DNA of 64,000 bases from Eledone cirrhosa (Eukaryota): NCBI GenBank assembly GCA_964016885.1, contig OZ024745.1, positions 77,996,001 to 78,060,000 of the forward strand. Direction: 5' to 3'. The translations under genes and the position numbers were made by a program. Position 1 is the first letter of the stretch. Every line of letters begins with the position of its first letter. The notes beneath the pieces were generated by a model. That model saw only the letters and a program-made list of their open reading frames with translations. It was not told the DNA's origin and did no database searches. This document shows, piece after piece, positions 1 to 64,000 of this stretch.

Positions 1-933
1 TCTGCTGGGGATGGGGGGGGGGGGCATCGCGTATCATTCCATATTTAAGTATGGTCGACATTTTATTAGCTGCATACATAACTCTCTCTCTTTATCCGTC
101 AAGCAGTACAAGTGTAGTAAAGTTCAGACTGTGCCAATGCTGTGCTATTCAAATGACCAAATCAACTGTTCCACAAATAAGGTGTGAACAAACAAAACAC
201 ATCCGAATCAAAACAACATGTAAACAGAACTGAGAAACTGTCGTACATAGTTAACCCTCACTGAACTCAGCACACTGAACAAGTTTCCTGTCGTCACAGG
301 TTGTTTCGTTCATGTACCTTAAACTGGGTATTTATTCGTTCAATACGAGTAACCTTTGAATATAATACAGCCTCTGGTAGAGCATAGAGCCAGCCAATGA
401 ATCAATGAGCGAGCTAAGGAATCAATGAAATAAATGGTTCGTTTGGACGTTAGTCCTAATTAGACAGATACAATGAGCAGAGAGAGAGAGAGGGGGGGGG
501 GTAAGTGAAGGAGAGAACAAAGAACGCTGGTGGTAGTTAAAATAAAATGGCAGTAACAGTCCCAGAAAATATCATATATTGCTTGTAAAAGGTGAGAAAA
601 AGGATTTAACGATTTGGAGACTACCTCTTCATCGGAAAATAAATACGGGAAGAAATTCGAATGTCTTTGTGATAACAGAAAGGAAGACAAACAAGAACAT
701 AAAGGAAACCGGAGAAAATGGTGAGAGAGAAAAAAACATGTGCAGTTATTTGTTCTGCATATATATATATACAAACATACATACGCAAATTTACACACAT
801 ATATATATATATAAACATATACATATATATATATAATCAAACATGTGTGTATGTGTAACATTTACTTGTTCATAGTGTGTGTCTATAAATACATATATGC
901 ATATAAGTCTATAAACGTATACATACCTTTTTA

Positions 934-1050
<117 letters not shown>

Positions 1051-1599
1051 CTACATATGAATACATATCCACAGACACACTTATTTCTTTTTACAGGATG
1101 TACTTTGTAGAGGGTGTATGTTTTGACATTTATATTAATTATTTAAATCCGTGGTTGTCTTTAGTAAAAGAGCAGAAATATGAAACGTTGTAGAAAGTTA
1201 ATAATGAACGACACTTGCGCGACGTAAATCCAACAAAATATTTATGATTAACTGTAAATAGTATTTTATAATTTCATGACATCGTTTTCAACTTGTAGGA
1301 AGCCAAAATTACCCTCTTCTTTTAGGTAATGCAGACCTTTTTCTGAGTTATATTTAAAGTGGGGGACATCTTGGTTCTAGTTTGATATTTGCCGCTTCCG
1401 TAAATATGAGGAATGGAGACAGAAGTCTGACGTTTGGCTAATACTATTCTATGGTCAGAGACATTCAAGTATTCCTTGGTGATATCAGTAATTTGATAAA
1501 GTTGTTAGGAACGACCCATCAAATATTTTGGTATATATATTCTTTTTGTTGTCGTTCAAAAATATCATTATATAAATCTATATATACGACATTCTAAGT

Positions 1600-1810
1600 T
1601 TGAACATGTCTGACTACCCACATCCTTGATGGAATAATACATGGGTAAAGGGCCAGGGGACGGCAGAAAAGCAGATGGACATATGATATTAAAGAATAGA
1701 CAAGAAGGAATTTGGCGAAATGTACAGCAATGCCAAGAGACAGGAAAAGAAGGCGAGTGATGTCCATAAGTCCATGACCCCCGATCATCAGATATGAGGC
1801 TGGGATGAGA
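1600..1810 (+). mobile_element. Decayed RTE-clade LINE 3' end fragment
   Basis: Translates as DGIIHG*RARGRQKSRWTYDIKE*TRRNLAKCTAMPRDR, matching the RTE ORF2 C-terminal G-x-R-x-RGR-x(3)-RW...A-x-DR pattern. Confidence 0.55.
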
Positions 1811-1820
1811 TCAAGCGAGC

Positions 1821-1890
1821 GTTTCAACACACGATTTCATATCAAACACCTTGCAAAACAAATACATTGCTGCCACAATAATAAACATAA
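1821..1890 (+). mobile_element. Penelope-like element 3' tail fragment (start of [15 protein letters not shown])
   Basis: gtttcaacacacgatttcatatcaaacaccttgcaaaac resembles the reverse complement of 2250-2288 and 36712-36732; it runs into (TA)n. Confidence 0.6.
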
Positions 1891-1918
1891 TTATATATAT
1901 ACATATATACATATATAC

Positions 1919-2047
<129 letters not shown>

Positions 2048-2078
2048 GAAAGATGGATACAGTTTAGTTGAAAGGAAT

Positions 2079-2195
2079 TTATTGACACGTGTTTCTATAA
2101 CAGTTACATAACCTAAAACAGCTATCTACAGACTTTTAGTTATGCAGACATTCAATATTTCAATGTTATTATTTACTGTCATTTCATCAGAATAA
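2079..2195 (-). ncRNA. Type I hammerhead ribozyme with very long stem II, in a ~175-bp element flanked by (TA)n (2047-2222)
   Basis: Minus strand: ttatt CTGATGA a atgacagt [~70 nt] actgttat a GAAA cacgtg TC aataa. Intact core, stems I and II pair, palindromic stem III, GUC site. Confidence 0.8.
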
Positions 2196-2497
2196 TATTA
2201 CTGAGGACCTATTTAGTTTTTATGTATATATATATATATATATATATTAGTTTTGCGAGGTTTTTTATATGAAATCGTGTGTCGAAACAAATATTGTTAT
2301 ACTTGGGGAGGGTCATATTTGTGTAATATTGCCAGAATTAATAACAGAACACACTCACTGTTTGGTTGGTTTTCGCATTTCGCTTCTGTGTCTTTTATAT
2401 CGGTAATCTAATTTACTCGGTCCTCAATGTTGCCATTCACTGACCGACGGTCAAAAATAATACAGATACAATATAGACACAAACATATATATAGTTT

Positions 2498-2539
2498 ATC
2501 ATAAATCTTTCGTTGCACATCTGCAACATCGTCAGTGGT
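2498..2539 (-). ncRNA. Minimal hammerhead ribozyme in PLE-1 pLTR
   Basis: acca CTGACGA t gttgca gatg tgcaac GAAA gatt TA tgat; core and stem II intact, stems I and III imperfect. Confidence 0.65.
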
Positions 2540-2812
2540 GCTATTGTTTCCTCCCGTTGCATTGTATGTCTACGCCATTTTTATTTAGTCTGTCTATATA
2601 TTTATTTATTTATTTGCTTGTTTGTTTATTTTATTTTGTCTTCTTTGCGCATGCGTTTGCGTGTGTGTATAGTGTTTTGTTTGATGTGTGATGTGTGTTC
2701 GTGATTGGGTGACTAGTGTGTGTTTATGTGTTTGTTGTTATTGTGCTTGTGTATGTATTTATTTATTTATTTATCTATTTATTTATTTATTTATTTTATT
2801 TTATTTACTTAT

Positions 2813-5779
2813 TTATACTTCTCTTAGGTCAGTGTTGTTTGTTTGGGTGTTGTGGTTATTCCATTCATTCTTTCTGTTTAGTCTTGGTCTTCTAAGTTCT
2901 ATTTCACTGGCCTTTCTGATTTGCCTATCTGCTGGGTCATTTCTATTTTTAGATATTATTCTGATTTCTATGTTGTCTATGTTACCGTCATGTTGTTGTC
3001 TGGCATGTTCGTATAGTACAGACCAATTTTTTCGTCCTTTTAGTTCCCCCCTGTGTTGGTCTATCCTTTCACCTATGCTACGAGCTGTCTCACCTATGTA
3101 TGTTGTCATGTTTCTGTAAGTACCCTCTCTACATCTTATGCTATAGACTACGTTTCTAATATTACAGTTTATCCGGGGGTTTACCTTACATATGATACAT
3201 TTCCTGTTGGTACAGTGAGTTTTCTTAAAAGGGTAGGTTTTGCTGATCAGGGGTTTTATAGTGGTTCCTAGCTTTTCTACCACCTTAATTTTTAAGTGGG
3301 TCTTTCTCAGGGCCTTTCTACACTGGTTAGCTAATTTCCCTCCAGGGATAGCGTCCACAAACATGACACTCTGATATCTCTGGTTGTCGTACCATGAGGT
3401 GGCTTTCCTTATCTTATGTCTAGCCCTATCTAAGCTATTCCATGATTTGCCCCTGTATAATGGGCAAATTCCTTTCATGTCCAGTTCAATGAGGGTCTTA
3501 TACTTCTCCATGACTCCTTCGTATACTCTGACTCTGTCTCTTTGGTTGTAGCCAGAGAACTGCATGCGGTTGATGAAGTGTTGGATGTGTCTTTCCATTT
3601 CTGTTGGGTCGCACATGCGGGACACATTCTTCATCACTCGTACCAAATCTGCGATCAGAATATTAAACTTAGCACTACTGGACATTGCTGAGTTTTTGAG
3701 TATCAGGTATTTGGAGGCCATGGGTTTAGCATAGTGTGAGTGGAGAATGTGGGCTCTCTCGTCTATAGTGTTAATCCAGAGTTCCGTGTCTAATACAGGT
3801 AGTCTATGGTTAGGGTGTTTGGAAGGGAAGTCGATAGTTACAGTTATACTCTGGTGTATGGAATTAGCTATCTGCTGGATGCTTTCCATTGTGCTACGTT
3901 CTAAATCAAACTTGTTAGTGCTCCCTAGTGGGGATGTTCTTATAACTATATTGATATCGTCTACATAACGAGAGTACATGATGAGGTCTATGGAGCTCTC
4001 ATTAAGGAGATCTTTAAGTCTCTTTTCCCACCATACCATGAAAAGGTTGGCAACATCACCAGCTATGCTGACGCCAATGGCTGCTCCCTCATTTTGGGTG
4101 TAGAACTTCTCGTTGAACTTAAATATGTGGCCCTTTAGGGTAGTTTTGATACTAGCCCCTATTGCATGTGCGACCATTTTTCTTACCTGATCATTGTTTT
4201 GGGGGGTCCGTATGGCTTTGGTCCACCCAATCCACCTTCCCATGGGAGTCTTTTTTGCCATTGAGGTTATAGTAGGGGGTCTACCTCTTATGGGTCTACT
4301 AGGGCAGAAACGTCTAAGGTCATGTCTGTCTAGGTAGTCAGTGTCGTAGGTAGGTCTAAGTAGGAGGCCCAGTTCGTCTGTGTCGACGTCGCAGAACTCC
4401 ACCTCACTCTCAATGATCATCTCCACACATTTTTTCACAGCAAAATCAATGTTAATGGATGGGTACAGTGACACCACATCCATGCTGCCTATTATGCAGT
4501 TGGATAGGTTCCTGTTTTTGTTGCACTCACTGATTCTGCTGAGGAGGTCCTCTGTACTGTCACATACATCTGGGCACATCTTGATTATGGGGCGTATAAC
4601 CATTGAGAGGAAGTAGATCTTGTAGTTGCTAGCTATATTAGCTCCGCATACGGGTCTTGTTGGTGGTCCTGTTGTCGGGTCGTCGACTGTCTTGTGGTCT
4701 TTGCGGAGCCCATACAAGGGTGGTATGCCATTGTTAGACGCCTGGAAGTTGTTGGCAGTGCGTCTGCTTGGCTTTAGGATGTCAGTCCACATCATCATGT
4801 GAGCGTTGGGGATTTTCTCTCTCCCATCGTGTGTTTGTTGTGCAATTTCGCTCGTGTTGGTGATGTGGGGTTGCATAGCCTTGATGTAGTTCGGCATGCT
4901 ATCTATTGACATCCTACCAGACTTATCCGTGGGTAGACATACTACCTCACCGTCCCTTGTGCGCTGCTTGAGGCTAACCAAGCCTTCTACAGGTTTCCTC
5001 CCAAGTTGTTGGGCCTCTGGTCTGCTCTGTCTCTTAGTATACCTGTCTACTAATTGTCTAATCTTATTTCTAGCTATGGTGAACTGTGCCTCTGTCTCGT
5101 CATCTATTTGTTGTGGTATGCAAACTCTTTTATTAAAGGGTAACCTCGTAGGATAGATATTACCCATCTTATATGTTTTGTCAGCTGGGTTGAAAAATAG
5201 TTTCTCTAAGGGGTTGTCATTATATCTATCGTCATAGTTGTGTGTGTTGCTATTATTGTTATCATGGTGGTTGTTGTTGTTCCTATCATTAGCATTATTA
5301 TTATTGTTATGATTGCTAGATGTATTGTTGTTTACTTCACCGTTATTGTTGTTGTTACTGTTATTTCTACCATTGTGGTTGTTACTTTTATTATGTTTCT
5401 TGTTTTTGTTGTGTCTATCATTAATGTTGCTACATGTATTATTTCCATTATTTCCATTATTACCACTGTGGTTATTGTTGTTGTTGTTCGTATTGTTACC
5501 GTTATTACTACTGTGGTCGCTGCTGCTGTGTCTGTGGTTAATGTTTCTATTATTATTATTATTGTGGTTGTTGTTGTTCTGTATATCGTTAGTATTATTA
5601 CCATTATTACTATTTCTCACTTTCCTGCTATTGTTATTGTTATGGCTGTTATTTCTATACTCATCAGAGTTATTGTTTATATTACTACTACCGTTATTAT
5701 TGTTGTTGTTGTTGTTGTTTACCTTTGCATTCCAACGTATTTTTGTGAAACACTTTTCCAGCTCCGTTTTGCACTCCAT
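2813..5779 (-). CDS. PLE reverse transcriptase / GIY-YIG endonuclease (988 aa open segment; true N-terminus frameshifted and truncated)
   Basis: LYGLRKDHK..PPTRPVCG, GSMDVVSLYPSI, QNEGAAIG, YSRYVDD, LPVLD; linker CxxxxCxxC; VYSIRC...YIGETARSIGERIDQH; Asn-rich insert near the N-terminus. Confidence 0.9.
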   Translation of the reverse strand: MECKTELEKCFTKIRWNAKVNNNNNNNNNGSSNINNNSDEYRNNSHNNNNSRKVRNSNNGNNTNDIQNNNNHNNNNNRNINHRHSSSDHSSNNGNNTNNNNNNHSGNNGNNGNNTCSNINDRHNKNKKHNKSNNHNGRNNSNNNNNGEVNNNTSSNHNNNNNANDRNNNNHHDNNNSNTHNYDDRYNDNPLEKLFFNPADKTYKMGNIYPTRLPFNKRVCIPQQIDDETEAQFTIARNKIRQLVDRYTKRQSRPEAQQLGRKPVEGLVSLKQRTRDGEVVCLPTDKSGRMSIDSMPNYIKAMQPHITNTSEIAQQTHDGREKIPNAHMMMWTDILKPSRRTANNFQASNNGIPPLYGLRKDHKTVDDPTTGPPTRPVCGANIASNYKIYFLSMVIRPIIKMCPDVCDSTEDLLSRISECNKNRNLSNCIIGSMDVVSLYPSINIDFAVKKCVEMIIESEVEFCDVDTDELGLLLRPTYDTDYLDRHDLRRFCPSRPIRGRPPTITSMAKKTPMGRWIGWTKAIRTPQNNDQVRKMVAHAIGASIKTTLKGHIFKFNEKFYTQNEGAAIGVSIAGDVANLFMVWWEKRLKDLLNESSIDLIMYSRYVDDINIVIRTSPLGSTNKFDLERSTMESIQQIANSIHQSITVTIDFPSKHPNHRLPVLDTELWINTIDERAHILHSHYAKPMASKYLILKNSAMSSSAKFNILIADLVRVMKNVSRMCDPTEMERHIQHFINRMQFSGYNQRDRVRVYEGVMEKYKTLIELDMKGICPLYRGKSWNSLDRARHKIRKATSWYDNQRYQSVMFVDAIPGGKLANQCRKALRKTHLKIKVVEKLGTTIKPLISKTYPFKKTHCTNRKCIICKVNPRINCNIRNVVYSIRCREGTYRNMTTYIGETARSIGERIDQHRGELKGRKNWSVLYEHARQQHDGNIDNIEIRIISKNRNDPADRQIRKASEIELRRPRLNRKNEWNNHNTQTNNTDLREV

Positions 5780-6120
5780 AGGGTTAATCTTTTTGTAGAT
5801 GGCAAATTTTGGTGGTAGCTGCAGGATTTGTTGATCTTGTTCACTGATTAAAGTGTTCCATAAATATTTACTGTGTGGTCATTGATAAATTCTTCCGGTA
5901 GTTTTACATCAGTCATACGGATATTGTTGATGTTATCTGGGTATTTTTGAGAATATTCTATTTTCCTTTCTTGTAGTTTTTTCTTATTCATCCATTCTAA
6001 TTTCTTATTGAAATGCCTATTGCATTCGTTTCGGGCGTATTTCGTTTCACGTCGGATGACGCTCATGAAGTTATCCCTCTCGTTTGGCGTGGTGAGAATT
6101 CGGACTTCCTTACCGTTAAT

Positions 6121-8080
6121 GCACTGCCAACAACTTCCAGGCGTCTAACAATGGCATACCACCCTTGTATGGGCTCCGCAAAGACCACAAGACAGTCGAC
6201 GACCCGACAACAGGACCACCAACAAGACCCGTATGCGGAGCTAATATAGCTAGCAACTACAGGATCTCCTACTTCCTCTCAATGGTTATACGCCCCATAA
6301 TCAAGATGTCCCCAGATGTATGTGACAGTACAGAGGACCTCCTCAGCAGAATCAGTGAGTGCAACAAAAACAGGAACCTATCCAACTGCATAATAGGCAG
6401 CATGGATGTGGCGTCACTGTACCCATCCATTAACATTGATTTTGCTGTAAAAAAATGTGTGGAGATGATTATTGAGAGTGAGGTGGAGTTCTGCGACGTC
6501 GACACAGACGAACTGGGCCTCCTACTTAGACCTACCTACGACACTGACTACCTAGAGAGACATGACATTAGACGTTTCTGCCCTAGTAGACCCATAAGAG
6601 GTAGACCCCCACCATAACTTCAATGGCAAAGAAGACTCCCATGAGAAGGTGGATTGAGTGAACCAAAGCTATACGGACCCCCAAAACAATGATTAGGTAA
6701 GAAAAATGGTCGCACATGCAATAGGGGCTAGTATCAAAACTACCCTAAAGGGCCACATATTTAAGTTCAACGAGAAGATCTACACCCAAAATGAGGGAGC
6801 AGCCATTGGCGTCAGTATAGCTGGTGATGTTGCCAACCTTTTCATGGTATGGTGGGAAAGGAGACTTAAAGATCTCCTTAATGAGAGCTCCATAGACCTC
6901 ATCATGTACTCTCGTTATGTAGACGATATCAATATAGTTATAAGAACATCCCCACTAGAGAGCACTAACAAGTTTGATTTAGAACGTAGCACAATGGAAA
7001 GCATCCAGAAGATAGCTAATTCCATACACCAGAGTATAACTGTAACTATCGACTTCCCTTCCAAACACCCTAACAATAGACTACCTGTATTAGACATGGA
7101 ACTCTGGATTAACACTATAGACGAGAGAGCCCAAATTCTCCACTCACACTATGCTAAACCCATGGCCTCCAAATACCTGATACTCAGGTAAACCCCCGGA
7201 TAAACTGTAAAATTAGAAACGTAGTCTATAGCATAAGATGTAGAGAGGGTACTTGCAGAAACATGACAACATACATAGGTGAGACAGCTCGTAGCATAGG
7301 TGAAAGGATAGACCAACACTGGGGGGAACTAAAAGGACGAAAAAACGGGTCAGTACTATACGAACATGCCAGACAACAACATGACGGTAACATAGACAAC
7401 ATAGAAATCAGAATAATATCTAAACATAGAAATGACCCAGCAGATAGGCAAATCAGAGAGGCCAGTGAAATAGAACTTAGAAGACCAAGACTAAACAGAA
7501 AGAATGAATGGAATAACCACAACACCCAAACTAACAACACTGACCTAAGAGAAGTATAAATAAGTAAATAAAATAAAATAAATAAATAAATAGATAAATA
7601 AATAAATAAATACATACACAAGCACAATAACAACAAACACATAAACACACACTAGTCACCCAATCACGAACACACATCACACATCAAACAAAACACTATA
7701 CACACACGCAAACGCATGCGCAAAGAAGACAAAATAAAATAAACAAACAAGCAAATAAATAAATAAATATATATAGACAGACTAAATAAAAATGGCGTAG
7801 ACATACAATGCAACGGGAGGAAACAATAGCACCACTGACGATGTTGCAGATGTGCAACGAAAGATTTATGATAAACCCTATATATGTGTTTGTGTTTGTG
7901 TCTATATTGTATCTGTATTATTTTTGACCGTCGGTCAGTGAATGGCAACATTGAGGACCGAGTAAATTAGATTACCGATATAAAAGACACAGAAGCGAAA
8001 AGCTAAAACCAACCAAACAGTGAGTGTGTTCTGTTATTAATTCTGGCAATATTACACAAATATGACCCTCCCCAAGTATA
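6121..8080 (+). mobile_element. Inverted partial copy of PLE-1 (RT part, ~510-bp internal deletion, GIY-YIG, pLTR), pseudogenized
   Basis: 6121-7187 is the reverse complement of ~3697-4758, and 7188-8080 of ~2298-3186. ORF fragments at 6165-6617, 6706-7191 and 7263-7559; ends in (TA)n. Confidence 0.92.
7831..7872 (+). ncRNA. Minimal hammerhead ribozyme in inverted PLE-1 pLTR
   Basis: accaCTGACGAtgttgcagatgtgcaacGAAAgattTAtgat, mirror of 2498-2539. Confidence 0.65.
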
Positions 8081-8081
8081 A

Positions 8082-8179
<98 letters not shown>

Positions 8180-8229
8180 TATATATATATATATATAAGT
8201 AAGTAGAGGTAATGAGAAATATAGAGAAA

Positions 8230-8600
8230 TGTTTTACTCCATTTAAGGTCTGTAACATCTCGGTCCGTATTACATCTTCCTCAGAGACCATGCCATATTA
8301 GAGCAATTCAATTACTCTGGGGATGCATATCTCTTCATAGAGGACCCCAAACGAGTTCCTGATAACAGGTGTGGAAGAGGAATTATTACGAAGTCGGCTA
8401 ATAGTCTTCCAGAATACTATATTTTCTCATCTAAAGTTGGATTCCAGCTTAACCTTAAAGTCGTTGTATGTCTGAAACCGGGACACCTTCACATTCTCTG
8501 TTGTGAGCTTTCGCGCAGGCTTTTATCGCTAGTGTGAGGAGCAAGTCTTATTTCCAAGCCAGGCTCTGTAAGTTTCATTCTTTGCTCGGTTTTCATCTTT
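8230..8600 (-). mobile_element. Highly decayed RTE-like LINE ORF2 fragment
   Basis: Minus-strand pieces KNETYRAWL, FWKTISRLR and EDVIRTEMLQTL recall the RTE pre-RT region (FWQTIRRLR, GVDEIRPEMLKAL). Confidence 0.4.
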
Positions 8601-11600
8601 AACCTGATATACAAAACATACTTGCATGCAAAAGAAGAAAACATAAATCATGAAGATACGAAACATTAGTAAAATTTCATCATAGTATTAAATAAACAGA
8701 ACTTTATCTCCTCTCTTTTCCATCTACCTACCCCCATTCTCTCTCTTTCTTATTCCACCTTTCTACCTCACTAAGTTCATCCGTTTATGAGTGCACGTCC
8801 GTATAAATATTTATATGTTTGCCTGTACACGGACACACGCATAAATATATGTATATATATATATTATATCTATAAAACAACATATAACTCTATATCATTA
8901 CTTGTATCTCTGTAGCCATTTAAATAGTCAATTTATCTGTTTTTATCTACATAGACACCAGATTTATGTTTATTAATAGGTTACACTGACACGCTATATA
9001 TATCATCACTCGACAATAATAATATTAAGAAGCTATATAGCAACCGACTGACTGCAGTGGCTGAAACAGAATCATTTTCAGTGCTATTGCTGTTTTCTTG
9101 GTATTTAGGGAGTTTTGATAGTGAGTCTGCAGACTTTATTTCAATTATACGGTCGTGACGTAGGCACTGCAAACAAGGTTTTCTTTTCGCTATAGATGTG
9201 TTGCTCTTTTGGAGTATGCACTAGCGAAAATGTTTATTTACTGTATCACTATAAGTTTAGAATATAAAAGTTTCCACACAGGTATGGACCTAATAAAATT
9301 TGATTATATTATCTTTACGAAAGCAAGATTCCTCTGTTTATATAAAAAAAAAAGGAAATGTGCTATAACATTTAACGGTTACAGCCATCAGCTCTGCTCT
9401 AAGCTAACAGCAAACCGAGCCTGCAACTATATTTCTATTCCTGGTAGTAACTATTTTAGTTAATTGGTATGCATCAACAGCACAACAGAAACTTGTTATC
9501 TTTACCCTTGAAAATCTGAGGTATCTGCATCAAAACCCTACACCTTACTACCATCTATACTGCAAACAAAAGTAGATCCAAAAGTATATGGGAATATGAT
9601 GTGCTATGAGATTCACAAAAGACTGCTGCATTATATTTCAGGCTATTTGAAAGGTAACTGAGACACTATTGTGATGAACATGAGCAGAAACCCGACAAAA
9701 AAACACAAAAAAATTGAAAAGACTAACGAAAACATTCATCATTTACTGAAGCCCAGTTGAAGTTGAGGATTTCTTCTCTAAAGTACAGGCAGAGTATTGA
9801 AATCCTTATTGGACCACCAGATTGATCCTATGTTTTCACCCATTAAACCTCAATAATGTTGATAATTTCATTTTTCATTAATCCCAAGAAAATGTATTAA
9901 ACAAAGTTAAATTCACTAAAGTTATAACCTTAAACAAAGTTATATCCATTAAGGAATGCTAAACCTTACTGAATTACAGTTTATGAATAGACCCAACTAA
10001 AGGGATTCTTCCTGGTCGTTTGATTTGTTAACTATGATAGCTAATATATCTCATATCCCACACCATAGGAAAGAGGAACACATTGAATAGTGAGGTTATA
10101 GTGAACTCTGTTTTGTATATCAGCCATTTATTCTGTTATTGCCTTGCATGCTGCAAATACTTCAGATTTCTAATGTTCTGCACAGTTATTATTTAGATTT
10201 GATGAAGCTTTCACTAATAGCTAAATGTAATAGCAAATAATGAAACCGTGTTTTCAATGTGTCTTTCGGGGAAATTGATGCTCAAGCAATTGACCATATG
10301 CATCAATACAAAATTTTTTTCACAGTTGGATAATAATTGTCTCCCACTTTAAGCTGATTCGACTTCAATTTCTGCTCAAGCTATATCATGGGATTTGTTA
10401 CCACGACTAACATGCACAATGGAGACGCATCAGTTCCCAGTAAATTGGAAAAGTATATTCACTGTCGAAAAGTGGTCGATTTGTAGAGTCATTAGACTGT
10501 TGGATATTTGTTCCGGGTCTCTGAGTTGAAATCACACAGAGGTTCAATTTGTCTTCCATCCTTTAGGGGTCGATAAAGAGAGTGCCAACACAGTGCTGGT
10601 GCAGCCTTCATTCTTCCAGTTGTCACACACTGGATGTTCCACTGCATCAACAAAGTGAGGGTCAAGATGATTCTTCTGTCTGCTCACAACTACATGAGCA
10701 CACAAACCCTTAGCGAAAGCAGAGTACATAATATCATATCATAGTCGATTGTGAATGACTGTTGTTTCACATGGGAATTGAATTATATTAAAGTGTTATA
10801 TATAATAGAGAAAACAAAATCCATATGCCAAATAGCTGTACACTATTCGGATACAGATTTCAAAGCCTCAATTTTCAATATTTCAGTAAGTCGATTGGGC
10901 AGGCAATGTTACGGTCTAAATGTCATCTTATTTGTATTCGCATATCACTTGGGTTTAATGTCCCAGCAACTTGTGAATAAAATGTCAAGCTATAACAGTC
11001 CATAAGCTAGTAAAGGAGATATATTTTGTGAGTCATGTCACTTTAAACTGAACACTGTAATAAGCGATTCATATCTAGATCATAATTGACACACGTCTCT
11101 GTCAAATAGGATATATCTACAGGAGTATGTGAAGTTCCACTAAGTTTTCCCTGCAGATAAATAGGGATTATTACTCATCACAACCTGACATTCATCAAAA
11201 AGCATTATAGTTTTCTAATAGCCACTGACAGACAGTCTTGTCTTTTGTCGACACCATGGCAGATGTTTCATTTTCTTATTTACTTTGTAAGCTACTATTT
11301 ACTTCCGCGCTACTTGCCTTTAGTGGTCATATTTGTCGAGGGATGTTTACTGTATTTTCGTATATTATCACAGCATGATTTAGTTGCTTATTAGATTTAT
11401 GTATGATATCCTGCAATGGCTTTTATATACTCAACGTCATGTGTCAAATCAACCAGTTCCTATACTTCCAGCTGGTCTTTTTTGGACAAGCGTTTCGTTT
11501 TTTTCGTTTCTAACACGGTCATTTGAAAAAAAAAAAAAAAATTCAAAATATACCTGCTTGCAGATTCCAAGATAAAATAGTGGTACTATCTTAAACATTT

Positions 11601-11833
11601 CCCTAAATTCTTCATTTGTGTGACATCTTGTTACATCTTCCGCAGAAAAAAAACTTTTCCGACGGCGACAAAAGATCCCCACAATGATGACCATTCCTTT
11701 TTAAATCTCAGATCAGTTGCTCATAACCGCATTTATGTGCATCACCACAGCCACATCATGTAGTGAAAACTAATACGAACAGATTTAAGGTAATATACAT
11801 CCACGCATACCCTATTCCCCATATATATATATA

Positions 11834-12683
11834 TGGGCGATTACGCTGTCGAAATATTCGATAAATATTCCGTCGCAGCCGACGCGAAGGGCTAGTTTCG
11901 GTTATTTGTTGGAGATTTCTTCATAGAAGCCTTATTCTTATAGCCTGGTCTATTCGATTTTTTATATAGTTGATTATGCTAATTGGGAGAGGAAATGGTA
12001 TATATTTTATCTGGTGATTCTATAGACATGTTTTGTGATATATAGCTCTGATTATTTAATTTATTAACTTCTCATTGAGCCACAAAGTGACCCGTTGCAA
12101 AACACGTATATGTATGTATATATATATATATATGTAAACCTTTATATGTAATAATCTCCCATTAGGTTGAGATACAAATTTGGCTGTATTGTGCTGTGCT
12201 TTCTAGCAAAAAACCACCAGCCGTAAGCAACTACCACACTCCTTCCAACTTGACCGCTGCGACGTCACGATTCTTAGCCATTTTTTTATGTATTCTTGGC
12301 GCGATCACTTTGGAAAATATATTGTCTAGATTAGAGCAAACTCCTGAAGAGTCCGATGCTCGAGTTTCCAAAGTTATTGGAAATCTCAAAATGCGGACGA
12401 AACCATGGTAGAGGTAAATAAACGTATTCTCTTTTCTCCTAGTTTATTTTACACCTAATTCTGTTTAATTAACTGTATATCTGGGCGATTACGCTTTCGA
12501 AATATTCGATAAATATTCCGTCGCAGCCGACGCGAAGGGCTAGTTTCGGTTATTTGTTGGAGATTTCTTCATAGAAGCCTTATTCTTATAGCCTGGTCTA
12601 TTCGATTTTTTATATAGTTGATTATGCTAATTGGGAGAGGAAATGGTATATATTTTATCTGGTGTTTCTATAGACATGTTTTA

Positions 12684-12688
<5 letters not shown>
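11834..12688 (+). mobile_element. Non-autonomous HHR element (retrozyme-like), 648-bp unit plus ~207-bp terminal direct repeat, inserted in (TA)n
   Basis: 11834-12040 is nearly identical to 12482-12688; internal HHR; TA runs on both sides; no meaningful ORF. Confidence 0.8.
12341..12413 (+). ncRNA. Type I hammerhead ribozyme with extended stem II
   Basis: ctc CTGAAGA gtccg [gagtttccaa-agtta-ttggaaatctc hairpin] cggac GAAA ccatgg TA gag. Confidence 0.85.
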
Positions 12689-12725
<37 letters not shown>

Positions 12726-13253
12726 ATAATAATAAATTTGAAGACTAAAATCCAAAGAGGGCTTGATAAGGATAAATATATATCAAATATATAAGAACCG
12801 TAGAGAAAATATTTATTAAAATAACAGATTAAAGTTTAAGAAAAGAATCGCTGCTTTCACCCTTAACGGGATCTTCTGAAACTAACAAAGTCAATCTGTG
12901 AACGCAGAAGTGAATATTTCAAAAAACGTTGCAACCGGAAGAAGACAGGAAGACGATACTTTGGTTCGTGGAAACGTTCCCTGGCAAATAACGGGAAAAA
13001 ACGAATATAAACGTTTGGAGCGGTGAAAAACAATTACACGCAAAGACAAAACCACGTTTATGGTATAAAAGAAGTCGTAGTCTAATATTCTATTAGGTGG
13101 TTCATAGAGACGTTCTCTGGCAATGAACGGAAAAAACGAAATGCCGACTGAGTATGCACGTGTATGTTTTTTTCTTCCCATTTCATTTTCTTATTTTCCT
13201 CTTTCCTCTCTCTCATCACCCTTTACAATATCTTCTATTTCTAACTCACTCTG

Positions 13254-13380
13254 TCTTCTGATGAAGGACTAGTGTCCGAACTGTTAAGAATCTCTTCCTG
13301 CCTTTTTACGCGTTAAACTAATATATTTCTTCCACGTGATGTGCCGTTTTGTTATTTTTGTTATTACTTTTACGTTCATA
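13254..13380 (+). mobile_element. Degenerate minimal-HHR element 3' end (relatives at ~600-640 minus and ~31270-31390 plus)
   Basis: tctt CTGATGA aggac tagt gtcc GAActgtt aaga (GAAA box mutated), followed by a T-rich tail into (TA)n. Confidence 0.55.
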
Positions 13381-13392
13381 CATATATATATT

Positions 13393-13513
<121 letters not shown>

Positions 13514-15195
13514 GTGTGTGTGTGTGTGTGATATGATAACTGCCACTTCTATACAGAAGATGGCCATCTCTTCGGCGAATTACCAGCTATTATGAACCAC
13601 CACCAACTGCAGGCTGGTGGACAGTTTGATGACTGAACCGGCTTTATTTATGTCAACGTTTATAGATTCTTATCATGCATTATGGGTGAGCAGTGAATCC
13701 CCCAAAGGGGCTTCTCAGACGTTCATGATTCTGGTTAACAGGTTAACAGTGCCACAACGTTAGAATATGACTCGAACAGTCCACGTGTAGATTTGTGATT
13801 ATGTTCTTCTAACCGGTTGAGTCTGCACATGTTTCCACTCCTCCACCGCCTTGGGACTTATAAAGAAACATCTGCAGATAAAGATGGCAATGCTACTTGC
13901 TTGTGCTACACACATAGTATCCACTCCATACCTGCAGCTGTGTGGCCAGTGACAAGCCTAGGTAAGATAACAGCACAATTACGAGGACCATATGTGTTAT
14001 TGTCATAGTGTCTAACTTTTCCAGTGGATGGAGGCCCACGCATCATGCTTGGAAACGGCGTTAAATAAGACTTAAGCCACCTGCGTGTAGGTTAGCAACT
14101 GTATGCTTCCAACTATTGAGGTCTGTATACGTCACTGCTTCCCCATCGCTGCAGGAGTTTTAATCTGCACAAGAAGATCAAAGTATCATGTTTTTGTGAT
14201 ACACAGATGCGCTCACTAAGTATTAACAACCAGAATCCAATGACAAGCAGATGCAGGGAGACCGGTAACCGTATCAACCACAAATGTTTCAGAGTGCCAT
14301 TTTCGAAGAAAAAAAAAAAAAATAATGGAAGCTGTATCAAACGCAGGTTTTTCAAGATAAAATATAAATAGGATAGATAAATAAATAAGATAAAATGAAA
14401 TAAAGAAGAATGATTTAAAAGTTAAAATTTGAAAAGTTGAAAAAATTCCAGATAGTCAATCCTCCACACACCCACATATATATATTTATACACCCACACA
14501 ATATATACATCATGTGTATAAACTATTGAATGACCGCTGACTCTCACAAGTCCCTCCACTTTGTTTTAGGTTTGGTTTTCCTCCAGCAGGGTGTCCAAAA
14601 TCACCCTCCTCACCAAGCAGGGGGGTTTTTTTGGGGGGGGAGGCTGGTTTAGTCGCTGAAAATCGGACCGTAAGACGATGTGTATTGGATTACATGCTAC
14701 CAGTAGCACGCAGGAGCGAGATGTCATAAAAACATACATACGTAGGTAAACACATAACGACACATAACCACACACATACACACACATACACACAGAGACA
14801 CACACACACACACAGTTATAGCGTTCTCATACCCTGCTATCTATGGTTTTGGCCTAACTCTCGGATCCCAACAGATATAAAAGTATTTTGTACTCTATAC
14901 TCTATTGGGACTTATCCAAAGACGATTAGCACTAATGATTGGTTCACGTCTCCCCTAGCTTGCCAAAATCAATAGTTGGTAATCGATGATCGATTGCGTA
15001 GATCGATTTTTGTTACGGTTTAAAAACCATGAAATGGTACCTTCAGGAAAGAAGAATGTTTCCACCTTAAAGTACGTATTTTTTACCTAAATATTATGTG
15101 ATTTATATATGTGCAAAGTACTATGTTTCTCAAACGATACATAGCTCTTTATCTCTATATTACATATGTCTTTTAATTTGAATTATATATATATT

Positions 15196-15226
<31 letters not shown>

Positions 15227-15271
15227 ATAAGGAAAATGATTTATAAAAATGGGTTTGAAAAACGCCCCTGG

Positions 15272-15326
<55 letters not shown>

Positions 15327-15555
15327 ATCTTTATAACATGCTGATGTTCGACATGGGGAAATGTTTTGATGATCCAAGCCGGAGAAAGAAGCTTTGCTAA
15401 CATCAATTTTGGTGCATGTTATAATGATCCTTATATAACGTGATCTGTATAGAATGTTTTCTAACAATTACGCTTTTTTCTCTATATAAATATAGTGAAT
15501 GATTTCCTTCAAATGAAATAGTTCTAGTCCTGTAGAAGCCATTTCTATATTAAAT

Positions 15556-15642
<87 letters not shown>

Positions 15643-15792
15643 CGAAGGAGTTGTGGTAAGGAACCAGATGGACCATAACGCACCAGAGTACTCAATACTT
15701 AGGGTAGTAGAGTGGGTAACAGGAAAATGTATCACTCCGACGTCAGAGCTCAAAACGGCTTGAACTCTGCCGTCGGATTCATACATTTTACT

Positions 15793-15857
<65 letters not shown>
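15793..15857. repeat. (GATA)n microsatellite at LINE 3' end
   Basis: About 16 perfect GATA units directly abutting the LINE 3' UTR. Confidence 0.95.
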
Positions 15858-15858
<1 letters not shown>

Positions 15859-16090
15859 TTCTTTATTTGCCACAAGGGCGCACAAGAAAAGGGGACAATA
15901 CAAAGACATGCCGAGGATTTTATATACAGTCGTGTAAAAAATATAAAACAAACAATTACAACAATCGAAATCCCCAATAGGGGGGACGCGCCACAAATGG
16001 GTTGTTTAATACCCCGTCGATAGAACAACCCTCAACTCCAGGAGCGTGTTGTGCAAGTGCTTCTTTCTTCCTTTTGCTCTCTTCTTTAAC

Positions 16091-19000
16091 CTACAGGCTT
16101 ATAAACAGAGAAGGCCCAATCACTCGGGCCATTTTTGCCACATTCACCCACCTTTCAATTTAGTGGGGTGCAGTGCCTCTCTCTCCACTCTGATTCTCCT
16201 TCTAAAGTGATATTGTTGTCCGGAGAGAAAGGTTTAGGCGGGAAGTGGTCGTCAGTCATCCCGTCTAATTGGTTATAGTTTACTGGCACATTTCAAAGAA
16301 GGAATAAAGACATACCTCAATTTATGTTACAAAATATATACGAATACATTAATGCTCCTAGGTTGGTGTTGGTGTCATCTCTTGAGCCGCTGCGTGATTA
16401 TCGCACGTCTATTGTCTCCAAGCACTCATTGTCGAAGTGTTTTTGTCTCAGCCACTGACGTCAGAACGTGACGTCAGAACTAAGGGGAGTTAATCGACTG
16501 TGTAGGCAGTCGACGCTAGATGGCATCTGTCCTCAGTCCTCTCAATCTCGTCCACCATATAACCTTTCACCATAGCCACTGTACAGAGGAAAACGCCTCT
16601 CTTTCGTTTTTGAAAGAGGCTGGCGGTTTGATCCTTACTATGGACTCAGCAGTCAACTGGATTTGTCCCATACGCGACAGCAGTTGTTCTGCATAGTTCC
16701 ACAGGTCGGTTACGCCCGGGCAGTGTACAATTGCGTGCAGGACGGTTTCAATGTGCTGGGCGCATCTTGGACACGTCCTCTTGGAAGGATCCCTGTGGGG
16801 GTGTCCGTGCCTGTAGATCTTGTCACGAACTGGTAGAGCTCCTCAGGCAACACTGCCAGGCCAGGGACCTCTGGAAGTTGTCCATAGGTCCCAGGTGGAA
16901 AGTCCTACCAAACAGACTGGTGAGCTCATCGTCTTCGACGCCCAGAGTCTCTCCAAGCACGTCGTCGCTCTTGTAACGTACAATCCCTCTATAGAATGTC
17001 GAAGTGGATTCTCCACTGATTGCTGTGCCCGCTTGCCAGGCGCCCATCATTTTTGGTCTTTTCTTGACCCAGGACTGCAGCTCCGTCAGCGAGACGAGCT
17101 GCGGGAAAGCCTGTCTCACAAACGGTGCCCACACCGGTTGGGGGTCGCTGAGGAATACCTGGAGATGCTTCAGCCTCAGCGCATGTTTGCGCATCATCAG
17201 CCACGGCATTCCCAGCCCTCCGTTGGAAGGGTGCTGACAGCAGACGGATCTCCTCACCAGCGGAGCCTGCTTCTTCCACAGAAACTGGAAGAGCATGCGT
17301 TATCTCTTGGCGAGGTGTTCACGGGGACAAGGCACGAAAGTCAAGCGGTAGTAGATGACGGACGCTGTGAAAGTGTTCGCCACCTCCGCTCGACCTTTCA
17401 AGGACAGTTTGCACTCTGCCCACTTCTGAGTGAGCGCAAACACCTTGGCGGTGACCTCGTTCCAGTTTTTCTCTACCTAGAGGTCTGGACCGAACCAGAC
17501 CCCGAGCAATTTCACCATTCTGTCCGTCCAGCGTCCAACGACGCTGTCGGACGTCATCGGTTTGCCTCTCCACGTACCGAGTTGCAAACCGACAGACTTG
17601 TCCGGGTTTACTTTTGCTCCCGTCAGCGTTTCGTATTCTTTCAGTAAGTTGCCGATCACCCCGATTTCCGAGGTGCTCGACACCATTACCGTCCCGTCGT
17701 CGGCATAAGCCGACGCCGCTTTGCGCAGTCCCGGTTCTAGAGGGATGCCTGCAACAGCTCCAATTTCCGCAATAGTGGCTCTAGAGTCAATACATACAAA
17801 ATGGAGGAGAGAGGGCACCCCTGAGGAATGGAACGCGTGATTGCGAACGGCTCCGATAAGTAGCCGTTCACCTTGACCCTCGAGCAGATGCTGGTGTGCA
17901 TCGCCTCGATCCAGCTTCTGAAAACGGGACCGAAACCGGCCGCCTTGAGAACCGCTTCCAAGTATCGATGGTCGACCCTATCGAATGCCTTAGACTGATC
18001 CAAATTGATCAGAGCCCCACCGAAGCCGGGTTTACTACCCACCCTCTCTATGATGTATCGCATGAGGTGGAGGTTGTCGTGTATGGACCTGGTCGGATTG
18101 CACACGTTTGCGCTTTCCCTTCCAGGTTCTCGACGACAAGCGCCAACCTCGTCGCTAGCACCTTGGCCAAAATCTTTAACTCTGTGTTGAGCAGAGTTAT
18201 GGGCCTGAAGTTGTTCATTTCGTCCCTCTTGTTCTCGTCTTTCCTCATCAGCGTTACTACGCCCTTGCCTGCAGAACTGGGAATTCTCCCGTTCTGCTGC
18301 CAATTGCAATAACCGGCTTCAAGGACGCTAGAGAACAAGTCCGGCATGCCTATGTAAAACTCATAGGGTAGACCATCTAGACCGGGTGACTTGCGTTTAC
18401 CGCAGCGGCCCAGAGCGTCCAGTATCTCAGTGTCCGTGATCGATCTTTCCCAGAACTCGGCGTCCGTGTTCGAGAGACGTGGTAGGCCGTCGAGGTATGA
18501 ACTAAAGTCCATTACCCCGTTCGGCTCACCGTCGTTCTGCTCAAACAGTCGCGCAAAATGCTGCTGAAAGGCCGCGCACATTTGCTTGGGGTCAAGTAGC
18601 ACGCGTCCTTTTTGGTCTTTCAAAGACCGAATCGTGGACTTGTTGCCACTTTTTGCCACTTGGGCTCAGCTGACAGCTTTCACTCCTTCGTTTCCTAGAG
18701 CACGTGTTTTTCTTCTGACCACGCAGCCTTCGTGTTTCGCATCGAAGAACTGGTCCAGTGCCGTTCACGACGCTAACACTCTAGCCGCGTTGTCACTTCT
18801 AAGTGCCTCCTCTACCCTGGCTACTAGTTCTCTTTCTATTCTGTTTTTCTCTAAGGCTAACTCTCTGCTAAACCCTACTCTAATTGCTTTCTTGAGAGAG
18901 TACCACCATATATTGTTGGCGATGGCTCCCGTTAACTGTTGCTTGACTAGTCTACTTATCCGTTCATTGTAAGCTTTACGTGCCGGCAACGACACGTTCA

Positions 19001-19718
19001 GCTTCCAGTATCCAGGTCCCTGTTTATGTGTTCTGTCACGGTTGACTATGCAGACGACTAATTTGTGATCTGAATAGGCAACCATGTGCATTCGTGGACA
19101 GCTTAACATCTCCTTGTCCCTTTCTCTAATGAAGAACCTATCTAAATACGATCTAGATGTCCCGCTGCGGTTTGCCTACGTCCACTGTGGTGCAGTCGGG
19201 AAATCCAGTCGATACCTATCGGCCAGTTGAAATTGGCCGATTAAAGTGTTGAGGCTGTTGCACCCCCTCTACTGTGAAATGCTCCCACATAGTCCCATCG
19301 TGCATCTAGGATACCATTCCAGTCCCCCACTAAAAGTAAGGAGCGAGATATTCCCAGAAAAGACTCTAGACGCTTAAAGAGGTCTGGCCGTGATTGCGAT
19401 TGCCCGGTCGGGGCATAAACGATCACCAGTCTGAAGGCTCCACCTCCTATACTGTTCACGTCTAGGACTACCAGTCTACCCTCCGGGTCCAAGTGTACTT
19501 GCTGTATTTCGACGTCCAGGTTCTTCCGAAACATGACAGCCACTCTCCTTCCACCTCCTGGCTGACAGATGGAGGTTAGTTGCTGCCTGTTGTGGATCCT
19601 GGACTCGGTGATGGCTATCACATCCATACCGTGTGACCTAAAGTCGTTTAAAAGTTGGCCGTTTCCAGGGCATCCCTAGGCCACGCACATTCACGCTTCC
19701 AAATCGTAAACTAGCCAT
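16091..19718 (-). pseudogene. Tx1-like ORF2 (APE endonuclease + RT + C-terminal Zn region), multiple frameshifts and stops
   Basis: Starts MASLRFGSVNVRGL; VYAP, LVGDWN, YLDRF, SDHK, GYWKLN, KSPGLDGLPYEFY, FRPITLLN, LDQSKAFDRVDH, QGCPLS, AYADD, GGLGMP. Confidence 0.88.
16234..16525. mobile_element. ~290-bp unclassified insertion in LINE ORF2 (possible solo LTR)
   Basis: Absent from the paralogous segment at ~22195-22215 (gagagaaaggt|gtctgacctcag); carries AATAAA and two TGACGTCA motifs. Confidence 0.6.
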
Positions 19719-19759
19719 GTTGGTGGAGAAGAGTTGGCGAAAAGGACGAAAAGGTGCAC

Positions 19760-21584
19760 TTACCTTTTCGTTTCCTGGAGATCGGGTTGTTCAATCTCCA
19801 TTGCAGTTCTGGTGTGGGTGTTGGGTGGGGTGGGGTGGAGAAACATTTTAATAAGACGCGGTTAATAGGTTTTTGACAGGGGTTGCCAACATCCTGCGAA
19901 AACTGTTTTTTTCAATTTCTGATAGGTTTCTATCGAAACCCTTATTAGTTTTAGGTGTGGAGACGATTCTGCTTTGACAAAAGTTTTGCCCTCCATCTCC
20001 ACCTTGGGGTTTTGGGAGATGACCTCTATCAAACTCTTGTTGTTTGTGTTGATGTATGCGTATTGTTGTTTGTATTTTTGTTGTGTTGTTTTAGTTTGTT
20101 GTTCGTCCGGGGGTTTTCTTTTTATGGTGGGTGCTTGTGTTTGGGGTGGTGTTGGTGTTGGTTTTGCTGGTAGGGGGGTGTTTGACTGTGGTGTTGTTTG
20201 TGTTGTTGTTTGTGTCTGTGGTTGTGTGTTGGTGTTGGTGATTGGAGTTTTGGGGGTTTTGTGGTGTCTCTTTTTTTGTATTTTAGATTTCCGAGGCTCT
20301 CCTTCTTCTTCACTTAAAGAAGGAGAAGCAACCTCATCTGTCGATGAATAATCATCGTCGGGAGTGTGGGGTAGGGGTATGTTGTGTGGTGGTGGTGTTT
20401 CGGTGTGTGTGTTTGTGGTAGTGTTTGATGGAGTGGGATGGGGTGGGGCTGTGTTCTTCAGGGGTGTTGTCAGTGTTTTTTATGTTGTTGTTGGTTGAGT
20501 GGCTGTTTGTTTTGGTGTTGGTGTCGGTAATAGTGTTTTTTTAATGATGTTGTTGTGGTGTGTTTGTGAAGGACATGAGGCCTTTAGGTGTGCTGTGCTA
20601 CCACAGCGAAAGCAATGAAGTTTACCACCCTCCACCGAAATGTTTAGATTTTTGTTGTCGTCGCTGACGACTTTTTCGGGTATTTTGGACCCGCCCACCT
20701 TTGTCTAATAGACTTTCGTATCGAAAGAATCATATCAGTCTCTGGCTCTACGAAGCCAGCCAAGATCCACCAGATGTTAATGTTTGGTGGTATATTTTTA
20801 TTTTTTATTTTTTGTGTCCTTTTTCCCATGTACGTAGGGAAAAAGGTGAATGCTTTTGACACCATTGGTGTCACAGAATGTTTTGGGGCGAGTGCCTCGC
20901 TTTTAAACAGTACGGAAACACTTCCGTGCTGTTTTCCTCGTTGGAGAAAGTCAATATTTGCCAGAGTCTCCTTGAAGGTGGCTTCTATATCTCCCTGACT
21001 AACAAATATTGGCTTTCTCGTTGTGTTTGGAGACAGTCCTAAAGGTCACTTCGAACAGTCTCTTCTTTTATTTCGAGGGGTAAGTTAATTCTAAACCCAC
21101 CCTTGTCTTAGAAAGTTACAAATGTTCTCCCTTGCTGGAGCATATCTCTTGCATTGGAGATGTCAAGATTTATAAAATCTTGTTTTTTGTTCACTGTTTC
21201 AGCGAAAGACATTTTTTTGTGTGGTGTTGCTGTTGTTGCTGTTGTTGTTCTCGTTGTTAGCCTCGGTGTTGGAAATCCCAATTTCTTGACGACGTGAAAC
21301 TTTATGTGTAGATGTATCTGTGGAGTTGTTGTTGTTGTTGTCATTTTCACTGTATGTATGTTAATAGGTTTAATTCCTGTGTTTTCCTGTGTCTTATTGT
21401 TATTTTTCTCCGCTTCGAGGGTAGAAATTTTAAAATCTTCAAGTGGTAATATTTGTTTCTCTTTGTTGACAGTCGTATCTATGGCGACGTCCATAGTAGC
21501 AGAAGCAGATATAACGTTAATATCTGCCTCTCTACCTCTCTTCTCTCTGTCGATGTTCTCTAGCGTTCTTTCCGAGTTATTCAT
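19760..21584 (-). pseudogene. Tx1-like ORF1 (gag-like nucleic-acid-binding protein), fragmented
   Basis: Zinc knuckle CFRCGSTAHLKASC in ORF 20480-20698; collinear ORF pieces upstream of ORF2; Thr/Pro-rich low complexity. Confidence 0.7.
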
Positions 21585-21811
21585 GTTTTATTGTTGGCAA
21601 ATTTGTTATTTTATAACAATTTTTAAATTAAATTTTCGCCCCTAAAGGGCGAAAAATGGGATTACCACCCAGCTAACAATTCAGCTTGGGGGTTAATCTA
21701 CAAAATGATGTTTTTTCAAACAATTAGTTCAGTTTTTTACATAGAAATTAACAAAAAAGCTTACCGGCGATGTTCCACGCGTCAGGCAGATAAAGAGATA
21801 GATAGATAGAT

Positions 21812-23015
21812 AAATTTCTTTATTAGCCACAAGGGCACAAAAGAAGGGGACAAATACAAATGGGGAGTTTACATACAGGTATATGAAAATAAAACTATTA
21901 ATACAATAACAAATAACAATTGAAATCCCCAATAGGGGGAGGTGTTACACAGGGGTTGTACACACCCCGAAAAAATGTACAACCCTCATCTCCAGGAGCA
22001 CCAAGAGTGAGTACTCCCTTCCTCACTTCCTCTTTTTCCTCAATCTTATATAGAGAGAAGGCCCAACCATCTCGGGCCATCTTTGCAACATTCACCCACC
22101 TTTTATAAAATTTGCTGGGGTACAGCACCTCTTTCTCCATCCTGATTCTTCTTCCAAAATGATATTTGAAAAAAACGAATCAGTTGCTCGCCGGAGAGAA
22201 AGGTGTCTGACCTCAGCCCTTTCAACCTCGTCCATCATATAACCTCTTTCACCATAGCCATAACACATAGGAAAACCGCCTCTCCCTCGTTTTTGAAGGA
22301 GGGTGGCGGTTTGATCATGACAATGGACTCGGTGGTCAACTGGACTGGTCCCACCCGCGACAATAATCGTTCTACATAGCCCCACAAGTCGGTAACGCCC
22401 TGGCAGTGTACAAATGCGTGTGCGACGGTTTCCTCGTCGCGCACGTATCTCGGACAGATCTTTTTCGAAGGGTCCTTACCCAAGCGCCCGTGTCTGTAGA
22501 GTTTGTCTCGAAATGGTAGAGCTCCTCGGTAGCACTGCCAGGCCAAGGACTTTTGGAAGTTGTCCATTGGTCCCGGGCGGAAGGTCCTACCGAACAGACT
22601 GGCCAGTTCGTCCTCCTCTACGCCTAGAGTTTTCTCCGAGCGTGTCGTCGCACTTGCTGCGGACCAACCCTCTATAGAATGTAGAAGTGGAGTCTCTACT
22701 GTTCGCCGGGTCCATTTGCCAGAGGATTGTGAGCGCCTGAGCACATTCGATGTGCCAGTCGCCCATTTTCCTCGGTCTTTGCTTGACCCAGGACTGCAGC
22801 TCGGTCAGTGAGACGAGTCGTGGGAAGACTCGCCTCACAAACGGAGCCCACACCGGTTGTCTGGTGAGGAATACGTGAAGGTGCCGCAGCCTGAGCGCGT
22901 GTTTGCGCATCGTGAGCCACGGCCTCCCCAGCCCTCCGTTTGAAGGGTGTTGGCAGCAGATGGATCTTCTCACCAAAGGAGCCCGTTTCTTCCAAAGGAA
23001 TTGGAAGAGCGCGCG
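21812..23015 (-). mobile_element. Second, 5'-truncated Tx1-like LINE copy
   Basis: RRSICCQHPSNGGLG..MDNFQKSLAWQC..CPRY..ETVAHAFVHC is paralogous to 15858-17300; flanked by GATA repeats at 21788-21811 and 23021-23037. Confidence 0.88.
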
Positions 23016-23042
23016 CTTTTATAGATAGATAGATAGATTATG

Positions 23043-23092
<50 letters not shown>

Positions 23093-23148
23093 CGTGTGCG
23101 TGTGCGTGTGCGTGTGCGTGTGGTGTGTGCGTGTGTGTGTGTGTGTGT

Positions 23149-23179
<31 letters not shown>

Positions 23180-24466
23180 ATTCGATTCGCTTTGTCTCAA
23201 TTCTTATTTCATTCTTGATTCCTGGAATAACCTATGAATGGTTCCTAGAATTGCCGGGAACTAGTGAATATTAGACCCCTACTCCTCATTGGCTTTTGCT
23301 CTTCATTCGCCTCTTACTACTACTAATACTATTACTACTACTGTTGCTGCTACTACAACTACTGCTGATGCTTCTACTCCTGCCGTGCTACTGCTACTAA
23401 TACTACTGCTTCTGCTGATTCTACTACTATTGCTAAATATTATGTGCCTAACGTTGTTACCATAATATATTTTTTTATGGCAATGAAGTGACCAAGGCTT
23501 ATTACTGGTACTTGTTATGTCAATCTTGAAAAGACGGAAAGAGAAATTGGGATTAATAGGATTTGAACTCAGAACGTATATTTTTGAAAGAAACGAAATA
23601 CTGCAAGGGTTAGTGTGAGACACATTGCGGTTTTATAACTACTGGTTGATAATGATTGCAATGATGTTATTGGTGATTGCTGGTGATATTGATGAATATA
23701 ATGATGAAGATGGTGATGACAACGACGTTACTGCTGCTGCTGATGATGATACTAATTTTGATGATGGTGATAACATTTTTTTAGTGTACAGTCTCATAGA
23801 TGTTGAACACTGCACCTCTGGGTAATATAATAATGATGTCATTCATTGAGAAATCGTGAGAAAATATTGCACAAGATTGTGTAACTGATAGTACCATGGT
23901 TAACCAACGAATCAAATAAGAGTTTATTAATCACCAAAATATCGTATGACTGCAAACAACATAGCCATTCCCCAGTACCTCTATCGTGCTTGTAATATAT
24001 GGGTGTGTCATATTAAAGTGACACCCTTAGATTTTGGGTGTATGTATATTTCTATGTGCCTATATATGTGCTGTGTGCGCGTATGTGTATCTGATATGTG
24101 CATGCATGCGTGTGTGTATAGAGAGTGTATTTATGTGTGTATGTATGGCTTGTATCTGAAAGACGATTCTGGAATATATAAGAAATTAATAGAAGAGAGC
24201 ATTAAAAGTAAAAAAAAGTATAGGTTAAAATAAAAAAAGATTTTAAATTGTATTTTTTTTATACTTCGGGGAAAATATTCGTCCGCTCCCATGATGGAGT
24301 TGTGAATCATATGATGAATTTGCCCGATTTTATTCTCTTTTTCGTTTTCCCTGGGGATTGCATCGAGGTGAATCTCGATGTTATTTATATTACTGATGTA
24401 ACAGGTTTCATCAGCTTCCTTTCGAATTAGAAGGTTCAATTATTTTCCTTAATGGAAACGCTCACC

Positions 24467-26495
24467 CAGTTCAGTATTACTCGCAGTTCAGTATTAACCA
24501 CAGTTCAGTGTTAACCGCACTTCAGTATTAACCACAGTTCAGTATTAACCACAGTTCAGTATTAACCACATTTCAGTGTTAACCGCACTTCAGTATTAAG
24601 CACAGTTCAGTATTAAGCACAGTTCAGTATTAACCACAGTTCAGTGTTAACCGCAGTTCAGTATTAAGCACAGTTCAGTATTAACCACAGTTCAGTATTA
24701 ACCACAGTTCAGTATTAACAACAGTTCAGTATTAACCACAGTTCAGTGTTAACCGCACTTCAGTATTAAGCACAGTTCAGTATTAAGCACAGTTCAGTAT
24801 TAACCACAGTTCAGTGTTAACCGCAGTTCAGTATTAAGCACAGTTCAGTATTAACCACAGTTCAGTATTAACAACAGTTCAGTATTAAGCACAGTTCAGT
24901 ATTAACCACAGTTCAGTATTAACCACAGTTCAGTATTAACCACAGTTCAGTGTTAACCGCAGTTCAGTATTAACCACAGTTCAGTGTTAAACGCAGTTCA
25001 GTATTAAGCACAGTTCAGTATTAACCACAGTTCAGTATTAACCACAGTTCAGTATTAACCACAGTTCAATATTAACCACAGTTCAATATTAACCACAGTT
25101 CAGTGTTAACCACAGTTCAGTGTTAACCGCAGTTCAGTGTTAACCGCAGTTCAGTGTTAACCGCAGTTCAGTATAAGCACAGTTCAGTATTAACCACAGT
25201 TCAGTGTTAACCGCAGTTCAGTATTAACCACAGTTCAGTGTTAACCGCAGTTCAGTATTAACCACAGTTCAGTGTTAACCGCAGTTCAGTGTTAACCGCA
25301 GTTCAGTGTTAACCGCAGTTCAGTATTAACCATAGTTCAGTATTAACCGCAGTTCAGTATTAACCGCAGTTCAGTATTAACCACAGTTCAGTATTAACCG
25401 CAGCTCAGTATTAACCGCAGTTCAGTATTAACCGCAGTTCAGTATTAACCGCAGTTCAGTATTAACCACAGTTCAGTATAAACCACAGTTCAGTATTAAC
25501 CACAGTTCAGTATTTAACCGCAGTTCAGTATTAACCACAGTTCAGTATTAACCACAGCTCAGTATTAACCGTAATTCAGTATTAACCACAGTTCAATATT
25601 AACGACAGTTCGGTATTAACCGCAGTTAAGTATTAACTACAGTTCAGTATTAACCACAGTTCAGTATTAACCACAGTTCAGTATTAACCGCAGTTCAGTA
25701 TTTAACCGCAGTTCAGTATTAACCACAGTTCAGTATTAACCACAGTTCAGTATTAACCGCAGTTCAGTATTTAACCGCAGTTCAGTATTAACCACATTTC
25801 AGTATTAACCACAGCTCAGTATTAACCGCAATTCAGTATTAACCACAGCTCAGTATTAACCAAAGTTCAGTATTAACCAAAGTTCAGTATTAACCAAAGT
25901 TCAGTATTAACCGCAGTTCAGTATTAACCACAGTTCAGTATTAACCACAGTTCAGTATAAACCACAGTTCAGTATTAACCACAATTCAGTATTTAACCGC
26001 AGTTCAGTATTAACCACAGTTCAGTATTAACCACAGCTCAGTATTAACCGTAATTCAGTATTAACCACAGTTCAGTATTAACGACAGTTCGGTATTAACC
26101 GCAGTTAAGTATTAACTACAGTTCAGTATTAACCACAGTTCAGTATTAAACACAGTTCAGTATTAACCACAGTTCAGTATTAACCACAGTTCAGTATTAA
26201 CCGCAGTTCAATATTTAACCGCAGTTCAGTATTAACCACAGTTCAGTATTAACCACAGTTCAGTATTAACCGCAGTTCAGTATTAAACACAGTTCAGTAT
26301 TAACCACAGTTCAGTATTAACCACAGCTCAGTATTAACCGCAATTCAGTATTAACCACAGTTCAGTATTAACCAAAGTTCAGTATTAACCGCAGTTAAAT
26401 ATTAACTACAGGTCAGTATTAACCGCAGTTCAGTATTAACCACAGTTCAGTATTAAGGACAGCTCAGTATTAACCACAGCTCAGTATTAACCGCA
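24467..26495. repeat. 17-bp tandem satellite (CAGTTCAGTATTAACC[A/G]), about 119 units
   Basis: Contiguous tandem units without unique spacers. Confidence 0.97.
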
Positions 26496-27139
26496 CACAG
26501 GTTTTAGAGAAAAAATAGAACTTTAACGCATATTGCATCCCAATGCTTGCTAATTCTTAATAATCTCTTTCGGGTTTGAGATTTACCAAAATGTTTGCAC
26601 AGACATGTTTGAAACTTTGCCATACATCTTTCTGAACCTAATCCAATTGACCTTCAAACCTCTCATCTCGTAATAATTTTCTGGGGGCGGGGGATCTCTT
26701 TAATCGTGTCGTCATTGATGCAGGGAAATATATTTCTTAAGTATTTGAATCTAGTTTGCACCTATCCGATAGATATTCCACTGATAATTTTGATACTGAA
26801 CATTTTCTAAAAGCAATTTAATGTTGTCATATAGCTCTTTCATGTTTGCAGCATGTGCAATAGTTAAAAATAGAATTTATTAGCGCTTTGAAAAGGTTTG
26901 AAATAAATTTTAGGGGATTAATAAACGCTCGCCACTGATACACGCAGAGTTCCGAGCAAAATCCCATGACTGAAATAACATCTTTACAAAGCACAATTTA
27001 TATTCAGCAGGAGGTTCAAGCAGGCCTCACCAGTTCTTGCTGACAAGGACCGAGTCTTCATCGGACACCGTCTTGATGGCAGCATGTTTAATCTTCGTCG
27101 ACTACAGGCCCAGACGAATACCCTGGAGCAATATATATG

Positions 27140-27207
<68 letters not shown>

Positions 27208-27326
27208 CCAATTATATATATACATACCAATTATAACACATATATGCCCTAGAAACGATCGTTAAATAGTGAACTTTTTTTGTTTAATATAAGGAATTGT
27301 TTGTTCATTATTTGTTTAATATTTTA

Positions 27327-27384
<58 letters not shown>

Positions 27385-27385
<1 letters not shown>

Positions 27386-27916
27386 TATAAAGTAAAGCAT
27401 GTCCATAGAATCGTTTGATAATATATATACATCATTTCTTCTCCCAATTAGCATAATTAACCGCACAAAAAATCAATTAGACCAGGCTATAAGATTAAAA
27501 GGCACCTATGAAGAAACAGTAAATAAATAAACGATAGTAGCGTACAGTGTCTAGCTACCATCGTGGCTCATTTGTTCAACACTGACAAAGGAACGCTGTA
27601 CTAGTTTCAAGCTTATTAGCTATCGTCAGCAACGTATACCTTCCTGCCAGATGATTGAACGTCTTAAAGTATATACTTTCAGACGTTCCTTTGTCAGTGT
27701 TGAACAAACGAGCAACGATGGTTGCTAGACATTGTACGGCTTAATACGGGATGTTTCTTTACAAACACACCGAGCATTACAATAAATGTTCGGTGAATCC
27801 ATACGTACATATATATATGTGTGTGCATGTATGTATATATATATATATACATACTACTGTACGTCTGTATACATATATGTATGTACGTATACATACTTAT
27901 ATTTAAGTAACAGCCG

Positions 27917-27918
<2 letters not shown>
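27385..27918. mobile_element. Head-to-head HHR element (family also at 37057-37589), with (TA)n on both sides
   Basis: Inverted arms 27541-27595 and 27683-27739; 27684-27900 matches 37355-37589; 27390-27545 (minus) matches the 12-kb element repeat. Confidence 0.75.
27593..27635 (-). ncRNA. Minimal type I hammerhead ribozyme
   Basis: acgttg CTGACGA t agct aata agct t GAAA ctag TA cagcgt. Confidence 0.82.
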
Positions 27919-27956
<38 letters not shown>

Positions 27957-28042
27957 ATGTTAGGTAATTCCAAAGAAAAAGCAAAGGACAAAAGTGTGCT
28001 CTATGTATAAAACAGAGCTATTTAATTAGAAAGTATAACTAC

Positions 28043-28108
28043 TCCATTACCAAAGGTTTCAGGACCCTAGACAATATTAACATACGCCTAGTTCGCCCAT
28101 CAGACAGA
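28043..28108 (-). ncRNA. Hammerhead ribozyme variant (core CTGATGG) within inverted-repeat element 27960-28250
   Basis: tctgt CTGATGG ...tag-hairpin... GAAA cctttgg TA atgga; the 3' half is repeated inverted at 28160-28207. Confidence 0.55.
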
Positions 28109-28242
28109 CTGGTTATGAAATATATTAATAATATTCTGCAATGACCTTTTTAATAGTGTCGTATGTTAATACTGTCTACGTTCCTGAAACCTTTGGTAAT
28201 GGAGTAGTATGGTTCTTATATATTTGATATATATTTATCCTT

Positions 28243-28296
<54 letters not shown>

Positions 28297-28302
28297 ATCC
28301 TT

Positions 28303-28340
<38 letters not shown>

Positions 28341-28369
28341 CCTCTTTGAATTTTAGTCTTTACATTTAT

Positions 28370-28443
<74 letters not shown>

Positions 28444-28735
28444 ATATATATTAAATGCTGGAGAGAACAACAATGATTTTTGAATACATATATTTTTAAA
28501 GGCTGACAATTTGTTTCAAACACTAAACCATCAATATGCACGTTGATGGTATGGATACCGATCAAAAATCGATATCCGTGCAATGAAAATAAATGGTTGA
28601 TTTAGTGCCCTAATCAAAGCCAAAAGAAAGGATTATAGCATATTAACTCAAAAATAAAATCATATCACCGAAGTGAAGAACCTACAGTAAAGGTGGTATT
28701 TGGATAGTAAAAAACATATATATATATATATATTA

Positions 28736-29304
28736 AAATTTTAGTAAGTACGTTAATTTTATAATTTTCTTATTTTACGTCTCTCATATTATTGTTCTGC
28801 AACCCCATGCATTGAACCACAAATTTACTAAGACAAAACCTATATATTTGCTAGCATAAGTATGCATCTGTGTGTATATATATGTTACTAGATATACTAA
28901 TTCTTTATAATTATCTCCAAATTATTTGTCGAGTAAAATTGGCCAAGACTGCTGCTATGGTAACAGTCAGGCTGTTGTCTTCTTAACAAACCACTTTCCA
29001 CTGATTGACCTCGATGTCACGTGATTGATTCTTTTGAATTTGCCACCGACGCAGTAGGCAGTGATTTTCTCAATGGCGAGGAATTTAGTCCATGCTTTGC
29101 TTTTTTCTATCCACTGAATTATTTTTGTATAAGTTCCCAGTGTCCACGTATTGCCTGGAAACTTAGCTGAGAATAGACTTCCCTGATGACGAAAGGTTTC
29201 TCTGTACACTTCTTCGGAAAGTATGTTTATTCCCTTTCAGAAACTAACTAGTTGGGAGTGAAATTTTAGTAAGTAAGTTAATTTTATAATTTTCTTATTT
29301 TACG

Positions 29305-29312
<8 letters not shown>
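28736..29312 (+). mobile_element. Non-autonomous HHR element, 525-bp unit plus ~52-bp terminal redundancy, in (TA)n
   Basis: aaattttagtaagta..tacgtctctcatat occurs at 28736 and 29261; homologous to 37671-38890. Confidence 0.82.
29177..29259 (+). ncRNA. Type I hammerhead ribozyme with long stem II
   Basis: acttcc CTGATGA c gaaagg [..] cctttc a GAAA ctaactag TT gggagt. Confidence 0.75.
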
Positions 29313-29377
<65 letters not shown>

Positions 29378-29985
29378 GTGGGGGGTAACCAGTTGGTGCG
29401 TAATGTTAATTATTACAAGTGGTACCTGGTCTTTAGCATCCAATGCTTTTATGTATAAGGTAAAAAGTGTCCCATATATAAGCGCTGTGGAATGAACAAG
29501 AAAATCATGGTCGCTACATAAGGAACTTTTATTAAGAAAATAGCTTATTTCGAAGTTATTGTCGATAAGGCAGGAAAACAACAAAGAACCTTGTGAATTG
29601 CGTGTTATGTTGGTTTGCGTGAAGGTAGTAGTAATCTGACCAGATACATGAACTCACCTTTATCGAAGTTGACGAATCCTACCGACTGGATTAGAGTGTT
29701 TGTCTAAACGCTACATCTCTCTATTCCTTGAACAACTCGAAGTGATCCTTCTTTTCCGAGAAACCAAGATGGAATGACTTGGAGAAAAAGTTATCTCATT
29801 TAATCACAGGCCTTCCAGCCTTTCCAGACCACTGGCGCCAACCCGAGATAAAGAGAAACAGTTTTTGGTGGCCGCTTAACAGACCGAATGAAACAGTATT
29901 GCAAAGAGTATCAAATTACTGCTACATATGTATGCAAGTTTATATATATATATATATTTATGTAATAAACAACATAAGGCAATTA

Positions 29986-30046
29986 TTTCATTTACCAGTC
30001 GTTTCTTAAAAGCAAAAAAAATTTGCTTTCAATCATCAGAATGAAA
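29986..30046 (-). ncRNA. Type I hammerhead ribozyme (mirror copy)
   Basis: Reverse complement of 30105-30165 with small changes. Confidence 0.75.
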
Positions 30047-30104
30047 AAATCATGGTGTATTTATTGGCGTTTAAAATCCAACGCCAATAAATACACCAGG
30101 ATTT

Positions 30105-30165
30105 TTTCATTCTGATGATTGAAAGCAAAATTGTTTTGCTTTTAAGAAACCACTGGTAAATGAAA
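30105..30165 (+). ncRNA. Type I hammerhead ribozyme
   Basis: tttcatt CTGATGA ttgaaagcaaaa ttg ttttgcttttaa GAAA ccactgg TA aatgaaa; all three stems pair. Confidence 0.88.
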
Positions 30166-30261
30166 TAATTGCCTTATGTTGTTTATTACATAACTATTAA
30201 GCTCTGTTACCTACATAGAGCACTCTTTTTTCCTGGACTTTTCCGACGGAATTACTTCATT

Positions 30262-30356
<95 letters not shown>

Positions 30357-30364
30357 ATATACAT

Positions 30365-31126
30365 AGTTTTGGTGACAAATACAGTGAAGGAGGCAGAGGA
30401 TTTGATGCGGGAGGTTGAGACTGTGTCGATGAGTGTGGGGCTGAGAATGATTGAGACTAAAACAAAATATCTGGTAGATAATGTTGAGAAGCCAGAGGGG
30501 ATCACTAATGTAGGCGGGAAGCCGCTAGAATTGGTTGAGGGCTTCCTGTATTTGGGAGCAAAGATTGGGAATACGGAGGATGGTGTGGTTGAGAGGAAGA
30601 GCAAAGCCTGGACGGCGTGCCACAGCCTGAGATCGGTGTGGAAGTCGGACCTTCGTAAAGACCTGAAAATCCGCCTCTTCGTTGCTGTAGTGGAGTCTGC
30701 GTTGCTGTAGTGTCTGAGACTTGGACACTGACCAAGAAACTCACTCAGATGGTGGATGGGTGCTACACGAGAATGCTGAGGATGGCTCTGAACATTAATC
30801 AGTATACACTGAGGATTAAAAACTCAGAGCTGTATGGGGGCATCCCAAAAGTCAGCTCAAAATTGACACAGAGGAGACTGAGGTTAGCTGGACATGCTGA
30901 CCGACATCCAGAGTTGACATTGCACTCAGTGCTCCTTTGGGTGCCCCTACATGGACACACTGGAAGACGAAGACCAAGGTTAAGGTATGTTGATGCCCTA
31001 AGGACAGACACTGGTCTGCTGGAGACGCAGGACATGGCAGCGATAATGAGGGGCAGAGACCGCTGGAGAGAACTCGTCCATGGATCTCGGGAATTCTACC
31101 CGCCATAGATAGATAGATAGATAGAT
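30365..31126 (+). mobile_element. 5'-truncated RTE-clade LINE (end of RT and C-terminus) with (TAGA)n tail
   Basis: VGLRMIETKTKY, FLYLG, LKIRLF..VESALL*, SETWTLTK..DGCYTRMLR, RRLRLAGH, GRRRPRLRYVD; stop at 31108 followed by TAGA repeats. Confidence 0.85.
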
Positions 31127-31171
31127 ATATGTGTGTGTGTGTATGTGTGCGTGTGTGTGTGAATGTGTGTA

Positions 31172-31253
<82 letters not shown>

Positions 31254-32547
31254 GTTTGTTTTCTTCTTATCCGAACTTTCCCAAAGAAGCACTTCTGTCT
31301 GAAACGTTGAAACCTCTTCCACTTCCTCCAGGCGTGAATCTAATGTAACTGTAATTTTGCCGCCTTTGTTTTGTTTGTTTCATTTATTAACTATATATAT
31401 ATGTACAAATCTTCAATTATAATTATATGAACTTGACATAACATTGTCTTTTACTAATGATAAATGAGCAAAAAATCAATATTCACAAGAAAACTAAGCC
31501 TGAAAGACAAATATTATTTCACATTTTCATTCGACATACAAACGCACACGTAGAATTCAAAACACCTGGGACAAAATTCTTGTTGTGAGTGTAATTAGAC
31601 ATTGATAATGTGATTAGTGATAGAACTTCTTTGTTGTTAAATCCATTTATAATTAATTATAGGGATAATGAGAAGTAATGTGATCGTTGAAAGTAAATGT
31701 GACAAGCCACTTTGAGAAAGCCAAATAGTTTTTACATACTCAATTAATCAAGTAAGCTTCTATGCCGGCACTCGATATTCTACGAATAGCAACAGCACTT
31801 CATTCAAATCACTCTTTCCCTTCTTTTAAATTGGATAAATTAGCCTAAAAAGGCTGAATTTTCATGAATGGTATGCCTTTAATAATGTCTCCTTGATCAC
31901 GGGTGATACATGACTGAAAAACAAACAAACCAGGATCTATAATAACCAGGTCCACCTAGCAACGAAATTCTTTGGAATTATCTCCCTACGAAATACAAAT
32001 ACAAAATGAGAACCACATATGACAATACTTAAAACATATAATAATGGAAGCAATGAGGGAGCCTCTAGGTAATTGTTAGATCTAACATAAATATCAACCA
32101 AATCTCCCTCATATCACACCCTACTGAACCTTCCTAAATACAAGAAGAGCATATTAGTTGAGGGAGTCCTAGATACTACTGAAAAGGTGGGATGGTTACG
32201 GTTAAAATGACTTTGACCAGACGTTTCCTCACAAAGGCTCAAAAACAAGTTATCAACACCAATAACAGCAGCAATATCATCACAGGCCAATGAAGTATAG
32301 TCGCAGATAGAATGTAAACACCGTCGAGGAATAAATTTCGTATTTAATAGGAAATAAATACTTTGAGGAAACAGAAAGCCTTAAACCATGTAACTTGAAC
32401 ATGTTACACAATTTTGATTTGGTTTCTTTTAATTTGGTTATTTGGTTAAGTGTGGCTGAGTTAAAATTTTCAATTTTATGAAATGTTTTCAACCATTCTT
32501 TTGTTGCTTTTTTTTTCCAGTGCAATTAGGTTGCTATCTACGTTTTA

Positions 32548-32650
<103 letters not shown>

Positions 32651-32651
32651 T

Positions 32652-32683
<32 letters not shown>

Positions 32684-32688
32684 CACAG

Positions 32689-32732
<44 letters not shown>

Positions 32733-32871
32733 ATACTTTGGGAGGGTCATGTTGCCAATAAGGAACACACGCACCAGTTGCTTTCACTTCAATTTATTAT
32801 AAATTTATAAATTTAGGAATTTATAAATTTCTGGTTGGTTGGTTCCACAACCAGATAGTTGTTTATATATT

Positions 32872-32914
32872 GTCAAAGTTCTTTCGTCACACATTCTGTG
32901 ACCATTTCAGTGAC
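32872..32914 (-). ncRNA. Minimal hammerhead ribozyme in PLE-2 3' pLTR (core mutated)
   Basis: gtca CTGAAAT g gtcaca gaatg tgtgac GAAA gaac TT tgac. Confidence 0.55.
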
Positions 32915-33116
32915 TGGAGATTCTTTTCTTTGTTTTTTGTGCCTCTCCTTTGTTCTGTCCTACGCCATTTTGTTTCTGTGTGTGTTTTGTGTGCTCAGTC
33001 TGCGCATGCGCCACATCTGGGTGTCTGTGTGTGTTTATATTTGTTTATTTATTTGTTTATTTACATGTTACCGGTTGGTTGTTTGTTCTATGTGTGTGTG
33101 TGTTTTCATTTTGTCC

Positions 33117-36100
33117 TTAATTGTAAGTTGTGATGTTGCTGTTCCACTCATATTTTCTATTTAATTTTGGTTGTAATTCTTTTATGTTTATTGCCTCTGT
33201 GATTTGTCTAAACATTGCGTCTTTTCTGTGTGTAGATTCTATTTTTATTTCTATGTTCTCTAATTTACCCTTATGTTCTATTTTAGCATGTTGGTAGAGT
33301 ACAGATGATTCTTTACTATCTTGAAGGTCTCGCCAGTGTTCATTTATCCGTTCCCCTACACTACGAACTGTCTCACCTATGTACACTATATTTTTATCTC
33401 TACATTGTCCTTCAGTACATCTTATGCTATACACTACATTTCTAGTTTTACAGTTAATATGGGGCTTATTTTACAGGTTATACATTTCTTATCTATACAG
33501 GGGGTCTTTGGAAAGGGTATGTCTTGCTAATAAGTGTTTTTACGGAGGTACCTGGTCTTTCTACTATCTTAATATTGAGTTTATGTTTATCTAGGGCCCT
33601 TCTAAATTTGTAAGCTAATTCACCTCTAGGGGTTGTATCGATGAACATTACACTCTGGTATTTATTGCTATCATACCATGAGTTTATTCTATTAGCCTTA
33701 TTCCTAGTTCTTTCTATTCTATTCCAAAATTTGCTCCTATACAAGGGGCAGGTCCCATTTGTGTCATTATTTACCATTTTTTCCCATTTGGTTCTGGCTC
33801 CTCTATACACTCTGATTCTATCTCTCTGATTGTAACCAGAGAACTGCATACGGTAGATGAAGTGTTGTATGTGTCTCTCTAGTTCTTCGGGGTTACACAT
33901 GCGGGACACGTTTCTCATCACCCGTACCAGATCCGCAATCAGTATGTTGATTTTGGTATGGTCCGAAACAGCCGAGTTTCGGTGGATCAAATGTTTGGAA
34001 GTCATGGGTTTGGCATAATGGGAATGGAGGATTTGTTTTTTGTTATTAATGGTATCTAACCAGAGCTCTGTGTCTAGTACAGGTAATCGATGGTTGGGGT
34101 GTTTACTTGGGTAGTCTCTAGTAACTCTAATACTCTGGTGGATGGAGTTAGCTATTTGCTGGATGCTTTCCATTGTGTTTTTCTCTAATTCCTGACTGTT
34201 CTCTAGTGGGGGTGTCTTAACTATGATGTTTATATCGTCAACGTAGCGGGAGTAGATTATCAGGGTTAAGGGGTCTTCTAATTGTTCTTTAAGTTTAAGT
34301 TTAAGTCTACTGTCCCACCATACCATGAATAAGTTAGCTATGTCGGCTGCAATGCTAACACCAATGGCTGCTCCTTCCTCTTGGGCATATGTTTTTCCAT
34401 TAAATTTGAACATATGTTCCTTAAGGGTTAGTTTTATGCTGGCCCCTACCGCATGTGCAATCATTTTCTTCAGCTCATCGTGGTTTTCGGGTGTCCGTAT
34501 GGCTCTGGTCCACCCGTTCCATCTATCTGTGTGGGTTTTCTTGGCCATTGAGGTAATGGTAGGTGATCTGCCTCTTGCTGGTCTTGTAGGGCACAGGTTG
34601 CTAAGGTCATATGTGTCTAGGTAATTATTACTATAGGTAAGTTTAAGTAGGAGTCCCAACTCACTGGTATCAATCCCACGGAACTCAACATTGCTCTCAC
34701 CGATCATTTCTACGCATTTCTCCACAGCAAAATCCACGTCAATAGATGGATACAGGGACACAACATCCATACTACCTATTATGCAGTTTGTTAGGTCCCT
34801 AGATCGGTTACTCTCGCCGATTCCGCTGAGGAGGTCCTCCGTGCTGTCACATACATCTGGGGACATTTCAATGATGGGGCGTATGATCAGGGAGAGGAAG
34901 TAGGACAGTCTGTAGTTACTAGCAATGTTAGCCCCACAGACTGGCCGTGTTGGTGGTCCCGTGACAGGGTCACTGCCCGTTTTATGGTCTTTTCGAAGCC
35001 CATACAACGCCGGCACGTCATTGTTCCAGGCCTGAAAGTTGTTGGCAGTCCTTTTTGGGGGCTGTATTATATTCGTCCACATCACCATATGAGCATTGAG
35101 GGCTTTATCTCCATCCTCATGCTCCTGTGGTGTTACCTCTCTTGTGTTAGTGATGTGGGGTTGCATTACCTGGATGTAGTTTGGCAGGCTGTCAACCGAC
35201 ATTCTGCCAGACTTGTCTGTTGGAAAGCATGCTATCTCTCCATTACGCGAGCGCTGCATGAGCTTACGCAAGCCATTTGCAGATTTTTCTCCCAGTTGCT
35301 GGGCCTCCATTCTATTATGCTTCTTGCTATACTGTTCTATAATATTTCTAAGTTCGGATTTAGCTATACTAAATTGTACTTCTATTTGTTCATCGACCTG
35401 CGACGGCAATTGCGTGCGTTTGTTAAATGGTAAAGTCGTGGCGTGGACTCGTCGTAGGTCGAACGACTTATCGGAGGGATTATAAAAAGTAGAGTTCCAG
35501 GCTGCTGCTTTATGTGTACTCGTGCTATTGTTATTGTTAGTTGTGTTGTTTCTATTTCTATTTCCACCAACAGCCTCGTGGTTGTTTCTATGTCTCTCAT
35601 AATTACTCCTGTCTCTTTCCACTGGCTCATTGTTATTATCTACTCTATTTTGTGTGTCTGTGTGTTCGTCTTGGTTATTTTCTTTGTCCATAGTCTCCCT
35701 TCTCCTTTTAATCCTATTACTTTCCCTTATTTCTGTGATTTCTGTGCTACTGTCATTACTTGTTTTCTGTGTCTGTGTGTTTGTTAAGATTGTGGTGGTG
35801 GTGAGAGGCATTGAATGTGTGTGTGTTGTTGTTGTTGATGTGTGCTGTTGTTGATGTGTGTTGTTGTTGCCTCCGTGTGTGTTATTATTGTTGTGTGTGT
35901 TGTTATTGTTGTTTGTGTCTGCGTGTCTGTTGTTGTTGTTTCTGGGTATGTTATTATTGTTGGTGTGTGTGCTGTTGTTATTGTTGTTTGTGTCTGTGTG
36001 TCTGTTGTTGTTGGGATGTGTGTTGTATATGTGTGTGCGTATATTGTTACTTTTGTTTTTGTTTTTGTTTTTGAGGCTCCAACGTAATTTTGTAAATGAT

Positions 36101-36760
36101 TTTTCTATTTCTGACAGACAACTAATCATATTTACCTTCTTGAATGTCGCAAATTTCGGTGGTAGAAGTAATACAGATAACTGATCGTCATCTATTGCCG
36201 TGTTGCCGTATATATTTGTGTTGTTGTTGTTGTTGAAGTCATCTGTTAATGAGGTGTCGGCCATATTTATACCGTCAATTTTGTCGGGATATCTATTGGT
36301 ATTCTCTACAGTATCCTGATTTAGTTTTATCTGCTAAAGCCACTTTCTTGAGCAATGTACTGTTCTTCAGGACGTATAAGGCTTATAAATATTAGTTTCT
36401 CTCTTGGTGTGGTGATCCTAGCTATTTCTTGTATGAGGTTACGCTTATGTTTTTCTTGATGACTTAATTCTCTATAGATCTTCTTTTTTATGTTTAGAAT
36501 TAGTGTTCGTTTTAGGCTATCTGCTTGTTTTTTTGGTGAGTTGTAATCCTCTTACGTCGGTGTTGGTGTAAACTCGGGACGAGGCACATTCTTTTATGAA
36601 GTGTAGTTGTCGAGATGTTATGGTTTTTCGTAGACAACAGAACATGGTGGTTTTCAGTATCTTGTTAGCTTACGATATTTCGTTTCTGAATTTGTTTAGC
36701 AGGATTCTTTATCTGAAATCGTGTGTTGAAACCGATATTGTTATACTTTGGGAGGGTCAT
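33117..36760 (-). pseudogene. PLE-2 RT/GIY-YIG ORF; 923-aa open core (33493-36264), frameshifted EN (33117-33490) and disrupted N-terminus starting MTLPKYNN at 36760
   Basis: LYGLRKDHK, MDVVSLYPSI, YSRYVDD; CIDKKCITC linker; VYSIRCTEGQC..YIGETVRS..RINEH..LYQH..RQITEA. Clearly homologous to PLE-1. Confidence 0.88.
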
Positions 36761-36872
36761 GTTGCCAATAAGAAACACACGCACCAGTTGCTTTCACTTC
36801 AATTTATTATAATAAATTTATAAATTTCTGGTTGGTTGGTTGGTTCCACAACCAGATAGTTGTTTATATATT

Positions 36873-36915
36873 GTCAAAGTTCTTTCGACACACATTCTGT
36901 GACCTCTTCAGTGAC
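36873..36915 (-). ncRNA. Minimal hammerhead ribozyme in PLE-2 5' pLTR
   Basis: gtca CTGAAGA g gtcaca gaatg tgtgtc GAAA gaac TT tgac; intact core. Confidence 0.75.
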
Positions 36916-37069
36916 TGGGGATTCTTTTCTTTGTTTTTTTTTACCATTACCTCAATGGCCAAGAAAACCCGGATGTGGCGCATGTGCAGACTGAGCTCAC
37001 AACACACACACAGAAACAAAATGGCGTAGGACAGAACAAAGGAGAGGCACAAAAAACACTGACAAAGGA

Positions 37070-37112
37070 ACGCTGTACTAGTTTCAAGCTTATTAGCTAT
37101 CGTCAGCAACGT
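37070..37112 (-). ncRNA. Minimal type I hammerhead ribozyme
   Basis: Same motif as 27593-27635. Confidence 0.82.
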
Positions 37113-37314
37113 ATACCTTCCTACCAGATTGTTGAACGTATATACTAACCTTATGCATATTAACGGCTGAGTAGCCCAATTTGCATAACGAGTGGGTTAA
37201 TCGGCCGGGTGCACCAAAAACGATAAACGGAAAAAATGAAACGAAATTTCATTTCCCACTCTTAGTACGGCTGTTACTTAAATATAAGTATTCAACAATC
37301 TGGTAGGAAGGTAT

Positions 37315-37357
37315 ACGTTGCTGACGATAGCTAATAAGCTTGAAACTAGTACAGCGT
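37315..37357 (+). ncRNA. Minimal type I hammerhead ribozyme
   Basis: acgttgCTGACGAtagctaataagcttGAAActagTAcagcgt. Confidence 0.85.
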
Positions 37358-37582
37358 TCCTTTGTCAGTGTTGAACAAACGAGCAACGATGGTTGCTAGA
37401 CACTACGGCTTAATACGGGATGTTTGTTTACAAACAGACCGAGCATTATAATAAATGTTCGGTGAATCCATACGTACATATATATATATGTGTGCATGTA
37501 TGTATGTATGTATATATATATATATATATATATATACATACTACTGTACGTCTGCATACATATATGTATGTACGTGTACATA

Positions 37583-37673
<91 letters not shown>

Positions 37674-37833
37674 AATTAGTATATCTACCAACATATATAT
37701 ACAGATGCTACCTATGCTAGCAAATATATAGGTTTTGTCTTAGTAACTTTGTGTTTCAATGCAAGGGGATGCAGAACAATTATATGAAAGACGTAAAATA
37801 AAAAAATTATAAAAATTAACTTACTAAAATTTC

Positions 37834-37916
37834 ATTCCAACTAATTAGTTTCTGAAAGGGAATAAACATGGTTTCCGAATGGAACCATGGAGAAAATCCT
37901 TTCGTCATCAGGAAGT
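37834..37916 (-). ncRNA. Type I hammerhead ribozyme with long stem II (mirror copy)
   Basis: Reverse complement of 38753-38835. Confidence 0.75.
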
Positions 37917-38752
37917 CTATTCTCAGTTAAGTTCCCAGGCAATGCGTGGACACAGGGAACTTATACAAAATAATTCAGTGGATGGAAAAAAGCATGCGAG
38001 GACTAAATTCCAGGACATTGAAAAAATCACTGCCTACTTGGTCGGTGGCAAATACAAAAGAATCAATCACGTGACATTGAGGTTAATCAGTGAGGAGTGG
38101 GGTGCTAATAAGACAAGAGCCAGACTATTACTATGAACCATAGTAGTAGTTTTGACAAATTTTTGCTCAACAAAATAATTTGGAGATAATTATAAAGAAT
38201 TAGTATATCTACCAACATATATATACAGATGCATACCAATTGAATAAATATGGTTTCCATTCGGAAACCATGTTTATTCCCTTTCAGAAACTAATTAGTT
38301 GCAGTGAAATTCTAGTAAGTAAGTTAATTTTTATAATTTTCTTATTTTACGTCTTTCATATAATTGTTCTGCATCCCCTTGCATTGAACCACAAAGTTAG
38401 TAAGATAAAACCTATATATTTGCTAGCATAGGTATGCATATGTATATATATGTTGGTAGATATACTAATTCTTTATAATTATTTCCAAATTATTTTGTTG
38501 AGCAAAAATTTGCCAAAACTACTACTATGGTTAATAGCAATAGTCAGGCTCCTGTCTTATTAGCACCCCACTCCTCACTGATTAACATCAATGTCACGTG
38601 ATTGATTCTTTTGAATTTGCCACCGACCAAGTAGGCAGTGATTTTTTCAATGTCCTGGAATTTAGTCCTCGCTTGCTTTTTTCCATCCTCTGAATTATTT
38701 TTGTATAAGTTCCCTGTGTCCACGCTTTGCCTGGGAACTTAGCTGAGAATAG

Positions 38753-38835
38753 ACTTCCTGATGACGAAAGGATTTTCTCCATGGTTCCATTCGGAAACCA
38801 TGTTTATTCCCTTTCAGAAACTAATTAGTTGGAGT
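38753..38835 (+). ncRNA. Type I hammerhead ribozyme with long stem II
   Basis: acttc CTGATGA c gaaagga ttttctc catggttcc attc ggaaaccatg tttat tccctttc a GAAA ctaattag TT ggagt. Confidence 0.8.
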
Positions 38836-39018
38836 GAAATTTTAGTAAGTAAGTAAATTCTTATAATTTTCTTATTTTACGTCTTTCATATATATATCTA
38901 TCTATATATATATATAAGTATTGAAATTTCCGTTGAAAACAGAAAAGGTCATAGAAGTGAAGAGTGCTCTATGTAAGCATCAGAGCAAAATTTAATGTAT
39001 AAAAATCAATACAATATA

Positions 39019-39096
39019 ATTACCTCATTACCAGAGGTTTCCCGAATGAGGCGAATACGAAAGAAACGTCTTCATTCGTTCGTCAGACGAGGCAAT
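39019..39096 (-). ncRNA. Type I hammerhead ribozyme (mirror copy)
   Basis: Reverse complement of 39243-39320. Confidence 0.82.
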
Positions 39097-39242
39097 ATAA
39101 AACATGGGTAAATACTTGGAAAGTCTCATCAAGAAAAGCAAAAAAAAAAAAAAATATATAGATCAAATATATGATCTATATCTTTTTTTTTTTTTTTTTG
39201 CTTTTCTTGATGAGACTTTCCAAGTATTTACCCATGTTTTAT

Positions 39243-39320
39243 ATTGCCTCGTCTGACGAACGAATGAAGACGTTTCTTTCGTATTCGCCTCATTCGGGAA
39301 ACCTCTGGTAATGAGGTAAT
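39243..39320 (+). ncRNA. Type I hammerhead ribozyme
   Basis: attgcctcgt CTGACGA a cgaatga [22 nt] tcattcg g GAAA cctctgg TA atgaggtaat; 10-bp stem I. Confidence 0.88.
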
Positions 39321-39342
39321 TATATTGTATTGATTTTTATAC

Positions 39343-39400
<58 letters not shown>

Positions 39401-39644
39401 TAAAAAGGAAAAGAAAATGCTGACAAATTTTTCCCAGTGAAAAATAGTTTAATTAGGAATAAGTATAAATTAGTAATAAGTATTGGTTAGTATTCAGTTT
39501 TAGTTTTTAAGCTTTTACCGGTTGCGCATTTCTAATGCTTTTCAAAAATAATTTTGAGATAGAGCTCTCGTGATGTTTGCTCTAATCTGTATATATATAT
39601 ATTTTAATAAATATATATATATATATATTCATTATTATCATCAA

Positions 39645-40028
39645 GAGCGGTGGATTGGCAGTATCGGTAGAGGGTCGGACGCCATGCTTTGACGCATAGA
39701 GTTACGTCCCTTGCCATTCTGAGTTCAAATCCCGCCGAGGTTAACTTTGCCTTTCATCCTCACGTGGTCGATGAAATAAAGTACCAGTAATGCACTGAGT
39801 AATTGCTGGCCTTGTGCCTAAAGTAGAAACAATTAAGGGCGGTGGATTGGCAGTATCGGTGGAGGGTCGGACGCCATGCTTTCCAGGATAGTTACGTCCC
39901 TTTACGATCTAAGTTCAAATCCCGCCGAGGTTGACTTTGCCTTTCATCCTTACGGGGTCGATAAAATAAAGTACCAGTAATGTACTGGATAATTGCTGGC
40001 CTTGTGCCTAAAGTAGAAACAATTATTA
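39645..40028 (+). mobile_element. Tandem dimer of tRNA-derived SINE (39645-39835, 39836-40028)
   Basis: A-box-like TGGCAGTATCGG, B-box GTTCAAATCC, core GCCTTTCATCCTTACGGGGTCGATAAAATAAAGTACCAG, tail GGCCTTGTGCCTAAAGTAGAAACAATTA. Confidence 0.88.
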
Positions 40029-40815
40029 TCATCTAGTTTTTGATTATGCAGGACACAATCCCTAAGTAAGGGTGAGTCCTACCTGACAGCGCTAATTAGC
40101 ACCCCGCTACATGTGTTTCTGTCCACCGGTCTCATTTGTACCAGGCCAAGCCAAACTTTATATATATATATTCCATTTATGTTAGGTTATTTACCAATGG
40201 GTAAAACTGGTGATTCCGGTTAGTAAACGATGTTGCAATAAATTAGAACACTCGACGTCGTAACACTAGATGTCGTATCCTGTGGCTGGTGCAGGAACGG
40301 ACTTAAATATTTATTGAAAAGAACAAGAGGCCGGACAAGAAATTTATTTTAGTATTCCGCGGAAACACTATACATGTTTCGACGGCCTTGCTTTTTGACC
40401 TAGTCACGATGCAAGACTTCGTATGAATGAAAATGCTGAAGAAGTATCTATCAAATAATAACATAAATGATACGAATACTCTGAAACAATTGTTATTGGT
40501 TTGTCGATTGACAAAATTTCTGCATGTGTTTATGTATTATTTGCACTTGTGTGAACCTGCAACCAATCCCCCTCAAATTTCACGATACCCTCATAAATAA
40601 TATAGTTAACCATACATGTCACTAAAACGATTGGTTGGTTGCACCTGAATATCTTTTATCAAAGATCTGCTCATCAACGGCTTGCTTACATTTTGTTCTA
40701 GTTATTACTACCGGTGTTCAGTAACACATTTATCCCCGACGTAAGATAATTTTGGACACATTCGTGCATGTGCACACACATACATACACATATACATAAA
40801 ACGACGGCAAATATT

Positions 40816-41024
40816 GGTATCTACTTTAGGCACAAAGCCAGTAATGTTTTTTTTTTGGGGGGGGGGTCGATTAAACCGACCCAATTCGTTACTGGTACTT
40901 TATTTTATTGACCCCGTAAGGGCGAAAGGAAAACCTAACCTCGGCGGTATTTGAACTCAGAACGTAAAGTGCAGTAACAATATGCCGCAAAGAATTTTGT
41001 CCGACGCTCTACCGATACTGCCCT
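40816..41024 (-). mobile_element. tRNA-derived SINE with 11-bp target-site duplication
   Basis: Reverse complement of the SINE consensus; cggcaaatatt at 40805-40815 and 41025-41035. Confidence 0.85.
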
Positions 41025-41597
41025 CGGCAAATATTCAAAATTCTTTGCCCACACCCACACAAGATTCGTTCATACATTCATCCATTTATAAATAAATACA
41101 TATTGTTTCTCTTTTTTCGTTTATTTAATTCATTTATTCATTGTCTTTCTTTTGTTACTCTTTCGCTTTCTGTCTGTCTTCCCTTTTCTCTCACCTTCTC
41201 TCAAACATTTTTACTTTCATATTTTCCTCTTGTCTTTTTTCTCAGACACTCTGTCTCATTTTCTCGTTCGGGTTTTGGCTGTGAAAGAAACCTTAAACGA
41301 AATACATATATTCCATTTGCCCTATGTTTTACACCAGAGTGCAATATAGAATCTGTAAAACCTCCTTAGCTGTTGTCTAAATGTTATTTTCAGATCTGTA
41401 TACTGCTGTGCAAATCTGATATCAAATTACGATGTATTTCCTTGCAGATATACATAAACAGATTGAGATCAGACAGAACCCCAGAATAGGGACGCAGACG
41501 GACAAGAAGACAGCTTGACTGAGAATTAGACTGAGATATTATCGGTGTGAAAGGGTGAAAGAATGTCTGTGTCATAGATTGGTTTGTATATATGTGG

Positions 41598-41734
<137 letters not shown>

Positions 41735-42271
41735 AGAAAGAGAGAAAGAGATACGAGTTAGTGTGCGCGTGCGTGTCTGTATAAATGGACAGGGAGTTAG
41801 ATGCATAGAATTCGCATAGAAATTACATATCTATTTGTATATGTAAATATATAAAAACAAACATAAGGCCGATATAGTCTTTAAGGGTAATAGCTGTGTG
41901 CGTCTGTGTGTGTGTGTGTCTGGCTGGTTGTCTGTGGGCGTGGTATCTTTTTCTACATGGACATAGTTATGTGAATATGCACATCTATATATATAAAACT
42001 GAAAATGTATGTGTGTGTATGTGTGTGTCTGTTCCGCAGCAACTTTTGATCCGTAAGGCCGATTTTCAAAATATTTTTTGTAATCAACCACAAACTTATC
42101 AGCACAGGTCGGCACGACATGGCGAATGATCGACTCCCCCTTTGTCCAGGTAAAGAAATCGATAAAACTGACTATAGGTACGACTTTGCACAGAAAAAAA
42201 ATCTCTATATCTATAAAAATGAAAAAGAAAGGGTGAGAGTGAAAGAAACAGACAGACTAAAAGAGGAGGAT

Positions 42272-42312
<41 letters not shown>

Positions 42313-42625
42313 GAGAGAGATACATGACTGTGGAAGAGGGGTAAGGAATGCTATAACTAATTAACATGTGTGCGTGTGTGTGTGCGTGCGCGAGCGTGTG
42401 TGTGTGTGTTCGTGCAGCGTTCCAGTAAGATTTAAATCTATTAAGCGAGGATAATACGTCGTTATGTGGACCGAGAAGAACAATTTCATGCAAAGACAAG
42501 ATCAAGTTTATGGTGTAAATGGAGTCGTTAGACTAATATTCTATTTAAAATAACCGAATGATTTCCAGCCCCGGAATTTAAGAATGATGTAAATAAAATT
42601 GTAAACGAAAATGAGAGGTTATTAA

Positions 42626-42740
42626 AATAGTTGTTTCTACTTTTGGCACAAGACCAGCAATTAACCAGTACAATACTGGTACTTTATTTTATCGACCCAG
42701 TATGGATGAAAGGCAAAGTTAACCTCGACGGGAATTTAAC
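42626..42740 (-). mobile_element. SINE 3' half
   Basis: gtttctacttttggcacaag...ggatgaaaggcaaagttaacctc. Confidence 0.8.
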
Positions 42741-43039
42741 TTTGCCTTAAAATAGTAAAAGTAAATAGTGAAGATTTAGGCCAGTACATACGTATGCGCC
42801 GACGGACATACACATACATATACACACAAACACACACACGCGCGCGCGCGCACGTCTGTGTGTGTAAACCTTATGCATTTCTACAGTATTTTCACTAAAC
42901 TTAAGACATAGTTTGCTTATGTACTCAGGATTGTCATGGGCACTTTCATTTTTCCAGATATTGATTATAGGGCCTCCCGGCAGATAACCCCCTTTAACCA
43001 GTTCCTTGGAGTCGACTGAAGCACTGCAGTGCAATGCAA

Positions 43040-43290
43040 CAAAACGTCATAACTTCTGGAGTTCGCAACCGATTTTCACAAAACTTGACACATGGGCTAC
43101 GTTTGTTCTACAGATGAATGTGAACTCTCAGAATTGGCACATATGAGTAGGGGACCACTGGGGGCAGGAACCCCCTTTTGTAAAAAGCCGATGATGTTGT
43201 AAAAGTATAGTTTTCGAAGCAGCACTGAAGTATTGACATAAATGGTATACATAACTGCTATTTAATACCCGAGCAACTGCTGCTAGTATA
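43040..43290 (+). mobile_element. Possible non-autonomous Helitron-like remnant
   Basis: accgattttcacaaaacttgacacat motif and a taatacccgagcaac..gctagt end (CTAGT terminus). Confidence 0.3.
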
Positions 43291-43443
43291 CTATATAAAA
43301 ATTTAACGCCGGATCTTTTCTGGCAATATTTTATTCTTATACACATTAAATGTCAGGTAATTGCAAATTTCTCATAAAAGCACATCTATATACATATGTA
43401 TATTTGATATGAGGTGTCTCTTACTGCGCCTACCCTACGAATT

Positions 43444-43688
43444 CAGGGGCGGGGGAAACATTTCTGAATTGGGGATGGGGAAGCAAATTTGGATAATTTA
43501 GTTGCAGTGATTAGTTCAGCTCTTTGGACTCTAAAATGGTCAGAAAACTTTGATATTCGATCAACATGACATGTACATAAATTGTAGCGCATATCCAAAT
43601 AGATGTGGTTTTTTGGGGGGGTAGTTTGGGGAGAAAATATAATTATTGGAATAGGGGCATGCCCGCCTCCCCAGTTCCACCGCCACTG
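43444..43688. mobile_element. MITE-like element with CAGGGGCGG/CCGCCACTG termini (relatives 44733-44842, 52597-52815)
   Basis: Short terminal inverted repeats; internal acatgtacataaattgtagcgcatat..gtagtttggggagaaaa shared by three loci. Confidence 0.55.
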
Positions 43689-43787
43689 TATATATATAAT
43701 TTTTAAAAAATTATGCTCTGTGCCCTTTCCTAAGTGATTCATATTGATATATTGATACAGCGGCTGGAGAATCTAATATTAACCCCT

Positions 43788-44410
43788 CTACCATGCAACA
43801 CTCTCTCTCATTCCCTCTCACTCTATCCATCACTACCAAACTCCCCCCTCATTATATCTACCATAGAAAACTCTCTCCCAATTCCATCTCTATATCAATT
43901 ATAACCAATCTATCCCCCTCTCTATATCTACCATATAACACTCTCTCTCATTCCCTCTCACTCTATCCATCACTACCAAACTCCCCCCTCTTTATATCTA
44001 CCATAGAAAACTCTCTCCCAATTCCATCTCTATATCAATTATAACCAATCTATCCCCCTCTCTATATCTACCATACAACACTCTCTCTCATTCCCTCTCA
44101 CTCTATCCATCACTACCAAACTCCCCCCTCTTTATATCTACCATAGAAAAGTCTCTCCCAATTCCATCTCTATATCAATTATAACCAATCTATCCCCCTC
44201 TCTATATCTACCATACAACACTTTCTCTCATTCCCTCTCACTCTATCCATCACTACCAAACTCCCCCCTCTTTATATCTACCATAGAAAAGTCTCTCCCA
44301 ATTCCATCTCTATATCAATTATAACCAATCTATCCCCCTCTCTATATCTACCATACAACACTTTCTCTCATTCCCTCTCACTCTATCCATCACTACCAAA
44401 CGCTCACCTC
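43788..44410. repeat. 140-bp CT-rich minisatellite, ~4.4 copies (degenerate to ~44700)
   Basis: ccat[ag][ct]aacact recurs at 43791, 43931, 44071, 44211 and 44351. Confidence 0.93.
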
Positions 44411-45694
44411 TCTATATCTATCAATACCTATATCTATCAATCATCTCACTCTTTTCATTACCACCAAACTCTCCCCTTCTCTACATCAACACTCTCTCTT
44501 AATTCCCCTTCTATATATCTACTACACGGAACTCTTATCCATTCCCCCTCTCTATATCAATTAGCACCAAACTCTCTTCCAATAACCCTTTCTATATCAC
44601 TAAACATCAATCTCTCCCCCTCTCTATATCTAATATACAACACACTCTCCCAACATTCCTCCCTATATCAATTACCACCAAACTTTCCCCCTCTGTATAT
44701 ATGTATCTATCTTTCCCGTTTGTCTCTACATAACATGTACATAAATTGTAGCGCATATACAAATAGATTTGTGCATTGGTAGTTTGGGGAGAAAAATATA
44801 ACTATTGGGTGTGCCATTGCCCCACTGCCACCCCCTCACCCACCCCCTGTCCACCGCCCCTAGCATTACCATATATATGAACCTTATATTTCAGATACAC
44901 ATTGAATAGTGTAAGTATGTACGATATTATCACTGGTGTTTTAATTCAAGCTATAGTCATCAATACATTCTCCATGTTTAGGATACTTCATTTGCTCGTG
45001 TCATGTAGTTGATTTAGTAGGTGCCCCAATATCAGATTTTCAGTGTTCATTTGTCAATATGTAACTTATGCTACTGTTGGTGTTAGGGTTGTTGTTGATG
45101 TTGCTGTTTATACTCCAGTATTTCTGTGTAAGTTAGTCGTATAATCAAATAGATTCCAGCGGTGACTGTCCTTCTGTTCTTCAGATGAATCGTATGAAGG
45201 ATCATATTATCCAATAAGTGTGATACTTTTAATTGATTTATATATAATGATATGGTCTGGTGACAAGTCCTTTAATTTGATATTCCTTTTGAGCAACAAG
45301 ACTTTTACGGCTGCAGGAAAAATACGTGAATGACGGAAATTACAGAGACATTTTACGTGTTTTTCTTTCTAATCTGGCGGGTAAACAAGAACTTTATCTT
45401 CACGATATGTGACCTGTTCCTGACATAAATCTATTGGACATGGACATATGTTTTAGGAATTATTGCAATGCCCTGAAGGTTGAGCCATCTAGACATCTAT
45501 ACAGTGTAATACTCGTCGTCGATAAGATGTAATCCTGAATGATATTTAGATGGTAGATTAAATATATAGTGAAGAGTTGCCTAAAGCCTTGCATATTTTG
45601 TTAAAAGAAACATTCCTTCTCACTCCACTTTCTCTGTATATCTTTCCCTCTCTCTTTACTACACATGTGTAAACACAAGGGCACCCATATATGG

Positions 45695-45748
<54 letters not shown>

Positions 45749-46185
45749 TGTGTGTAAAACAATGAAAGAAGTCAAGGTGGAATCGTTAATTAATCCATTG
45801 TTTTACGATCGTTTCAGGGGATAAAATTATAGATAACATTTAGCCAACTCCATACTATTAGCATAAAAATATAAGTCCATAATGCTGTCTATACTAAAAA
45901 ACAATGTCTGGGTCAGATTCTTTATTAATAGATGATTCGATGAGATATTCCCATCACCACTACATAAAGTTATAAATTGGTTATGAATCCTACATTGATT
46001 AGGAAAAACACTAATGTCTATATATGGATTTTTATTGACTGTTTTTATTTATTTTGCAAGGGATGGAAATTGCTAAAGAGCCTATTCTGTTGATGATATT
46101 TGATTAATTAAGGATAAGCACATTAATTTTTCACTTGACATTTATTCAAATTCAAATTTTGATTCTTGTTAAATTCTAATTGTAA

Positions 46186-46368
46186 TAATTGTTTCTACTT
46201 TTTAGCACAAGGCCAGCAATTACCCAGTGTATTACTGGTACTTTATTTTATCGGCCCTGTAAGGATGAAAGGCAAAGTTAACCTCGGTGGGATTTGAACT
46301 CAGAATGCCAAGGGCCGTAATTCTATGCGTCAAAACATGGCGTCCGACCCTCTACCGATACTGCCAAT
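46186..46368 (-). mobile_element. tRNA-derived SINE
   Basis: Full reverse-complement match to the 39645 copy. Confidence 0.88.
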
Positions 46369-46781
46369 TTGTAATGATGTTATATTTATTCTGCTATTAT
46401 ACGCAAACAATTCATTGTTTCTGCTTGATTTAACTTCGTCAGCACGAAGCAATGAGGATTCATTAAATTCATATCATAATTAAAACATTGACTTTATTCA
46501 ATGTTTTTGGAAAATTTCCAACATGGTGAGAGAGAGATAACAATGCGTACATATATTTGATAAGGAATTATTGTTTGTGACTGATTTTTGATGAAGTAAA
46601 TCAAAAGAAAAGAAGGTACGAGGGTCGGCTAAAAGGTTCATAGGCTGACTATGAAGAAATGATGCTAGAGCTGTAAAATCTTACACGTATCAATTTCAAC
46701 TTTTCTCTAGCCAGGAAATGTAACTTTAATATGCATACAGTGGAACTATAGGGTTAGATTATTATTGTGTAAAAATCTGAG

Positions 46782-46930
46782 GGCGGTGGGTTGGCAGTTT
46801 CTGTAGAGCGTCGGGATGGAGTTACGGCCCTTTACGTTCTAATTTCAAGTCACGTTGAGGTTAACTTTGCCTTTCATCCTTACGGGGTCGATAAAATAAT
46901 GTACCAGTAACGCACTGAGGTCGATTTAAT
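46782..46930 (+). mobile_element. tRNA-derived SINE, diverged
   Basis: ggcggtgggttggcag..gcctttcatccttacggggtcgataaaataatgtaccag. Confidence 0.8.
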
Positions 46931-47939
46931 TTGGTCTCATCCATTCCAAATTCATTTCAAATAATCAAACTAGAACATAACAGTGTAGAATCGCTGTCGT
47001 GAATATGAACATAAAGACATAGATCGAGAGAATGTGGGTGGGAGAATATGAAAACAGTGGTTTGAAAAGTGAACAGATATAAAACGTGGAAGAAGAAGAA
47101 GAAAAACGAGCTCTAGATAGGTGAATAGTACAGAGAAAAAGTGCGGAGGAACTAATCACAGTGGTCGAGATCAATATGGTTGTGGTTGGTCCGGAGTTTA
47201 GGTTTTCTTGTTTGAAAATACTTCTCGAAATGAAGGCATGTATAAAACTGTCCATCATTGGCGTATTTTAAATGTTTGAGAATTACGTTTTTCTCAATGG
47301 TGTGAAACCTGCACTTCCTTAATAGTTAATATAGTCCTTGGGTTTCTCAAGTTCTTTTTATTTATTTATAGCTGCCACATCCTTCAATTTCCATACGGGG
47401 AGATTTTCTCAATCTTATGCTTGAAGGCTGAAACATGGGTGTAAAATCTTTGCACTAAATTAGCACTCAAAACATTGATTTGTGACTGCTATTTGGTTTA
47501 TAAACGATTGACTTGATATTTCATTTCTCGTCTAATGTGCATTGAACCTTCTTACATGAACATACCGGTTAATTTTGTGGTTTGGATTTATTTGTTGTAA
47601 GGGATTTAATGTTAGGAGCACAGCAGTAGCTTATCTTAATAGAACGTATACGAAGATTTTGCTATGTTGGTGGTGTGATGAAAAATGCTTATCTAGCTGT
47701 GCCATAAATTTCTTAATTATGTTTTACTTCATATTTAAGGAGAATGATGTTGTGTACGAACTAGATAATTTTATTTTTCTATTCTTGAATCTTTGGGGTT
47801 GGGAGAGTGCTATAAAAACTCTTATCATTATATCCACTGTCTAGTAGGGTCCTGTTGTACTAGGTAGCAGCTTACTGAATATATCTTTAGAAAAGGATAC
47901 ATTAGAGAGTCAGTTGTTAGCATCGGAGATAAGATTCTT

Positions 47940-48385
47940 AAAATCCATGAGCGTGAGGTGGTGAATGTCAACTACGACACAGAGAGCTTTACAGCCTCTG
48001 TCTCGGACGTGCGATCCATTCTCCACCTGATGCAGGTGACCCCGAAAGTGGAGGTCCTCAACCTCTGGCCACCGATCTTCCCGCCAGCCATTCGCTCCAC
48101 TATCAGATCCAGGCTCTACCATCTCACGACCTTCAAGAACAGACTGGGCTGGAGTGACGCTCCTCCAGCCCTCTTCCTGTTAAGGAAATGCTTCACCATG
48201 CCAAAGCTCCTCTGCGCGTTTCGTAGTGCTCCATGACCTCGATACTTGTATCTGAGGGGCAGCTGAGGAGATATGCAACATCAGGTTTGACAACTTCGGA
48301 TGGCAACAGGCCACCTTACCCGTTAGAAACGGTGGCCTTGGTCTCCGATCTCTGGTGTCGTTGCCTTTGCCGGCCTTTCTTTCGT
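47940..48385 (+). mobile_element. CRE-like (RLE-type) non-LTR retrotransposon post-RT fragment
   Basis: ALFLLRKCFTMPKLLCAFRSAP then WQQATLPVRNGGLGLRS..LPAFLSS, typical of CRE-clade ORFs; GC-rich island in AT-rich DNA. Confidence 0.6.
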
Positions 48386-49108
48386 CGATAGTAATACATA
48401 GGCGACGAATTGGCAGGGTTGGATAGAATGCTTTGCGGTATTAATTTCGGCTCTCTGCTCCCTGAGTTCAAATTGCGCCGAGGTCAACTTGTCTTTCATG
48501 CATTCGAGGGCGATAGAAAAAGTACCTACTTAGTACTGGGGTCGATTCTTCCTCTATATTTCTTTCTCATTTCCATTCTCTCCCTCTTTCTTTCATTCTC
48601 TGGAAGAAATCTGCTGCATTCAGACATGGAACGATTTTAAAATGCCCTTGAAACACTGTATATGAATATGGTGCTCCTACGACTCCTTTGGGAGTTACGA
48701 AATCATGCAAGCATAAATAGAAATACATAAACACATCCACTATTCTCATAGTTGTATGATTCAGTATCGTCAATCAGATGAGCATGAAATCTCACCCTGC
48801 ATAGAATACTATTCTTTTACAGGTGACTTTACCTGGATTTGCATAGCCGTAGAAATTATTTTATTAGATGTAATAAAGTTTAGATTGATGGAGAAAGAAT
48901 CATTTCGTCTTTACTTCGGTCATTTTGTCACCAAGCTGTCTCATTAGGTTGTGCCCACACACACTCACACACACAATCAAATACGCACATATACTCATGT
49001 GCGTGGGCTTTTTTTCTGTGCAGGTACACACTGGTAGTGTATTTTCTTTAAAAGATATTTTATCTTGTTCATGTACATGTATTTGAATACATTGACTAAG
49101 TACATGGC

Positions 49109-49192
<84 letters not shown>

Positions 49193-49443
49193 TGTGCATG
49201 TGTGCGTTTGTGTGATCTTATATGTGTATGTGACAGTCTGTGTGTTGTCTGATTAAGTAAGAGAAAAAGTTTTCAGTAAAGTTTCTAGCTTTTAGGAAGT
49301 GGTCTCTAGTGGTGGTGTGAGTAGAAAATACAATTCTACTCCACCCTTTAAATATATACTTTCTCTGTCTCAGATTAACGCACGCAAAAACACAAGCACA
49401 GACACACAAACACACACACACACATACATGCGTACACATGCAC

Positions 49444-49476
<33 letters not shown>

Positions 49477-49947
49477 GACATACCTTCTGTCTCTCAATTT
49501 CACTCCCACTCTCATTATATTCCACTTAATACACACACACACACTTTCTCTCTTTCACTATCTCACTACTCCTTAACCCCTCCTACCTCTCTCTCTCTCT
49601 CTCTCTCTCACTAAAACATCTACTCTCACACGTTCTCTCTATCTCTTTCTCTCTATCCACTCCACCAATGACAATGTGCATGCGTTTGTTTGAATAACTT
49701 TGTGTAAGTGTGTTTGTGTGTGTTCATAAGTAAACATATGAGACTGTTTATGTATGCGTGCTTCTAGTGGGGTTGTGTAGACGTGCGAGCAGACGTGTGT
49801 GTTGTGTGGCCTCCGCCACCGCTCTCTTTGGACTGGACTACACTATTTCCCACGTGCCAACACGACAGTAGTAGATATCAGGCCAGAACGACCGAAAACA
49901 TCGGAATTTAACTAAAGAGTTACAAGCTACCAGACAACACAGCCAGC

Positions 49948-49958
49948 ATGGTACTAAG
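49948..49958 (+). CDS. Candidate first coding exon end (ATG GTA CTA AG|gtaagc) of an unidentified host gene
   Basis: gccagcATGG start context, strong AG|GTAAG donor, preceded by ~170 bp of unique GC-richer sequence between microsatellites; no downstream exon identified. Confidence 0.3.
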
Positions 49959-50003
49959 GTAAGCCCCTCGTTGTGTATTTGCAAAACACCACCAAGCAAC
50001 AAC

Positions 50004-50083
50004 CTATCTATCTATCTATCTATCTATCTGTCTATCTATCTATCTGTCTATCTATATCTGTCTGTCTGTCTATCCAGCCATCA

Positions 50084-50115
<32 letters not shown>

Positions 50116-50132
50116 GTCTATCTATCTATCTG

Positions 50133-50165
<33 letters not shown>

Positions 50166-50220
50166 ATCTGTCTGTCTGTCTATCCAGCCATCAATCTATC
50201 TATCTATCTATCTATCTATA
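50004..50220. repeat. (TATC/TGTC)n microsatellite
   Basis: Direct tetranucleotide run with an internal duplicated ccagccatcaa interruption. Confidence 0.93.
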
Positions 50221-50310
50221 TATTCATGCATGTGTCAACATATACACACACATACGCCGGTATATTGATATGTCTATATGGAGTATTTATTTGTATATAT
50301 ATGTGTGTGT

Positions 50311-50373
<63 letters not shown>

Positions 50374-50684
50374 TATATATGTGTGTGTATAAACATGTGC
50401 GTGTGTGTGTGTATGCATGTATAATATAAAATATTATATACATACATACTCGCACACACATACACACACGCAAGAATATATATATATATATCCACACACA
50501 TTCATGTTATTAAGGCTAAATAGTGAGTCTTGTTACTGTGGAGTTTCGCCTGTTTACACAGGCTAATAAACAGGTGAATCTACTACAGAGTAACAAGTCT
50601 CCCTAGTTAGCCTTAATAAAATCGATCTATGGATTATTCTTTTCTTTCAGCCGTCAATCACATACGGATATATATATATATGTC

Positions 50685-50719
<35 letters not shown>

Positions 50720-50813
50720 GTGTGTGTATGTGTGTTTGTATGTGTGTATATATATATGTGTGTGTGTTTATTAGCCTGTGTTAAATAGGCGAAACTCCAC
50801 ACACATATGTATA

Positions 50814-50854
<41 letters not shown>

Positions 50855-50980
50855 ATTTATATATATATATATATGTGTGTATTTATATATATATATGTGT
50901 GTGTGTGTCTGTATTTATATATATATATGTGTGTGTGTGTGTGTATTTATATGTATATACATATATATGTGTGTGTGTAT

Positions 50981-51030
<50 letters not shown>

Positions 51031-51226
51031 ATGTATCTGTGTGTATATATATATATATATATATAATGTGTGTGTGTGTATATATATATTTTGGGGACAC
51101 CCTGTATGGAAGCGTCTTGTTGAGTCAAACTAAGCCACACGTTAAAACATCCACAACACGGAATACTCTAACTGGACTACCTCTAAGTGGATTACCTATA
51201 ACGATAACTTGTTATCCTAAATATGT

Positions 51227-51282
<56 letters not shown>

Positions 51283-51340
51283 GTGTGTGTGTGTGTATAT
51301 ATTTAGGATAACAAGTTATCGTTGGGGTCTTACTTGTTCC

Positions 51341-51405
<65 letters not shown>

Positions 51406-51630
51406 GTTAAGTGTGAAACAACATTTACAGGCGGCACGCCGTTCGAAACAGTCGATAACTCGATGCTGCTATGAGGTCCGTTTTGTTCGGGTTGTTACGG
51501 CTGTAGCGTGCAGAGTGTAAATAGATTTAAAAGAGACGAAGTCAGTGTTGCAGTATATGTATAAAACTTTATTTGCATACTACAATTGTTTCGATATCAA
51601 TCAGCTCAGGATACAATCAAGGTGAGGCTC

Positions 51631-51719
51631 GCATACCTGATGAGATATCGAAAAAGAGTCCGACACCCTTACCTTGATTGTACCCTGAGCTGATCGATAT
51701 CGAAACAATTGTAATATGC
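51631..51719 (+). ncRNA. Type I hammerhead ribozyme with long stem II, with inverted partial copy at 51564-51627
   Basis: gcatac CTGATGA gatatcga [~42 nt] tcgatatc GAAA caattg TA atatgc; the inverted arm preserves the perfect stem I partner gtatgc. Confidence 0.82.
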
Positions 51720-51791
51720 AAATAAAGTTTGTACATATTTGTTCATATGCTCTACTCTTCTAACTCCCTCCCTCTCTCCCATCTCTCTCTG

Positions 51792-51823
<32 letters not shown>

Positions 51824-51939
51824 CAACGAGGTGTTGCGTTACCATGTCGTCCATAGAAAAATCAGTACCCTTGATTTGGGGGCACACCTCGTATAACAGC
51901 TGGCCCACAACTCAACATATCTAGTCTGGTCTCTCTCTG

Positions 51940-51972
<33 letters not shown>

Positions 51973-53633
51973 TCAGATACGACTAGAGGTAAAGGCCGAA
52001 GGCTCAGTTGTTATCGGCATACGATTTTCATGCTGTAGATTCCAGATAATTGTTTTATTATGTTCTGATATTATTAAGCATATCCTGTACACTGCATGTA
52101 CATGTATATACATGTAACCTATACATTGATCAAAAGTCTTTAATACTGATTAATAAAATAAATTGGTTTAGATAGGGCCTTTCTTTTTTCGGAGGCGGGG
52201 CTTCATTTATTTATTTTTTTTTCGTCTGACATGTGCTTATTATTAGCTTTGAATCGGCTTCTACATATGTAATATATATAATATATATGTTTTATTTTGA
52301 AAAAGAGTTTCTTTTACATATAAAACTTAAAACACGTGTTTTGAAGTTTCGCTATTTTAATTCTCGGATTTTATTATTCTTAGGTAAATTATATATTTTT
52401 AGAGAAAAGTTAACATTATACAATCTCATTCTTTACCCTACAAAGTTATTACAGTCTATGATGTAAGAAGACAATAGATAAGTTACACATCAGAAGGAAG
52501 AGAATGAAACTACAATAGCGTAATAGAATATATGTATATATGTATGTACGTACGTACGTATGTATGTATGTGTGTATGTATGTATGTATTTATGTACAGG
52601 GGCCGTGAAAGCCTGAATTGGGAGTGCGGTATGGGGCATATTTGGTCGATTTAGTTGTAGTGGTTAGTTTAGCTGTTATCAACCAAGATATATAAACATG
52701 TACATAAATTGTAACGCATATAGAAATAAATGTGTTTTAGTTTGGGGAGAAAAATATAATTATTGGGAGGGGTGGATGACTTCTCTGACTCCCTCCCCCA
52801 ATTCCACCGCGTCTAATGTGTGTATGTATGTGTGTATGTATGTGCATGTGTGTGTACATGAATATATGTCTGTATTATGCATGTATGTGTGTGTGTGTTT
52901 ATATATGAAATGCGATATATCAGTTTATATGTTTTTGCTGTTTAGTCCCAAGCCAGCACTAACTGATCACGTAGAGGCTCACTACGATATATGTATAAAT
53001 TTATATGAGTGTTCACGGTCCCCCGCACGTGCCCCCAAAGACACACACTTATATGATGAGGACCCAATGGTGTCCAAAAAGCGATTATCAGTGTTTATCA
53101 TTTTTTTTCAATTTTCAGAGAAATTCGTGATTTCTCACATGTTTACATGCCGACATATTCAATATGTGTATATTGATACACACATTGGTGCAGTCTCGGT
53201 TACCCACCGTGTATGTATACAGATATAACTTTATTGTTCGCATACGTATACATATATTTACATTTGCATTATTTTGATGCAGAGTCCTTAAAAAGCAGAG
53301 AATTTCCTTTCTCTGAAACGTTTCTATTTTTCAAAACCCAGCAAGTAGATGAATGTTTATGTTTCACTGATGAGATCGTAATAAGATTGAACTTATACGC
53401 AGTCGTCTCCCGTAGATGCCAAAATACTTAAAATGATATTAGTCAATAACTATTATTGTTGTATATATATACACATTTTTTTTGGCACCGGATAATTATA
53501 TATAGCATTTTAAAATCATGTCTGTGTCAAATTAAATATGTTAGTAGTAATGTTTTAATGATTCTTTTTATGCCAATGACTTCTCTGAGAAATATTTATA
53601 GTGTATCCAATGAATCAATATATATATGTGCAA

Positions 53634-53849
53634 GGCGGTGGATTGGCAGTATCGGTAGAGAGTCCGACGCCATGCTTTGCAGCAAAGAGTTACGGCCCTT
53701 TATGATCTGAGTTCAAATCGCGCCGAGGTTAACTTTGCCTTTCATCCTCACGGGGTCGATAAAATAAAGTACCAGTCACGCACTGGGGTCGATTTAATCG
53801 ACTTTCCCCTCTCCCAAAATCACTGGCCTTGTGCCTATATAAGAAACCA

Positions 53850-53850
<1 letters not shown>
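53634..53850 (+). mobile_element. tRNA-derived SINE, long-tail form
   Basis: Full consensus plus a ggggtcgatttaatcgactttcccctctcccaaaat segment. Confidence 0.88.
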
Positions 53851-53889
<39 letters not shown>

Positions 53890-53937
53890 ATATATGTATG
53901 TAAATCTATCTCTATATATATACATACATATATACAC

Positions 53938-53973
<36 letters not shown>

Positions 53974-54368
53974 CCCTATTTGGCTGACTCAAGATGCTCA
54001 ACTTGTTAATAAGAGGAAATACAAACATATACTTAATATTTGCTGGTTATAAGCATCAGCATGCTGACCTCGTACATTGGTGAAGCGGTGTTCTCATTAA
54101 AAGTCTGAAACACCTCTCTGACCACCAACCACTCATCTAGCCTTTATCCATGCATTCGCTGAAGGGTAGACTCTTCACTCATTCATTTATTCATTCATAC
54201 AAACATTGGTTTAGTGACATAGCCACACTTCATTTACCCATTCATACATAGCTACAAGATGTAAATATGCTTTACACGTAAAGAAAGAACTATCTGGAAA
54301 AAAGAATTGCTAAAGAAAAATATGTTACTAAAGAATATATACTCTTAAATATCATTTTTTCTTTACTA

Positions 54369-54419
<51 letters not shown>

Positions 54420-54491
54420 CGTGTGAATGTGTGTATGTATGTGTGTATGTATGTGTGTGTGTGTTAGTGTGTGTGTGTCAGTGTCTGTTTA

Positions 54492-54716
54492 GAGCGGTGG
54501 ATGAGCAGAGTCCCTAGAGTGTCAGACAAAATGTGTTGCAGTATTTAGTTACAAACCTTTATAACCTAGCATTTCATATGGAAATCTTGCGGAGCTCAAC
54601 TCTTACATTCACCCTTCTGAGGTCGATAAATTTCAGTACCAATCAAATACTGGGGTCGATATAACCGACTTTCTCTCTTCTCAGCATTGCTGGCCTTGTG
54701 CCTAAATTAGAAATGA
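54492..54716 (+). mobile_element. Older diverged SINE copy
   Basis: gagcggtggatgagcag..gaggtcgataaatttcagtaccaatc..ggccttgtgcctaaattagaaa. Confidence 0.7.
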
Positions 54717-56739
54717 TTAATGTGTGTGTAGATGACAACATCCAGACATTGCTGACTCTGTCTTGAAATGTGTTATAGTGCCATTAGTTGAACCTTGATT
54801 ACTAGCTTTAGTCTTTTGTTATAAATATACCTTATAACATTAGTGTTAACGTGAGACTAATATACTTAATGTGGCAAGCATGATAACTAAGGGATTGTTT
54901 ACAACCCAGCGTAATTCATACTGTTTTACTTATATTTCCCCCCATTCATACACACAACCTAATTTATATTTTTTTCATGTCTTATATTTTAATAGTTGTT
55001 TTATTTTTAACTTTAGTCCCTTGTTGTTGTTGTTGTTTTTGTGTTTCTTCTGTTGTTGTTGTTTGTTGTTGTTGTTTTTTTGTTGTTTTTTTTTTGAGGG
55101 GGGGGGGGTAGAAAGCTGAACTGTGAATGCTCTGGCTATCGAAGGCTTATTTGTTTTTAGTGTTTCTAGCATTCCTTTTTTGTTGTTGCTCTAAACAAGA
55201 TGAAATGACACTACTGTTGGTATGGTAACAGCTAGGTGTTGGGTCGGCGGAAACGTTAGACCAATGGACAAAACAAATTGATTTGTTTATTTAAGTCATT
55301 TTTATGTTTTAGTTCAGGTTTAACTTTCCTTTCCATCTTTTTGAAGTTTGATAAAATAAGTCCCAGTTATATGCTAAAGTCGATGATTCTGATAACAGAC
55401 CTCCCTCAAAATGAATGACGTCTAGCCAATGTCAGAAGTAAGTGAGAGAAATGGTAGAAGGTTGGACAAAATGTCATTAGCTTCGACCCTTTATTTTCTG
55501 AGTTTAAAACCTATGGAAGTCGACATTGTCATTTATCAGTCTAGAGCTGGAGTCCATATATTCGACAGCTCCCTTCGACAAAAATATTATTATTAAAGCA
55601 ATGAGTCACCGATGATTGCGTGTTTGATGTTCCTTTTGTCTTATCCAAGTCTATAACGTACCTTAATTCCCCGTAATTATAGTTTTCAGCCATGTAGGTT
55701 AAAAACCAACGTGTGAAGAGGGTGTGAAGCTATTGTAAGTGAGAGGCGTAAAGTCTTTCAACCAATTATCACCGAATAGGTAGAAATGGAAAAGGATAGA
55801 TATTGCTCACAATGTTTATCCTTCATTTTGGGTGGTAGACTTAATCTGTAGTGCGTTTTAACCAACCACCTAGCAATTCTTTTTGGCAGAATCCACTAAT
55901 GCAAACATTCAGATCACGTTTCCGACCTAAGTTTCGGAGGCCTTGAAAAAGTTATGGGCGTTACTCTTCATCTTCTAATTAAGAAGTAAGATAAAAAATA
56001 TCAATTTCATTAACTTTCCATGATAAACGGTATCCATCAACGAGCGCTCATCTTTGTTAAACATAAATTATTTTGTTGATGATCTTACCAAGGGTATTAG
56101 TGAATAAAAGTCTAATTAATAACTTTGACCGAGAAATGTACCTCGTTCACAAATATTTAGCACGTATATTGTGGCGCTCACTAGTTACACCAAATTATAG
56201 TCGATGATATTTTATGTTTATGCAGGAGGGATGATTATCTGGTGAACAGATTTCTCCGTTATACCTCCACTCCGATATATTATAATACATTCTATTGACA
56301 CATCGAGAAGTGAGTCCTTGCCTGATTGCCAACTTTGCTAGAAAGAGCAGTTAAGTTTACTCAAATCATACCCTACAGTCTTTAAAAAGATGAAATAAAA
56401 AATATCCCGGGCATATTAATTCTAGAAAATTACGAGGGATGGTCATGGATAGAATGTCTTTCATTCTATATCTGCTTGATCGGAGCTTATATTTCGGGGT
56501 GATCATGTTGCCAATGCTGGCAAAAGAAACACTCGCACCATATAATTTTCACTTTATCTTTATCGTTATTCATTTGTTTATCTTGTTTAGAAGTTTAAGT
56601 CCAGGAAAAGGAGGAGGCACAGAACAGATAATCATTGAGGAGGTCACAAAATATGTGACGAAAGGACTTTGATCAACATATGAATAACGAACAATATAAA
56701 GTGGAAATTATATGGCGCATGTGTTTCTTTCTATTGCAA

Positions 56740-57590
56740 TATTGGCAACATGTCCACCCCCTGAAGCCACACTAGCTCTCTGGAAGGTGTTCTTCAGCGA
56801 TGGTGAACACGAGTCTCTTCAACAAAAACCTTACGATGATTTTTTTTCCGCGATAGAGTACAGATATTTTCCCCTTTGATTTTGTACAAGATGATGATGA
56901 CTGCATTGTGGAGATTATGTGGTAGATTGCCCTGCTCCCAGCAACGTACAGAGAGCTCGTGGCGTTTTCACATGTAGCGCTGGGCCCCCATGACTCCAAA
57001 TCTCAGGTTAAATTCCATTGAGACCTGCTGCTTTGTTACTCTTTAACTGCTTTATGGATTTGGTGGTCTCGTCAATGCAGAGCAACTGATCCGGTTCCGC
57101 TTTTACTGGTTGTTGAGGAATGCAGGGAATTATTGATTTTCTGACAGCGTAGTTAGCGCTGAAGAGGGCCCAGAAATGCTCTGACTAAAAGCTTAAAATG
57201 GACGCTTTGTCTGTAAGGAAGGCCACGCCATCAACATTGTACAAAGGACTCTGTACCTGATATGTAGGGCCATACACTTCCTTTAAGCTTAGTAGAAGCC
57301 CCTGATATCTCCAGTTTCTGCGCACATCTGAGTTATCTCAGCGAGGCTGGACTACCACTTGTTCTGGATTTCTTGAAGCTTGCATTGGAAGTTATTGCAT
57401 ACGAGATGGAATGCAGCTTTCTTTTGCAGTCAAGATGGCTGAGCTAAGTGGGCTTCATTGATGTATCTCGTCTTCAACAGCAATTATTGAATTTTCTTGT
57501 TGTTTTCTTCAAAACAGTCTATGTTCTTCTTTGAGGTGAACCCAATGACTTTTCCAGAAAGGAAGTCATCGGATACAACCGAAATGCCTT
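56740..57590 (-). mobile_element. Decayed RTE (BovB-like) LINE ORF2 fragment
   Basis: KLQEIQNKW..ETGDIRGFY..KEVYGP and IPQQPVKAEPDQ..KSIKQLKSNKAAGLNGI*PEIWSHGGPALH. Confidence 0.72.
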
Positions 57591-57794
57591 CGGTCGATTT
57601 ACCACTCACTCAATGCTTTAATTAAGCCAGTATCATTAAGATACTAGCTAAAAGGAAAGTGCACACTTATACGATAAATAGTGTGAAAAACGATTTTGTG
57701 TGGATATATGACATCATTTCTCAAATTCTTCATCAGAACTTTATACCAAGTTAAATCGAATCCTAGTAAATTACAGGTATCAATCTATTATCCC

Positions 57795-57958
57795 TGGCGG
57801 TGGATTGGCTTTGACGCATAGAGTTACGGCCCTTGCCATTCTGAGTTCAAATCCCGCCGAGGTTAACTTTGCCTTTCATCCTTACGGGGTCGATAAAATA
57901 AAGTACCAGTAATACACTGGGTAATTGTTGGCCTTGTGCCAAAAGTAGAAACAATTAT
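57795..57958 (+). mobile_element. tRNA-derived SINE with head deletion and imperfect TSD
   Basis: Consensus core and tail; tctattatccc / tctataatccc flanks. Confidence 0.85.
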
Positions 57959-60884
57959 TCTATAATCCCGTCCCTGATGTGAGGAATGGCAATAACTATT
58001 ATATATTAATCAACAATTAAAATAATTACGTTTTTGCTGAATGTCTTAAAATGAATTCGGTCATTTTCAAATCCCGTTATCACTTTTCCCAAAACGGTAA
58101 CACGAAATGCATTTCTTTCTAAACTAGAAATCAGTAGTCGTTTTTCAATTGATTGTCTAACCCATGTTAGCGTGGAAGATGGACGTTAAATGGTGATGAT
58201 GATGATGATGATGTTCAATTTATGTTTGTGTATAGAAACGTGTGCTTACTGTATTAATGCGTCTCCCGGTTAAATACAACCACGTGGTTCACAGGTGTAT
58301 TTAGCAAGATATCTAACCCGATTGCATCGAGTTAGACACTCACTTGTCATTGTTGGCGTCAGAGATGCATTGAACCAGTATCAGTGATTCGTCAGTTGGA
58401 AACCTGTAACCAACGAGGCTATTGTTTACAAATTAAGATATAAAATAAATACATGAATGACTAAATAAATAAATAAATAAATAAATATGACAAATGCCTA
58501 AGCCCTCTGGCCACGCTTCAGAAAACTGCTCTATACGTAGGAAGCCTCACTGCAGTTGATAAAAGTACTTGTTAGCACCCATTACTTATTCTTTCCAGTA
58601 CTCTATCCGTCTCGGTGGTCCTGTAAATGTTATAGGTGCTTACCTTCCCCCATTTGATTAATCCATAATAAAATGTCTGTGCGCTTCTTGATCTAATGTA
58701 ATTATTTTTCTCTCATCAGGAAATGCTGTTTAGTTGTTACTGTATGGCTGATCGGAGTACTTAGCCGGTATGGTATCAGAGGCCAAGAAACTGTAGAAGG
58801 TGAGTTAAAAACAACTTTTGTACACTTATCATTTACCTATTTGTCAAAGCTATAACAAGATATTGGTCTTTATATATATATATATGCTTGCATGTATGAG
58901 TGAGTAGGTGTATTCATTATACGTGTGTATATATGGATGCTCAATAATTAAGCGTACACATTCACATAATTTATATGTATGTATATATACGTTTCTTTTA
59001 TTTACATACGTATACCAATGCCTATGAATATAAGCAAATGAATCTATTTATGTTTATATCATTTCAACTGTAATGTAACGTTAGATATTCCTTTTAATTA
59101 ACTTAAATATGAGCCTCGCAGTGAAATGTAAAATAAATGCATTTGTACCATGTTCCATATTTCTAAGAGGGATCCATCTGACTAGTTTCAAATCATAGAA
59201 ACTCATTAGAGAAAGAATTGGTAACAGTAGAAATTAGTCATATCATTACTAATAGTTCAGCTTGTGCTATTAACATTTTATATGCTTTTTACTTCGAGCC
59301 TATAAATCTATAATTTTAAATTATATACGACTTACATTACATTTAAAGCTATTAAAAATAATGATTTGCAGTGCACCATGAACGAATTAATTACTTCACG
59401 CCATCAGCACATACATTCTTTTGCACGTTGAACTTGACTCACTATTTTAGTTGAATCCTAGTTTGTCTCCATGGTAAATGGCTATAAGCTACTAATCTCT
59501 TAATGAACAGAGTTTAGATATTCTTTGTAACTTTTGTTAAATAATTATATTTATTAAAAAATGGCATACCATACAGTACATTTTATATTATTCCAAAACG
59601 GCTGTTTAATGCAATCTGGATTATCTAATTTATATTTGTTTACATTTAGAAGTTCGAAAGAAAGTAAGGGAGCAAGGACTAGTGAGATGGCATTTCTGAT
59701 TGTATATTTGTTTGGTAAAAACATAAACAAAATATTTTGTTATATCATAGTATAAATAAAATCACAAAAAGGTTAGATATAGTAACGGTGATCGCATTGT
59801 ATAGCAAAATAATTTCATCTCTACCATGCGCTGGTAATTGAGTTTTTAATCAAATACCTGACCACCCTTAGTTTAATGGTAGTAAAACAAACTATTTAGT
59901 GAAATAATTAGAAACATAGTGAACTAGTTGACAGTAAAAGCGTAGATGGAATGACACCTGACTATCACACCCTAATTCTTTAATTCACTCTGAGGTAAAA
60001 CTGTGCCTGCAAAAACTTATACATGGTTGCTTTCCAAGACACATGCAATAGCATACTAATAATCTACTTTAAATTAAGCGTGTTCGAATCGCAATACCTT
60101 TTACTGATATACCACACTTCTATATACACATATATACACACAAAATACATTCTAAGGTTAGTTAAAGGAGAAAGGAGAAATGTTCTTCACCTCTAGAGAC
60201 ACGCAAGATTGATGAGATCTATGCGGTAGATATTTATTTGGATGTCTAAAAGCTTCACGTCTACCGAACAAAATGTAGGCGGAGAAAAATGTGAAAGAAT
60301 TGCATTCAGGAAAGGAATGTTAGTAGTGGATTTAGGAGATGAATACAATAGAGGTATGGTGGAAATGTTGAATGCGGTGCTAGGTTAGCCTGGATAGACA
60401 ATACATAATTAGTTCAGGGAAGCATAGACCCATTTAGTATTGGGAAATGTATCAGGTATAAGAAATGAAGTTTGTTAGTATGTATTTATTAGTGGGAGAG
60501 TCTTTGACAATCAACCGAATGTTATTTTATTTTATCTTTAGAATGCACTACCAATGGATTAGGGCTAAAATATGTTCTGTCTTTAAAGACGAAGCCTAGG
60601 TTTTTTTGTGATGCAATTTTGGCAATGATATATATATTTGAAGGATAACAATGAGAAATCACCAGAAATTTGTAATAGCTTCCTTGATATCTGTAGAAAA
60701 GATGACCCAGCCCCCATTAAACAGTGATGACCCGGCTTCCATTAAAAGATGGCCCCGCCTGCATTAAAAGTTGTTTACAATTTATCTGTTCATGAAATCA
60801 GTGCTTTTCAATGTAACGTCAAATCAGTGCTGTTCATGAAATCATGAGCTGTCTGTGATATATGTGTGCAGGGATTAAGGAGGC

Positions 60885-61090
60885 GTGAAGGGCAGTATCA
60901 TCTGCATCTGAAAATTGTTAAAAGTAATAGAATTTAAGTTCTTAATGTACAGACGAAAGAGTGGCAGAGAGATTACTAAACCTTGGAATACACCAAAATT
61001 GAGAATGCTGGTAAAAGAGATCCAATAGACGTTTCAACGTATCAAATGTTCATATCAGACACAGTATCTGACCTGGATGAGCGGCTCCTC
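60885..61090 (-). mobile_element. Decayed CR1/L2/Jockey-type RT fragment
   Basis: NFGVFQGLVISLPLFRLYIKNL...ADDTA resembles GVPQGSVLSPxLFxLYINDL..YADDT. Confidence 0.5.
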
Positions 61091-62819
61091 TTTCACCAAT
61101 GACTCAGTATTGTGTTCACGCAAATTACTTCATGCTCTATATCCCTGATGTCGAAGATGTACTTTGTTTATTTAAAATACGTGTGCTTTGTAAATGTTAC
61201 GTCATCTCAGCGTATTTAGCTCAAGTCCGCATAAATCTATATATTTATATGAAGACTGTAGAGCGTCAATTTTTTTTTTTTATGTAACGTCAAAGTCTTT
61301 AATTCGTCAATTTCTTCAAACCAGTTGACTATGAGACTCGTTGTTTCTACATTATATTCCTTGCTACTACCTAACTGCACCTAACTAAAGCCCAGAACTT
61401 AGTAAGGAAACAGTTGCAATATTTGACTTGGGCGAATGCAGATATTTAGAATAATTGTCTATATTAGATATTTTTGCATGTTTTTTTTTTAATGAGAAAG
61501 CAACGGCGGGTCTGGCAACGATTGTGTTTTCGAAGAAATTATTTTCAGCAAGCACATTCATTGGCACTTAATATAGTAAGTGGCTGCGTGTATATGTATA
61601 TATATTTGATTGGGTGTGTTCACGTGTCTGTGGTTGTATTTCTGTCTGGCTCTCAAACGGAATTTATAAATATACTCTCTCATTCAGTTTTATTTATTTC
61701 CGCAAAATGTGGGTTTTGTGGATTTTTTTTTTTTTTTTTTAATTTTTTTTTTTTTAAAGTTGTCGTATAGCTCCGCCTCACATCGGAAGGCCAGAAAATC
61801 TCTGGTTCACGTGACTTTCTGCACAGTTCATAATAGTGTCAAGTATCTAACAGGGATGGCAACAGCGACAACAATGAAAACAACGGGAACTACGACATCA
61901 ACAACAACAATGAAGCAATAAACAACAACAAAGCAATAATATAGAATATATAAAAAGTGGATAATGAAAATAAAAACTATGTTTATATGGGTACAAATCT
62001 TATGATTTATAAAGAAAAGGAAATGGGAGGGTGTGATGTTTTTCCCAGGGAAATCATATATTGGTTATTGCAGTAACACAATCAAGAAGGAAAATAACGA
62101 CAATAAATACAATAACAATAACTATAACTATTTCACACACAATAAACACGCTTCATATTTTGATGAGAAAGAAAAATGAGATTTGTGGAATTAGTGGCTT
62201 ACTTTAAGTGGCTTCAATATAGACTCGAAAGCGTCTTGTTGATCCGGACTTCGTGAAACTTCTGAACAGATTCTCTCTCTTACCATCCTCCGGAGAAATG
62301 CCTTCTCCGTTCAGTCCTCCGGGGCCGTGAGTGGGGCGGCCAGCAGGCAGCACCCCATTTGCTCATAATAGAGAGAGATGGGGGGGGGGAGGTGATGACA
62401 ATGGGAGTTCGGCTCTTCTGTGTTCGGACCTGGTGTGCAGCGTCAGTTGTCCGTAAGGAGGTAGTGATTCATAATTACTTATAATTAGTCTCATTTTTTC
62501 CTCGGATACCAGATATCTACCAGCAGACAATGCTAATAAGAATGATGGTTAGTACTGTTATCTTCATCAAGATCACCACCAGCCCCAGCACTACCACCAC
62601 CTTTCGTCTTCTTTACGTTCTGAGTTCAAAAGACGAAGGAATTAAATTTGCTTGTCATTCTTAAATACAAGCTTACATCAAATAGACTATAAGCTCCGCA
62701 AAATTGGTCAACTCCTTTAATGTTCGAAATCCTTATGACCACCTACCGGTGTCTATATAATAAGTACCAGTCAACTATTAAATCTATGGCCTCGTGCCAG
62801 TATTATATACCATTATTCG

Positions 62820-63005
62820 TGTGGATTGGCAGTATCGGTAGAGGGTCGAACGCCATGCTTTCCAGCATAGTTATGTCCCTTTACGATATGAGTTCAAATC
62901 CCGCCGAGGTTGACTTTGCCTTTCATCCTTACGGGGTCGATAAAATAAAGTACCAGTAATGCACTGGTAATTGCTGGCCTTGTGCCTAAAGTAGAAACAA
63001 TTATT
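62820..63005 (+). mobile_element. tRNA-derived SINE
   Basis: Near-identical to 39836-40028. Confidence 0.88.
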
Positions 63006-64000
63006 ATAGAAAATACGACGCTGCGTGTATTTTTGTTCCAGCTCAGCGATTTCTTTGTAGCAGTTTGTTGGATGAAGTTTTAAAATAACATGAGGTTTGT
63101 TTAGAGAGTTCTGTTAACTACATACTCTCCAGCAAACACATCGTAGACTACTCTCTTCACGTCCACACCGGTATTTTACAGCTATATTTATTTCTGCTTC
63201 TTTTGAATGATTAATAGATCGAATTATTTCTTGAGGAAGTACATGTGATTTTCTTGTGAATATTTTCATTCTTCATATAGTAGATTTCTTCACTTTTAAA
63301 ATTAAAAACAATTATGCGCGCACACACACACATTCTCTCTTTCTTTTTTTCCCTCTCTCTCTATCTCCATCTCTATTTCGCTCCATCTCTCCTCTCCCTC
63401 TCTATCGTTCTTACACACATGTGGCAGCATGAATGAAGGAATAAATAGGTAGGAATGTACTCAGAAGTACACGCGCGCACACAAAGCCTGTATGTGTGTG
63501 AAGGGGCATAAAAGTAGCATTATATAACATTCATAAAATGGAAAGATATTAAGCGTACGTACTTTGGATGCCTTTGTATGGAAGTAATTCCTAGCCAACA
63601 TTAAACTGATAGAATTTCTATTCCTGTCATATGAGTTGCCAGATAAGTGGTTGAAAATTTAATATTTGTGGAGGCTGGGGAGTGGCGATGTGTGCTGTTT
63701 TTTTAGTAAGAATGGTGGCATGCTTTCTTGGCATGTTTTGGACGTTTTAATATTTTGCACTCATTACATGTTTCGCTATAGGCTTTCAGATGTTATGGTA
63801 GAGAAAGAGAATAAAAAATAAATACCAATGCCTTGAGCGAATTTGGCTAAATTTTCATCTGTAGACAAGCTTTCTACAAGTCCAGAAAAAAAACAAGAGA
63901 AAGAATGCTACACACATTTAAGTCGTCTGAGCACTGTGCTTCGTATATTGAGAATTCCGCACAGCTTCCTGTGTAACGTAGAAGTCTTCAATCAATAGTC

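Follow-up and report, generated by a model that had tools for sequence, protein, structure and literature searches.

A tail-to-tail junction between a Penelope-like element and a hammerhead repeat in Eledone cirrhosa, most likely formed by serial insertion at one (TA)n tract

The window, which is the whole 64,000-nucleotide stretch that we analysed, is repeat-rich animal DNA. Within it, a dead Penelope-type copy on the minus strand (PLE-2) runs at its 5' end through a chain of short pieces derived from itself and is then joined, without a TA spacer, to a two-armed hammerhead repeat (nE). The coordinates of these features, and of a second nE copy about 27 kb into the window, are collected in Table 1.

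Table 1. Features of the PLE-2/nE locus and of the second nE copy, by position in the window.
Feature	Position	Strand	Remarks
3' fragment of hammerhead family D	27386..27541	minus	far end (TA)n; AGC overlap with nE
Second nE copy	27542..27917		palindromic centre 27668-27677; hammerhead kept in left arm only
Left target end of PLE-2	32552..32728		(CA)75 (TA)14 microsatellite; taken to have primed PLE-2
PLE-2	~36940 to 32729	minus	Penelope-type, dead copy
PLE-2 3' UTR and 3' pLTR	32729..33120	minus	hammerhead core mutated (CTGAAAT), fails descriptor
PLE-2 C-terminal GIY-YIG endonuclease	33123..33470	minus	CCHH residues; Pfam PF01541, E 4.3e-5, above cutoff
PLE RT open frame	33496..36333	minus	946 codons; Asn-rich N-terminal part
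PLE 'tail'	36675..36734	minus	read loose ends: other copies reach (TA)n at 36675 and 36735
Partial 5' pLTR	36735..36939	minus	type I hammerhead 36911-36877; stops at equivalent of 32938
RT coding piece, 29 bp, from 34561-34533	36942..36970	plus	inner end of inverted PLE arm
Inverted pLTR piece, 92 bp, from 33022-32931	36967..37058	plus	outer part of inverted PLE arm
AACA overlap, PLE-2/nE tail-to-tail joint	37055..37058		21 nt past predicted nE cleavage site, 212 nt short of usual 3' end
nE left arm	37055..37291	minus, continuous	tail 37291-37266, 128-nt spacer 37265-37138, hammerhead 37106-37076, post-cleavage part
nE right arm	37291..37584	plus	hammerhead 37321-37351, then downstream part, TA-rich end on (TA)n
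(TA)n common to nE and next hammerhead element (family B, 37671-38890)	37585..37670		

The RT frame of PLE-2 has its best protein match in an Octopus vulgaris hypothetical protein (69% identical over residues 300-946), and its match to RVT_1 (E 9e-4) falls below the cutoff. Three-frame translation revealed two frameshifts between this frame and the GIY-YIG domain, and stops interrupt the frame upstream of 36333. A CX4CX2C linker lies in the frameshifted stretch between RT and endonuclease (EN) in PLE-2 and in frame in a second Penelope-type element of the window, PLE-1; a CX2-5CxxC linker at this place marks EN+ PLEs, as described in PMC8557442. The layout of PLE-2 is that of the EN+ Neptune/Nematis type and not Naiad, a putative clade assignment made from layout. 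Naiad/Chlamys was ruled out by the C-terminal EN and the hammerhead, as that class has an N-terminal endonuclease and no canonical hammerhead. With canonical EN+ PLEs (Neptune or Nematis), as they are described in PMC8557442 and PMC3846280, PLE-2 has in common an RT followed by a C-terminal GIY-YIG domain, the cysteine linker, an Asn-rich stretch, a pLTR complete with hammerhead, partial tandem and tail, an adjoining inverted 5' piece and a (TA)n target. It differs in that its inverted arm begins within the pLTR, beside the end of the direct arm, instead of at the pLTR 3' end, and abuts another repeat, whereas the canonical arm meets (TA)n or a target-site duplication (TSD). The hammerheads of the two pLTR copies have decayed differently: the 3' copy (32868-32919) has a mutated core and an intact stem II, and the 5' copy (36869-36920) has kept its core and carries a mismatch in stem II. 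PLE-1 (2246-8078) has a 1021-codon frame with an in-frame linker, a GIY-YIG-like C terminus and a tail at its left end; it carries a 2-kb inverted arm with a 510-nt internal jump, has both ends on (TA)n and is about 71% identical to PLE-2 in DNA.

Self-BLAST and alignment recovered, in order, all four pieces that the original prediction had listed at the PLE-2 5' end. The partial 5' pLTR, placed by the prediction up to about 36943, ends at 36939 and aligns in the same orientation to 32725-32938 with 5 substitutions in 201 aligned bases and 3 gaps. The opposite-orientation RT piece, given as about 27 bp from about 34532-34560, measures 29 bp counting overlaps and is the exact reverse complement of 34533-34561 (29/29, E 4e-9). 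The inverted pLTR piece, given as about 88 bp at 36971-37058, extends to 92 bp and is the reverse complement of 32931-33022 at 88/92 positions (E 7e-38); it passes through the predicted AACA overlap into the hammerhead element. At the junction at 36942 the T-run is 9 long, against 6 in the 3' pLTR, with 1 T in common, and ACCC at 36967-36970 is common to the RT piece and the inverted pLTR piece. The prediction was right to read the PLE-derived pieces as a single retrotransposition event; ACCC marks a template jump, and AACA is a longer overlap than chance would usually produce. The inverted and partial-tandem 5' ends that it ascribed to PLE RTs are already known for these elements. The inverted arm of PLE-1 offers a parallel to the ACCC jump, with about 510 nt skipped at a 1-nt overlap. 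On the RNA, the direct pLTR piece of PLE-2 ends at the position corresponding to 32938 and the inverted piece begins at 32931, so that they overlap by 8 nt; by chance, two breakpoints would come this close (10 nt or less) in 0.5% of cases on the 4010-nt unit and in 5% if confined to the pLTR. Reads of other copies run straight on across the inversion (all but one of the 15 joints listed link 36916-36939 to 37049-37056), so the PLE-2 inversion is not the standard form of the family.

What the prediction called the hammerhead element is one arm, the left, of an insertion with two arms that reaches 37584. The first 82 bp of the right arm are identical to the left arm (0/82 differences), and 37055-37139 matches the second nE copy at 27578-27662 (82/85, self-BLAST). 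Together the arms make 1.2 turns, in permuted order, of a unit of about 443 nt, with a longest stop-free frame of 69 codons; a scan of the window for an nE dimer of whole tandem units found none. This order is characteristic of the family, as seen in contigs that cover 37100-37255 and 37166-37273 and in other copies, which pass 37291 into the TA-rich part. The two copies in the window reach (TA)n at two sites about 20-26 nt apart, much as the PLE tail marks two RT start sites in the account of PMC11167929, and the inner end of the nE left arm falls on the very bases at which (TA)n takes over from the right arm (chance 4.7%). In the second copy the left arm is joined without TA to the family D fragment, which is 19% diverged from the family D copy at 11.8-12.7 kb, and the right-arm hammerhead has been lost between two CGTTC words (a 68 bp deletion). 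The arms at 37 kb carry in common a letter that is rare in the family (37123/37304), possibly from a circular RNA template or from a hairpin or later conversion. A search for further nE copies in metagenome and viral contigs returned 0 matches, and the one match in a PDB search (E 0.48) was disregarded.

The type I descriptor gives the nE hammerhead a stem I of 6 bp and a helix III that is palindromic, a type thought to be active as a dimer, according to PMC4209133. The descriptor found 13 sites in the window, compared with a mean of 0.07 in 30 Markov-1 controls. Because bare-hammerhead fold z-scores were unremarkable, the call rests on descriptor and control, by which the predicted hammerheads of the window are real motifs; the 137 Rfam matches at E up to 1 included no hammerhead family, just microsatellite noise. 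The circular fold of nE (-144 kcal/mol, z -7.9, 0/60 shuffles) is inflated by a TA-rich hairpin, without which z is about -2.8 per arm.

nE aligned with PLE-2, the PLE-1 pLTR and the four other hammerhead families of the window no better than shuffles did; its scores of 22-24 against the PLE-2 pLTR were equalled by 15/50 and 38/50 shuffles. nE is thus unrelated to PLE-2, as had been predicted, and we rejected the idea that it is a non-autonomous derivative of PLE-2, since its similarity to the PLE-2 pLTR does not rise above shuffles. nE appears to work like a metazoan non-LTR retrozyme: in common with these, as described in PMC7229834 and bioRxiv 10.64898/2026.07.22.740005, it has a non-coding unit of a few hundred nt (GC 36%), a type I hammerhead, a tandem order that extends beyond one unit (1.2 units here), great abundance and a genome shared with PLEs. 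It differs in its head-to-head arms in (TA)n, in place of whole-unit arrays, and in that no parent pLTR was found. PLEs are the helpers proposed for such retrozymes in the same two sources. In run X5, summed depth, which is not a copy number, was 0.65-2.1 million for nE, 1.6-1.9 million for the pLTR and 6-30 thousand for the PLE ORF, which shows that the short units nE and pLTR both far outnumber the PLE ORF.

The orientation of the pieces bears on how the AACA joint arose. The plus strand reads (TA)14, 4.2 kb of antisense PLE, 117 bp of sense PLE, 237 bp of antisense nE, 294 bp of sense nE and (TA)n, so that each strand reads sense then antisense across AACA (PLE sense into nE antisense on the plus strand). 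Since reverse transcription yields the antisense of its template, a cDNA that switched from one sense RNA to another would carry two antisense stretches in succession. L1 chimeras that arise by switching or RNA ligation have both partners in the same orientation, as reported in PMC13174262. At AACA the partners lie in opposite orientations, and the joint does not coincide with an end that the RNA would have naturally, for instance the hammerhead cut, as it would in a chimera of the U6/L1 type. RNA ligation at the cut was therefore rejected: the joint is 21 nt past the predicted cleavage site and has the wrong polarity. If both inner arms were plain simultaneous cDNAs, both would start at AACA and each would need the second strand of the other as its primer; at least one partner was thus presumably double-stranded DNA already at the time of joining, or a less direct route was taken. 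Two points temper this reasoning. Two-armed nE loci can yield read-through RNA that holds both arms, and the argument is weakened if PLEs self-prime on antisense templates, a model proposed for them in PMC3846280. The template-switch chain into a hammerhead RNA that the prediction had drawn does not agree with this polarity, nor with the finding that both elements are complete two-armed insertions.

PLE-2 and nE each look like a complete two-armed insertion with its own twin-priming signature. In each the two breakpoints lie within about 10 nt of one another on the RNA (overlapping by 8 nt in PLE-2, adjacent in nE), and the outer junction carries microhomology, AACA; four or more common bases are expected in 1.8% of position pairs when the PLE-2 and nE sequences are joined at random. 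Among twin-primed L1 inversions described in PMC11702581, 22/32 have deletions of 1-10 bp and 10/32 have duplications at the breakpoint, 71% have at least 2 bases of overlap at the outer junction, and a TSD is mostly retained. The locus has in common with L1 5' inversions of that source breakpoints no more than 10 nt apart on the RNA, the overlap at the outer junction and an end-joined centre. It differs in its PLE enzyme, in the 1.5-kb jump within the inverted arm and in that no TSD is visible, the flanks being a microsatellite and another repeat. A PLE protein cuts and extends both strands and uses tandem RNA in vitro, as reported in PMC11167929. Twin priming is shown for L1, and our literature search, which covered few subscription journals, found no description of it in PLEs.

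Where each piece comes from, how the pieces are ordered and oriented, and where they overlap can be read directly from the DNA. We judge it somewhat probable that the AACA junction records two successive insertions at one (TA)n, with the second cDNA of the later element primed on the end of the earlier one; this weight, like those on the other readings, is the author's judgement and not a computed likelihood. For PLE-2, the left (TA)n end would have primed a cDNA on tandem PLE RNA, copying one unit and then 205 nt into the pLTR that follows. The opposite side of the break would have primed the same RNA directly beside the stop of the first cDNA, copying 92 nt, and this second cDNA would have jumped 1.5 kb upstream at ACCC and copied 29 nt before the cDNA ends were joined, as in twin priming. 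Likewise for nE, on a tandem or circular RNA of 1.2 units, one cDNA would have begun on (TA)n at the usual 3' site, next to which the second would have stopped. PLE-2 may have landed first, between two TA runs, with nE later entering the right-hand run at its edge or after trimming, and the AACA end of the PLE-2 inverted arm may then have primed nE RNA internally at UGUU. This order, with nE second, is the one we tentatively prefer. It is the simplest. Little of the target has to be lost, and the 27 kb copy, which is joined to an older-looking family D fragment, agrees with it. PLE-2 second is a rather unlikely order: it requires the loss of up to 212 bp of nE arm, although it has a precedent in Pen2_Av, a Penelope copy that lies inside an older element, lacks a TSD and has microhomology at its 5' junction, described in PMC3846280. 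We looked for a remnant of the outer left nE arm on the far side of PLE-2 and of the family D fragment and found none, so neither of these landed inside a preserved nE arm. In either order a PLE-type enzyme likely moved nE; the site is silent on whether it was that of PLE-2.

Relative divergence leans the same way. The repeated pieces of PLE-2 differ at 9/322 positions and the nE arms at 0/82, which leans towards nE being the later arrival, but the difference is not significant (Fisher p 0.21). Letters private to the locus make up about 1% of both elements (6/696 bp on the ORF side, 3/297 bp in the pLTR pieces and 4 in about 340 bp of nE, counted by hand over 40 of 212 rows), and an equal age of PLE-2 and nE fits these counts as well. 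Serial landing in one TA tract is common in the window, where nE, family B and family F follow one another with only TA runs between them. We placed 19 arm ends from 10 elements by hand, not counting the palindromes at 50-51 kb and 56.5 kb or the decayed element at 27960-28215. A TA run adjoins 16 of these ends; the remaining 3 belong to the two nE left-arm joints. Several findings count against serial insertion, besides the lack of a visible TSD. Both nE copies (2/2) are fused without TA, which is more than edge-cutting comfortably gives, with the proviso that the 37 kb joint was picked for being TA-less; and the 27541 joint has the polarity of a template switch. At that joint (27386-27917) the family D fragment and nE meet through AGC, antisense then antisense, and it is a better candidate than AACA for a template switch between two hammerhead RNAs.

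The original prediction had proposed instead that one integration event used both PLE RNA and the hammerhead RNA. As a simple switch this fails on polarity; by less direct routes it keeps a minor share of the probability. In such an event, which we think possible but unlikely, the left end of the cut (TA)n would have served as primer on PLE RNA and its right end as primer on nE RNA. For the middle, a read-through transcript of a two-armed nE could have been copied, with a jump at AACA onto free PLE RNA beside the end of the first cDNA; alternatively, a PLE RNA remnant could have primed nE RNA, or two folded-back 3' ends could have annealed at AACA. No target loss is needed in this scheme, as (TA)n borders both outer ends, at sites also used by other copies; PLE-2 and nE are similarly diverged, and the TA-less fused left arm recurs in both nE copies; nE is also very abundant by the summed depths given above. 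Precedents come from L1: opposite-orientation chimeras are ascribed in PMC13174262 to twin priming with two RNAs, and PMC11702581 describes a single tail-to-tail L1/mRNA chimera in cultured cells. The price is to prime four times when the target offers two ends, to use RNA as a primer, or to copy through an RNA hairpin of 82 bp, none of which is a step shown for PLEs, and each element is already complete in its two-armed form. The joint, 21 nt from the hammerhead cut, has the wrong polarity for ligation or a simple switch, nE and PLE-2 have no pLTR sequence in common, and the account of Adineta Penelope families in PMC3846280 reports no observed cross-mobilization. A broader form of the proposal, which we hold to be equally doubtful, is that a PLE-type enzyme takes different RNAs at the two ends of one (TA)n break and that nE is a circular hammerhead RNA that habitually rides the integrations of others. 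It would explain the TA-less fusion of both nE copies to unrelated elements, as well as the 37 kb arms, which are identical, carry the same rare letter and make 1.2 turns of the 443-nt unit.

A later deletion is a still less probable explanation of the joint. The two elements would have landed separately with full-length inner arms and TA between them, and some 400-500 bp between AACA words would then have been lost. This accounts for both odd arm ends together, PLE-1 has the full-length inverted arm that it expects, and overlap-flanked deletion is known here from the CGTTC words of the 27 kb nE copy. It leaves the 8-nt coincidence of the PLE-2 breakpoints to chance (about 5%), however, and longer palindromes in the window persist undeleted.

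Reads were compared from X5 and X6 (one sample), X11 and X1 among the 13 runs listed, leaving out the small shares in X3 and X4. None of the 24 pieces listed spans the joint at 37058 (a further 48,030 pieces and 364 joints lie beyond those listed), so the reads describe families and neither confirm nor refute AACA. An assembly error between two high-copy repeats is very improbable. In its favour, no listed contig or read spans the joint, and the best runs contain 0.59-0.64 of sampled words, near the 0.60 expected with all locus-private words missing. Against it, these runs may come from other individuals or be thinly covered, long microsatellites are resolved in the window, which is free of N, the arrangement of the pieces agrees with a known mechanism to within 8 nt, and an assembler would hardly bring in a 29-bp piece that lies 2.4 kb away. 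We take the junction to be real and legible, with serial insertion its most likely origin.

The L1 chimeric insertions of PMC13174262 resemble the locus in that an autonomous element is joined on its 5' side to an unrelated sequence that derives from RNA. In those cases a single event is proven by one TSD and a common date of insertion, whereas PLE-2 and nE are known from one assembled sequence and both are two-armed. L1 chimeras, PLE hammerheads and retrozymes as likely PLE passengers are, like inverted and tandem PLE ends, already known. In the literature that we searched on PLE chimeras, cross-mobilization and octopus PLE hammerheads, which took in few subscription journals, we found no description of a PLE-retrozyme joint. 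Animal retrozymes have been proposed, from co-occurrence and pLTR similarity, to be moved by PLEs, and a 2026 preprint leaves the mechanism open in its account (bioRxiv 10.64898/2026.07.22.740005). Proven co-integration would be direct evidence of a helper and would show that a shared pLTR is unnecessary; the locus is no proof of co-integration. The prediction that it would directly evidence the helper relationship was overstated, as nE has no sequence in common with the PLE-2 pLTR, and the AACA site probably does not show PLE-2 to be the helper of nE. If nE does ride in with others, TA-less joints would preserve in the genome the copying of retrozyme RNA where a PLE integrated, without a shared pLTR. 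The firmer value of the locus lies in two clean twin-priming signatures in PLE-type insertions, and it offers a test that can be made by counting TA-less joints genome-wide, with their polarity and position.

The window holds further repeats. Four more short hammerhead families (D, B, E and F) lie in (TA)n at 11835-12685, 28734-29310, 29958-30260, 37671-38890 and 38917-39344; they form partial tandems (units of about 650 and about 525 bp) or head-to-head palindromes, and several of their hammerheads have long stem II inserts and were missed by Rfam. An older palindromic relative of the PLE-2 pLTR at 56487-56760 has a decayed hammerhead and no TA flank, and short palindromes, some with hammerhead-like remnants, occur at 27960-28215, 50504-50622, 51200-51323 and 51555-51738. 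The ranges 15800-23000 and 30360-31110 contain fragmented RT frames on the minus strand, presumably LINE-like, and what we take to be an RTE-like 3' fragment whose end is a short tandem repeat. The stretch 24467-26492 is a minisatellite with a 17-bp unit in about 119 copies, and 43787-44649 is a 70/140-bp tandem array. A SINE-like repeat of about 190 bp is present in at least 8 places, twice in tandem (39640-40029, 40768-41022, 42623-42741, 46183-46368, 46780-46930, 53631-53798, 57808-57965 and 62787-63011).
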